Source: a virus (lineage: Duplodnaviria > Caudoviricetes). From it: a stretch of DNA of 32,824 bases. Shown here in pieces: positions 1 to 32,824 of the stretch (within the stretch, counting starts at the first letter, position 1; each line of letters starts with the position of its first letter). The stretch is from positions 1-32,824 of the IMG/VR virus record IMGVR_UViG_3300025391_000257. One strand, written 5' to 3'. Both the position numbers and the translations under genes were made by a program. A model generated the notes under the pieces. The model was not told the origin of the DNA and did no database searches. It was given only the letters and a program-made list of their open reading frames with translations.

Positions 1-104
1 ATATAGCCACCCGGCATTGTTCCCGGTGGTGTGGTATTATTAGTCTGTGAGGCCGCGGTAAAACTTATTATTGTAACAAAAACAAATAATAAAAACTTTT
101 TCAT
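1..104 (-). CDS. N-terminus of a secreted protein, truncated by the window edge; probably the next gene of the curli-like operon
   Basis: ATG at 104 overlaps the FecR gene stop (ATGA). Reads MKKFLLFVFVTIISFTAASQTNNTTPPGTMPGGY, a Sec-type signal peptide, and stays open to the edge. Confidence 0.75.
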   Translation of the reverse strand, partial: MKKFLLFVFVTIISFTAASQTNNTTPPGTMPGGY

Positions 105-1252
105 TTGTATGTCTGCGTAATAGTTATACTGCCTTGTGGCTTGGCTGTTGCGCCTCCAAAGTTATAAGCATCTGTTACACGATCCTGAGTAATGGTCAAT
201 AATATCTTGCTATCGTTGGCTACAGTAACGCCAGCATAGTTTAATCCACTGGCACTAAGACCAAACCACCCCCAACCCGTTTGATTCAAATTAGGATTAT
301 CATTTTTAAAGATAGGAAATATGTTTGGATCTTCATCTGGGTTTAGTTTAACCACTGTACCTTTTTTCTGTAGATCTAATAACTTTTGTGTTGCGGCTGC
401 TACTGCGGCATCTGCTTCAGCCTGCGCCTTTTCTTTATCTGTCTGCTGGCTTTTTTCTTGCTGTTGGGTAGTGTTTGCCTCAGCTAGTGTTGGACCGTTT
501 GTATCCGCTTTGGCAGAATCTTCTTTTTTAGCATCACCTGTTTTAACGGCGGCTGTTTTTGCAGCCTGCTGTACTGCTTGTCCGGTCATTGTGGTTGGAG
601 GACGTATAATTAAATTATTACCAATTGGGGAATTAGATAAATTTACAATAATTGGAGTTGTAGGAGCATCACCTTCTATTCCAACTATGGTTGCTTGATA
701 TGGTTTGTCTAGGTGTACGATATGTCCGTTAGCTTCAACATCGATTTTTCCACTACCACAAACAAGTCCTTTTAGATTAACCACCTGTACATTTTCTTCA
801 CAAGTTGGCATTAACATAACGAGACTTTTTCCTGTTTCATCTACACTCATAACAAAATCGGTCCCACGAACCGCAATAGCGGCCGTGGGGGTCTTGATGT
901 TCACACTGTTTGGATTGTTGTGAGCAATATTACCAGACACATAACGTACTGTGCCTTCCGCGGCCTTAAGGCCAAGTTTACCACCTTTTGTTTTAGGGTC
1001 GTAAACAAAGTCGTCTATGACTAATGCGCTACTTGCCGTTACTCGCACGGTTGTATCGTCTTTGAATGTTATTTTTACTTCGCCTGCTTTTGCCTCTACA
1101 CGATCATTCATTTCAATGGCCGTGCCTTTAACAAGTGTTACACTGGTATTGCCACGTTTTACGATAGCAGTACCAGTGACATCTGTTACAGAACCAATAT
1201 CTGCCACTGCCGCAGTTGCGACTAACAATAATGACAGTGCTAGATATCTCAC
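101..1252 (-). CDS. FecR-domain secreted protein
   Basis: Signal peptide; FecR-like motifs (ITFKDDTTVRV, LVIDDFVYDP, IKTPTAAIAVRGTDF). Confidence 0.85.
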   Translation of the reverse strand: MRYLALSLLLVATAAVADIGSVTDVTGTAIVKRGNTSVTLVKGTAIEMNDRVEAKAGEVKITFKDDTTVRVTASSALVIDDFVYDPKTKGGKLGLKAAEGTVRYVSGNIAHNNPNSVNIKTPTAAIAVRGTDFVMSVDETGKSLVMLMPTCEENVQVVNLKGLVCGSGKIDVEANGHIVHLDKPYQATIVGIEGDAPTTPIIVNLSNSPIGNNLIIRPPTTMTGQAVQQAAKTAAVKTGDAKKEDSAKADTNGPTLAEANTTQQQEKSQQTDKEKAQAEADAAVAAATQKLLDLQKKGTVVKLNPDEDPNIFPIFKNDNPNLNQTGWGWFGLSASGLNYAGVTVANDSKILLTITQDRVTDAYNFGGATAKPQGSITITQTYK

Positions 1253-1261
1253 AACTACTCC

Positions 1262-2065
1262 TTAGTGACTATGTTGAATAATGTTAAAACTACCGCCAGC
1301 GGCAGTAGCACTAATATTAGCTACGTTAGAGTAGGTTCCTGTTTGTGATATGTTAAATGTTGTACTTCCTGTTCCGTTTTGTGTTAATACTAGACTACTT
1401 GCTGTAGCACTAGATTGTAATACATTAACTGTATTATTATCAGTGTTAGTCAAGTTGATCAACTGTTGATGATTATCGCCAATTTGTTGACTGTTAATTG
1501 TATTACCGCCACCAGTTACATAGATAGAACTGACTAAGTTAGCACCTTGACCTGAATAGTTCAATGTATTACCAACTTGTTTACCAGTGCTGTCCAATCT
1601 CCAGTCTAGGCTAGCATTGGCACAACCTGTTCCGGCTGAACTATCTCCGCAAACTGCGTTAATAGTGTTCAATGGACCATTTTGTAAAATATTAACATTG
1701 GCATTATCGCCGCCAAGATGTAGAGAATTGATAATGTTACCAACTCCAACTTGTTCAATAGTTACCACTTGGCTGTTTCCTTTAATAACCATACTTGCAA
1801 CTGTACCACTAGCATCGCTACCAGCACGGTTACTATTGCCATCTTGGACAATACTAACTGTTGGAGTAGATCCGCTTTGTTCCAAATAGATAATATTAGT
1901 TGTAGCATTGTGTAACGCTGAAGTTACGCCCGCACTAAAACTAGTACTATTTTGGGTAGTGATTGCCGGAGCAGTTCCTGCTGTAGGAGCTGTCGGCACT
2001 GTTTGTGACCATGCAGTTTGTGCAAACACCGAAGCGATTGCTACTGCTATTATTATTTTTTTCAT
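1262..2065 (-). CDS. Curlin-repeat (CsgA/CsgB-like) secreted protein
   Basis: Signal peptide; repeated hydrophobic-x-hydrophobic-x-Q-x-G-x-x-N units (SIVQDGNSN, TIEQVGVGN, NILQNGPLN, SQQIGDNH, ISQTGTYSN); N/Q/G/S/T-rich; directly downstream of csgG. Confidence 0.75.
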   Translation of the reverse strand: MKKIIIAVAIASVFAQTAWSQTVPTAPTAGTAPAITTQNSTSFSAGVTSALHNATTNIIYLEQSGSTPTVSIVQDGNSNRAGSDASGTVASMVIKGNSQVVTIEQVGVGNIINSLHLGGDNANVNILQNGPLNTINAVCGDSSAGTGCANASLDWRLDSTGKQVGNTLNYSGQGANLVSSIYVTGGGNTINSQQIGDNHQQLINLTNTDNNTVNVLQSSATASSLVLTQNGTGSTTFNISQTGTYSNVANISATAAGGSFNIIQHSH

Positions 2066-2168
2066 TTTTGTTACTCTCCGTGCGGGCTATTAACCCAAAT
2101 AAACTTCTACAAACCTACCTTTTTACTAAAATATTTAAGTTTAATTGTGTTTCAATTATACTCTGCTG

Positions 2169-3017
2169 TTATTTTTTTAACACCTCAGGTGTTGGATTTT
2201 CAACAGGTGTTGGATTTTCAACACCAGCCTTAAACTTCCAAAGTCCCTGACGTTCACCTTTCTTTACCAATTCCACAATACCTTGTTCGATAGCACTACG
2301 TAATGCGTAGTTGCCTGGCTCATTAAAACTTTGGCTACTATCAAATTCAAAGGTTTGTGTGTTTTGATTGAAAAACTTCATCGCAGTTGCTCCATCCATT
2401 GTGCTCAACAAATTCTTTTCAATGGTTACACTGGTCAACACTTCACCGGATTGTACACTTACTAAACGTAAGCTAATTACAACTTGATCCTGTGTGTATT
2501 GTGTATAAGGACCGATACCAAATATTGCTACACCGGTACCACCTGTCAATACGTTGCTGTTGTAATCAATGATACCGCCTTCTAAGATAACACCCGCTAG
2601 TGTTAGTGGAGGTAATATCTTGGCATTTGCGCCTTCATAGATTTCGCGAGTCTGTTTGATCATCTGACGTTCTTTTAACAAGTCGTCTAGATTTGTGCGC
2701 TCTACAACTGTGAACCATTGTGAGTGGCCTGCTTCGCTCAAACTCTTAATCAAGTAGGCTTCAGCACCTTGTGTAACTGCTGTTGAAAACAAACTTAGTG
2801 TTTGGCTTGGTTTGCGTTGCCCTGTCATATCTTTGAAACTGTATACTGCCACAGCAACTTTAGGACCTGCTGGTGCTGGTAGTGTATCAATTGCTTTGAC
2901 TACAGTTTCTGATACTTTTGGTTGTTCTTTAATATTAATGTCACCGAACGGTCGTACAGTTGAACATCCTGCTAATGCTACTGCAAGAGCTAATGCTGAT
3001 AGTTTTAATGTTTTCAT
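2169..3017 (-). CDS. csgG: Curli secretion channel lipoprotein CsgG
   Basis: Lipobox LAGC; VAVYSFKDMTGQRKP, FSTAVTQGA, WFTVVER, LLKERQMI and ILEGGIIDY match CsgG. Confidence 0.93.
   Translation of the reverse strand: MKTLKLSALALAVALAGCSTVRPFGDINIKEQPKVSETVVKAIDTLPAPAGPKVAVAVYSFKDMTGQRKPSQTLSLFSTAVTQGAEAYLIKSLSEAGHSQWFTVVERTNLDDLLKERQMIKQTREIYEGANAKILPPLTLAGVILEGGIIDYNSNVLTGGTGVAIFGIGPYTQYTQDQVVISLRLVSVQSGEVLTSVTIEKNLLSTMDGATAMKFFNQNTQTFEFDSSQSFNEPGNYALRSAIEQGIVELVKKGERQGLWKFKAGVENPTPVENPTPEVLKK
2186..2223. repeat. 18-bp tandem duplication in the csgG 3' end (VENPTP x2)
   Basis: caggtgttggattttcaa at 2186-2203 and 2204-2221. Confidence 0.9.
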
Positions 3018-3027
3018 CTAGCTCTCC

Positions 3028-3519
3028 TTAAAATGCAAAACTTGAAATTGGCACAACAATTTGTTGTGTATATGTGCTGTTAGCAACAAAGTTTCCATTG
3101 CTGTCTTTTTTACCATCATATACTGTTAGGGTAACTTGTCCATTAGATTTTGCCCATTGGATTTGTTGTGTATCACTGACCATAAAATTTCCACTGTTAC
3201 AAGTTTGGCCGGCTGGGCAAGAACCAAATAGATTGTTTGTTAGTTGTGTAGCCAATTGACTATACACCTGTCCTGTGAACAAGCTCATAAATTTAGCCAA
3301 TGGTGTATTTGCGGCTGCGGCTGCGGCATTGGCGGCATCTGCGGCAATTTTGGCATCTCGTTGTTGTACAGCACTTTGACGCATCTGTTCTAAAGTCAAT
3401 ACTTGTGTACTCCAACCATTTCCGCTAAATGTTGGATCTTTAAATTGCTGTACTAATTCTGCATGTGCAATATTTGCAGTCAGTATGCAAAAAGTACTGG
3501 CCATCAGTAATTTTTTCAT
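3028..3519 (-). CDS. csgF: Curli assembly protein CsgF
   Basis: Signal peptide followed by ELVQQFKDPTFSGNG (CsgF N-terminal motif) and LAKFMSLFTGQVYSQLATQL; immediately upstream of csgG. Confidence 0.82.
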   Translation of the reverse strand: MKKLLMASTFCILTANIAHAELVQQFKDPTFSGNGWSTQVLTLEQMRQSAVQQRDAKIAADAANAAAAAANTPLAKFMSLFTGQVYSQLATQLTNNLFGSCPAGQTCNSGNFMVSDTQQIQWAKSNGQVTLTVYDGKKDSNGNFVANSTYTQQIVVPISSFAF

Positions 3520-3540
3520 GAGTTTCGCTCCTCTATACTT

Positions 3541-3546
3541 TATTTA
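3541..3546 (-). promoter_or_regulatory. T4-like late promoter core (TAAATA) for the curli-like operon; representative of a recurring motif
   Basis: TAAATA on the minus strand shortly upstream of gene starts at 2132, 3541, 5633, 9672, 14242, 17130, 19013, 23123, 25246, 27381, 29468, 29995, 30400, 31082 and 31797; on the plus strand at 31872 and 32378. Full TATAAATA at 5633-5640 and 27381-27388. Confidence 0.7.
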
Positions 3547-3593
3547 CAGAGAAGTTAGTCGTATTAAACTAGTAGTTTAATCAGAATTTAATA

Positions 3594-3965
3594 TTATAAT
3601 TTTAATAAGAATATGCACATTGCCAAATATGTTACTTGATGTGCTAATTGGTCATAACCAAACTGTGCCCAGAATAGAGGTTTGGTGTTGTCTTTACTAC
3701 CATAATGTACTTTGATAAAGTCTATATGATAGTGTAGTATACCTTCGGCAAGGCATAACCATATGATTGTAAAAGGATTTGTAGCATAGAAAAAACTGTA
3801 GACAAGTAATGCTACTAAACTTGTCCAAACATGGTCAACACTATGACTTATACCAATAGGATCACGATAGATGCCTTTATGCACCGTTTGTTTATAGGTC
3901 TGTATTACAAAGTCTGCGTAGCAATGTTTGATTTGCAATAAGAATAGAAGTAATATAATTTCCAT
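3594..3965 (-). CDS. DUF3307-like membrane protein
   Basis: KHCYADFVIQT, HSVDH, HYHIDFIK and GYDQLAH His/Asp motifs with hydrophobic helices. Confidence 0.8.
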   Translation of the reverse strand: MEIILLLFLLQIKHCYADFVIQTYKQTVHKGIYRDPIGISHSVDHVWTSLVALLVYSFFYATNPFTIIWLCLAEGILHYHIDFIKVHYGSKDNTKPLFWAQFGYDQLAHQVTYLAMCIFLLKL

Positions 3966-4020
3966 GTTGTACTATTTATAATACTACATGTTAACTGATA
4001 TTACAAGCGATTTGGCAAAT

Positions 4021-5625
4021 TTAGAAGTATTTGATAATTAAACTATCAACTTGCTCAATAGCTTCTTCTAATGCTGGTGTTATTCGTCTAGGTGCTCGAC
4101 CCTTTGGAGTAGTTGTAGCTACTTCGGGTGCGGTATTAGATACCACCGCTGTTTCTGGTGATACTGTAGCTTCTTTTTTTGCCTTCTGTTTAAGTTGGGC
4201 GGCTTTGGCTACTCTTAATTGTGGAAACTTGGTTTCCAATGACTGCATAAAGAAAGAACGATCTGGATTGCTTCTTTGATCATCAACTAGCCCAGTGGCA
4301 TATGAGACCATATTTGCGATTGTGCGTTTATCAGTAATACCACGTATTCTACAAAGTTCCGTGATAATCGGTTGAACTAGTTTAATACGTGTTTCTAAAG
4401 TAGTTGAACCCCATGCTCGTTTTTTAAACTCTGGTTTCTTTAACTGTCCAGTAGCGTATTCTGCACCAAAGGTACTGGGAATAACTTCTACTTGTGGGTA
4501 TACATTTCGATTAGGATCTTTAAGACTTGATAGATAAGGGGTAGCAATATGGAAACGCAGACCTTCTTTTCTTAAATCATCAGTTGAATTATAAAAAACA
4601 AAATCTTTACTGTTTAGGTTAGTATTTAAAACACCATAGTCATCTTTTTGTGATAGGTAGTAGTTAAAGTTAGCTTGGCCCCAAATTTCTTTAGCTTCGT
4701 TTGCATTACCAGATTTAACAGCACTCATAATACCTGCTACAGCTTTCTTCATGTGTTTACCGAAGAAAATAGCCTTAACACAGTTCTCGACTTTTGTTAA
4801 AAAGGTAGCTTTTTTAGCAGGTGGTAATATTTTATAAATGTCTATAGCGATCGACAAGGCTAATCCCGCGTCAGGTAATACACTTTTACCTGTTACCTGT
4901 TTGTATATTGCTTTATTATCGGCAATGAAATCATTTAGTTCTTGAGCGGCTGGAGCAAATGTTGCCATATTAGGAGTAACTTGCTGATCACCAAATCGAG
5001 CAGATCCACCGTGTGTTGTTTTACATTCAATCTTTTTCCAACTATCACCGTAATAGATTAACAAATCGCCTTTTTTCTTATTGCCTTCTTCATCTTCTTC
5101 ATCTTCTGCGGCATCAACTGCTTTATCTTCTGCAGGTTTAGCAATGTGTTTACTCAGTACATTGAGACCAAATTCGCCCTTACCTTGTCCAAGTGCGGCA
5201 ATAGACATAACTCTATCAACTAGTAATTTGATAGCATTATTAGTTTCATAGTCTCTAAAGATTTCTGCAAAGCTGTGTTTATTTTTTGATAATAGTTTGT
5301 CAATATCGACAATAGTACCTGCTTTCCAGTAGTCTAATAATTGTCGTTTTTCTTTAGGATCTGCATCAGCTGTAAGAACAAACATGGCCAAATCTTGTTG
5401 GAAACCGGTAACCGCAGGATCTTGAATTTGTCTTAATTCATCTTGTAGTCTAGCCATACGTCCGCCAGCATTAACACTTTGAAGAATCTCTTCAATTTCT
5501 ATCAGTGCTTTACGTGTCTTGTCGTCTTCGGGAAGCTGGCGTAATTGCCCAAGCAAACTAGTTTTCATTTGCTTGATTTCAGCCGGATCGGCAGGTTCTT
5601 CTAGTAATAAATCATCTATACGCAT
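4021..5625 (-). CDS. Large phage protein with a putative PD-(D/E)XK nuclease core
   Basis: 534-aa ORF; GKGE...KGDLLI...KIECK motif order fits a restriction-endonuclease-like fold; TATAAATA directly upstream. Confidence 0.55.
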   Translation of the reverse strand: MRIDDLLLEEPADPAEIKQMKTSLLGQLRQLPEDDKTRKALIEIEEILQSVNAGGRMARLQDELRQIQDPAVTGFQQDLAMFVLTADADPKEKRQLLDYWKAGTIVDIDKLLSKNKHSFAEIFRDYETNNAIKLLVDRVMSIAALGQGKGEFGLNVLSKHIAKPAEDKAVDAAEDEEDEEGNKKKGDLLIYYGDSWKKIECKTTHGGSARFGDQQVTPNMATFAPAAQELNDFIADNKAIYKQVTGKSVLPDAGLALSIAIDIYKILPPAKKATFLTKVENCVKAIFFGKHMKKAVAGIMSAVKSGNANEAKEIWGQANFNYYLSQKDDYGVLNTNLNSKDFVFYNSTDDLRKEGLRFHIATPYLSSLKDPNRNVYPQVEVIPSTFGAEYATGQLKKPEFKKRAWGSTTLETRIKLVQPIITELCRIRGITDKRTIANMVSYATGLVDDQRSNPDRSFFMQSLETKFPQLRVAKAAQLKQKAKKEATVSPETAVVSNTAPEVATTTPKGRAPRRITPALEEAIEQVDSLIIKYF

Positions 5626-5635
5626 AATGTAATAT

Positions 5636-6316
5636 TTATACTATTTCAGGGAACAGGCATTCTTGTACAAAGTGCTGTACATCTTCTTCACTTAGCCCTA
5701 GACTAACCATTACACGCGGTGTATGTGGATTACATTTTTGATTTTGAGCATAGTAGTTCTGCTCATATTTGGTGCTAGCCACTGTGTTGTTAGTTTCTCC
5801 TACTGCGGATAGATAGTGTATTATTGTAGTTTTAGCTAGATTGGTAATCTGTTCAAGTTCTTCTTCATCTTGTACGTTGCCAGCGGCAACCATGCTAGGA
5901 CTGAATATGTTAGTGGCCCATTCTGGAAGGGCACGTTCTCTGCGCCAAGTTAATTTGGCTACTTCTCCGGCAAACCATTCCATCATGGGGTGATTAGCAT
6001 CACCAGCTTTTGAGTAATCGTGGAAACAACCGGTAATTTTATTCTTACCAGCTATAACATCGAAACCGTAAATTGGAGCAGGATTATGTAGATGTGGAAA
6101 GATGCAACAATGCATCATCCAGAGTCCTTTTTGATCTCTCGCATCAACCACATCAACGTGAGCACGGCGATAAAGAGGAGAACTCCATACACGATTAGAC
6201 CAACCGGGTTGATTGAAGCGATCCATTCCAGGCTCAAAGATTTCAGTGCCAGTCCGGCCAAATTCAGTCTCCAATAATTGTTGAATATTTATTAGAGTAT
6301 CCCAAACTTTACTCAT
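5636..6316 (-). CDS. pcyX: Ferredoxin-dependent bilin reductase, PcyX/PcyA-type
   Basis: RRAHVD, MMHCCIFP, PIYGFDVIAG, LPEWATNIFS and QKCNPHT; His69/Asp86 catalytic pair; Asp55 where PcyA has a Glu; adjacent heme oxygenase. Confidence 0.85.
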   Translation of the reverse strand: MSKVWDTLINIQQLLETEFGRTGTEIFEPGMDRFNQPGWSNRVWSSPLYRRAHVDVVDARDQKGLWMMHCCIFPHLHNPAPIYGFDVIAGKNKITGCFHDYSKAGDANHPMMEWFAGEVAKLTWRRERALPEWATNIFSPSMVAAGNVQDEEELEQITNLAKTTIIHYLSAVGETNNTVASTKYEQNYYAQNQKCNPHTPRVMVSLGLSEEDVQHFVQECLFPEIV

Positions 6317-6860
6317 TAGGCACCAATGTCATCATTTCTTCAAACAATTCACCGGCAAATTTAAAACATAGTTTAGCTTCGTCGGCCATATCATCAGTTA
6401 ATTTCTCACGAATATTTGCCTTAAGAGCATCAGCATCTTCAAACTTATACATACGCCCGGACCCAGGAACCCGTTTGGCAATCATCTGTCCGCCGGCCAT
6501 GTCTCCAAAATGGCGTACATAAATATGTGCTAGTAATTTTTTAGGATCGTCTTTGATACTCATAATGTGATCGATGTAACGTTTAACCACAGGAAGTATT
6601 GTAGGTTCGCCGTCGATTTCTCTATCCCATAGCTCTTCAAAATCTGAAATAATTGCAGGCGCACGTCGAGCATCTGCGGTATTGCCTAATAATCCAGGAT
6701 ACATCATAGCACACACTTCTACAATTTCATAACAAGGATGCTGATTTTTTAAATACTGTGCGTATAGCTTAGGATCAATCTTTCCTGAAAACAAAACTTT
6801 TACAAATGGTTTTGTTTCAGCTTCTTTATGTGCTTCATAGGTAAGATCTTTTAAACTCAT
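6309..6860 (-). CDS. hemO: Heme oxygenase
   Basis: LKDLTYEAHKEAE (proximal His) and HIYVRHFGDMAGGQMI (distal helix). Confidence 0.92.
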   Translation of the reverse strand: MSLKDLTYEAHKEAETKPFVKVLFSGKIDPKLYAQYLKNQHPCYEIVEVCAMMYPGLLGNTADARRAPAIISDFEELWDREIDGEPTILPVVKRYIDHIMSIKDDPKKLLAHIYVRHFGDMAGGQMIAKRVPGSGRMYKFEDADALKANIREKLTDDMADEAKLCFKFAGELFEEMMTLVPNE

Positions 6861-7159
6861 TCTTCTTCCAATTTAATTTGTAATGGATGGCCGTTTGTAC
6901 GAGCCTGGGTAGTTGCTTCGACTGCTTTAGATTCGGCTATTTCAAAGCTATAAATACCTGCCACTCCGGATCCAGTTTCGTGGACTTGTAACATTATATC
7001 CCTAGCACTGTCTTGAGTGTGTTTAAAAATTTCAACTAAGACTGCAATCACAAACTCCATTGGTGTTGAATCATCATTTAGTAGAATTACCTTCCAACGC
7101 TTAGGTTCAGATGCACGAATTTTAATCTTCTCGTCTAGTTGGATATCAGTTGTTGACAT
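6857..7159 (-). CDS. clpS: ATP-dependent Clp protease adaptor ClpS
   Basis: WKVILLNDDSTPMEFVIAVL, MLQVHETG, AESK and GHPL; start reassigned to the ATG at 7159. Confidence 0.95.
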   Translation of the reverse strand: MSTTDIQLDEKIKIRASEPKRWKVILLNDDSTPMEFVIAVLVEIFKHTQDSARDIMLQVHETGSGVAGIYSFEIAESKAVEATTQARTNGHPLQIKLEEE

Positions 7160-7172
7160 TATATTCTCTTTC

Positions 7173-7196
7173 AAAAGAGGGGGAGTTGCCTCCCCC
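7173..7196 (-). terminator. Rho-independent terminator after hsp20
   Basis: GGGGGAG-GCAA-CTCCCCC followed by TCTTTT on the minus strand. Confidence 0.8.
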
Positions 7197-7202
7197 GGTT
7201 GA

Positions 7203-7634
7203 TTATTTAACTTTAATAATACGTGGTTTTAATGCTTCTGGAACAATACGTTCAATTTCAATAACCAACATACCGTCCTTAACTTCTGCATCTTTAACTT
7301 CCATGTATTCAGCAAGAGTCCATGTTTGTTCAAAGTTGCGTGATGCTAAACCTCTGTGCAAATATTCTTTGCTTTCGTTTACTACTTCACCTTGTATACC
7401 ACGAACAACTAATTGATCCTGGTCCACTTCTACTGTGATTTCATCTTTACTGAATCCTGCTACTGCTACTTCAATAGCATATTTACTATCACTATATTTC
7501 ACAATGTTATGTGGAGGATAGTTACCATTTACTTGTTGCAGTCTCTGGTTAAAGATTTGATCGAAACCAATTAAGGCTCTACTTAGATTTGCGAAGTCCG
7601 CTGGACTTACTGTTTTTAATTGCATCGTTGCCAT
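7203..7634 (-). CDS. Small heat-shock protein (Hsp20/IbpA family)
   Basis: IGFD, NYPPHNIVK, IEVAVAGF, YLHRGLASRNF, DGML and PEALKPR. Confidence 0.96.
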   Translation of the reverse strand: MATMQLKTVSPADFANLSRALIGFDQIFNQRLQQVNGNYPPHNIVKYSDSKYAIEVAVAGFSKDEITVEVDQDQLVVRGIQGEVVNESKEYLHRGLASRNFEQTWTLAEYMEVKDAEVKDGMLVIEIERIVPEALKPRIIKVK

Positions 7635-7690
7635 TTTTATCTCCTTATATTAAGCAAGAATGTGTAGGGCCCGACCATCGGCGCCCTACT
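7635..7690 (-). promoter_or_regulatory. ROSE-like RNA thermometer leader of hsp20
   Basis: Hairpin GTAGGGC...GCCCTAC, then TCTTGCT-TAATATA-AGGAGA; the U(U/C)GCU motif pairs with the SD with a bulged G. Confidence 0.7.
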
Positions 7691-7701
7691 TTACTATTGT
7701 A

Positions 7702-9612
7702 TTACTCTTTCGAGTCTTTGTCAACTTCTGTGAAGCTCGCATCTACAGTTTGTTCAGCTGGTTGTGGCTGTGCCTCTGCTTGTGATTTGGCACTTTCAGC
7801 GGCTTGTTTTTTGGTCATAATTGGACCAGCGGCTTCAAAAAGTTTTTGTACTGATTCTTTGATTGCTTCAGCATCTTCACCAGCACATGCAGTAGTAACT
7901 GCTGTCTTTGCTGTGTCAAATGCTGTGCGTTCTTCTTCAGTTAATTGATCTTTGTACTCTTCAAAATCCTTGTTGATACTATGAGTAGTACCCTCGGCTT
8001 GATTACGTGCATTGATCAAATCTGCTGCCTTTTTATCTGCTTCGGCATTTTCTTCAGCTTCTTTAACCATACGTTGGATTTCAGCTTCAGTTAATCCTGA
8101 ATCAGACTTGATGGTAATCTTGTTTTCTTTACCAGTATTTTTATCTTTGGCACTTACATTCAAGATACCGTTGGCATCAATGTCTAAGGTAACTTCAATC
8201 TGTGGCATACCACGCATTGCTGGAGCAATACCTTCCAAATTGAACTCGCCTAATAGTTTGTTGTACTTGAACAACTCGCGCTCACCTTGTGCAACCTTAA
8301 TAGTTACAGCTGGTTGATTGTCTTCTGCTGTTGAGAATGTTTGTGAGTGTTTAGTTGGGATTGTTGTGTTCTTAGCAATCAACTTGGTAAACACACCGCC
8401 CATTGTTTCAATACCTAATGTCAATGGAGTTACGTCCAATAACAATACGTCTGTCTTGTCGCCAGCTAACACAGCACCTTGTACTGCGGCGCCTGCGGCA
8501 ACTGCTTCGTCTGGATTAACGTCTTTACGTGGAGCCTTACCAAATAGTTTCTCAACTGCTTCTTGTACTTTAGGCATACGTGTTTGTCCACCAACTAGAA
8601 TAACTTCGTCGATGTCTGCGGCAGTTACTTTAGCATCTGCCATCGCTGTCTTGCATGGCTCGATTGAGCGTTGAATTAGTTTCTCAACCATTTGTTCAAA
8701 TTTAGCACGACTGATTGTCACGTTTAAATGCTTAGGACCACCTGCATCTGCTGTAACATATGGCAGGTTAACACTAGTTGATTGCGCTGAAGACAACTCA
8801 ATCTTAGCCTTCTCTGCGGCATCTTTCAAACGTTGTAGAGCCAGTACGTCTGACTTGAGATCGATGCCATTTTCTTTCTTAAACTCATCAACTAGGTGAT
8901 CCATTAGAACTTGGTCAAAGTCTTCACCGCCTAGGAATGTATCGCCATTTGTTGACAACACTTCAATCTGCTTGTCGCCATCGATGTTGGCAATTTCGAT
9001 AATTGAAATATCAAATGTACCACCACCTAGGTCGTATACGGCAATCTTACGATCCTTCTTGTCTGCCTTATCAACACCGTATGCTAGTGCGGCCGCTGTT
9101 GGCTCATTAATAATACGTAGAACTTCTAGACCAGCGATACGACCAGCATCTTTAGTTGCTTGACGTTGGCTGTCATTAAAGTAAGCAGGAACAGTAATAA
9201 CTGCTTGAGTAACTTCTGTACCCAAATAGTCTTCAGCAGTCTTTTTCATTTTGCGAAGTACTTCTGCTGACACTTGTTGTGGAGCAAGTTTTTCGCCATT
9301 TGCTTCGATCCATGCATCACCATTATCAGCCTTGATAATAGAATATGGCATTAAGTCGATGTCCTTCTGCACAGCTTGTTCATCAAACTTACGTCCGATT
9401 AAACGCTTGCTGGCGTAGATTGTATTCTTTGGGTTTGTGACTGCTTGTCGTTTTGCTGTTGCACCTACTAGGATCTCGTCCTTTGTATATGCAATGATTG
9501 ATGGTGTTGTTCTAGCACCTTCGCTGTTTTCGATTACTTTAGCAACTCCGTTTTCTAAGATTGCTACACAGCTATTTGTTGTACCTAAGTCGATACCGAT
9601 GATTTTGCTCAT
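7702..9612 (-). CDS. dnaK: Chaperone DnaK (Hsp70)
   Basis: [38 protein letters not shown] and linker VLLLDVTPL; full length. Confidence 0.99.
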
Positions 9613-9672
9613 AATTTTCTCCTTTGTTTAAGCAAGTAAATTTTGTAGGCCCTTACGGCGCTCTACAAATTT
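9613..9672 (-). promoter_or_regulatory. ROSE-like RNA thermometer leader of dnaK
   Basis: Hairpin AAATTTGTAG...CTACAAAATTT, then CTTGCT-TAAACAA-AGGAG; same layout as the hsp20 leader. Confidence 0.6.
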
Positions 9673-9691
9673 ATTTATCTCTGATAATTTA

Positions 9692-10426
9692 TTATTTTGT
9701 ATTTTCGAATATAAATTCTGCTTCTGGAATACGGGTATGTGTGTTTTTACTGCCTAATACTATAACTATACGATTTCCAATATCTGTATCTAGCATCATA
9801 ACTATACATCCACCAGAGGCATTAATGTACCCTGTTTTGCTTACTATAAATTTATGCCTTTTACCTATAATAGGGTTTGTATTCCGAAACACCAGCCAGC
9901 GTTTACGTATTTTAATTTTAACTTCACTAGTATTCGCGGCGTGTGTAATTTCTGGATAAATGCTTGCGGCATCTACTAGTCTTATTAAATCTCTAGCAGT
10001 ACTAACATTCATAATGCTAAGACCAGTAGGCTCAACAAAATTAGTGTTTGGCATTTCTAAAAGATGTGCTTTGCTATTCATAGCACGTACACATGAAGCT
10101 CGGCCTCCGGGATAGTTGTCGCACAGTAACTCAGCGGCGTGATTATCCGAACGAATTAAAGCCATGTCTATTAACTGAGCCCTAGTAAATAGACCTATAG
10201 ACTGCATAGGATCTTGATGTGCATCTAATACAATCATCACTGTCATCAGTTTGCTGATACTGGCAATACTGCGTACCTGATCGGGATTTTCACTTTGGAT
10301 TATATGTCCATTCTCGTCTGCTACTAGCCAACTTTTAGCAGTGACCTTGCTAGGCCAATCAAATGCGTAACTATGGCTACTGACAAATAATCCTATAAGG
10401 ATTATAAGTTTTCGATAGTTGACCAT
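9692..10426 (-). CDS. D-Ala-D-Ala carboxy/endopeptidase (peptidase S11, PbpG-like)
   Basis: Signal peptide; SxxK (ASISKL), SxN (RSDN) and KTG (SKTGYI). Confidence 0.92.
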   Translation of the reverse strand: MVNYRKLIILIGLFVSSHSYAFDWPSKVTAKSWLVADENGHIIQSENPDQVRSIASISKLMTVMIVLDAHQDPMQSIGLFTRAQLIDMALIRSDNHAAELLCDNYPGGRASCVRAMNSKAHLLEMPNTNFVEPTGLSIMNVSTARDLIRLVDAASIYPEITHAANTSEVKIKIRKRWLVFRNTNPIIGKRHKFIVSKTGYINASGGCIVMMLDTDIGNRIVIVLGSKNTHTRIPEAEFIFENTK

Positions 10427-10677
10427 TTTTTAAGTTTTTCACGTTTGTTTAATGCGGCTTGCTCGATGTTGGTCCAACTGATAACATCCATCTCTTGTAG
10501 GATTTCAATCATGGCATACAAATCGCCTAGTTCTTCTTCCAAGTGTTCCCTATTGGTTTTAGGTTTACCTGGTTTTAAATTATCAATACCAAAACGATGG
10601 CATTTACTAATCGCCTGAATTACTTCTGCACATTCTTCTGAAAGAATGTTCATTACTTCACGTTCTTGACTGTTCAT
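10402..10677 (-). CDS. MazG-like NTP pyrophosphohydrolase
   Basis: EECAEVIQAISK...LEEELGDL. Confidence 0.85.
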   Translation of the reverse strand: MNSQEREVMNILSEECAEVIQAISKCHRFGIDNLKPGKPKTNREHLEEELGDLYAMIEILQEMDVISWTNIEQAALNKREKLKKWSTIENL

Positions 10678-10853
10678 AAGTATTTTAAAAACTCCGCTTC
10701 TGATAAAAGTTGTCTTAGTTGAGGAATAATTTTAGCATCTACTTCATACCACAAATCTTTAGCAGTTCCGTTAGTACAACAAAACCTTAGTAGACCATTT
10801 TTTAGTTCTACCTTCATGTATACTTCACCACTAGGTTTGATTATTTCTCTCAT
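10674..10853 (-). CDS. Small hypothetical protein (59 aa, absent from the ORF track)
   Basis: MREIIKPSGEVYMKVELKNG...AEFLKYL; ATGA overlaps with the neighbours at both ends. Confidence 0.8.
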   Translation of the reverse strand: MREIIKPSGEVYMKVELKNGLLRFCCTNGTAKDLWYEVDAKIIPQLRQLLSEAEFLKYL

Positions 10854-11431
10854 CTCTGATTAGCGAAGGGAGCGATGTAAGTGCCACCGCTAGTTGTGCT
10901 AGTTCGGAGAGTATTGTAGACATTTTGTATTCCTACTGCTTGATTCCAAGCATCTTCTAATGCATGGTGCGCTGTAACGGGAGGACGCTGTGGATTGATA
11001 CCCAAGTCAAATGCTGTACGTACATCACGCACTTGCCAGTATTGCCAAGGTATTGCTTTGTTAATACGTTTAAAAACATTTTCGCAAATTACAATATCAA
11101 ACACACTGCCATTAGACCACACACGCTTGGCACCCCAGCAGAATTTATAAAGTTGCTGAAATGCATCTTCAATTTGAATTCTACCTTCGGGATCAAAAGC
11201 GGCTTCTTGCGCTTCTTTACTTTGGCTAGCCCACCAAGCGATTGTATCATCGTTAGTAACTAGTCCGATTCTATCACAACTGTCGAGATCTACTTTTACA
11301 TAGAAGCTCTCCATTGCAGGTTCTTTTAATTCTGATCCAAAAGGATCAAACTTAACAGCACCAATTGTAAGAATAGCCGCATCGGTTGATGTTGCTAGTG
11401 TTTCTAAATCTATCATAATATCTGTATTCAT
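10850..11431 (-). CDS. DEDDh 3'-5' exonuclease (Rv2179c/RNase AS-like)
   Basis: DIMIDLETL, WSNGSVFD, VRDVRT and HHALEDA. Confidence 0.88.
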   Translation of the reverse strand: MNTDIMIDLETLATSTDAAILTIGAVKFDPFGSELKEPAMESFYVKVDLDSCDRIGLVTNDDTIAWWASQSKEAQEAAFDPEGRIQIEDAFQQLYKFCWGAKRVWSNGSVFDIVICENVFKRINKAIPWQYWQVRDVRTAFDLGINPQRPPVTAHHALEDAWNQAVGIQNVYNTLRTSTTSGGTYIAPFANQR

Positions 11432-11437
11432 ACATAT

Positions 11438-11466
11438 ATTATAGCATACTTAGAACTGTGTGTCAA
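11438..11466 (-). promoter_or_regulatory. Consensus sigma70 promoter
   Basis: TTGACA-17 nt-TATAAT, ending 6 nt before the ATG at 11431. Confidence 0.85.
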
Positions 11467-11693
11467 TACATTTTTTTAGGTAATTGTTGATCTTGCAACT
11501 TTTTACGCCAACGAGCTTTGGCCGCGCCTTTTTTACGCTTACGCTCTGTAGTTGGCTTTTCGTAGAACTCTTTGGCTCTTAATACGTCCAAAAGTTTACT
11601 GTCATCAATTTTACGTTTAAATCGACGTAAGGCTTGGTTGATGTTTTCGTTATCTTTAACTGTAACACCAGTCCCTTTAGTCTTCTTGTGCAT
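11463..11693 (-). CDS. rpsU: Ribosomal protein bS21
   Basis: [19 protein letters not shown]...[14 protein letters not shown]; start at ATG 11693 after GAGG. Confidence 0.93.
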
Positions 11694-12090
11694 TATCCTC
11701 ACCTTCTTGTTGGTTTTTTATTTGTTCTACAATAAAATCTAAATCATATATTCTACTTCTACTTATCAAGTGATAAGGAGTAGCTTCATCTTTAGTCATG
11801 TAATAAGCATTAGGATGTGCCAACATAAAAGAAACAAATTTTTGAGTAATCGGATCACAATTATCAATGTCAATAATTATACAATCAACTTGATTTGCTA
11901 TACTTAGCATCCACCCGATATCTGTGTCATCGTTGTCAAAAATAAAAACGTTTAGATCTTCAATACTTTGACTAAGGATAGTTTGAAACTGTTCTTTAAC
12001 ATAGTTACTAGGCTTCACCAGCAAGTATCCCAGATTTATATTAAACAACTTATCCGGTGGTGTTATTAAGGTTATTCTTCCTAGATTCAT
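11677..12090 (-). CDS. Hypothetical phage protein
   Basis: 137-aa ORF in operon orientation that overlaps the rpsU start. Confidence 0.8.
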
Positions 12091-12160
12091 ATTAACATTC
12101 TATTATTAAGTTTTGACCAAAGACTATTTGGGTTAAATTGTTCTTCATTTTGAACATATT

Positions 12161-13468
12161 CTACTCTCTTGTTTTTGTTTGCAAGATCCCGTCCTCGTCC
12201 TTGATCATGTAGGTCTTTTTTTTTGAGTTGTCCTCGGGTAAATCAACGTCCAAAGAAACTTCGTGTCCTTCACCGTTGATATATGTTTCCCCTTTTGCTA
12301 CCCTTTCTTCAACCGTAGACTCTGGTTGGGCTATTGCCTTTTCAGCTTCTTCTATCATACGGTTCCATTTATCTAATTCACTTATAGATTCAGATGAATC
12401 TACTGTAATTTCTTCTGGCGCTGTTATATCACCTCCTAGTGCAGTCGCCGGCGTTGCGATAAATTCTTCTTCACTGATATCTTCACCAATCTCATAGTCA
12501 ACAATTGGTTCTTTTTTTGGTACTTCAAATTCTGGACCAGTCTGTATCCATTCTCCTCCAGGAGTACGCACACCTTCAAATTCGGTAACAGTTTCTTTAA
12601 TCTGCTCAATTTGAGTTTCTGTCAGAGGTCCATCATCTTTCTCGTAGTCTGCAGGCTTCTCGCCTACATCTGCTACATAAGGATCAGGTGTATCTTCTTT
12701 CAAATCTTGTTGTTCTCTTGTCCATGCAAATGTCATCTGTGCGGCTAGTAACATAATAACTGCTAGTGGATCAAATACAACAACGATTAAGATAATGATC
12801 CAAGTTACTGCTCGTTCCAGCATGGACTCGTCCGGTGCTGTTCCGTAGAGGAAGGCAGCGATATACTTAATAGGGCCAACTTCGGCTTCGACCTTACGTA
12901 CTTCTGCACGTACTGGAGCCGCTTCGTCGTTAAGACTAGCAATAAGTTTCTGCTGGGCTTCAATGTCTTTGGCAAGCGAAACCCTGTCCTTCTGCTGACT
13001 CTTACGTACAGAGTTGGCTTTGTCGGCACCTTTTTCATCTGACGAGCGACCCATGATTTGGTCCACCGCTTCATCCATCTGTTTAAGTTGCTTCCTGTCA
13101 GCTTCGATATTCTCTTTGGCAGTTTTAATTTTTTCATCATATACAGCTATTTTACTCCCGACATCGCCGCTCACTAGCGTTTGATCGTTGTGTGCTTTAC
13201 TAAGGAATCCAAAGATACCCATTGATGTGATCAGCATCAGTACAATGACTGCAATAGTCATATAGTATTTCATGAAGCGTGGAGCCTTTTCCCAATTGGC
13301 TTTTAACCAAGAGGCGCAGACAAGTTTGCCAACTTCTAGTGCCGAACCCATAATGATGATGGGAATAGCGGCCGCTGAAAAGATAGCGGTCAAACCTACT
13401 ACTGAGTAATAGATTGCGACCGCCGATATTGTTAAACCTGTTAAGAGTAGTAAGTAAGCTAGTATCAT
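12161..13468 (-). CDS. Membrane-anchored coiled-coil protein with an acidic tail; candidate -1 frameshift extends it to 12087
   Basis: Three N-terminal TM helices, a coiled coil, a further TM and an acidic tail. Start probably ATG 13468. Slippery A-AAA-AAG at 12221-12215. Confidence 0.85.
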   Translation of the reverse strand: MILAYLLLLTGLTISAVAIYYSVVGLTAIFSAAAIPIIIMGSALEVGKLVCASWLKANWEKAPRFMKYYMTIAVIVLMLITSMGIFGFLSKAHNDQTLVSGDVGSKIAVYDEKIKTAKENIEADRKQLKQMDEAVDQIMGRSSDEKGADKANSVRKSQQKDRVSLAKDIEAQQKLIASLNDEAAPVRAEVRKVEAEVGPIKYIAAFLYGTAPDESMLERAVTWIIILIVVVFDPLAVIMLLAAQMTFAWTREQQDLKEDTPDPYVADVGEKPADYEKDDGPLTETQIEQIKETVTEFEGVRTPGGEWIQTGPEFEVPKKEPIVDYEIGEDISEEEFIATPATALGGDITAPEEITVDSSESISELDKWNRMIEEAEKAIAQPESTVEERVAKGETYINGEGHEVSLDVDLPEDNSKKKTYMIKDEDGILQTKTRE

Positions 13469-13487
13469 CCTGTAATTATACACTTTC

Positions 13488-13512
13488 AATAAGGACTTTG
13501 CAAGTCCTTATT
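13488..13512. terminator. Intergenic hairpin, likely terminator
   Basis: AATAAGGACTT-TGC-AAGTCCTTATT, a perfect 11-bp inverted repeat just after the 13525 gene stop. Confidence 0.6.
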
Positions 13513-13524
13513 TGTTCAATTATG

Positions 13525-14217
13525 TTATAATGGTGAACCTGCTAGAGTAGTTCCACTGATTTGAGTTACTGCTACAGTTCCAAAGATGTTAGATGCTGTT
13601 GCATTAGGTTGTGTGATTGTAACCTTAACTTGACTATCACCTTGTTGAGCTGTATTATACACACGATATGTACGATACGTATTTGATAAAATACCTGCTG
13701 TAACTATATCTTGGATAGCCAATGCTTTGGTAGTAATAGCCGTTCCACCGATACCTACATACGCTGTTTGCCCTGTAACACCATCTGCATTAGTATACGT
13801 ACCACTTGCACTTTGCCCGATTGATTTTAAATAATTATTCCATTCACCGAGGATAAACTCATCACGGTCAAATGCAACTGTGAATGTTAGCCCGGTTGGT
13901 TGTGTTGTTGCATCTGTACCGCTGGTATTTCCAGATACTTGAACATCTAAAATTCGGCAATCGCTTACCCCATCTAGCTGATTTAAAATCATGCTCCAAC
14001 GGACGTTACCCTGTGCCAAGTACAGGGCCTGTGTAGCTGTCATGCTAGTGGCGTTAGTATATGATGAGTTAGTCCAATCGTATGGATTTACACTACCGTT
14101 AGCTGTAGTTGTACCCGAAGCGACTGGGTAATATGTCGTGCTTGTCATAGTCAACACCACTTGATAAAGTGACGGTGTTAACTGATTACTATCTTGTTGG
14201 TATCCTGATCCGGCCAT
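13525..14217 (-). CDS. Hypothetical protein, probably virion structural
   Basis: T/G/S/N-rich; TAAATA at 14242-14247 and AGGAG RBS. Confidence 0.7.
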   Translation of the reverse strand: MAGSGYQQDSNQLTPSLYQVVLTMTSTTYYPVASGTTTANGSVNPYDWTNSSYTNATSMTATQALYLAQGNVRWSMILNQLDGVSDCRILDVQVSGNTSGTDATTQPTGLTFTVAFDRDEFILGEWNNYLKSIGQSASGTYTNADGVTGQTAYVGIGGTAITTKALAIQDIVTAGILSNTYRTYRVYNTAQQGDSQVKVTITQPNATASNIFGTVAVTQISGTTLAGSPL

Positions 14218-14256
14218 TTTGCCTACTCCTAGTTTATAGTATATTTAGCTATAGAA

Positions 14257-14592
14257 TTACTTAAACACAATTAACGCAAGCATGGCGGCTTGACAAAAGA
14301 AGCCAAAACCAATGGTTACAATGTTTAAAAAATCCTTTTGGATTGCGGCCTTGATAAAAAAGCAAAATAATCCAGCCCAACTAAACAAGACCATATCAAC
14401 AGGAGGCATTTTTTCAGTGAGTCCTGTTAACACTGCTAGCATCGTAGGAAGCGTAGCTAGGTGTAGCAGAATAACTGCTACCCAGCCCATTGTTTCTGCA
14501 CTTACATGAGGTGCATGTTCTTTAACATTTTTAACCCATAAATTCAAATCAAAAAGGTCATGTACTTGTTTCTTTAAAACGTCCATATTCAT
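14257..14592 (-). CDS. Small 3-TM membrane protein
   Basis: Three hydrophobic segments; follows the SleB-like hydrolase after 11 nt. Confidence 0.75.
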   Translation of the reverse strand: MNMDVLKKQVHDLFDLNLWVKNVKEHAPHVSAETMGWVAVILLHLATLPTMLAVLTGLTEKMPPVDMVLFSWAGLFCFFIKAAIQKDFLNIVTIGFGFFCQAAMLALIVFK

Positions 14593-14603
14593 GTGTATTT
14601 TCC

Positions 14604-15134
14604 TTAGTTGTAAAAGATGTGATGGCCAATTTTAGCCACGGGTTTTTTGTTCCAGCCTGGCTGTATGTAATCCCCATGGAAATATAGGGCGTTCTTTAAG
14701 TCTGGAAGACGGAAACCTTCCAATAAGACTTTCTTTGCTACTTCCATTGACTCGGTGTACATTGGCCCATTCATAGGCTTCATGGCACTTGGTGCTTCGC
14801 AGTACCAACTAAATTGGCACATGACTTTTTGGTATACTACATTCTTTTGATATACTACCTTACAGATATCACTAGGGAAATCTCCACTTTCTGTACGGTT
14901 GATTGTGACCTGAGCTACAGCTACTTTGCCTTCAAAAGGCTCACTGCCTGCTTCATGATAGATATTACGAGCTAGACAATCTAATTGTGCTTGTCTTATT
15001 TGAGCTGTAATCGGACTCGCTTGTTCGCGAGCTTGTTTTAAGTGGTCGAACTTACGAGCCACTGTAACTTGTGCTACTGAAATAATTGCTAGAATAACCA
15101 AGCAATTTACTACTAGTTTGATAATGCGTATCAT
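14604..15134 (-). CDS. SleB/Hydrolase_2 cell-wall hydrolase
   Basis: CLARNIYHEAGSEPFEGKVAVAQVTINR, CQFSW, ALYFH and IGHHIFY; start reassigned to ATG 15134 after AAGGAG; N-terminal TM or signal anchor. Confidence 0.92.
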   Translation of the reverse strand: MIRIIKLVVNCLVILAIISVAQVTVARKFDHLKQAREQASPITAQIRQAQLDCLARNIYHEAGSEPFEGKVAVAQVTINRTESGDFPSDICKVVYQKNVVYQKVMCQFSWYCEAPSAMKPMNGPMYTESMEVAKKVLLEGFRLPDLKNALYFHGDYIQPGWNKKPVAKIGHHIFYN

Positions 15135-15305
15135 TTTTTTCTCCTTTACGCTGGATGAGGTATCGCTACTACCGTCATGAGTTAATGTTTGGCTGTATCC
15201 GTTTCTCCTATAATTAATAGCCGATGCCCCAAAACCTTTCAGGGTCAATAAGTAATTATCCTCGTTTTTCAAAGGAAAAGTACTATGTTTATACTTAGTC
15301 ACAGT

Positions 15306-15713
15306 TTAACGCCTCATTCGAGAAATGTCAACTGCTTGTTCATCACTAAAAACCGGCACTGCGTTGCTTTTATGCATGGTTGCGATGCCTTTTACCTTGT
15401 CGCCAGTATAAACCTTAGCTGGAGCAAGGGTTGCATTACCGGTAAAATCTCCACGACTTTGAATGTGGGCGGTAGTATTACGGCCCTCTGGAATCTTCAA
15501 ACTGTAACTAGAACTCAAACTTTCAGCCGACATGGCACGACGGCGTTTCTTTTCTTCTAGCTCAATACCTTGACGTTTGAGTAACTCTTTCCAACTTTCT
15601 TCCAATTCTCTAGCCTTTCTAGCATGTTCTGCCGAAGCGAATTTCTTTTTGCCTTTCTTTTTGCCTGTGGTTGAATACATAGGCGGTAATAGATGCATAC
15701 TCATTAGTAACAT
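15306..15713 (-). CDS. Basic hypothetical protein typical of T4-like phages
   Basis: C-terminal VYTGDKVKGIATMHKSNAVPVFS...DISRMRR motif. Confidence 0.8.
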   Translation of the reverse strand: MLLMSMHLLPPMYSTTGKKKGKKKFASAEHARKARELEESWKELLKRQGIELEEKKRRRAMSAESLSSSYSLKIPEGRNTTAHIQSRGDFTGNATLAPAKVYTGDKVKGIATMHKSNAVPVFSDEQAVDISRMRR

Positions 15714-16027
15714 CCAATCATTGTAATATTTTTAGCATTGTTGGCAATCCAAGCACCGTACTTTTTGTGAAATTTATCATATGGCTCACCTAACTTGTTA
15801 GGATCCAATGGTAAATGATAATAACTAAGCCAGGTTTTAACTACCCCAGTTAGATCTTCTACTGACAAATGCCCCATGGCCAAATCAAGATAATTTTGAG
15901 CTTCTTTATTCACTTTGTTTTCTGACTTTCCCTTCATATCTTTGCCGCAACTATGAGCAAAGTATTGTGCATCAAATTTTAAACAATTCCAAAAATCTTG
16001 CTGATCTGGTGTCAATTTTAACTCCAA
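15704..16027 (-). CDS. Hypothetical protein
   Basis: ORF downstream of a sigma70 promoter; the real start may be TTG at 16015, 6 nt after GGAG. Confidence 0.7.
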   Translation of the reverse strand: MELKLTPDQQDFWNCLKFDAQYFAHSCGKDMKGKSENKVNKEAQNYLDLAMGHLSVEDLTGVVKTWLSYYHLPLDPNKLGEPYDKFHKKYGAWIANNAKNITMIGCY

Positions 16028-16046
16028 AAGTTATAACAATACTAGT

Positions 16047-16075
16047 ATTATACTAGCAAACCTAACTTGTGTCAA
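16047..16075 (-). promoter_or_regulatory. Consensus sigma70 promoter
   Basis: TTGACA-17 nt-TATAAT. Confidence 0.85.
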
Positions 16076-16081
16076 TTATTG

Positions 16082-16408
16082 TTATACTCGAAAACTTTCG
16101 CCGCAACCGCAACGATCGCGTTCATTTGGATTTTGAAAATCAAATCCTTCGTTGAGCCCATTGCGGACCCAATCCATTATTAAACCATTTAGATAAGGTT
16201 CGTCTTTTAAACTGACCAGTACACAGAAGTCATTTTGAGCATAATTGATTATGCCTTCTTCGCCTTCATACTTGTCCACGTACTCTAACACATAGGCTAA
16301 CCCACTGCATCCTGTAGTTCTTACACCTACCCGAATACCAACACCCTTACCACGTTTGGCAAGATTTTGTTTAATCTTCTTTTGTGCTGTGTCTGTTACG
16401 ATAATCAT
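16082..16408 (-). CDS. iscA: Fe-S cluster A-type carrier IscA
   Basis: RVGVRTTGCSGLAY and NPNERDRCGCGESF. Confidence 0.95.
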   Translation of the reverse strand: MIIVTDTAQKKIKQNLAKRGKGVGIRVGVRTTGCSGLAYVLEYVDKYEGEEGIINYAQNDFCVLVSLKDEPYLNGLIMDWVRNGLNEGFDFQNPNERDRCGCGESFRV

Positions 16409-16763
16409 TTATGGCTGCCTTAATGGCATCTTCTGCAAGAATTGAACAATGTATCTTTACAGGTGGTAATGCTAGTTCTTCTGCGATTTGGGAGTTTTTA
16501 AGGTTAATAGCATCATCAATATGCATACCTTTAACCCACTCAGTAACCAGTGAGCTCGACGCGATTGCTGAACCGCATCCGTATGTCTTGAAACGAGCAT
16601 CTCTAATAATACCATCTTCGTCTACCTTTATTTGTAACTTCATTACATCACCACAAGCTGGTGCTCCCACCATACCTGTACCTATTGTAGGATCATTCTT
16701 ATCAAACGATCCTACATTACGAGGATTTTCATAATGATCAATTACCTTATCTGAATATGCCAT
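16371..16763 (-). CDS. iscU: Fe-S cluster scaffold IscU
   Basis: MAYSDKVIDHYENPRNVG, GAPACGDVM, KTYGCGSAIASSS and LPPVKIHCS. Confidence 0.98.
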   Translation of the reverse strand: MAYSDKVIDHYENPRNVGSFDKNDPTIGTGMVGAPACGDVMKLQIKVDEDGIIRDARFKTYGCGSAIASSSLVTEWVKGMHIDDAINLKNSQIAEELALPPVKIHCSILAEDAIKAAINDYRNRHSTKED

Positions 16764-17086
16764 TAATTTGGTACTAGAACAATAGTATATTGATTTGTCT
16801 TAGGGTCAATCATTTGAGCATAATGATAGCCAGCTGGGGGATTAAGTGTTCCAGGAGGATTTACATAAACTACTGGTGGGGGTGTAACGTATACTGGTTG
16901 TTGTTCAACTACGACATTTGGACGACTTAATTCGTATCCAATGACTCCACCTACTACAGCTGGAGCGACCCAACCCATACCGTATCCACCTCTATAACAG
17001 CAACCGCCACGATAACGAAATCCTTCATGGGCCGATGCTGTTCCTATCAGTGCTAACAATAATAAAAGTAAAACTGTCTTTTTCAT
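16763..17086 (-). CDS. Secreted Gly/Pro-rich hypothetical protein
   Basis: Signal peptide, Gly/Tyr-rich segment, WVAPAVVGGVIGY and PVYV/PPPVVY repeats. Confidence 0.8.
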   Translation of the reverse strand: MKKTVLLLLLLALIGTASAHEGFRYRGGCCYRGGYGMGWVAPAVVGGVIGYELSRPNVVVEQQPVYVTPPPVVYVNPPGTLNPPAGYHYAQMIDPKTNQYTIVLVPN

Positions 17087-17141
17087 AATATACTCCTTGG
17101 ACGTATAATAATATAACGCCTTAGACTAATATTTAGTTGAC

Positions 17142-17330
17142 TTACTTGGCTTCTTTTCTTGCGTTCTTAACTGCGGTAACATCGTTACGAGTTTCTTTGC
17201 ATAACTTAGCCAATTCTTGTAAATGCTTACGCACACGAGTACCTGCGGCTGAAACGCCTTTGTCGTAGAACTTTTCGAAATCTGATTCCATTGCTTCTAC
17301 TAGTGTTGTGAATTCTGAATATTTTGACAT
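17142..17330 (-). CDS. Histone H1-like (Hc1-family) small DNA-binding protein
   Basis: DFEKFYDKGVSAAGTRVRKHLQELAKLCKETR. Confidence 0.8.
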   Translation of the reverse strand: MSKYSEFTTLVEAMESDFEKFYDKGVSAAGTRVRKHLQELAKLCKETRNDVTAVKNARKEAK

Positions 17331-17357
17331 TTGATTCTCCTTAAAATGTGCTATAGT

Positions 17358-17386
17358 AATTTAGCACATGTTAGGGTAATTGTCAA
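17358..17386 (-). promoter_or_regulatory. sigma70-type promoter of the histone-like gene
   Basis: TTGACA-17 nt-TAAATT with an extended -10 TG. Confidence 0.65.
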
Positions 17387-17398
17387 CAAACCTGGCTT

Positions 17399-17668
17399 TT
17401 AGGGGTGTGCAAACACGGTTGTGCTAGCCGAACCTATCGAAATACCTAGTCCGGTCACAGCTCCGGTCACTGCCACAGGTTTATTTTCGGCAAACACTGT
17501 CTGTGAAAGAGTATTAACAATGACATCTCCGACATTTGGTGGGCCGCCTACTGTACTTAGATTTATGCAAGCGGTAGGTCTATTTTCAGTAATAACTGAA
17601 TTGGCTCCCACAGCAATAATACCACCTGCATGATCTTGCCCAGCTCGGGCCACTCCGTGTAATCCCAT
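17399..17668 (-). CDS. PAAR-like spike-tip protein
   Basis: VARAGQD, GGIIAVGANSVITENRPTA, TVFAENKPVAVTG and IGSASTTVFA. Confidence 0.75.
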   Translation of the reverse strand: MGLHGVARAGQDHAGGIIAVGANSVITENRPTACINLSTVGGPPNVGDVIVNTLSQTVFAENKPVAVTGAVTGLGISIGSASTTVFAHP

Positions 17669-18342
17669 TATGTTGGTCCACCTTTGGTTTTATCTAATGC
17701 TGATTGGACACTAGGTGGTAGTAAAGCCACTATTGAATCCTTGTAGGAACCTAGCCAATTGCCCACAGTTTGATAGATACCTGAATTTAATATCCAAGTG
17801 TTTACTGTACTAATAGCTTTAGAACTAACAGATACTGCCGCACTTTGTACCTTGCCCGCGGAATCTAACTTTGCACCACTGCTCACCGCCGTTGATAATT
17901 GTTTTTCTTCAGTTGGTAATGAAGGCTTATCTGGGCTTGCGGCTTGATAGTAATTGTTACTTTGTACATTGCTTGATGTGCTATGATTTAACACACTAGC
18001 ATGATGAGATCGAGCTACTGCAAGTGCTCCAATGGCAATATTCAAATTACTCAAAGAACTTGCAAGTGATTTTTTAGTATCGGCTATTCTAGTGAGACTA
18101 GAGTTGATTCCATTTAAACTAGCGGCCAGCGATCCGGGTGGAACTGAACTGTCACCTATGACTGCTATTAATTTGCCAATCATAGTTAATATGGTTGTCA
18201 TTTCGGCACCAACTGCTAGACCATACGTATCAGTAACTGTGCATGTTACCGGTACGAACGCTGGTAATATCGCCGGAATTGGAGTATTAGTAGTTCCAGG
18301 TTGCGGAATAGCTACAAAGTTTTGTATCTGACCATAGGCCAT
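17668..18342 (-). CDS. Hypothetical protein, paralog of 18342..18992
   Basis: Shares PGS...LxGINSSLTRIAD, LNIAIG, PSLPxEE and LPPSVQSxLDKxKGGPT with its neighbour. Confidence 0.8.
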   Translation of the reverse strand: MAYGQIQNFVAIPQPGTTNTPIPAILPAFVPVTCTVTDTYGLAVGAEMTTILTMIGKLIAVIGDSSVPPGSLAASLNGINSSLTRIADTKKSLASSLSNLNIAIGALAVARSHHASVLNHSTSSNVQSNNYYQAASPDKPSLPTEEKQLSTAVSSGAKLDSAGKVQSAAVSVSSKAISTVNTWILNSGIYQTVGNWLGSYKDSIVALLPPSVQSALDKTKGGPT

Positions 18343-18992
18343 TAAGTTGGTCCGCCTTTAGCTTTGTCTAGTACTGATTGCACACTAGGTGGTAGCACTG
18401 ATATTAGTGAATCCTTTGCTTGGTTTGCCCAACCGGCTACTGTTTGATACGCACTGGTTTCACCGATCCATTGTCCTAGTGATAGAGTATTTGTTGTAAC
18501 AAATTGTCCAATAGCTCCTTGAGCAACACCTGCCGCATGCAGTGCCAGTCCGCTGGTAACTCCGGCTTTTAATTGATCTTCTTCTGAGGGCAAACTAGGA
18601 GGAGGCAATCCAGAACGTTCTAATGCTTCTGCTGTTGCCTGCACTTGATAGTTATTTGTTGTTATTTGGTTAGCGGCCGCATGTGCAGTGATAGAAGTTA
18701 ATGCAGATGTACTAACTGCCATACTGCCAATAGCAATATTAAGATCACTAATAGATTTAGCTATTGCCTTGTCATAGTCGGCTATTCTAGTAAGACTAGA
18801 GTTAATACCACTTAAACAAGCACCTATGCTACCCGGTAGTGCAGGAGCCGGAGGAATACCTGGTCCATATAAGGTAGCTTGAAGAGTATTTAAGGCAGCG
18901 GTAATTGCAACTGTTTGTAAGGCTATTGCGGCAGCCGCATCGTCAGTAACAGTGGCCGTACCCGGCCCGGTCATTGTAACTACACTTGGCAT
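18342..18992 (-). CDS. Hypothetical protein, paralog of 17668..18342; probably virion/baseplate-associated
   Basis: TAAATA and AGGAG upstream; shares blocks with its neighbour; lies upstream of the PAAR gene. Confidence 0.8.
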   Translation of the reverse strand: MPSVVTMTGPGTATVTDDAAAAIALQTVAITAALNTLQATLYGPGIPPAPALPGSIGACLSGINSSLTRIADYDKAIAKSISDLNIAIGSMAVSTSALTSITAHAAANQITTNNYQVQATAEALERSGLPPPSLPSEEDQLKAGVTSGLALHAAGVAQGAIGQFVTTNTLSLGQWIGETSAYQTVAGWANQAKDSLISVLPPSVQSVLDKAKGGPT

Positions 18993-19015
18993 AGTTTATC
19001 TCCTAATAGTGATAT

Positions 19016-19306
19016 TTATGCTAGTTTTATGCCAGTTGTCTGTTCTGTGTAACGATCTGCGGCATCTTTGATAGTTGGTGCTAGGACCATTACTGTATTA
19101 CGGTTAATACTAATCTCAGCATCTGGATCTGTAGTAAACAAAAATGGAACTAGTCCGATCCCATCTTTAGTAGCTGTTAGACACAATGGCTTGCTAACCT
19201 TAACAGATATTGGACCTTCTTCAATTAGTTTTGCTACAATTTCTTCACCGGCAGTTGTTTTGATTGTTACAACTTCACCAGCTGATATACCTTTATTAAT
19301 AAGCAT
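19016..19306 (-). CDS. Hypothetical phage protein (Sm-like fold suspected)
   Basis: VVTIKTTAGEEIVAKL...KPL...LVPF...YTEQTTGI pattern. Confidence 0.7.
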   Translation of the reverse strand: MLINKGISAGEVVTIKTTAGEEIVAKLIEEGPISVKVSKPLCLTATKDGIGLVPFLFTTDPDAEISINRNTVMVLAPTIKDAADRYTEQTTGIKLA

Positions 19307-19308
19307 AA

Positions 19309-19533
19309 TTATCCTTCAAAATGTTTTTTGAGTTCTGTGAACCCGCCTATTAATTTATCGTCTAAAAATATTTGTGGTACAGTTCTGGCATTAGGTACTG
19401 CTTCTAATAGTTGTTCACGTGTATATTCTTTATTGATATTGCGTTCTTCGTAATCAATGTTTTTTAGTTTTAGTAGACTCTTTGCTTGCTCGCAGTACGG
19501 GCACTGATTTTTGCTCCAAACTATTGCTTTCAT
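19309..19533 (-). CDS. grxC: Glutaredoxin
   Basis: CPYC, RTVPQIF and IGGFTEL; start reassigned to ATG 19533. Confidence 0.93.
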   Translation of the reverse strand: MKAIVWSKNQCPYCEQAKSLLKLKNIDYEERNINKEYTREQLLEAVPNARTVPQIFLDDKLIGGFTELKKHFEG

Positions 19534-19630
19534 TCTTCTTATCCTTCTTAAAAATATTATCCCAGTTACTTTCAAAAGTCTTGCGATCGACACTGAAAGG
19601 TCTGGACTTGCTTCCTTTACCTGCCATCAT
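19454..19630 (-). CDS. Small basic protein (58 aa, absent from the ORF track)
   Basis: AGGAG RBS, then MMAGKGSKSRPFSVDRKTFESNWDNIFKK... Confidence 0.75.
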   Translation of the reverse strand: MMAGKGSKSRPFSVDRKTFESNWDNIFKKDKKNESNSLEQKSVPVLRASKESTKTKKH

Positions 19631-19639
19631 GAACTCCTA

Positions 19640-20740
19640 TTATAGTGCTGGTAGGGCATCATAGTCGATGCCTTCACTCATCACGCCAATCACATAATTG
19701 GTTGATTCGCTTTCTTGTAGTGCTGTTTGTTTTTTACTTGTATCAACGTGTTTGTTAAACCAAGGAATAGGTGTACTACGTGGTGCGGCCTGTTGATATT
19801 TGATGCCAATTTGCTTTAATGCATCTACCGCTGTGTAGTCCACAAAGTCTTTAAGAATATTTGCGTTAAGACCAATAACTGGACCTTTCTTAAACAAGTA
19901 GTCTGCCCATTGCTTTTCCTCACGGATAACATCTACGTACATACTATACACTTCTTGTTCACAATCGATCTTGGCCTGTGCAAAACGTGAATCTTCTTTG
20001 ACTACTTGATTGATCAAATAGGCTGTCCATCCTTTGTGTAGTAATTCGTCCTGTAAGATCAAACTGATAATGTTACCATTACCGATAAAGATCTTGTTTT
20101 CTACCATTGCAAGAGAAGTTGCAAATGATACCATGAAGCGGAAGGCTTCGAGGGCGTAACTAGCATTAAGAGCCAACCAAATGGCCTTGATATGTGTTTG
20201 TTCATCGATTGTTTCACCAGATTCTTTTTGGCAATTAATTAAATGCAAATCATCATAATACTTGCCTACACTTGATGCCATACTGACAATTTCTTCAGTG
20301 TCGTGGATAGTGTTGAACACATCCTTGGGCACATTATAGATGTTACGGATTATATGACTGTAGCTCTTGCTGTGGATGTTGGTTTCGAAGAATCCCCAGT
20401 TGTACATGAGGGCTTCGACTTCTGGTAAGGAACACACTGGAGTAAATACCTGCGTTGGTCCTCTACCTTGAAGACTATCAAGTGCCGTTTGGCGTAATAA
20501 ATTGCTGGTAAAGATATGTTTAATTGCATCGCTCGCGTCCTTAAAGTCATTGGCGTCTTTGGTAAGACTAATCTCTTCGGGTTGCCAGAAGAAGCCTCGG
20601 GCTGTCGCTTCAAAGTCTGCAATCTTCTTGTATTTAACCTCTTCGAATCGTTGAATAGTCACCGGACCCGCTGGATCCAAAAACATCTTACGGTTCAAAT
20701 AGTCTGTGCGTGTGTTTAAATTATATTGTTCTTTGCTCAT
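19640..20740 (-). CDS. nrdB: Class Ia ribonucleotide reductase beta subunit
   Basis: FFWQPEEI, ALDSLQ, FETNIHSKSY, LEAFRF and QDELLH: metal ligands and radical Tyr present. Confidence 0.97.
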   Translation of the reverse strand: MSKEQYNLNTRTDYLNRKMFLDPAGPVTIQRFEEVKYKKIADFEATARGFFWQPEEISLTKDANDFKDASDAIKHIFTSNLLRQTALDSLQGRGPTQVFTPVCSLPEVEALMYNWGFFETNIHSKSYSHIIRNIYNVPKDVFNTIHDTEEIVSMASSVGKYYDDLHLINCQKESGETIDEQTHIKAIWLALNASYALEAFRFMVSFATSLAMVENKIFIGNGNIISLILQDELLHKGWTAYLINQVVKEDSRFAQAKIDCEQEVYSMYVDVIREEKQWADYLFKKGPVIGLNANILKDFVDYTAVDALKQIGIKYQQAAPRSTPIPWFNKHVDTSKKQTALQESESTNYVIGVMSEGIDYDALPAL

Positions 20741-23058
20741 AGCTTACATGCCTCACATGATTCTTGATCATCAAAATCAATTGGCTCTAACATAGCCGGT
20801 GCGTCTTCTTGTACTGCTTTGCTTCCAGCTTTGTTTATCAAACTGTAGTAGAATGTCTTCAATCCCCACGCATGTGCCTGCATCAAATTTCGAGCAATCA
20901 GTGTAGTTGGTACTTTACGATCTGCAAAATGTGCCGGATTGTAAAAGGTATTAGTACTTATACTTTGATCTACATAGGCGGCTAAGACTGATGCTGTTTT
21001 TAAATAACCATCGCAATCTTTTTGTTCCCACATGAGCTGATACTTGTTTTTAAGTTTAGCATATTCAGGCACTACTTGTGTAAATGAACCTGCTTTTGAT
21101 TCTTTAGTACTGATCAAACTCATGGGTAACTCAATTCCATTAGTGCTGTTTATAACAACACTACTGCTTTCGACCGGAGCAATAGCCATTAGGGTGGCAT
21201 TGCGAACACCGTACTGTTTCATATTAGTACGTAGTGTTTCCCAATCAAGTTCTGGGGCAAAGTCTGCTAGTTCATTAACACCCTCTGCTCGTAATTCCCA
21301 AGGGAATATGCCTTGACCGTATCTTGTTTGATGGCTGTCAACACATGCACCACGTTCTTTAGCCAGCTCTACGGTAGCTTCTGTCAGGTAATAGGCTTGA
21401 TGTTCCATCCATGTTTTAACTTCTTGTAGAGAATCTCGTTCGCCATATTTTAAACTACGTTTAGCATGCCAATAGGCAAGATTAGTTACACCGATGCCTA
21501 GAGGTTGTATTTCATCATTGCTTAGTTTACTTTGGATACTTAGGAAATCTTGATAATCAAGAATATTACATAGACTGCGTTGCAGAATACGACAAGCACG
21601 ACGCATGTCTTCTGGATTACGGAAGGCTCCCCAGTTAATGCTACCTAATGTACAAAGAGCAATACGACCCATGGCATCATCAAGACGTTTGAAAGGACGA
21701 GTAGGTAGTAGTATTTCACAGCATAAGTTACTTTGATATATTGTATGAAACTCGGGGTCGAATGGTCCTTGGTTCTGTACGTTGTCAATAAACACAAGAT
21801 AGATACGTCCCGTGTCTGTACGTTCTTTTAGTATGCCTGACTTGAATACTTCTTCGGCTGACATTGTCTTCTTACGTAGGTCTCGACGTTTTTCGTATTT
21901 TACATACAGTTCTTCAAATTCTGCTGTGTTACGATAAAAGGCTTCATATAGGTCGGGTACTTCATTCGGATCAAAGAAGGTGATGTTTTCTTTGTTCTTG
22001 AAACGGCGCCAAAAGAACTTGCTAAGGACAACTCCGTAGTCCATGTGTCTAACTCTTGTTTCCTCTGTACCTTGGTTGTTTTTAAGAACAATAAGGTCAT
22101 CAAACTGATGATGCCAAATGGGATAAAATACAGTAGCACTTGCATTACGAATACCTCCTTGACTGCATGAGCGTAAATCTCCGAACCACTTCTTTAAGAA
22201 TGGTATCATACCAGTATGCATGATTTCGCCACCGCGAATTGGGGAGCCCAATGGGCGTAGTCGACCGATCTCCAGTCCAATCCCTGCACGTTTACTGGCA
22301 TACTTGGCCATCATCTCACCACTAGCAAATATGCTATCCAAATCGTCGTCACTGCGGATAAGCACACAACTAGAAAACTGTTTAGTCGGAGTGCCAAGCC
22401 CAGCCAAGACAGGTGTAGCAAGAGTAAACAACCCATCGGATGCCGCTTGATAGTATTCTTTAATGTAACGCATCCTTGCGCTATTCGGTTCTTCTCTATG
22501 AAATACTGTAGCCGCTGCCACAATATATCTAATTTGTGGAGTTTCATAAATTTCCTTTGTCGCACGATTGCGTACCAAATACTTCTCTATCAACTGCTCA
22601 ATTGCCGCATATGAATACTGCTCATCTTTTTCGTGATCTAGCATAGAATCCATTTTATTCCAATCATCTTCCGTATACCATTCTAATAGTTCTGGAGTAT
22701 ACAATCCGATATCGACGTTTTTCTTTACGATCGTATAGAGATGGGGAACAGTATAATCACCATATACATCTTTACGTAGCATTGACAAACGTTGCTTGCC
22801 TGCTACGTGTTGATAGTTAACATGTCCTACGTCTGGATTTGATTCAACATCAATGAGGTCCACAATAGCTCGTAGAGTTATTTCATCGATTTCTTGTGTA
22901 GTGATACCGTCATAGAAATGTGGCTGGCTTTTGATTTCAATCATTGATTGACTAACATCAGCAATACCTTTACAAACTTTTGCAATTTGCGCTTGCCATT
23001 TTTCTACCGCTAATGTCTCTCTATCGCCACTTCTTTTTATTACTGTGATGTTATTCAT
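20737..23058 (-). CDS. nrdA: Class Ia ribonucleotide reductase alpha subunit
   Basis: N-terminal ATP-cone-like region, FSSCVL, SNLCCEI, LKTFYY and C-terminal CEAC; no intron or intein seen. Confidence 0.98.
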   Translation of the reverse strand: MNNITVIKRSGDRETLAVEKWQAQIAKVCKGIADVSQSMIEIKSQPHFYDGITTQEIDEITLRAIVDLIDVESNPDVGHVNYQHVAGKQRLSMLRKDVYGDYTVPHLYTIVKKNVDIGLYTPELLEWYTEDDWNKMDSMLDHEKDEQYSYAAIEQLIEKYLVRNRATKEIYETPQIRYIVAAATVFHREEPNSARMRYIKEYYQAASDGLFTLATPVLAGLGTPTKQFSSCVLIRSDDDLDSIFASGEMMAKYASKRAGIGLEIGRLRPLGSPIRGGEIMHTGMIPFLKKWFGDLRSCSQGGIRNASATVFYPIWHHQFDDLIVLKNNQGTEETRVRHMDYGVVLSKFFWRRFKNKENITFFDPNEVPDLYEAFYRNTAEFEELYVKYEKRRDLRKKTMSAEEVFKSGILKERTDTGRIYLVFIDNVQNQGPFDPEFHTIYQSNLCCEILLPTRPFKRLDDAMGRIALCTLGSINWGAFRNPEDMRRACRILQRSLCNILDYQDFLSIQSKLSNDEIQPLGIGVTNLAYWHAKRSLKYGERDSLQEVKTWMEHQAYYLTEATVELAKERGACVDSHQTRYGQGIFPWELRAEGVNELADFAPELDWETLRTNMKQYGVRNATLMAIAPVESSSVVINSTNGIELPMSLISTKESKAGSFTQVVPEYAKLKNKYQLMWEQKDCDGYLKTASVLAAYVDQSISTNTFYNPAHFADRKVPTTLIARNLMQAHAWGLKTFYYSLINKAGSKAVQEDAPAMLEPIDFDDQESCEACKL

Positions 23059-23281
23059 TGTTCTCTATTCTTTTACTGTGATTTGGATTATTAATATAAT
23101 GTACTTAATTCTGTTTAGGAAGTATTTAGTGAAGACCAAATGAGTAAAAAATCTTATTGATAGACAACGGTTTATGTGTGTCTTTCGCAGAAAATCGAAC
23201 GATTTTTTTATTAATAAATCTTATCATGGTAACAGTATAAATTATATGCGCATTTATCGCAATCACCTAATGATTTGAGTA

Positions 23282-25225
23282 TTAAGAAATTGAACGATAT
23301 GTGTAGGTAAATACGCCCGAATCAGAAATGTTATTAACATAACTGATTACGATTGACCAAGGATTGGTAATGGTTACAGTGCCAGTGTTGTCTACATACT
23401 GAGCTTGGAAATCTAAGTAGGTGGCAATGGTATCTCCAGCATCGCTTCCTGCAAAATCATAATCATCAGTTAACTGAATCATTTTGTCAGCAGGATCAGC
23501 AGAAATAGTTATAGTACCTCTTCTTGTAAAATGATTTTGACTTGAATAAAAATAATCAATGACATATACAATACTTGCTCCACTAGGACCAGTAGTTCTA
23601 TCAGTAGTAAGAGGTAACCAAGGAATTGGCAATTTTAAAACTGGCACATACACACTTGTTTGACTTATACTAATAGTCTTTGTACCAAACGCTGAATATA
23701 TAATGTGTCCGGTAACTTCTGGAACATATGGTACAGTACCGTATGTACCACTCGGAGCACTTAAATCAGCTGATCTGTCACTTTGGCTATTGAAGTCTAA
23801 ATTACCATAGGTAGCAAAGTATACTTGTGGGTATTGGCTAACACCATTAGTACCTCCGTTGTTACCTACTCCAATATACTTGCAGTCTCTAGTAACGTTG
23901 CCAGTTCCGGTTGCAACATACACAGCTTCTTGCTGTATATTATTAAATTTGCTATTAATAATTTCAGTTTGTCTAGGACCGTTTGGGTTTGCCAATGTGA
24001 TAGCGCCGCCAAGCCCTAGGCAGAAACCTTGTAATGAATTTGTCAAATAACAATTTTCGAATATGTTGTTTAATATATCATCTTTAGCAAACACGTCATA
24101 TGTGAATCCGCCCGAGGTGCTTGTAGAACCACTTCGACCAAATTGAATACACCTAAACACATTATGTTCGCATGATGTTCCGCTTGGACCTCCGCTAACA
24201 GCAGTCATGTGCATACCGATACTATTGGTATTTGTAAGAGTTGTATAACCGCCAATCAAACAAATATTTTCAAACAGGCTATCTCGAACAGAGTTTAATA
24301 ACATTGCAGTGTTAAGACCTGTGTAAGTTTCAATATTTAAATTGCTTAACTGAATTTTTCGAGATTGATTAGTACTGTTGGCAATTGATGGATCAGGGTT
24401 ACCTGGTGAACTACTATCATTAACAAACTGAATAGCAGGAGATGGAACTGTTAATGTAATAACTGTACTAGGAGTAGACACTAATGGCAGATTACTAAGT
24501 GTTATACTCACTCCCGGATTAACCGTAGAGATATAAGTGTTAGGTGGAATAATGCCAGCAACTGAACATGTAACTATTTGATTTTGCATCGACGATACTG
24601 CCGATGTCATCGGCACTATTGCGTTATTGATAGTTATAGCTACAGTAAAATTAGTCTGCGTAGGTACAAAATTTATAATAGTCTTGTCAATACCTGCGCC
24701 TACGATTGTAGAGTAACTGGGAATATAAATCGTGCTTGTAGTTTTATAGATACCCGGTGGTATCGTTAATGTTACACGAGTATTAGTAGCTGTAGATAAA
24801 TTTGCAGGATTACTCGGATTTAAAAATAATTGATTAATAGCACGTTGTAACGCGGCAGTATCGTCGGCAATCCCATCCCCAACAGTGCCAAAGTCTACAG
24901 TTGTTATTTGGTCATCTAAACGATTAGTAATAGAACGACTTATAGGAGTGTTAGCGTTTGGGCCTGTGGTAATTGCGGCATTGTTAGATCCATATACGTA
25001 CTGTACTAGTCCTAGCAAGTTACCTTCAAGACCTAAGTCTTGTTCTGTAACAATTCGTATATTGCTTACACCCGGGGCGCCTTCACTAACTGCGCCACTG
25101 CCGATGAATAGTTGCTGGGTGTCAATTGCCCAAGCCATCTCGCCAGATGCTAACTGTGGTAACCCTGTACCTTGATTTGCTTGCCCGCGGCGAACCTGTA
25201 TTCTTGAGATTTGATAAACAGCCAT
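23282..25225 (-). CDS. Tail fibre/spike protein with pectate-lyase-like beta-helix
   Basis: ISRIQVRRG...LASGEMAWAIDTQQLFIG N-terminal fibre motif; DFGTVGDGIADDTAALQRAI and IPPGIY; N/I-rich beta-helix repeats. Confidence 0.85.
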   Translation of the reverse strand: MAVYQISRIQVRRGQANQGTGLPQLASGEMAWAIDTQQLFIGSGAVSEGAPGVSNIRIVTEQDLGLEGNLLGLVQYVYGSNNAAITTGPNANTPISRSITNRLDDQITTVDFGTVGDGIADDTAALQRAINQLFLNPSNPANLSTATNTRVTLTIPPGIYKTTSTIYIPSYSTIVGAGIDKTIINFVPTQTNFTVAITINNAIVPMTSAVSSMQNQIVTCSVAGIIPPNTYISTVNPGVSITLSNLPLVSTPSTVITLTVPSPAIQFVNDSSSPGNPDPSIANSTNQSRKIQLSNLNIETYTGLNTAMLLNSVRDSLFENICLIGGYTTLTNTNSIGMHMTAVSGGPSGTSCEHNVFRCIQFGRSGSTSTSGGFTYDVFAKDDILNNIFENCYLTNSLQGFCLGLGGAITLANPNGPRQTEIINSKFNNIQQEAVYVATGTGNVTRDCKYIGVGNNGGTNGVSQYPQVYFATYGNLDFNSQSDRSADLSAPSGTYGTVPYVPEVTGHIIYSAFGTKTISISQTSVYVPVLKLPIPWLPLTTDRTTGPSGASIVYVIDYFYSSQNHFTRRGTITISADPADKMIQLTDDYDFAGSDAGDTIATYLDFQAQYVDNTGTVTITNPWSIVISYVNNISDSGVFTYTYRSIS

Positions 25226-25251
25226 GAAAATATCCTCTTATGTGATATTTA

Positions 25252-25971
25252 TCAGTTCTGTTTGTAGTACTGCTCCACCCTATCCCACCACTTTTGTTCC
25301 CAGTAGCTAAAATCACCGGGTTTTAGGATAAATTCCTGATAAACAGGAACATCAATCATTTCTAATTGTTCGTTCATTTTAGGACTGACACACATTAATA
25401 CAACACCCTTTCGAATGTTAGTCCCGTAGACTTCGTTGTGTGCTAGTGCGTAGGCTGTTAGCTGTAAGTAGTAGTCTTCAATCCACTCTTCTTTCTTAGG
25501 CTTGTTGGTCTGCTTGTAGTCAATAATAGCTTCATCATTTAAATGGAGACCGCAACCATCAGTAGTTCCCGCATATAGACCGGGAAAGTATAAGGGCACT
25601 TCTACACCCCATATTTCGTTTACATTACACAAGCCTTGGGCAATAACCACATTGGCCATTGCATGACTTTGCTTACTGTAGGGATTGGTACCGGGCGCAT
25701 TGATTACACCAGTTTTAACATAGTCTTCTAGGAACTTGTGCATACGTGTTCCACGACCGCTGGCTTCAGTTACAATTTCTTGTGCTTTCTTTTCACCAAC
25801 ACGTTTTTTCCAATTGTTAAGGGCGTCAATCTTTTCTTGTGGTTTAGTTTTGTCCAGAATAGTAGTTACACTGGGAACTTTAGTTCCGTCTGGAAGTGCG
25901 TAAAGACGCTTACCTTCTACACTTTGTCGATTAATAGGCGTGTAGTTAAACCTTTCTTGTAATAAAGTCAT
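25252..25971 (-). CDS. PD-(D/E)XK exonuclease (Cas4/MGME1-like)
   Basis: VPSVTTIL, GRGTRMH, EVPL, YAGTTD, IIDYKQ and YYLQLTAYA. Confidence 0.9.
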   Translation of the reverse strand: MTLLQERFNYTPINRQSVEGKRLYALPDGTKVPSVTTILDKTKPQEKIDALNNWKKRVGEKKAQEIVTEASGRGTRMHKFLEDYVKTGVINAPGTNPYSKQSHAMANVVIAQGLCNVNEIWGVEVPLYFPGLYAGTTDGCGLHLNDEAIIDYKQTNKPKKEEWIEDYYLQLTAYALAHNEVYGTNIRKGVVLMCVSPKMNEQLEMIDVPVYQEFILKPGDFSYWEQKWWDRVEQYYKQN

Positions 25972-25979
25972 ATAGAGCT

Positions 25980-26008
25980 AGTATACGCTAACTTTATCTA
26001 AAGGTCAA
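25980..26008 (-). promoter_or_regulatory. sigma70-type promoter of the exonuclease gene
   Basis: TTGACC-17 nt-TATACT, ending 8 nt before the ATG. Confidence 0.7.
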
Positions 26009-26317
26009 CTACGCGAACTCTCGATCTGTGGCTGCCATCGCCATTTTTGTTATATCATCTTCGCCATTATCTTGCCCCTGACCTTTTGGTTCTTGTTTAT
26101 TGTTAGTATTAAGAACTATACCTTGGTCGTTAAAACGGGTAACAAGTTGTTTAAGGATTGGATCGCTGTCCCAACGTGCTTTGAATCGATTATAGTCGAT
26201 TGGGATACCAGCATTTTGAAGTTCTTCCCAAGTTTCAACTTCTTCTTGGTCAGTATTATTGGCTGCAGATTGCATAACCTGCAGCCTTTGAATTAACGGA
26301 TCTATTGTTTCAATTAT
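26009..26317 (-). CDS. Orphan reading frame, probably the -1 frameshift extension of 26314..27351
   Basis: Frame is open from the A10 run: IIETIDPLIQRLQV-MQSAANN...DREFA. The internal ATG at 26275 sits in a hairpin loop. Confidence 0.65.
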   Translation of the reverse strand: MIETIDPLIQRLQVMQSAANNTDQEEVETWEELQNAGIPIDYNRFKARWDSDPILKQLVTRFNDQGIVLNTNNKQEPKGQGQDNGEDDITKMAMAATDREFA

Positions 26318-27351
26318 TTTTTTTTTGATTGAGCTAAAAGGATGCCTAACTTGCGGCTGTATTCAACGCCTTCACGCTTCATACGACCGGCAGCTTCTGG
26401 GCCTGCTCCGCCTGCTTCAGCACCCATCTCTGGTGCTTCTTCTTCACCGCCTGGCATTGGAGGCATACCGCCTTCAGCACCCATAGCTGGAGCTTCTTCT
26501 GCACCGGGTACTGGAGGCATACCGCCTGTGTCAGCACCCATTGTAGGAGCTTCGCCACCTGATACTACAGATAGTCCAGCTGATAGTCCTTGACGACTTG
26601 ATTCTAATGCTGAATAAACTTGTTCTAGTGCTGGTTTGACTGATTGCTCGTACTTGCTAGCAACGTCACTGCCTAGTGTTTCTCTTATAGAGTCTAATAA
26701 TTCTAAAAGGTGTTCAGCTTTTAGCTGAGCAACGTCTTCTAGCCAGCCTGTAATTTGGTCGACCATGTCTTTAGTTGCCATAATTACTGATGCTTTTTGT
26801 TCTTCGCCTTCTTTCAAGTAAACGATATAGTTAGCCTGACTTTCTGATAGGTCATAACGTGTGGTTAATTCTGCGGCCAATTCTTCTTCATCTGATTCGC
26901 CTAATTTGATACGACTGATTGCTGATTCGATCCACTTAGTTGGAACTGAATGCTCACGTGCCTTTTTAACCATTAATGCTAAACTTACACTTTCCATTTT
27001 CTTTTTCTTATCCTTTGCGGCCTTCTTCATGGCTTCTTTCTTATTACCATCTTTATCTAGATCTAGGAAATCTGGTTTTGCGCCTTCATACATGCCTTCT
27101 TCACGCTCTAAGATGTGTTGATTAATAACATCTAATAAAGCGCGAGTCTTTTGATATTTTGGATTTGAACTGATGTTATCGAAACTTTCACTAACTTCGA
27201 ATTGGCTCATTTCAGTACGTAGTTTATTACGTACATCTTCTAACTGGGCATCACTAAACTGTTCTAAATTTAGTTTGTAGCCAAACTGTTTAGCTAGGCT
27301 TTCATTAAGCTTCTTAGCTGTGATTGGTTTTGATAGTTCTCTAATTTGCAT
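26314..27351 (-). CDS. Putative prohead core/scaffold-like protein
   Basis: TATAAATA upstream; start MQIREL at 27351; acidic and helical; KPDFLDLDKDGNKKE motif; PG/E-rich linker; ends SKKK. Confidence 0.65.
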   Translation of the reverse strand: MQIRELSKPITAKKLNESLAKQFGYKLNLEQFSDAQLEDVRNKLRTEMSQFEVSESFDNISSNPKYQKTRALLDVINQHILEREEGMYEGAKPDFLDLDKDGNKKEAMKKAAKDKKKKMESVSLALMVKKAREHSVPTKWIESAISRIKLGESDEEELAAELTTRYDLSESQANYIVYLKEGEEQKASVIMATKDMVDQITGWLEDVAQLKAEHLLELLDSIRETLGSDVASKYEQSVKPALEQVYSALESSRQGLSAGLSVVSGGEAPTMGADTGGMPPVPGAEEAPAMGAEGGMPPMPGGEEEAPEMGAEAGGAGPEAAGRMKREGVEYSRKLGILLAQSKKK

Positions 27352-27383
27352 GATGGTTTCCCTAAAGCGTTTCTTATTACTAT

Positions 27384-27842
27384 TTATACAAAACTCCACT
27401 TAAACATAGTGGAAATCTTTTCCTGGAAATGTTCAGCGAGGAATTTGCTGTGTTCTAGTTTGTTCAACAGAACCAAATACCTGTCGTAATCTTTGGCTGT
27501 TTTGATGTTCTTACTGTATATCATAGTATCAGAATAATAAGCCCAGTACCTAGTGTCTAATCTTTTAATCTCTATGAATTTTTCTATGCTAGATTTACTA
27601 TACTCCTTAGCCGCCATGATTGCGCAGGTTTTTAAGTAAAATTGCTCGATCACATCTTTGTTACGAATATCGTAAATAGCCCAGTTTTCGTGGTCGTTTT
27701 GTTTGATATAGTAGTTCTTATAGACAATTGACCCGTCTGGTTGTACACTTATTGGTAATGATTTTTTAAGATCTGCTTCAAAGTGCGTTACTAGTTCTTT
27801 GACTATCTTGGGATTAGGTTTTTTAGTTTTGGTTTTTTTCAT
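27384..27842 (-). CDS. Hypothetical phage protein
   Basis: 152-aa ORF that overlaps the upstream gene. Confidence 0.8.
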   Translation of the reverse strand: MKKTKTKKPNPKIVKELVTHFEADLKKSLPISVQPDGSIVYKNYYIKQNDHENWAIYDIRNKDVIEQFYLKTCAIMAAKEYSKSSIEKFIEIKRLDTRYWAYYSDTMIYSKNIKTAKDYDRYLVLLNKLEHSKFLAEHFQEKISTMFKWSFV

Positions 27843-28032
27843 TTGCGACTACGATAGGATCTTTGTGTCCTATCTTAGTTACCAAACTCTTGCGTATAAG
27901 GTAGGCAATCCTGACTTGATCATGCTCACTTAGACTGCTTAACTTCCTAGGTTGTTTTAACTTCTTAAGAATGTCTTCTTCTTCGTTAGTAGTCCAGATG
28001 TCAAACTGACTGATTAGTTCATTGATTCTCAT
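27823..28032 (-). CDS. Small hypothetical protein
   Basis: Start MRINELI at 28032, ATGA-coupled to the upstream stop. Confidence 0.8.
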   Translation of the reverse strand: MRINELISQFDIWTTNEEEDILKKLKQPRKLSSLSEHDQVRIAYLIRKSLVTKIGHKDPIVVANEKNQN

Positions 28033-28772
28033 TTTATACCAGCAATGGTTAACCACTTGTATAATTCGTCGGTTTCTTTTAGTTTTTTGCCATTGATAGG
28101 GCTACGAGCGTTAGGTCCACGATCGCCACGTTGCGCACGTTCAAATTCTTTATCTTTAACATCATTGATAAAGTTGTCTGTAGCATCACCGCCAACATCT
28201 CCACCACCTTGAGCAATAGTGTCTTTATGCTTTTTACCTTCTTCCACATCCTCTCGAGTAAGATGATACGTGTGTCCTGTGATTGCTTGATATGCCTGTG
28301 GCCCAACTCTCCATTGGTGTCCTGTGTTGAGTGCTAGATGCATCTGTCCATCTTTACCTTTAATATAGCCTATTCTATTCATAGAGTTAGCAGGGTCTTG
28401 GATATAAGCAGGATCAATTTCTCTACCTGTTTTAGTAACACTTAGGCCATCACCGTCTGACATCATAGTACCGATTAATGGTGCAGGATCTTGTTTGACA
28501 AATAAGGTGTTTGTACCATCAGGTGGCGGAATCTGACGAGCTCCTTCTGCACCTGGAGCAGGCTGACCTGGAGCAGGCAGTTCTTCTTGGGTCATTGAAA
28601 TCTGCGTGCCAGTTGGGGGCATTTTAATGGCAGGTTTGCCGTCTGCTCCAACTGTTAGCTGAGTCGCATTAACAGTTTTACCGTTATCCATGGTAACATC
28701 TCCAGAATTAGGATCAGTTTTTGTAATGGTACCCATTATTGCTTCATTAGCGATTATGTCTTTAATTTTCAT
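28029..28772 (-). CDS. Hypothetical protein, probably head-associated
   Basis: MKIKDIIANE start; C-terminal ELYKWLTIAGIK; GGAG RBS. Confidence 0.75.
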   Translation of the reverse strand: MKIKDIIANEAIMGTITKTDPNSGDVTMDNGKTVNATQLTVGADGKPAIKMPPTGTQISMTQEELPAPGQPAPGAEGARQIPPPDGTNTLFVKQDPAPLIGTMMSDGDGLSVTKTGREIDPAYIQDPANSMNRIGYIKGKDGQMHLALNTGHQWRVGPQAYQAITGHTYHLTREDVEEGKKHKDTIAQGGGDVGGDATDNFINDVKDKEFERAQRGDRGPNARSPINGKKLKETDELYKWLTIAGIK

Positions 28773-29463
28773 TGTGTTCTCCGAGGCTTAGTTCTGCACT
28801 CTCTAGTTTTGTTATGTATTTACGCAATTTTTCAATTTGTCCGCGGGCTCTGAGTAGCTTGAACGCTAGGTTTTCTACGCTTTGCTCACCGCCTGTTTCT
28901 AGTCCTGCTTTGCGTAGACGTTTTAGATCATCCATAGTTTCTTTGGCTAGATCTAAATCGCCACTGCGTAGAGCAGTATTGATCTTATGTGCATAACTGC
29001 GGGCTTTGCTCTTGATATCTTTAGGTGGCGTGATTGGTTCTTTGTGTTCGGGCTCGGTAATCCACTTATTACGTTTTATACTATAAATTCCTGCACTAAC
29101 ATGTTTTTGGTCTGCTGGTTGTACATACAGCTCTACAGGGATACCTTTAATTTTGACTTTATATGTAGAATTATATTGATTCTTTTTGGCTGAATATAGT
29201 TCTTCGTCTTCAGGTGACGCTGTTTTTACAATTATATGTAGATCTATATCGCTGTGGTCGCTGTAATTATATCCGGCACTGCTTCCACTCAAGGTAATAT
29301 CTACAACAGGTATATCGTCTAGATTAAGATAATCAATAAAATGATTGGCTATTTTAAGTAACTGTATTCGTACTTGAGGGATCATCATGTTATCTTCCCA
29401 TAGATTGGGATTAAGATGGTGATGATGCGGGTTAGGGTCTATGGATAGTTCTTGAATCTGCAT
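28762..29463 (-). CDS. Pol-beta-superfamily nucleotidyltransferase
   Basis: DITLSGSSAGYNY...SDIDLHIIV (GS plus DxD) and a third acidic residue in PVELYVQ. Confidence 0.8.
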   Translation of the reverse strand: MQIQELSIDPNPHHHHLNPNLWEDNMMIPQVRIQLLKIANHFIDYLNLDDIPVVDITLSGSSAGYNYSDHSDIDLHIIVKTASPEDEELYSAKKNQYNSTYKVKIKGIPVELYVQPADQKHVSAGIYSIKRNKWITEPEHKEPITPPKDIKSKARSYAHKINTALRSGDLDLAKETMDDLKRLRKAGLETGGEQSVENLAFKLLRARGQIEKLRKYITKLESAELSLGEHNEN

Positions 29464-29479
29464 TCAGTATTTAACTGAA

Positions 29480-29887
29480 TTACAGGCCTAGGAACTTTAA
29501 TATGCTAGGTAAATTTGCAGCCTGTATCCAACCTGTGCCAGCTAGAAATGCTAGCCCTGCCATACCGTACATTACAAATTTATTTTTAACTGTTTGTAGT
29601 TCTTTGATTTTGCCAGCTAGTTCATCATGCTGTGCTGTTTGTTGTTCATTCAATTTGTTAGCATGCTCGTAATAATTTGCGGCATTTTCACGATATTCAT
29701 CAGTCATTTTGTCTAACTGTTCTAACACGCGATCACGTGTCTGATCTAAACAGTCATGCATGTCCTTGACATCTGATTTAAGGTCGTCAATCTTTTCTTC
29801 AATCTGATGTACTTTGGTTTCAACTACGGCTACACGTTCAGGTAATGTGGCCAGTTGTGATACTGCTTCTGTTGCTGTTCGGGCCAT
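29480..29887 (-). CDS. Coiled-coil protein with C-terminal TM (holin-like architecture)
   Basis: Long heptad region, then FVMYGMAGLAFLAGTGWI; start probably ATG 29887. Confidence 0.65.
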   Translation of the reverse strand: MARTATEAVSQLATLPERVAVVETKVHQIEEKIDDLKSDVKDMHDCLDQTRDRVLEQLDKMTDEYRENAANYYEHANKLNEQQTAQHDELAGKIKELQTVKNKFVMYGMAGLAFLAGTGWIQAANLPSILKFLGL

Positions 29888-29993
29888 CTCCAGGCTCTCC
29901 AATGTTATAAGTCTTGTGCTCGCTCCGAGCCGGGCCTATTCTATGATTGGTTGTGATTTAAAGTGCCTAGATAATGATAATTTGCCTACAACT

Positions 29994-30395
29994 TTATTTA
30001 GCGAAGAAACTAATATTTTTGCCCGGGTCTTCGGTGTTGAATACTGCGTAGTTTTGTGTCATTGCTTCGTCAAGTCCGCTGATATAAGGCACTAGCATAA
30101 AGTCATCTTTAAGAAATCCAACGGGATCTCCATTGTTCTCATATAAAAAATCACGATCGGTGTTGAAATCAAAACGCCAAACGCGGATGATATCATCTGT
30201 GTCAAACCCTACTAGTTTGCCTCGAACTTCGATTACTTCTGGACCTAGCACATAGGTAACATTGGCACGTATTCCTAATGTTTGCAGAACTGTTTGAAAG
30301 TTTTGTTCTTTCCAACGCAGATGTTCTTTGCCGGGCTCTGAACGATGTTGCCGAGTATGGGTAATGTCAACTAAGGTGTATAATTTATATTCCAT
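29994..30395 (-). CDS. Hypothetical phage protein
   Basis: LYTLVDIT...EQNFQTVLQTLGIRAN...VWRFDF...VPYISGLDE; TAAATA 4 nt before the ATG. Confidence 0.8.
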   Translation of the reverse strand: MEYKLYTLVDITHTRQHRSEPGKEHLRWKEQNFQTVLQTLGIRANVTYVLGPEVIEVRGKLVGFDTDDIIRVWRFDFNTDRDFLYENNGDPVGFLKDDFMLVPYISGLDEAMTQNYAVFNTEDPGKNISFFAK

Positions 30396-30413
30396 TCTAT
30401 ATTTAACAGCCGT

Positions 30414-30442
30414 AAAAAAGCCTCACTATAAAAGTGAGGCTT
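30414..30442 (-). terminator. Rho-independent terminator
   Basis: AAGCCTCACT-TTTAT-AGTGAGGCTT followed by TTTT. Confidence 0.85.
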
Positions 30443-30487
30443 AGTCTTCCCATAATACAGAGCAAGCTCTGTAGTCCCGAACAGGAA

Positions 30488-31012
30488 TTAACTATAAGTT
30501 ACTGAACCAGCGATTGAACTACCTGTAGCTGACAATTGAGTAATTGTACAGTTAGTGATACCGTTGTTTGTTAAACTTGTTACTAAAGCACCAAATGTAG
30601 CTAGAACTGGGTAAGCTGTATTGAATACTTCAACGTTGCTGTTTGCGGCAGCTGAGTTAGCTGTGTCAATAGCAACTGCAATAACGAAAGCTGAGTTAGA
30701 ACCTGAAGTTGCTGGTGAACCAACAAAATAAACTTCAGCAAACTGTTGAATTGTACGAACTGCAACAGAGAATGGGCTGTTTGAATCTTGCCATGGTTGA
30801 GCTAACGCATCTGTATATGAAACACCTTGGATGGTTGTGTTATCAGCGTCTGTACCTGGAGCGGCTGTGAAGTCAACTCCGCTTGCTGAAACAACTTTCA
30901 AAAATGCTAAGTTACGTGTTGCGAAGTTACTAAATGTAATTCCGCCGTATGTGTCTTGTGATGTCATACGACCGTAGTTGGCCGCGACGTATGTACCTAA
31001 TAATGATGGCAT
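30488..31012 (-). CDS. Probable abundant virion structural protein
   Basis: A/T/S/G-rich; own late promoter, AGGAG RBS and terminator. Confidence 0.7.
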   Translation of the reverse strand: MPSLLGTYVAANYGRMTSQDTYGGITFSNFATRNLAFLKVVSASGVDFTAAPGTDADNTTIQGVSYTDALAQPWQDSNSPFSVAVRTIQQFAEVYFVGSPATSGSNSAFVIAVAIDTANSAAANSNVEVFNTAYPVLATFGALVTSLTNNGITNCTITQLSATGSSIAGSVTYS

Positions 31013-31109
31013 AATATTTCTCCTAATCTACCATACTGTTCACACTCTGTGAACGACCTTCCTAAAAGGCCTTTGTATAATTATTTAGTATTTTGGATAA
31101 AAATAGGGC

Positions 31110-31529
31110 TCAAATGCCTATTTTAGCGGACATAGCTTTAAACCAATCGCCTGTACCTTCTTTTACTGCCTTTTTAGCTTGTCTATGTAGGAATTGGCTT
31201 TTGATATCTTCAGGAGCAAAGAACTCTTTAACTACTGCAATAGCATCAGATTCTTTAAAGTCTTTACAACTAAACACGTCTATGTAAGCACTACTTTCGG
31301 GCGCATCATTAAGATGCATGGTTATTGAACTAGTTTCAATTAGTTGTAGGCAACTATAGCCTTGTAGGTGAGGATCACCCTCTTTGAGAAACTTGATAAT
31401 AGGTTCCCCAACTGCTTTCATATCTATACGCTTGACTAGAGATTCAAGCATTTCTTTTATAACTTTGGGATCGCTGACGTTTTCATTACAGCCACCGCAA
31501 TCTAGGATTAAATGATAACCCCAGCTCAT
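31110..31529 (-). CDS. speD: S-adenosylmethionine decarboxylase proenzyme (small prokaryotic type)
   Basis: WGYHLILDC, GYSCLQLIETSSITMH (self-cleavage region) and YIDVFSCKDF. Confidence 0.88.
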   Translation of the reverse strand: MSWGYHLILDCGGCNENVSDPKVIKEMLESLVKRIDMKAVGEPIIKFLKEGDPHLQGYSCLQLIETSSITMHLNDAPESSAYIDVFSCKDFKESDAIAVVKEFFAPEDIKSQFLHRQAKKAVKEGTGDWFKAMSAKIGI

Positions 31530-31777
31530 TCTTTACTTTCTTGGATACGTTTGATTCCACGCTTGAATTTGGTGGGATCTGCGCCTTTAATGCTATTGAT
31601 AAAACGGCGTTCAAGCTCGGCGGCTGTTTCTACATCATAGTTTTCGCGAATCATTTCTAATAGATTAATAGCACTGGTGATGATATTACTACCTCGGCTT
31701 TCGATGACCAAGTCTGGATCTCTGCTTAATCCAATATCACTAATTTCTTGTAGAATACTACGGGTGCTTTTACGCAT
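31526..31777 (-). CDS. Small helical hypothetical phage protein
   Basis: 83-aa ORF, ATGA-coupled to speD; TAAATA upstream. Confidence 0.8.
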   Translation of the reverse strand: MRKSTRSILQEISDIGLSRDPDLVIESRGSNIITSAINLLEMIRENYDVETAAELERRFINSIKGADPTKFKRGIKRIQESKE

Positions 31778-31931
31778 AATGTTTCTCTGTTCAACTTATT
31801 TATTTGATTATACATGTGATTGTAATGAATATCAATAAGGTTGAAAAATATCATGGTTTATACTAATATGCTAAATACTCAGTAGAAACACTGAGTAACT
31901 ACTTAACACACACTTAACAAGGAGACACAAA

Positions 31932-32090
31932 ATGTCAAAACTATTACAAGGACTCAAAAAGTTCTTTAAACAAAGCCAAATGACAGGTTTAGAAGCTTAT
32001 ATCGTCAGTCACAACCCACAAAACGCCGCAGACGTAGATCGTTTGTCAAACGAATACACACAGAAATTTGTATGGGGCCGTGGACTATGA
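31932..32090 (+). CDS. Small protein (52 aa)
   Basis: AAGGAG RBS; MSKLLQGLKKFFKQSQMTGLEAYIVSHNPQNAADVDRLSNEYTQKFVWGRGL. Confidence 0.8.
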   Translation: MSKLLQGLKKFFKQSQMTGLEAYIVSHNPQNAADVDRLSNEYTQKFVWGRGL

Positions 32091-32188
32091 AAACTATCCA
32101 ACAATTTTTCGTTGATTTTTACGAAATCATCAAGGCTGTACAAACTGCCCGCGCTGAAGCTGTGCTCAAAGGACAACATTGGATATGA
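32087..32188 (+). CDS. Micro-ORF (33 aa)
   Basis: MKTIQQFFVDFYEIIKAVQTARAEAVLKGQHWI; ATGA overlaps at both ends. Confidence 0.7.
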   Translation: MKTIQQFFVDFYEIIKAVQTARAEAVLKGQHWI

Positions 32189-32283
32189 TTAGAACGCTTG
32201 AACAATTTGAAGCCAAATACGGACAACAGATTGCTGTAGTAGCCATTGTTGCTATTGTTACCTATTTGATCATAGCACAATGA
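32185..32283 (+). CDS. Micro-ORF (32 aa) with one TM helix
   Basis: MIRTLEQFEAKYGQQIAVVAIVAIVTYLIIAQ; ATGA overlaps at both ends; AAGGA upstream. Confidence 0.7.
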   Translation: MIRTLEQFEAKYGQQIAVVAIVAIVTYLIIAQ

Positions 32284-32357
32284 ATACATGGCAACCAATG
32301 ACCGACGAAGATGTCGAATGGGTAAACAACCCAACTAAAATGCCCACTAAGGCATAA
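32280..32357 (+). CDS. Micro-ORF (25 aa)
   Basis: MNTWQPMTDEDVEWVNNPTKMPTKA; ATGA-coupled to the previous ORF. Confidence 0.6.
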   Translation: MNTWQPMTDEDVEWVNNPTKMPTKA

Positions 32358-32404
32358 TTGTGCGCCGCAAGGCACACTAAATACACACAGATAGAGGAGG
32401 TTGT

Positions 32405-32821
32405 ATGACAACAAAGTTTTCACACGTCAAAGGTTCTGAAGTGGAGTTTAAAGGTGGCGGGTTACGCGACTTTTTCTTATACAAGGATCTTGGGGTAGCA
32501 GATGCTACCAACGGGCGTGTTCTAGCACACATCACCAAGGCCAACTTACCCCCAGAAAACTCAGGCGGCACAGGTTGGCACATTCACGTAGCTGAGTTCC
32601 AAATCGTTTATATGTTAAAAGGTTGGGCCAAGTTCATGTATGAAGACAAAATACACCTAGTTGAAGCAGGCGATTGCGTACAGCAACGTCCGGGTATCGT
32701 ACACTATTTGTACGACTACAGTCCAGACATGGAATACTTAGAAGTTATCATGCCCGCAGACTATGGCACTGAGCCAGCTGAAGGGCCCTGTGAAATACCA
32801 CCGCCAAGTGCTTGGGAATAA
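32405..32821 (+). CDS. Cupin-domain protein
   Basis: GWHIHVAEFQIVYMLKGW and AGDCVQQRPGIVH cupin motifs; GAGGAGG RBS; TAAATA upstream. Confidence 0.92.
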   Translation: MTTKFSHVKGSEVEFKGGGLRDFFLYKDLGVADATNGRVLAHITKANLPPENSGGTGWHIHVAEFQIVYMLKGWAKFMYEDKIHLVEAGDCVQQRPGIVHYLYDYSPDMEYLEVIMPADYGTEPAEGPCEIPPPSAWE

Positions 32822-32824
32822 TCA

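Follow-up and report, generated by a model that had tools for sequence, protein, structure and literature searches.

A conserved run of about nine adenines and two alternative C-terminal tails in a membrane-protein gene of freshwater phages: probable slippage of RNA polymerase

A gene that carries nine consecutive adenines shortly before its stop codon, followed by an open stretch in a second reading frame, raises the question of whether it makes one protein or two and, if two, which enzyme changes the frame. Such a gene lies in a 32.8-kb virus record from a freshwater metagenome (32,824 nucleotides, here called the window), the relatives of which are on contigs of 300-383 kb. The original prediction for this locus was a -1 ribosomal frameshift of the Escherichia coli dnaX type, with A_AAA_AAG as the slippery heptamer, an internal Shine-Dalgarno (SD) sequence as stimulator, two isoforms, and coupling of the longer one to the downstream genes.

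The site and the gene that carries it

The elements of the prediction were found in the sequence as claimed. On the minus strand, A9 stands at 12224-12216 and is followed by G at 12215, with the in-phase A_AAA_AAG at 12221-12215, and GAGG at 12235-12232 lies 10 nt from the heptamer. The 0 frame stops 17 codons after the site, and the -1 frame reads 42 aa to the TGA at 12089-12087, which shares an ATGA with the start codon at 12090. Counted from the ATG at 13468, the products would be 435 and 460 aa, the sizes that had been predicted. The features around the site are as follows.

13503-13475, minus strand: sigma-70-like promoter TTGCAA-17-TATAAT, 6 nt 5' of the main-ORF ATG (13468)
12161..13468, minus strand: main ORF, 435 aa, from ATG 13468 to TAG 12163-12161
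12232..12235, minus strand: GAGG, SD-like, present in the window, not conserved
12215..12225, minus strand: candidate slip site C-A9-G (TCA AAA AAA AAG), containing in-phase A_AAA_AAG and A_AAA_AAA
12161..12214, minus strand: short tail (0 frame), 17 aa with a TYMIKDxxGxxQxK-type motif, then TAG; conserved
12087..12215, minus strand: long tail (-1 frame), 42 aa in the window
12117..12158, minus strand: Y[VI]QNxEQ...[LI]W motif of the long tail, with invariant residues
11677..12090, minus strand: downstream gene, 137 aa, with no family match; the TGA of the long tail overlaps its ATG

Contigs from three of the four public runs (X7, X11 and X13) cover 12139-12439 unbroken, with no indel listed, and because they cross the site gap-free the A9 is not an assembly error; as assembled contigs, unlike raw reads, they do not show rare variants, and the fourth run (X1) has no listed bridging piece over the site. 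Only two runs of eight or more adenines occur in the window, and the site is one of them.

According to a structure model (all-helical, pLDDT 71) and hydropathy, the main ORF encodes three predicted N-terminal transmembrane helices, a coiled-coil hairpin of about 100 residues, a fourth transmembrane helix and an acidic tail, with 45 D/E against 13 K/R in residues 257-416. The positive-inside rule predicts the topology of membrane proteins, and by this rule the coiled coil is predicted to be periplasmic and the tail cytoplasmic. It is likely, judging from the model, that the protein serves as an anchor in the inner membrane, with an acidic cytoplasmic tail that carries at its end either one or the other of two docking peptides; as a working model, we infer that the two isoforms dock different partners. 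The main ORF had no PHROG match and no PDB fold at E<=0.001, and its match to Tetraspanin (PF00335) reached 23.9 bits, under the Pfam gathering cut-off of 32.1. For the membrane domain, the -1 domain and the downstream protein, no match was obtained in Pfam, PHROG, NCBIfam, PDB sequences or folds, and the ESM Atlas and BFVD matches were uncharacterised phage proteins only. Two homologues from cultured phages, examined out of 15 records matched (XacN1 ORF242 and Mosig_00157), are hypothetical proteins with neither run nor motif.

The gene lies in a non-tail neighbourhood (rpsU, dnaK, exonuclease). The window holds dnaK-like, rpsU, hsp20, csgF/csgG, heme oxygenase, bilin reductase and nrdAB genes, and a block of FecR-like, CsgG, CsgF, ferredoxin-dependent bilin reductase, heme oxygenase and Hsp20 genes occupies 101-7634. 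A perfect TTGACA-17-TATAAT with extended TG stands at 11466-11438 on the minus strand, immediately 5' of the 193-aa exonuclease gene. The promoter-like site ahead of the main ORF overlaps an inverted repeat after the upstream gene and would yield a leaderless mRNA; it is lineage-specific, being present in only 7/114 relatives. Within about 45 nt upstream of the main ORF, 54/138 relatives carry TAAATA, which we take to resemble a T4-type late promoter.

Conservation of the run and of both tails

From a pool of 367 loci, 276 covered the membrane domain and gave 167 distinct sites; the N-terminal identity of the relatives to the window is 38-96%. The long-tail motif is out of frame (-1) in 112 of these sites, in frame without a run of nine in 28, and in frame with A9 or A10 in 17 (here called swapped), and 10 sites have no Y[VI]QNxEQ motif. 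Every one of the 112 relatives with an out-of-frame long tail has A8-A11 at the site (A9 in 98, A8 in seven, A10 in five and A11 in two), and a pyrimidine followed by about nine adenines was found at 129/129 loci. The prediction had called for conservation of the run together with the -1 peptide, and a pattern search made without reference to the run found A8-A11 at the exact spot in 76/77 distinct hits, A9G being the form in 70 of the 77; the remaining hit was discarded as an unrelated chance match. Among 80 loci fetched by protein, 76 and the window gave closed ORFs; their distinct ends number 60, of which 46 show A8G or A9G 15-18 codons before the stop and an open -1 frame.

The -1 frame is open through the overlap at 101/101 canonical loci, compared with about 15 expected from synonymous resampling, a count that is partly so by construction, since the downstream -1 motif served to class the loci. 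The short tail, in a form of 15-19 aa, is conserved in 109/112 relatives, and in the overlap (16-19 codons) 384 of 970 changes are synonymous in the short frame only, against 193 expected. 3' of the short stop, the third positions of the long frame are the most variable. Among 34 aligned long tails the residues Y, Q, N, E, Q and W are invariant, and the long tail reaches 100 aa or more in 76/112 relatives, with a predicted small helical domain. In the 28 relatives without the run, the long-tail motif is in frame with the membrane domain, and three run-less loci (L281, L315 and L328) hold both tail motifs in tandem in one frame, which makes the short tail look like a real peptide motif. Recoded genes, as their reading frames are arranged, would make the two motifs mutually exclusive. 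The predicted pair of isoforms with different C-termini is thus supported by the conservation of the tails in the relatives, and we are close to certain that the A9 site is one of real programmed recoding.

Several loci depart from these arrangements. In L283 (site at about 1437-1446) the run is A9G, the 0 frame ends after a single codon, and the short-tail motif and YVQN are both in the -1 frame, a third arrangement. L067 (at about 4206) has an in-frame TAA 5' of an otherwise intact A9G site, which is either a nonsense allele or an assembly error. L021, L027, L029 and L031 have a different C-terminal domain, without the YxQN motif and without the neighbouring 137-aa gene; the gene that directly follows them is presumably ClpX-like. 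L037, L214, L215 and others have C-terminal regions that are 85-91% identical, and the second half of their coiled coil carries different alleles; such mismatched coiled-coil alleles suggest that recombination may be frequent within the gene.

The long-tail stop overlaps the next ATG at 90/103 out-of-frame loci and at 17/20 run-less loci, the short-tail stop lies 64-310 nt upstream of that ATG, and an SD core precedes it in 1/103. From this layout, translational coupling of the long form to the downstream gene, as had been predicted, is plausible: only ribosomes making the long form would reach the next start, and the slip rate would then set part of the output of the downstream gene. Gene overlaps are common in phage operons, so the overlap argues only mildly for coupling. 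In spa13/spa32 of Shigella a slippage-made C-terminal extension is likewise described as overlapping the next start, the expression of which it affects; those are type III secretion genes on a plasmid with coupling shown, whereas here the coupling is putative (PMC5009743).

Ribosome or RNA polymerase

Frameshifting of the dnaX/IS3 type would make the long form in the window's lineage by a -1 ribosomal shift on A_AAA_AAG, with the overlapping A_AAA_AAA as a second chance and with or without help from the GAGG. The in-phase A_AAA_AAG, described as the most shift-prone heptamer in bacteria (PMC5009743), is present in the window and in 102/112 out-of-frame loci, and A_AAA_AAA in 105/112; seven A8G alleles keep the heptamer and drop the ninth adenine, and the second site described below has the same phase and G after the run in 45/54. 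The published SD rule (PMC4066793) asks for a stimulator at 6-17 nt in at least 50% of loci. The window itself fits this spacing, but only 16/102 loci qualify, against a background of 12.9%, and GAGG occurs at the window's offset in 8/102 canonical relatives; the GAGG is likely a by-product of acidic (Glu/Asp) codons. A 3' stem-loop was equally absent, with 0 consensus pairs in 32 sequences under pseudoknot-free folding (mean z -0.25, window z 0.1), and neither 3' nor 5' RNA structure gave a consensus (z<-2 in 11 and 10 of 102 loci). Of the original interpretation, recoding between two conserved C-termini stands, and the dnaX-like mechanism with a stimulatory SD does not find support, as neither the SD nor the 3' hairpin is conserved. 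Unstimulated heptamers in E. coli are reported to shift at no more than 10 times a background of 0.055% (PMC4066793).

The length of the run speaks against the ribosome as well: A6G suffices for A_AAA_AAG, but no A6 or A7 alleles occur among the 112 out-of-frame loci. A second Lys tRNA has been argued to dampen shifting at AAG (PMC5009743), and tRNA-Lys(CTT) was found in three of four near-complete relatives, two of those with the canonical A9G; the fourth had TTT only, in a partial scan. These four genomes (G001-G004; L476-L505) have 30-41 tRNA matches each, including intron-length tRNA-Ile(TAT) calls. Of the two Lys codons AAG is the rarer (798 vs 1940), and the in-phase heptamer in 102/112 loci and in 45/54 second-site loci may indicate that a ribosomal contribution has been selected; the G after the run is ambiguous as ribosomal evidence because it also caps the run at nine.

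The swapped relatives bear on the mechanism more directly. All 17 have the long tail in frame and retain A9 or A10, and 16 of the 17 have the short tail intact in the +1 frame, so that the main and minor products appear from the sequence to have been traded. In one group the sequence is xCT AAA AAA AAA G, the long tail being in frame and the short one in +1, and for one lineage 14/14 contigs agree on the swapped arrangement; a second group has C-A10-T and is 57-94% identical across the C-terminal region. The +1 tail keeps its motif and ends at a stop 5-8 nt ahead of the Tyr codon; of 87 changes, 37 are synonymous in this frame alone, against 18.3 expected (p=5e-6), a result from 9 edges among 11 swapped loci with an assumed ts/tv of 2 and non-independent pairs. 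Left out were L278 (chance A8), L248 (no short tail), L283 for its one-codon 0 frame, and loci without a same-length neighbour within 40%. The codon-position pattern also reverses against the downstream control (p=0.001). By this comparison, the +1 short tail of the swapped loci is under purifying selection.

A -1 ribosomal shift cannot reach that frame, so the swapped +1 tail is not its product: the direction is not fixed at -1, as 16 swapped loci need +1 for the selected tail. The in-phase A_AAA_AAG is absent in all 17 swapped loci and in 10 of the 112. As the source of the long form in the window's lineage, we consider -1 frameshifting unlikely, if still a serious candidate. The swapped lineages show a capacity of the family and not what the window's lineage does. 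Three swapped A10G alleles (L004, L212 and L235/L240) are sporadic and could stem from assembly errors or from slips in the DNA. Among 121 database proteins, two end as the third frame reads and one as the long form. In an N-terminal tree, from which 21/167 rows were left out for truncated N-termini, the swapped label needs 14 changes for 15 rows, and the number of swap origins cannot be counted from it because near-identical tails carry different coiled coils (mosaic).

The best explanation, and in our judgement a probable one on the sequence comparisons, is that RNA polymerase slips at the A9 between two conserved tails; it is similarly probable that recoding at this run is transcriptional and not ribosomal. 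The transcribing polymerase would stutter on the run, most mRNAs would keep nine adenines and encode the short-tailed protein of 435 aa, and those with one extra adenine would encode the 460-aa form, which ends in the YVQNEEQ..W tail. Third-frame mRNAs would terminate within a few codons, and in the common A9G form some of the output may also come from the -1 ribosomal shift on A_AAA_AAG. The length of the run is conserved (at least nine in 105/112 out-of-frame loci and eight in the remaining seven) and its codon phase is not, as it starts in all three phases (98/10/4), which favours transcriptional slippage; such slippage has been described for runs of nine A/T (PMC5009743). Slippage is further indicated by the 10 relatives without in-phase A_AAA_AAG together with the 17 in which the frames are reversed. 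The ninth adenine falls on the third, synonymous position of a codon, which is TCA in 83/102 loci vs 544/2323 Ser codons in the N-terminal region, and the third frame stops within five codons in 128/129 loci. Both slip directions are needed in one family (17 swapped loci vs 112 out-of-frame), and opposite directions in one family are a published criterion for transcriptional realignment (PMC3711429).

The slipping enzyme is likely the host polymerase because no phage RNA polymerase beta or beta' was found by Pfam in 4/4 relatives. A Pfam sigma-70 or RNA polymerase subunit was likewise absent in G001-G004, and a search for a T7-type enzyme, run without a positive control, gave none; a divergent phage polymerase could escape Pfam. 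A DFDGD pattern hit was rejected as an RNA polymerase, as it sits in an unrelated ORF. Two findings fit slippage less well. The seven A8G alleles retain the arrangement on a run where the E. coli enzyme slips poorly, and the swapped forms need a loss of one adenine or a gain of two; for E. coli RNA polymerase, weak slipping on A8 and no deletion of adenines on runs up to A8 are described (PMC6260861). A mixed mechanism, transcriptional and ribosomal, is quite possible.

Other explanations survive less well than slippage by RNA polymerase or frameshifting. The run could be a contingency locus, in which slippage of DNA polymerase keeps A9 and A10 genomes side by side with one tail per virion. 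Phage contingency loci at A9 have been described (bioRxiv 2025.10.21.683753), the sporadic A10G alleles would fit, and it is likely through such slips in DNA that the swapped lineages evolved. The mutant frequency given for A9 in phage T2, 7e-4 (bioRxiv 2025.10.21.683753), is however too low for strong selection on a hidden domain of 100 aa, and the lineages are stable and do not toggle (70/77 A9G in the pattern search and 14/14 swapped contigs); also, no indel contig was seen at the site at a depth of up to 229, where contigs drop rare variants. We therefore regard a contingency locus as improbable. Still less probable is undirected sliding of ribosomes on poly(A), which would yield both products by moving in either direction. 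Sliding is described as bidirectional and free of stimulators, which would fit the swapped lineages, but as robust on A11 with little on A9 or A10 (PMC4363877), and here 98/112 loci are A9 and only two A11. That there is no recoding at all, and the site reflects an assembly error, a pseudogenised tail (the -1 frame being a relic of the in-frame tail of the 28 relatives) or an independent small gene, is hardly credible and already largely refuted, since A9 is confirmed in three runs and more than 100 distinct loci at 38-96% N-terminal identity, invariant tail residues persist out of frame, and the -1 frame of the window has no ATG, GTG or TTG ahead of the YVQN motif.

A second site, known systems and significance

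The other long run of the window also ends a gene.

26317..26327, minus strand: second candidate slip site (TCA AAA AAA AAA TAA), A10 at 26326-26317, at the end of the 361-aa ORF 26314-27399

At this site the -1 frame is open for 102 aa to 26009 and runs through an annotated 88-aa ORF (26009-26275), which is thus likely a C-terminal extension of the 361-aa protein. The 361-aa ORF has a weak PHROG match to a virion structural protein. Among 81 loci, all 54 distinct closed ones keep C with A9 or A10 in an unchanged phase, and their open -1 frame exceeds 100 aa; the run is at least nine in 54/54, and the base after it is G in 45, C in four and A in five. Four near-complete relatives (1.38 Mb) contain 333 runs of A7, 43 of A8 and 10 of A9 or longer, and seven of these 10 are the two slip sites.

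Devices of this kind are already known in dnaX of Thermus thermophilus, tssM and spa13, and so are both mechanisms. The closest likeness is with tssM1 of Citrobacter rodentium and tssM3 of Yersinia pseudotuberculosis, which also encode an inner-membrane protein with a poly-A run, no SD or hairpin and two length variants, and in which slippage yields the longer variant in one species but the shorter in the other, a reversal like that between the canonical and swapped lineages here (PMC4256274). Unlike the present gene, tssM is a bacterial type VI secretion gene with A11, slippage in it is experimentally demonstrated, and its short form reportedly has no C-terminal domain (PMC4256274); the phage gene has two overlapping, separately conserved tails and an overlap with the next gene, and its slippage is inferred. 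The tau/gamma switch of T. thermophilus dnaX, ascribed to the mechanism favoured here, shares a run of nine, two Lys tRNAs and other frames that close nearby, but there the slip truncates an unrelated gene and here conserved tails would be exchanged (PMC5009743). The -1 frameshifts of E. coli dnaX and the IS3 family share the in-phase heptamer with 102/112 loci (PMC5009743, PMC4066793), and differ in that the site here has no conserved SD or 3' structure, a run longer than needed and no fixed direction. The phage recoding described in the papers cited here is ribosomal, in tail chaperones; gpG/gpGT likewise gives a minority C-terminally extended product close to the gene's 3' end, but by a ribosomal -1 shift in a tail-assembly chaperone and not in a predicted four-helix membrane protein with a coiled coil (PMC5009743). 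In the titles and abstract openings of the open-access literature we found no report of slippage in this phage family or in jumbo phages, and the main text of bioRxiv 10.64898/2026.10.24.761521 does not mention frameshifting or slippage; its supplements could list this family. What is new is the phage setting, two overlapping selected tails, the reversal inside one family and two genes that share the device.

If this reading is true, thousands of database entries (8000/8000 scored candidates match) miss a conserved hidden tail of 40-115 aa, and entries of the second gene family likewise miss a tail. The natural alleles (A8G, A9G, A9C, A10T and A11, in three phases and both directions) offer a test bed, with transcription and translation of A9G to be compared, and the natural series would show how run length, phase and flanks set the direction of the slip. 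Tentatively, the sequences may be read to mean that the freshwater phages of this clade (300-380 kb) rid their genomes of A9 runs save in two genes, where stuttering of the host RNA polymerase would work as a splice-like switch; at the gene studied here the switch would pick the docking peptide and meter the downstream gene, and in several lineages single-base changes would have reversed the major and minor products. Programmed transcriptional slippage would then be a genome-wide tool of a tailed phage.

Follow-up and report, generated by a model that had tools for sequence, protein, structure and literature searches.

Two adenine runs carried by a widespread group of giant phages of lakes and seas are, on balance, conserved frame-switch sites in two unrelated genes, with slippage of RNA polymerase as the most likely route. 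The host RNA polymerase would add one A while copying the nine-A run in a fraction of the products; the second likely route would be -1 slippage of the ribosome on the overlapping A_AAA_AAG. The window analysed here, the whole stretch of 32,824 nt, contains two T runs on its plus strand, T9 (12216-12224) and T10 (26317-26326). The genes at both sites lie on the minus strand, where the runs read A9 and A10. As a first-pass annotation had pointed out, these are the two longest homopolymers, the remaining A/T runs being of 7 nt or less; both are preceded by TC in the same codon phase (TCA-AAA-AAA-AAN), and the same -1 shift leads into an open frame at each, of 42 codons (site 1) and 102 codons (site 2).

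12215..12226, minus strand: slip cassette 1, TCA AAA AAA AAG, with A9 at 12216-12224, conserved in relatives
26314..26328, minus strand: slip cassette 2, TCA AAA AAA AAA TAA, with A10 at 26317-26326 (A9G, A9C or A10 in relatives)

Order-4 Markov simulations of the window gave two or more A runs of at least nine in 92 of 200 cases, and two such runs preceded by TC in 2 of 200. The coincidence is modest inside the window alone, and the weight rests on the relatives. Their standing as the longest homopolymers of the whole stretch speaks for a sequencing or assembly error, but this explanation was refuted by the comparative data and retains practically no probability: equal length and phase were found in more than 100 independent diverged contigs, selected tails occur in both frames at site 1, and DNA contigs at depth 289 agree. 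The runs might have proved one base longer in accurate reads, which was not so, as a 984-nt contig of the DNA run X8 (depth 289) crossed the site-2 run without a gap and read A10, and no indel was present at either run among the matches listed. The observation was thus confirmed as real and conserved, without assembly error.

The phase of the runs in relatives was not random, and the -1 frames were open. At site 2, A9 plus a stop with an open -1 frame of 100-122 codons was found in 79/79 untruncated loci. Site 1 was kept in 45 of the 59 distinct untruncated loci, and patterns blind to the run recovered A9 there in 30/33 and 39/47 cases. The proposed Ser-Lys-Lys-Lys signature held as a preference and not as a requirement; Ser was the preferred codon before the run, and Pro, Ala, Leu, Gly and Gln codons also occurred. 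TCA made up 54/58 and 51/51 of the Ser codons at the sites, compared with 16-21% genome-wide.

12161..13468, minus strand: site-1 gene, 0 frame, 435 aa, ATG at 13468
12161..12214, minus strand: short-form tail, 17 aa, basic, overlapping the -1 frame
12087..12215, minus strand: long-form tail, -1 frame, 42 aa, with a YVQNxEQ motif

The site-1 gene encodes a membrane protein with hydrophobic segments at residues ~1-54, 64-91 and 213-248, followed by a charged middle and an acidic tail (27% D/E). Protein family searches gave weak matches only, and distant homologs in cultured large phages showed 25-42% identity over the N-terminal 53-65%. The products would be 435 aa (short) or ~460 aa (long), and the slip would replace the basic tail of 17 aa by the one with YVQNxEQ, giving two isoforms of the membrane protein. 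In 63/63 site-1 loci the short-form tail was 15-18 aa long (pN/pS 0.29), and the YVQNxEQ motif was likewise present in 63/63. The long-form tail, whose TGA shares bases with the start codon of the gene that follows (11677-12090), showed a pN/pS of 0.32 past the 0-frame stop and 0.94 inside the overlap. Judged from these ratios, both tails are under purifying selection. The genes nearby encode an exonuclease, a nucleotidyltransferase-like protein, bS21 and proteins of no known family, whereas a tail chaperone gene sits between the major tail and tape measure genes. The idea of one slip cassette in two unrelated genes outside the tail-chaperone context, where selection acts on the short as well as the long product, was borne out. 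An alignment test found no covarying RNA structure at site 1. A candidate long-range helix pairing TACATGA with the GYV codons was rejected, as covariation was absent and 138/500 shuffles scored equally high.

26314..27351, minus strand: site-2 gene, 0 frame, 345 aa
26009..26317, minus strand: -1 frame extension, 102 aa, beginning with IIE, pN/pS 0.29
27381..27388, minus strand: TATAAATA, T4-type late-promoter-like motif upstream of the site-2 gene

The 345-aa protein of site 2 was modelled as all-helical (pLDDT 68.9, pTM 0.32), with a Gly/Pro/Ala-rich linker preceding the last helix and nine [ILV]xE motifs. A total of 2734 homologs were found, and a separate search detected the gene in no cultured phage. 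Neither frame had a Pfam match, and a weak PHROG match pointed to a virion structural protein (96 aa, E 6e-7). The products would be 345 aa or ~447 aa. The model of the extension (pLDDT 72.8) has a winged-helix-like domain and, behind it, a disordered tail; fold searches gave no match at E<=0.001, the best winged-helix match being weak (Z 4.7). An [ILV]xE motif was present inside the first 8 aa of the extension in 53/53 loci. At the junction, where the motif often carries Val and then falls outside the T4 motif, it was found in 53/53 and 38/41 loci against a background of 7%. From the selection on the sequences, both products are probably functional at site 1 and at site 2.

In 15 marine relatives the site-2 run was lost, and the same domain was preceded by its own SD and ATG with the leader MKVSEI, MRVSDI or MKIFEL. 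The own start went with the loss of the A run (15 loci, 1 intermediate). Three marine loci, one clade on a quick version of the tree, carried GGA AAA AAG (A6); their -1 frame was open and lacked a start of its own. The separate gene in the 15 relatives could suggest that the downstream frames are generally separate genes, expressed by reinitiation or from a non-canonical start, with the lysine run serving as a protein motif only. Gene callers indeed annotate truncated versions, and an ATG lies within the first 10 codons in 12/53 extensions. We regard this explanation as improbable, since the first 40 codons are free of ATG in 15/53 extensions, the start position is never conserved, the conserved region begins at the first codon past the run, the run is lost where an own start exists, and TCA usage at the sites departs so far from the genome-wide level.

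The 345-aa protein is predicted to be a head-core or internal protein. The upstream motif TATAAATA resembles the T4-type late-promoter consensus, and TAAATA was located within 60 nt of the start in 51/53 site-2 loci, compared with 79-85 of 327-368 ORFs per genome. The relative G003 encodes a gp21-type head maturation protease (phrog_207, E 4e-58) together with a portal. According to PMC9026906, gp21 cleaves at L/I-X-E, a specificity that, with the junction [ILV]xE and the leader of the 15 own-start relatives (likeness judged by eye), supports the following model. Unslipped mRNA would give the 345-aa late protein, and slipped mRNA the ~447-aa fusion carrying the winged-helix-like domain. This domain would be carried into the prohead in few copies of fixed number, and there the T4 gp21-type protease would free it at the [ILV]xE just past the junction.

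A genome-wide recoding scheme, also put forward in the first-pass annotation, was not upheld. The three near-complete relatives G001-G003 (345-383 kb) contain 11 A runs of at least nine, six of which are sites 1 and 2. The other five lie between genes, where one gene meets another, or in phase 1, the last with -1 frames spanning 10-42 codons. Only three sites were common to these genomes in a heptamer scan, namely the two A-run sites and a T_TTT_TTC site; most of the other candidates, judged by eye, were places where a gene simply runs over the start codon of its successor. The A-run cassette is common to two genes and not genome-wide.

The runs, their phase and conservation, the selection on either product and the replacement of the fusion by a separate gene are shown by the sequences, and the route of switching was weighed from the following features. 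Polymerase slippage is favoured by the retention of nine A's, though tandem tRNA slippage needs just a heptamer, and by the third conserved site of the same clade, which retained just T6 in 41/41 loci. The A9 run was found in phases 0, 1 and 2 among relatives, which also favours the polymerase, although any A9 also contains an in-register heptamer. Runs of at least eight were purged in all phases (25 observed versus 125 expected for A, 1 versus 33 for T), and a phage multisubunit RNA polymerase was not found in the three genomes; both observations fit the polymerase. So does the length of the run, which matches the nine A/T reported for bacterial RNA polymerase slippage in PMC5009743. This review ties the possession of tRNA-Lys CUU beside UUU to the use of slippage in Thermus, and the two tRNAs stand side by side in 3/3 genomes. 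A modulation by Lys-tRNA supply, as suggested earlier, is plausible under the ribosomal explanation only, and nothing was found that ties speD or bS21, the other proposed controls, to the sites, except that both occur in the window. Finally, an upstream SD-like stimulator was absent at both sites, the mean duplex energy with an anti-SD 9-mer never being better than -1.8 kcal/mol at any offset, and site 1 lacks covarying structure.

RNA was compared as assembled contigs and at site 2 only, the RNA contigs from X15-X17 having no site-1 cover. Three RNA contigs of this strain crossed the A10 run. One read A11 where the DNA contig reads A10, which agrees with polymerase slippage; its depth was 3.7 with 20 nt on the short side, and its extra A may have arisen during reverse transcription or PCR. 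The two further contigs crossed the run with A10 and speak against this route. A single contig of X15 stops exactly at the run end and was left out of the counts; X19 did not extend as far as site 2, and X20 contained only a piece of a relative.

26261..26286, minus strand: 11-bp RNA hairpin, 30 nt past the site-2 stop, z -3.8

A mainly ribosomal -1 shift is the weightiest alternative, though we doubt that it is the principal route. It would proceed by tandem tRNA-Lys slippage on A_AAA_AAA/A_AAA_AAG, two heptamers overlapping in xxA AAA AAA AAG, or by sliding on AAA codons, with help from the adjacent stop codon and the 3' hairpin at site 2, and would leave both products unchanged. In-register A_AAA_AAN was present in all site-bearing variants examined, including A6G and A8G, and the three A6 marine loci and the TCT+A8G variants (4/64 and 5/47 site-1 contexts) fit the ribosome better than the polymerase. 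The ribosome is also supported by the G directly after the run in 67/79 site-2 loci, the second A_AAA_AAG immediately before the stop in L299 and L328, the depletion of in-register A6 (160 observed versus 217 expected) and the T6C heptamer site elsewhere in the clade. Folding 3' of site 2 gave a mean z of -3.65 over 53 loci. Most freshwater relatives have a covarying hairpin closer to the stop, with a score that 0/500 shuffles reached and with 74% of cells paired versus 28-48% when slid; it is still untranscribed while the polymerase sits on the run, which counts against the polymerase. Structures stimulating frameshifting are usually spaced by 5-9 nt, whereas the site-2 hairpin starts at 0-48 nt (median 12). 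RNAalifold found no consensus structure on either full alignment (53 loci at site 2), and marine folding was alike in slip-type and own-start loci (p 0.31). In E. coli, A_AAA_AAG is the most shift-prone heptamer (PMC5009743), and ribosomes slide on consecutive AAA (PMC4363877). In the phages, A_AAA_AAG stood at 0.40 of expectation and A_AAA_AAC at 0.47 under a synonymous-shuffle control, so that the former is no more depleted; an apparently stronger avoidance of A_AAA_AAG than of A_AAA_AAY (p 3e-4) shrank under this control. The retention of nine A's is not explained by the ribosome alone, and the phage tRNA-Lys CUU should damp slips on AAG.

A switch at the DNA level, by replication slippage or phase variation, would have genomes with an extra A make the long form only. 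Single contigs with one A more or fewer (L084, L117, L118, L482, L531) and in-frame fusions (P0162, P0178) are compatible with it, but such contigs are rare, another contig from the lineage of L482 has A9 in place of A8, and no second record was found for L117 and L118. Moreover, the deep DNA run listed no indel at the runs, albeit in contigs, which drop rare variants, and the selection that acts on each tail in almost every lineage agrees with both being used all the time. We therefore give this switch very little weight. The inverted arrangements in L084, L117 and L118 were unconfirmed as proof of two-way slippage, resting on single contigs, and the variant in L482 was confined to one contig.

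Polymerase slippage on nine A/T yields tau and gamma from Thermus thermophilus dnaX (PMC5009743, PMC3711429). That system shares with ours the nine-A run, the common N-terminus of two products and the two lysine tRNAs. In Thermus the unslipped frame encodes the long form and a slip shortens the product, whereas here the long form needs the slip, in a phage, in two unrelated genes, with extra A's in mRNA only hinted at. The closest parallel to site 1 is tssM1 of Citrobacter rodentium, a membrane protein with short and slip-extended forms, where A11 slips at ~20% and both forms and their ratio are needed (PMC4256274). Both have the run shortly before the stop without SD or structure; site 1 differs in its unrelated protein, its A9G run and the selected tail of the short form overlapping the long frame. 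E. coli dnaX and IS elements use -1 ribosomal frameshifting at A_AAA_AAG, and poly-A sites can serve both mechanisms (PMC5009743, PMC3711429 for the former; PMC3711429 for the latter). The in-register A_AAA_AAG and the 3' hairpin at freshwater site 2 are alike; the differences are the lack of an SD-like signal upstream, a hairpin at variable spacing, a tRNA-Lys CUU encoded by the phage and a run lengthened to nine.

Phage structural frameshifts covered in PMC5009743 include lambda G/GT, the T3/T7 capsid, Lactobacillus A2, and capsid and tail of Listeria A118/A500/PSA, so that more than one such gene per phage was already known. Like these, site 2 would give a late protein with a minor form that is longer at the C-terminus. 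The known cases are ribosomal, rely on different motifs and append Ig-like or chaperone domains, whereas the A9 cassette is shared by two unrelated genes of neither capsid nor tail, and the domain gained at site 2 is predicted to be removed by cleavage within the head. In T4, the internal and core proteins of the head carry capsid targeting sequences and are cleaved by gp21 at L/I-X-E, and engineered IPIII fusions are packaged (PMC9026906). Site 2 shares the late signal and a gp21-type protease in the clade, and has a putative N-terminal leader with [ILV]xE motifs; it has no sequence family match found, and its natural loading by frameshift fusion would be a difference. The Bacteroidetes bS21 phages of PMC9723584, whose text does not mention frameshifting or slippage, have a differing bS21 context. 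A scan of bacterial genomes gave no match that would point to a host.

The recoding, proposed earlier as possibly undescribed, is of a known kind in undescribed gene families. Hundreds of uncultured phage genomes are misannotated here, their long forms missed or called truncated orphan genes. The same 12-base cassette occurs in two contexts, a stop with a hairpin and a dual-coding stretch without structure, and the natural A6G-A10 variants offer a ready series for separating slippage by polymerase from that by ribosome, the old ambiguity of poly-A sites. Switching between fusion and separate gene shows the loss, and possibly the regain, of recoding. A broader picture, which we hold only tentatively, is that a T4-like giant-phage clade uses A9 slippage of the host RNA polymerase as a reusable dose dial. 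Runs would be kept almost solely where wanted, the winged-helix passenger of the head would be a protease-released fusion, and lineages would alternate between fusion and an ordinary gene with its own RBS and targeting leader. If the head model is true, site 2 would be a natural counterpart of the fusion-based loading engineered in T4.

The window is a piece of a large T4-like phage with its genes on the minus strand. Its longest homopolymers are T9 at 12216-12224 and T10 at 26317-26326 on the plus strand, corresponding to A9 and A10 on the coding strand, and all others are 7 nt or shorter, which agrees with the two runs named in the first-pass annotation. The relevant features are the following.

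Site 1, minus strand: TCA AAA AAA AAG in a 435-aa gene (ATG at 13468), 17 codons upstream of the stop
Site 2, minus strand: TCA AAA AAA AAA TAA closing a 345-aa gene; the -1 frame continues for 102 codons
101-11702, 16082-23058 and 31110-31529: host-like genes (bS21, Hsp20, ClpS, CsgG/CsgF, FecR-like, IscU/IscA-like, NrdA/NrdB, glutaredoxin, SpeD)
Within the same three stretches: heme oxygenase adjoining ferredoxin-dependent bilin reductase
7702-9612: DnaK-like ORF, identified by eye

The -1 frame of site 1 is 42 codons long, and its end falls on the start codon (ATG) of the following gene. Within the window alone, the odds of coincidence were not small: two runs of at least nine A arose in 92 of 200 simulations, and both were preceded by TC in 2 of 200. 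One deep DNA run contained no indel at either run.

The relatives demonstrated that both A-run sites are real and conserved. For site 2, 80 of 93 loci were retained, 79 of them untruncated, and all 79 had C-A9 and TAA (next base after A9: G in 67, C in 7, A in 5) together with an open -1 frame of 100-122 codons, so that the phase and the open frame proposed in the earlier annotation were found throughout. The listed homologs of the site-2 protein ended in xKKK or xKKN in 120 of 120 cases. The extension was under purifying selection (pN/pS 0.29, uncorrected, 38 close pairs), indels 3' of the stop preserved its frame, and no start position was conserved across loci.

For site 1, 80 of 141 loci were retained and 59 were distinct and untruncated. 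The slip site was present in 45 of these; three had one extra A, with the long tail read in frame and the short one in +1, one had the slip site behind an in-frame stop, four carried the long-tail motif YVQNxEQ in frame without a run, and six had other C-termini. Among 33 orthologous contexts recovered with patterns blind to the run, 30 had A9, two TCT-A8 and one A10 (another 21 distinct matches, being unrelated, were left out); a second set of 47 gave 39 A9, five TCT-A8, one A10, one frame-broken A8 and one cut context. YVQNxEQ was found in 63/63 loci. By their substitution patterns, both tails are under selection: pN/pS was 0.29 for the short tail and 0.32 for the -1 frame past the 0-frame stop, and within the overlap the -1 frame was an unconstrained but open linker (0.94). 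Among 11 more distant contigs with this gene, five had A9 (phase 1 or 2) and the long tail in the -1 frame, four had the long tail in frame, one had an A8 variant (A9 in a sister contig) and one a different arrangement. In two loci with the long tail in frame (L493 and L496), an A9 run persists 365-390 nt upstream, where slippage either way would truncate the product; this placement resembles the Thermus dnaX layout. The outgroup homolog L486 has a short-tail-like stretch and then QNxEQ in a single frame behind TCT-A8. In contigs L494 and L499, A9 lies in phase 1; the 0 frame extends 7 codons to its stop, and a short-tail-like stretch without YVQNxEQ lies in the -1 frame. In L147 an in-frame TAA at about 3738-3740 precedes an intact site 1 by roughly 55 codons, and the frame continues beyond the TAA.

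More distant site-2 queries yielded 63 distinct gene ends (L295-L390), with the truncated L304 and 20 weak matches (L391-L410) left out. Among 62 distant ends, 35 had an A heptamer without an own start for the domain, 20 had an own start without a heptamer, and seven were flagged for both; by reading, the ATG in six of the seven was an internal Met without SD, and L297 had a genuine SD and ATG together with A_AAA_AAG. In 15 of the 20 own-start loci, all marine, the same domain (profile E of 3e-12 or lower) lay directly downstream, mostly after a TAAGGA-like SD and ATG; the other five were outgroup loci with another gene in between. On a quick tree (search unfinished, long branches close to the root), own-start loci were scattered among slip-type loci and required three changes; the slip therefore seems to be the older state, with either repeated loss or loss followed by regain. 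A second in-register A_AAA_AAG, a few codons past A9 and immediately ahead of the stop codon, occurs in L299, L328 and the truncated L304. The database proteins P0162 and P0178 hold the site-2 protein and a downstream domain in one frame, as a natural fusion or an assembly variant.

The cassette TCA AAA AAA AAN stands in two unrelated genes, as first proposed, and is kept in relatives at both. It did not extend to a genome-wide recoding scheme: 11 runs of at least nine A were found in three near-complete relatives (G001-G003, 345-383 kb), six of them sites 1 and 2, and a search for in-frame heptamers followed by long -1 extensions gave three sites common to all three genomes, namely site 1, site 2 and T_TTT_TTC ending a baseplate hub gene. 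Five long relatives had 2-4 CA9 per genome. In G001-G003, coding runs of at least eight A (25 seen vs 125 expected) and eight T (1 vs 33) were purged in all phases.

Third -1 site, T_TTT_TTC: end of baseplate hub gene phrog_150; G003:C1:174372 (L169), G001:C1:88841, G002:C1:99412; loci L411-L475

T6 was kept in 41 of 41 distinct third-site loci. The -1 frame there has around 75 codons and contains a WYMRGG motif, two loci being cut by contig ends. The hub gene adjoins a long gene, possibly the tape measure, with the portal nearby.

Recoding of some kind very probably occurs at the A runs, and xxA AAA AAA AAG meets the requirements of both known routes. On balance we lean towards polymerase-led slippage, because bacterial RNAP is reported to slip on runs of nine A/T (PMC5009743), and the third site keeps the minimal heptamer only. 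Also counted for the polymerase were A9 in all three phases among relatives, the lack of a found phage multisubunit polymerase, of an SD-like stimulator at the slip sites and of a supported RNA structure at site 1, and genes for tRNA-Lys CUU and UUU in all three genomes, two lysine tRNAs being tied to Thermus use of slippage in the same review.

Adjacent tRNA-Lys UUU and CUU: G003:C1:363403-363556; G001:C1:274482-274636; G002:C1:273451-273606

Each genome encodes 29-41 tRNAs and a tmRNA. In six RNA runs, used as assembled contigs only, three contigs of the window's strain span A10; two of them have A10 and the third has A11, a length that brings the site-2 extension into frame. As the A11 contig is shallow, with 20 nt on one side, it is only a hint of polymerase slippage. 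A ribosomal -1 frameshift at A_AAA_AAG producing the long forms is a tentative alternative, suggested by A6G alone in one marine clade, recurrent TCT-A8G at site 1, the usual G after the run, the second A_AAA_AAG ahead of the stop in two loci and a covarying hairpin at freshwater site 2; however, the distance of this hairpin is variable (moved to +30 in the window), and folding had no link with slip type in marine loci. Polymerase and ribosome may both contribute.

The sites would work like Thermus dnaX and tssM1 slippage or, alternatively, E. coli dnaX frameshifting, a likeness drawn from sequence, and membership of either class is putative. Tail-chaperone frameshifting was rejected as their class, in line with the suggestion that they lie outside the tail-assembly-chaperone context. 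Listeria phages already provide examples of a single phage with several frameshifted genes (PMC5009743). The paper listings and abstract openings covered contained no description of these gene families, the cassette or the third site; annotations could exist in supplements of metagenomic phage papers. New here are one cassette common to two unrelated genes, its census across genomes, the dual coding of the tails, the move of the site-2 domain into a gene of its own and the [ILV]xE motif at the junction.

The site-2 gene is preceded by TATAAATA, which we take to resemble a late promoter, and TAAATA lies upstream in 51 of 53 loci. The 345-aa protein was modeled as all-helical with low confidence and has nine [ILV]xE motifs. 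T4-type head protease and portal are present in the clade, and T4 gp21 cleaves after L/I-X-E (PMC9026906). Among slip-type loci, the extension opens with [ILV]xE in all 53 from fresh water and in 38 of 41 from the sea, against 7% of random windows. When the extension is a separate gene, its leader resembles those of neighbouring genes. In the window, the leaders of neighbours at 27823-29463 (MRINEL, MKIKDI, MQIQEL) resemble MQIREL of the site-2 gene, and these neighbours are possibly a cluster of head-targeted proteins. The model of the extension (pLDDT 72.8) runs helix-strand-three helices-hairpin, and its matches were weak (best Z 4.7) and for the most part winged-helix proteins; our guess is that it might bind DNA. 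The long form would bring this domain into the prohead and would then be cut at the junction. The site-1 gene encodes a membrane protein, and cultured large phages carry distant homologs of it. Our working guess, modeled on TssM1 (PMC4256274), is that it may be a membrane-anchored scaffold, each of its two tails binding a different partner and the ratio between them being fixed.

Follow-up and report, generated by a model that had tools for sequence, protein, structure and literature searches.

A late gene of 345 codons on the minus strand of the window, the whole 32,824-nt (32.8-kb) virus record that was analysed, ends in a run of ten A's directly before its stop codon, and from the run a start-less frame of 102 codons continues in the -1 frame. 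Judged from the sequences of related viruses compared below, recoding at this junction is programmed with a probability of about nine in ten. The junction appears to be an instance of programmed recoding of a known general kind that is deeply conserved; what is unusual is that the run seems to stand in for the start codon of what was ancestrally a virion gene in its own right, a change apparently undone in nested lineages. The small protein would then probably be made only by extending the late protein before it. The programmed -1 frame shift put forward in an initial annotation of the window is supported by the comparison, in which it is conserved. A literature search made mainly by titles and the beginnings of abstracts returned no prior description of the junction; the words 'frameshift' and 'slippage' are absent from the main text of PMC9723584 on bS21 phages, and 'frameshift' is absent from the text of PMC5259590 on phage CBB.

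The junction in the window

The window has an estimated completeness of 9% and a G+C content of 39.5%, and the sequencing runs containing it were freshwater or lake metagenomes. Related records span 191-356 kb; they encode a prohead protease of the T4 gp21 type and have their tRNA genes in large clusters. The order on the minus strand is late promoter motif, 345-aa gene, start-less 102-codon frame, sigma-70-like promoter, exonuclease, 647-aa fibre-like gene, NrdA and NrdB. The features of the junction are as follows.

27381..27388, minus strand: TATAAATA, a late promoter motif of the T4 type that precedes the 345-aa gene, recognized by sequence
27359..27363, minus strand: Shine-Dalgarno-like AGGGA, 7 nt before the ATG at 27351, recognized by sequence
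26314..27351, minus strand: 345-aa late gene, an ORF from the ATG at 27351 for an acidic helical protein that ends SKKK (the short product)
26317..26326, minus strand: slip site A10 in the context TCA AAA AAA AAA (in relatives mostly TCA AAA AAA AAG)
26314..26316, minus strand: zero-frame stop TAA adjoining the run
26009..26317, minus strand: start-less -1 frame extension of 102 aa that begins IIE, a [VIL]-x-E motif, with the stop TAG at 26009-26011
26261..26286, minus strand: 11-bp hairpin with ATG 26275 in the loop, a clade-specific accessory element
25980..26008, minus strand: sigma-70-like promoter (TTGACC, 17 nt, TATACT) for the exonuclease gene, abutting the stop of the -1 frame

The motif TATAAATA, named as the T4 late promoter in PMC5259590, was found at 62 of the 157 junction loci scored and TAAATA at 95 (20 loci were not scorable). 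Boxes similar to the -35 and -10 elements follow the stop of the -1 frame in most relatives, as assessed by eye. The minus strand of the window reads CAA TCA AAA AAA AAA TAA, so placing the A10 run directly before the stop as initially described, and all other sequence details given for the junction in that annotation were likewise correct. The run is the longest run of A's in the window, in which one other reaches nine (12216-12224). The -1 frame read from 26317 adds 102 aa to the 345 aa for a total of 447 aa; upstream of 26317 this frame closes after 14 codons, and it has no ATG, GTG or TTG ahead of ATG 26275 in the window. The 11-bp hairpin, separated from the run by 30 nt and carrying ATG 26275 in the loop, contains one G-U pair and has a predicted energy of -18.5 kcal/mol (z -4.9), a value equalled by none of 200 shuffled sequences.

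Several genes elsewhere in the window were also recorded. A phage-encoded bS21 ribosomal protein (11463-11672, minus strand, Pfam E 4e-17) lies on the same strand as its neighbours and outside the head genes, unlike the five clades of bS21 phages described in PMC9723584. Auxiliary genes assigned by PHROG encode a NifU-like Fe-S assembly protein (16371-16763), Hsp20 (7203-7634), an ATP-dependent protease family protein (6857-7174) and S-adenosylmethionine decarboxylase (31110-31529). In the relatives, ARAGORN reported CTA-anticodon tRNAs that are possible amber suppressors (L414:17842-17917 and L415:1194-1268) and permuted tmRNA genes in L411 and L414. In L403 (G005:C1:73611-73619) a C-A9 run occurs in a different phase inside a long open frame, beside a tRNA-Pyl-like call (CTA anticodon) in a tRNA region.

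Run and start codon among related viruses

Three scans of viral contigs returned a close set of 240 loci; with the window included, 238 contained both parts, 3 truncated loci were dropped, and 72 distinct junctions were obtained. All 72 have the form (T/C)CA-A9-[G/C/A]-TAA, and in each of them the domain is read in the -1 frame. Codon usage within these genes (TCA in 569 of 1746 serine codons, AAA in 1073 of 1690 lysine codons, AAA-AAA in 43 of 210 Lys-Lys pairs) shows that the amino-acid sequence of the tail does not by itself account for the run. A distant set of 152 more loci was obtained from three sub-alignments with queries picked to find forms with their own start, which brought the whole set to 393 loci, 386 of them usable, and 177 distinct junctions. 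These comprise 56 own-start junctions (55 with an ATG motif and one, L385, with GTG) and 121 start-less junctions, class sizes that do not represent population frequencies because the queries were directed at own-start forms. None of the 56 has nine or more A's, whereas 120 of the 121 have nine or ten, always after C and always in one phase. The single start-less junction without a nine-A run, L319, has only A_AAA_AAG (A6G). All 121 shift to -1.

As criteria for a programmed frameshift cluster, Table 1 of PMC3711429 asks that at least five homologous genes conserve both the frame transition and the site, and that no start and stop be co-located as in translational coupling. Here, 120 of the 121 start-less junctions share (T/C)CA AAA AAA AA[G/C/A], and 113 have no ATG, GTG or TTG at or before the first Glu. 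The zero-frame stop directly follows the third codon in 104 junctions and comes 1-7 codons later in 17, in all of which the run is kept. In the own-start sisters L339 and L360 the SKKK tail is the same and the run is broken by AAG. Runs of nine or more A's are few in five related records of 191-356 kb (2, 4, 4, 2 and 5), and one is the junction in each of the five. Protein-level conservation of the extension starts at its first residues (5 columns are invariant and 14 near-invariant in 51 sequences), and length changes between the run and an Asp-Pro-Leu motif are in whole codons only.

These data bear on an alternative in which the domain is translated on its own, either from a non-AUG codon at the stop (ATA, GTA or CTA, by re-initiation) or from an internal ATG, with the run serving to aid coupling. 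The junction codon does sit where relatives have ATG; in 5 of the 121 junctions that codon is GTG, which overlaps the stop next to the run, and in 2 an ATG comes at the following codon. However, the junction codon varies (GTA, CTA, ATA, GTC, GCT), the 113 junctions noted above offer no start, the positions of internal ATGs are scattered, and the lineages with a true start of their own have lost the run, a combination that makes independent translation improbable. Initiation at ATG 26275, which in the window lies in the hairpin loop, had already been considered unlikely; the first ATG falls at that codon in only 3 of the 121 start-less relatives, 71 have no ATG in the first 30 codons, and a start there is also unlikely because it would remove the invariant residues P7 and L12.

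In some lineages of the own-start group comprising L243, L250, L252, L255 and L261-L291, extra ORFs are inserted between the two genes and begin with similar M-x-[FL]-x-[ED] motifs. In the distant phages P0285, P0287, P0309 and P0380 the small domain has its own start and forms the N-terminus of proteins of 261-771 aa.

The direction of change was assessed with a quick maximum-likelihood tree of the upstream protein, comprising 97 rows thinned by identity from 160 full-length sequences, with SH-aLRT as the only support measure and a midpoint root without an outgroup. Run-bearers form one clade of 66 rows (support 98), and the 31 own-start rows are spread over several deep lineages. Nine own-start rows are nested within the run clade, with the run-bearer L381 among them, and in nested lineages including L339 and L360 the lysine tail stays and is written with AAG. 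The tree requires at least four changes between start and run, and because it needs only four the junction counts are not independent. Under the midpoint root, an own start codon looks ancestral, in many cases an ATG that shares bases with the upstream stop in the -1 frame, with one clade having apparently swapped it for the run and nested lineages having then apparently regained a start and lost the run. The five junctions with both GTG and the run are a possible evolutionary intermediate.

Homopolymers are prone to sequencing error. Contigs from four of four independent DNA runs (X5, X6, X11 and X12, depths 289, 17.5, 49 and 7.5), none of them marked as a possible source of the window, cross the site with no gap, and because all four do so the run length is not an assembly error; this evidence is from contigs, not raw reads, and agrees with the A10 initially reported. 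Taken with the occurrence of the same frame break in 121 junctions and the conservation of the domain as protein, it renders sequencing error or a decayed pseudogene extremely unlikely. A pattern search of metagenomes tolerating one A fewer or one more gave 30 matches (22 distinct, one of which may be the window's own contig), all unfused. Four RNA-library runs yielded low-depth contigs from libraries that may contain DNA. Only one of these contigs, X16 (depth 3.2), reads across the A's, and it does so with no indel, a contig showing the majority form only. Neither a slipped transcript nor a trans-frame peptide was seen. Another RNA contig, X15, ends at the last A of the run and, as one low-depth case, was set aside as evidence.

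A search of 7995 longer proteins sharing most words found one exact in-frame fusion, P0390 (445 aa, Logan, 3 contigs, a singleton), which may reflect fusion in the genome, slippage in the transcript or an error in the homopolymer. P0390 is what would be expected of DNA-level phase variation, in which a subpopulation of genomes with one more A makes only the fusion; against it stand the 30 unfused metagenome matches, the four DNA runs without an indel and the best 120 of 2896 protein homologues, all of which end SKKK or SKKN. Phase variation is consequently regarded as very unlikely.

Candidate routes of slippage

In the mechanism proposed, RNA polymerase would add one extra A when copying the run and so bring part of the expression of the late gene into the -1 frame; most of the product would be the 345-aa protein and a minor part the 447-aa form. 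Polymerase slippage is favoured, at slightly better than even odds, as the main route because the ninth A is fixed, the tenth base is variable, the hairpin is not enriched in distant run-bearers and is lacking at a second nine-A site (described below), its spacer is variable and relatives encode tRNA-Lys(CUU). The ninth A, a wobble position of Ser or Pro, is fixed in 120 of 120 runs, and A_AAA_AAG needs no such A. The base after nine A's is G in 102, C in 9 and A in 9. A homopolymer of at least nine, a criterion for slippage, is present as A10 in the window and as 9-10 A's in 120 of the 121 junctions; PMC5009743 reports efficient slippage in vivo at nine A's. The same source ties tRNA-Lys(CUU) to the use of polymerase slippage in Thermus, and this tRNA is encoded by 4 of 5 relatives in the regions fetched. 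Early closure of the third frame (within 8 codons in 113 of 121) was tried as a further sign of slippage and dropped, the background being 71%.

The same products would arise from ribosomal -1 frameshifting, in which tRNA-Lys would slip back one base at two overlapping heptamers, A_AAA_AAA followed in most relatives by A_AAA_AAG; the stop next to the run would assist, as would the 3' hairpin where the close clade has it. As the main route this is a substantial but lesser possibility. All 121 shifts are to -1 and all 120 runs share one phase, the third codon is AAG in 102 of 111 Lys cases against a background of 37%, L319 is start-less with only the heptamer, and the hairpin is enriched in the close clade. 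According to section 10 of PMC3711429, a single direction of shift predicts ribosomal shifting, slippage being expected in both directions among orthologues. The uniform -1 direction departs from that expectation for slippage; however, it would have been inherited from an ancestral overlap of ATG and stop, hence is not independent evidence, and the test is confounded by this descent. The heptamer A_AAA_AAG is in phase in 103 of the 121 relatives and absent from the window, which has A_AAA_AAA only; the window and 17 junctions without the G have only weak heptamers, yet the nine A's are kept. The phage-encoded tRNA-Lys(CUU) also argues against the ribosomal route. No internal Shine-Dalgarno-like stimulator was evident by eye shortly upstream in the alignment of relatives.

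A 3' stem-loop that stimulates -1 ribosomal shifting typically lies about 5-9 nt after the heptamer. The spacer from run to hairpin is 30 nt in the window, outside that range, and is 1-30 nt (median 11.5) in close relatives, of which only 12 of 66 have 5-9 nt. The hairpin pointed out initially is not a core feature of the junctions and proved to be strong only in the close clade, where it occurs in 25 of 30 junctions versus 1 of 30 control segments and is built by different relatives from different sequences. Its frequency was 7 of 27 versus 3 of 27 controls in distant run-bearers, a result that shows no enrichment and led to its rejection as a universal stimulator, and 8 of 40 versus 7 of 40 at own-start loci. 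In the close clade it may serve to raise the rate of shifting, to mask internal start codons or to stabilize the mRNA. Polymerase and ribosome slippage may also both act.

Predicted protein products and known systems

The 345-aa protein is modelled as mostly helical with a disordered Gly/Pro/Glu tail (pTM 0.37), contains nine [LIV]-x-E motifs that are each kept in 44-51 of 51 sequences, and matches phrog_14154 'virion structural protein' with an E value of 6e-7. It is probably a virion (head-internal) protein. Residues 89-120 (27060-27090 region, minus strand) form a low-confidence, lineage-variable linker that matches phrog_24078 (E 2e-8) and includes the stretch D-F-L-D-L-D-K-D-G-N, which we take to resemble a calcium-binding loop. 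The initial assignment of the protein as scaffold-like is not supported. No scaffold family of PHROG or Pfam was among the matches, and the BFVD matches are uncharacterised proteins. The T4 gp22-type scaffold gene sits beside the prohead protease in the head module; here, in the near-complete relatives G002 and G003, the protease gene is at 82 and 91 kb, respectively, and the homologue of the 345-aa gene at 308 and 320 kb, so that over 200 kb separates the two, and other long acidic or helical ORFs flank the protease. Moreover, a distant homologue was found in purified virions of CBB (PMC5259590).

The extension is predicted to have a winged-helix-like fold over residues ~1-75 (H7-22 E27-29 H30-35 H42-51 H53-58 E59-62 E66-69, pTM 0.58) followed by a disordered tail with a conserved C-terminal Ala motif. 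The top rows of a structural comparison were mostly winged-helix proteins (best Z 4.4, rmsd 3.3, 68 aligned), and since these matches are weak DNA binding is a guess. Foldseek gave no match to PDB or BFVD at E<=0.001, no named Pfam or PHROG family was matched, and the ESM Atlas gave unnamed viral clusters only. The initial description of the extension as an orphan domain was not borne out, as a profile finds 410 representatives at E<=0.001 and distant phages have it as a stand-alone gene with its own ATG. These stand-alone homologues begin M-[RK]-[LIF]-x-E or, more broadly, M-x-[LIF]-x-E.

The 102-aa protein alone as query gave no match in a viral-contig scan, an alignment being required, and cultured phages likewise gave no match when queried by tblastn with the full protein or with a homologue of the domain. 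The link to cultured phages came from a non-significant hit (E 2), followed by synteny and profiles. In PHA46 a 210-aa and a 109-aa gene are followed by exonuclease and NrdA/NrdB in the order of the window. The upstream protein aligns with the syntenic 210-aa protein of PHA46 (hhalign E 4e-7) and has a homologue, by profile E values of 1e-10 to 8e-20, in each of the 6 cultured phages compared. The small domain compared with CBB_299-type proteins gave an hhalign E of 5e-4 (probability 31%) and profile E values of 3e-4 to 0.08 on 6 proteins; the match is weak by sequence, and homology is probable from synteny, size and end motifs. The same upstream-small gene order occurs in Rak2-like and related jumbo phages (121Q gp27/gp28, CBB_298/299, PHA46; phrog_14154, phrog_15050). 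In all 6 cultured jumbo phages examined the two are separate genes, each with its own ATG and with A runs of at most 6, in contrast to the start-less frame and A10 of the window. Table 4 of PMC5259590, the virion proteome of CBB, lists 10 peptides for CBB_298 and 2 for CBB_299. Probable homologues of both window proteins are therein, on the assignments above, constituents of CBB virions.

Just behind the slip, 120 of the 121 start-less junctions encode a [VIL]-x-E motif, which matches the N-terminal motif of the stand-alone forms. The T4 prohead protease recognizes (I/L)-x-E, and a PF03420 (gp21-type) protease is present in 5 of 5 related records. Glu is the residue after which prohead proteases of the T4 type cleave (PMC5694885, PMC10052503). 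With odds somewhat short of even, the long form could be a head-internal precursor from which the prohead protease releases the extension on maturation. The gp21-like protease would cut after the [VIL]-x-E behind the slip, the motif of these phages' own protease being presumed; the cut would free a small protein much like the one that own-start relatives translate directly, and its copy number would be set by the slip rate. The low-copy extended isoform of the initial annotation may instead be a precursor from which the domain is removed.

A second site, TCA AAA AAA AAG (12216-12224, minus strand), lies near the end of a 442-aa gene that has weak, sub-threshold matches to membrane-protein Pfam families. 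The same motif in the same phase was found in 5 of 5 related records, ~13-15 kb beyond the first junction, and no strong hairpin follows the site. Its -1 frame is 95-118 codons in the five records and only 46 in the window; 4 of the 5 extensions resemble that of the window by eye. Tentatively, this clade of jumbo phages might use one nine-A signal, present in two unrelated genes, as a general device for dosing late genes, with a slip-fused small virion protein carried into the prohead by its abundant neighbour and then released by protease, and recoding and initiation reversible and interchangeable. If so, recoding and ordinary initiation would be reversible states traceable on a tree. One gene pair offers a natural experiment on the gain and loss of recoding, since it is found in the form of two genes, of a slip fusion with no start and of an intermediate that has both GTG and the run, with reversions as well. 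If release by the protease is true, frameshifting would set the dose of a head protein and not make a new two-domain protein. The junction also exposes mis-annotation, in that gene callers assign scattered false starts to the domain throughout the clade.

Frameshift-extended phage structural proteins include T7 gp10A/10B and the Ig-domain extensions. The tail assembly chaperone G/GT is also a late virion-module gene with a short major and a long minor product, for which a frameshift efficiency of 6-7% is given (PMC3711429). The window differs from these three in its protein family, its pure homopolymer site and an extension that is predicted to be cut off. With the -1 shifting of E. coli dnaX and IS elements at A_AAA_AAG (PMC5009743, PMC4066793) it shares the -1 direction, the heptamer in 103 of the 121 junctions and the 3' stem-loop of the close clade, whereas the window family has three extra invariant A's, a dispensable G and a variable, often long hairpin spacer, and its distant lineages have no hairpin signal. 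In Thermus thermophilus dnaX, the two-ORF dnaX (10 A's) and Citrobacter rodentium tssM1 (PMC5009743, PMC3711429, PMC4256274), 9-11 A's likewise end a short ORF. The long products of tssM1 and the two-ORF dnaX need an added A, as proposed for the window, and these systems make two co-N-terminal proteins at a set ratio, as is predicted here. The window, in which slippage is a proposal, differs from them in that the gene is a phage late gene, the direction and phase are invariant among orthologues, and the added part probably descends from an independent gene.
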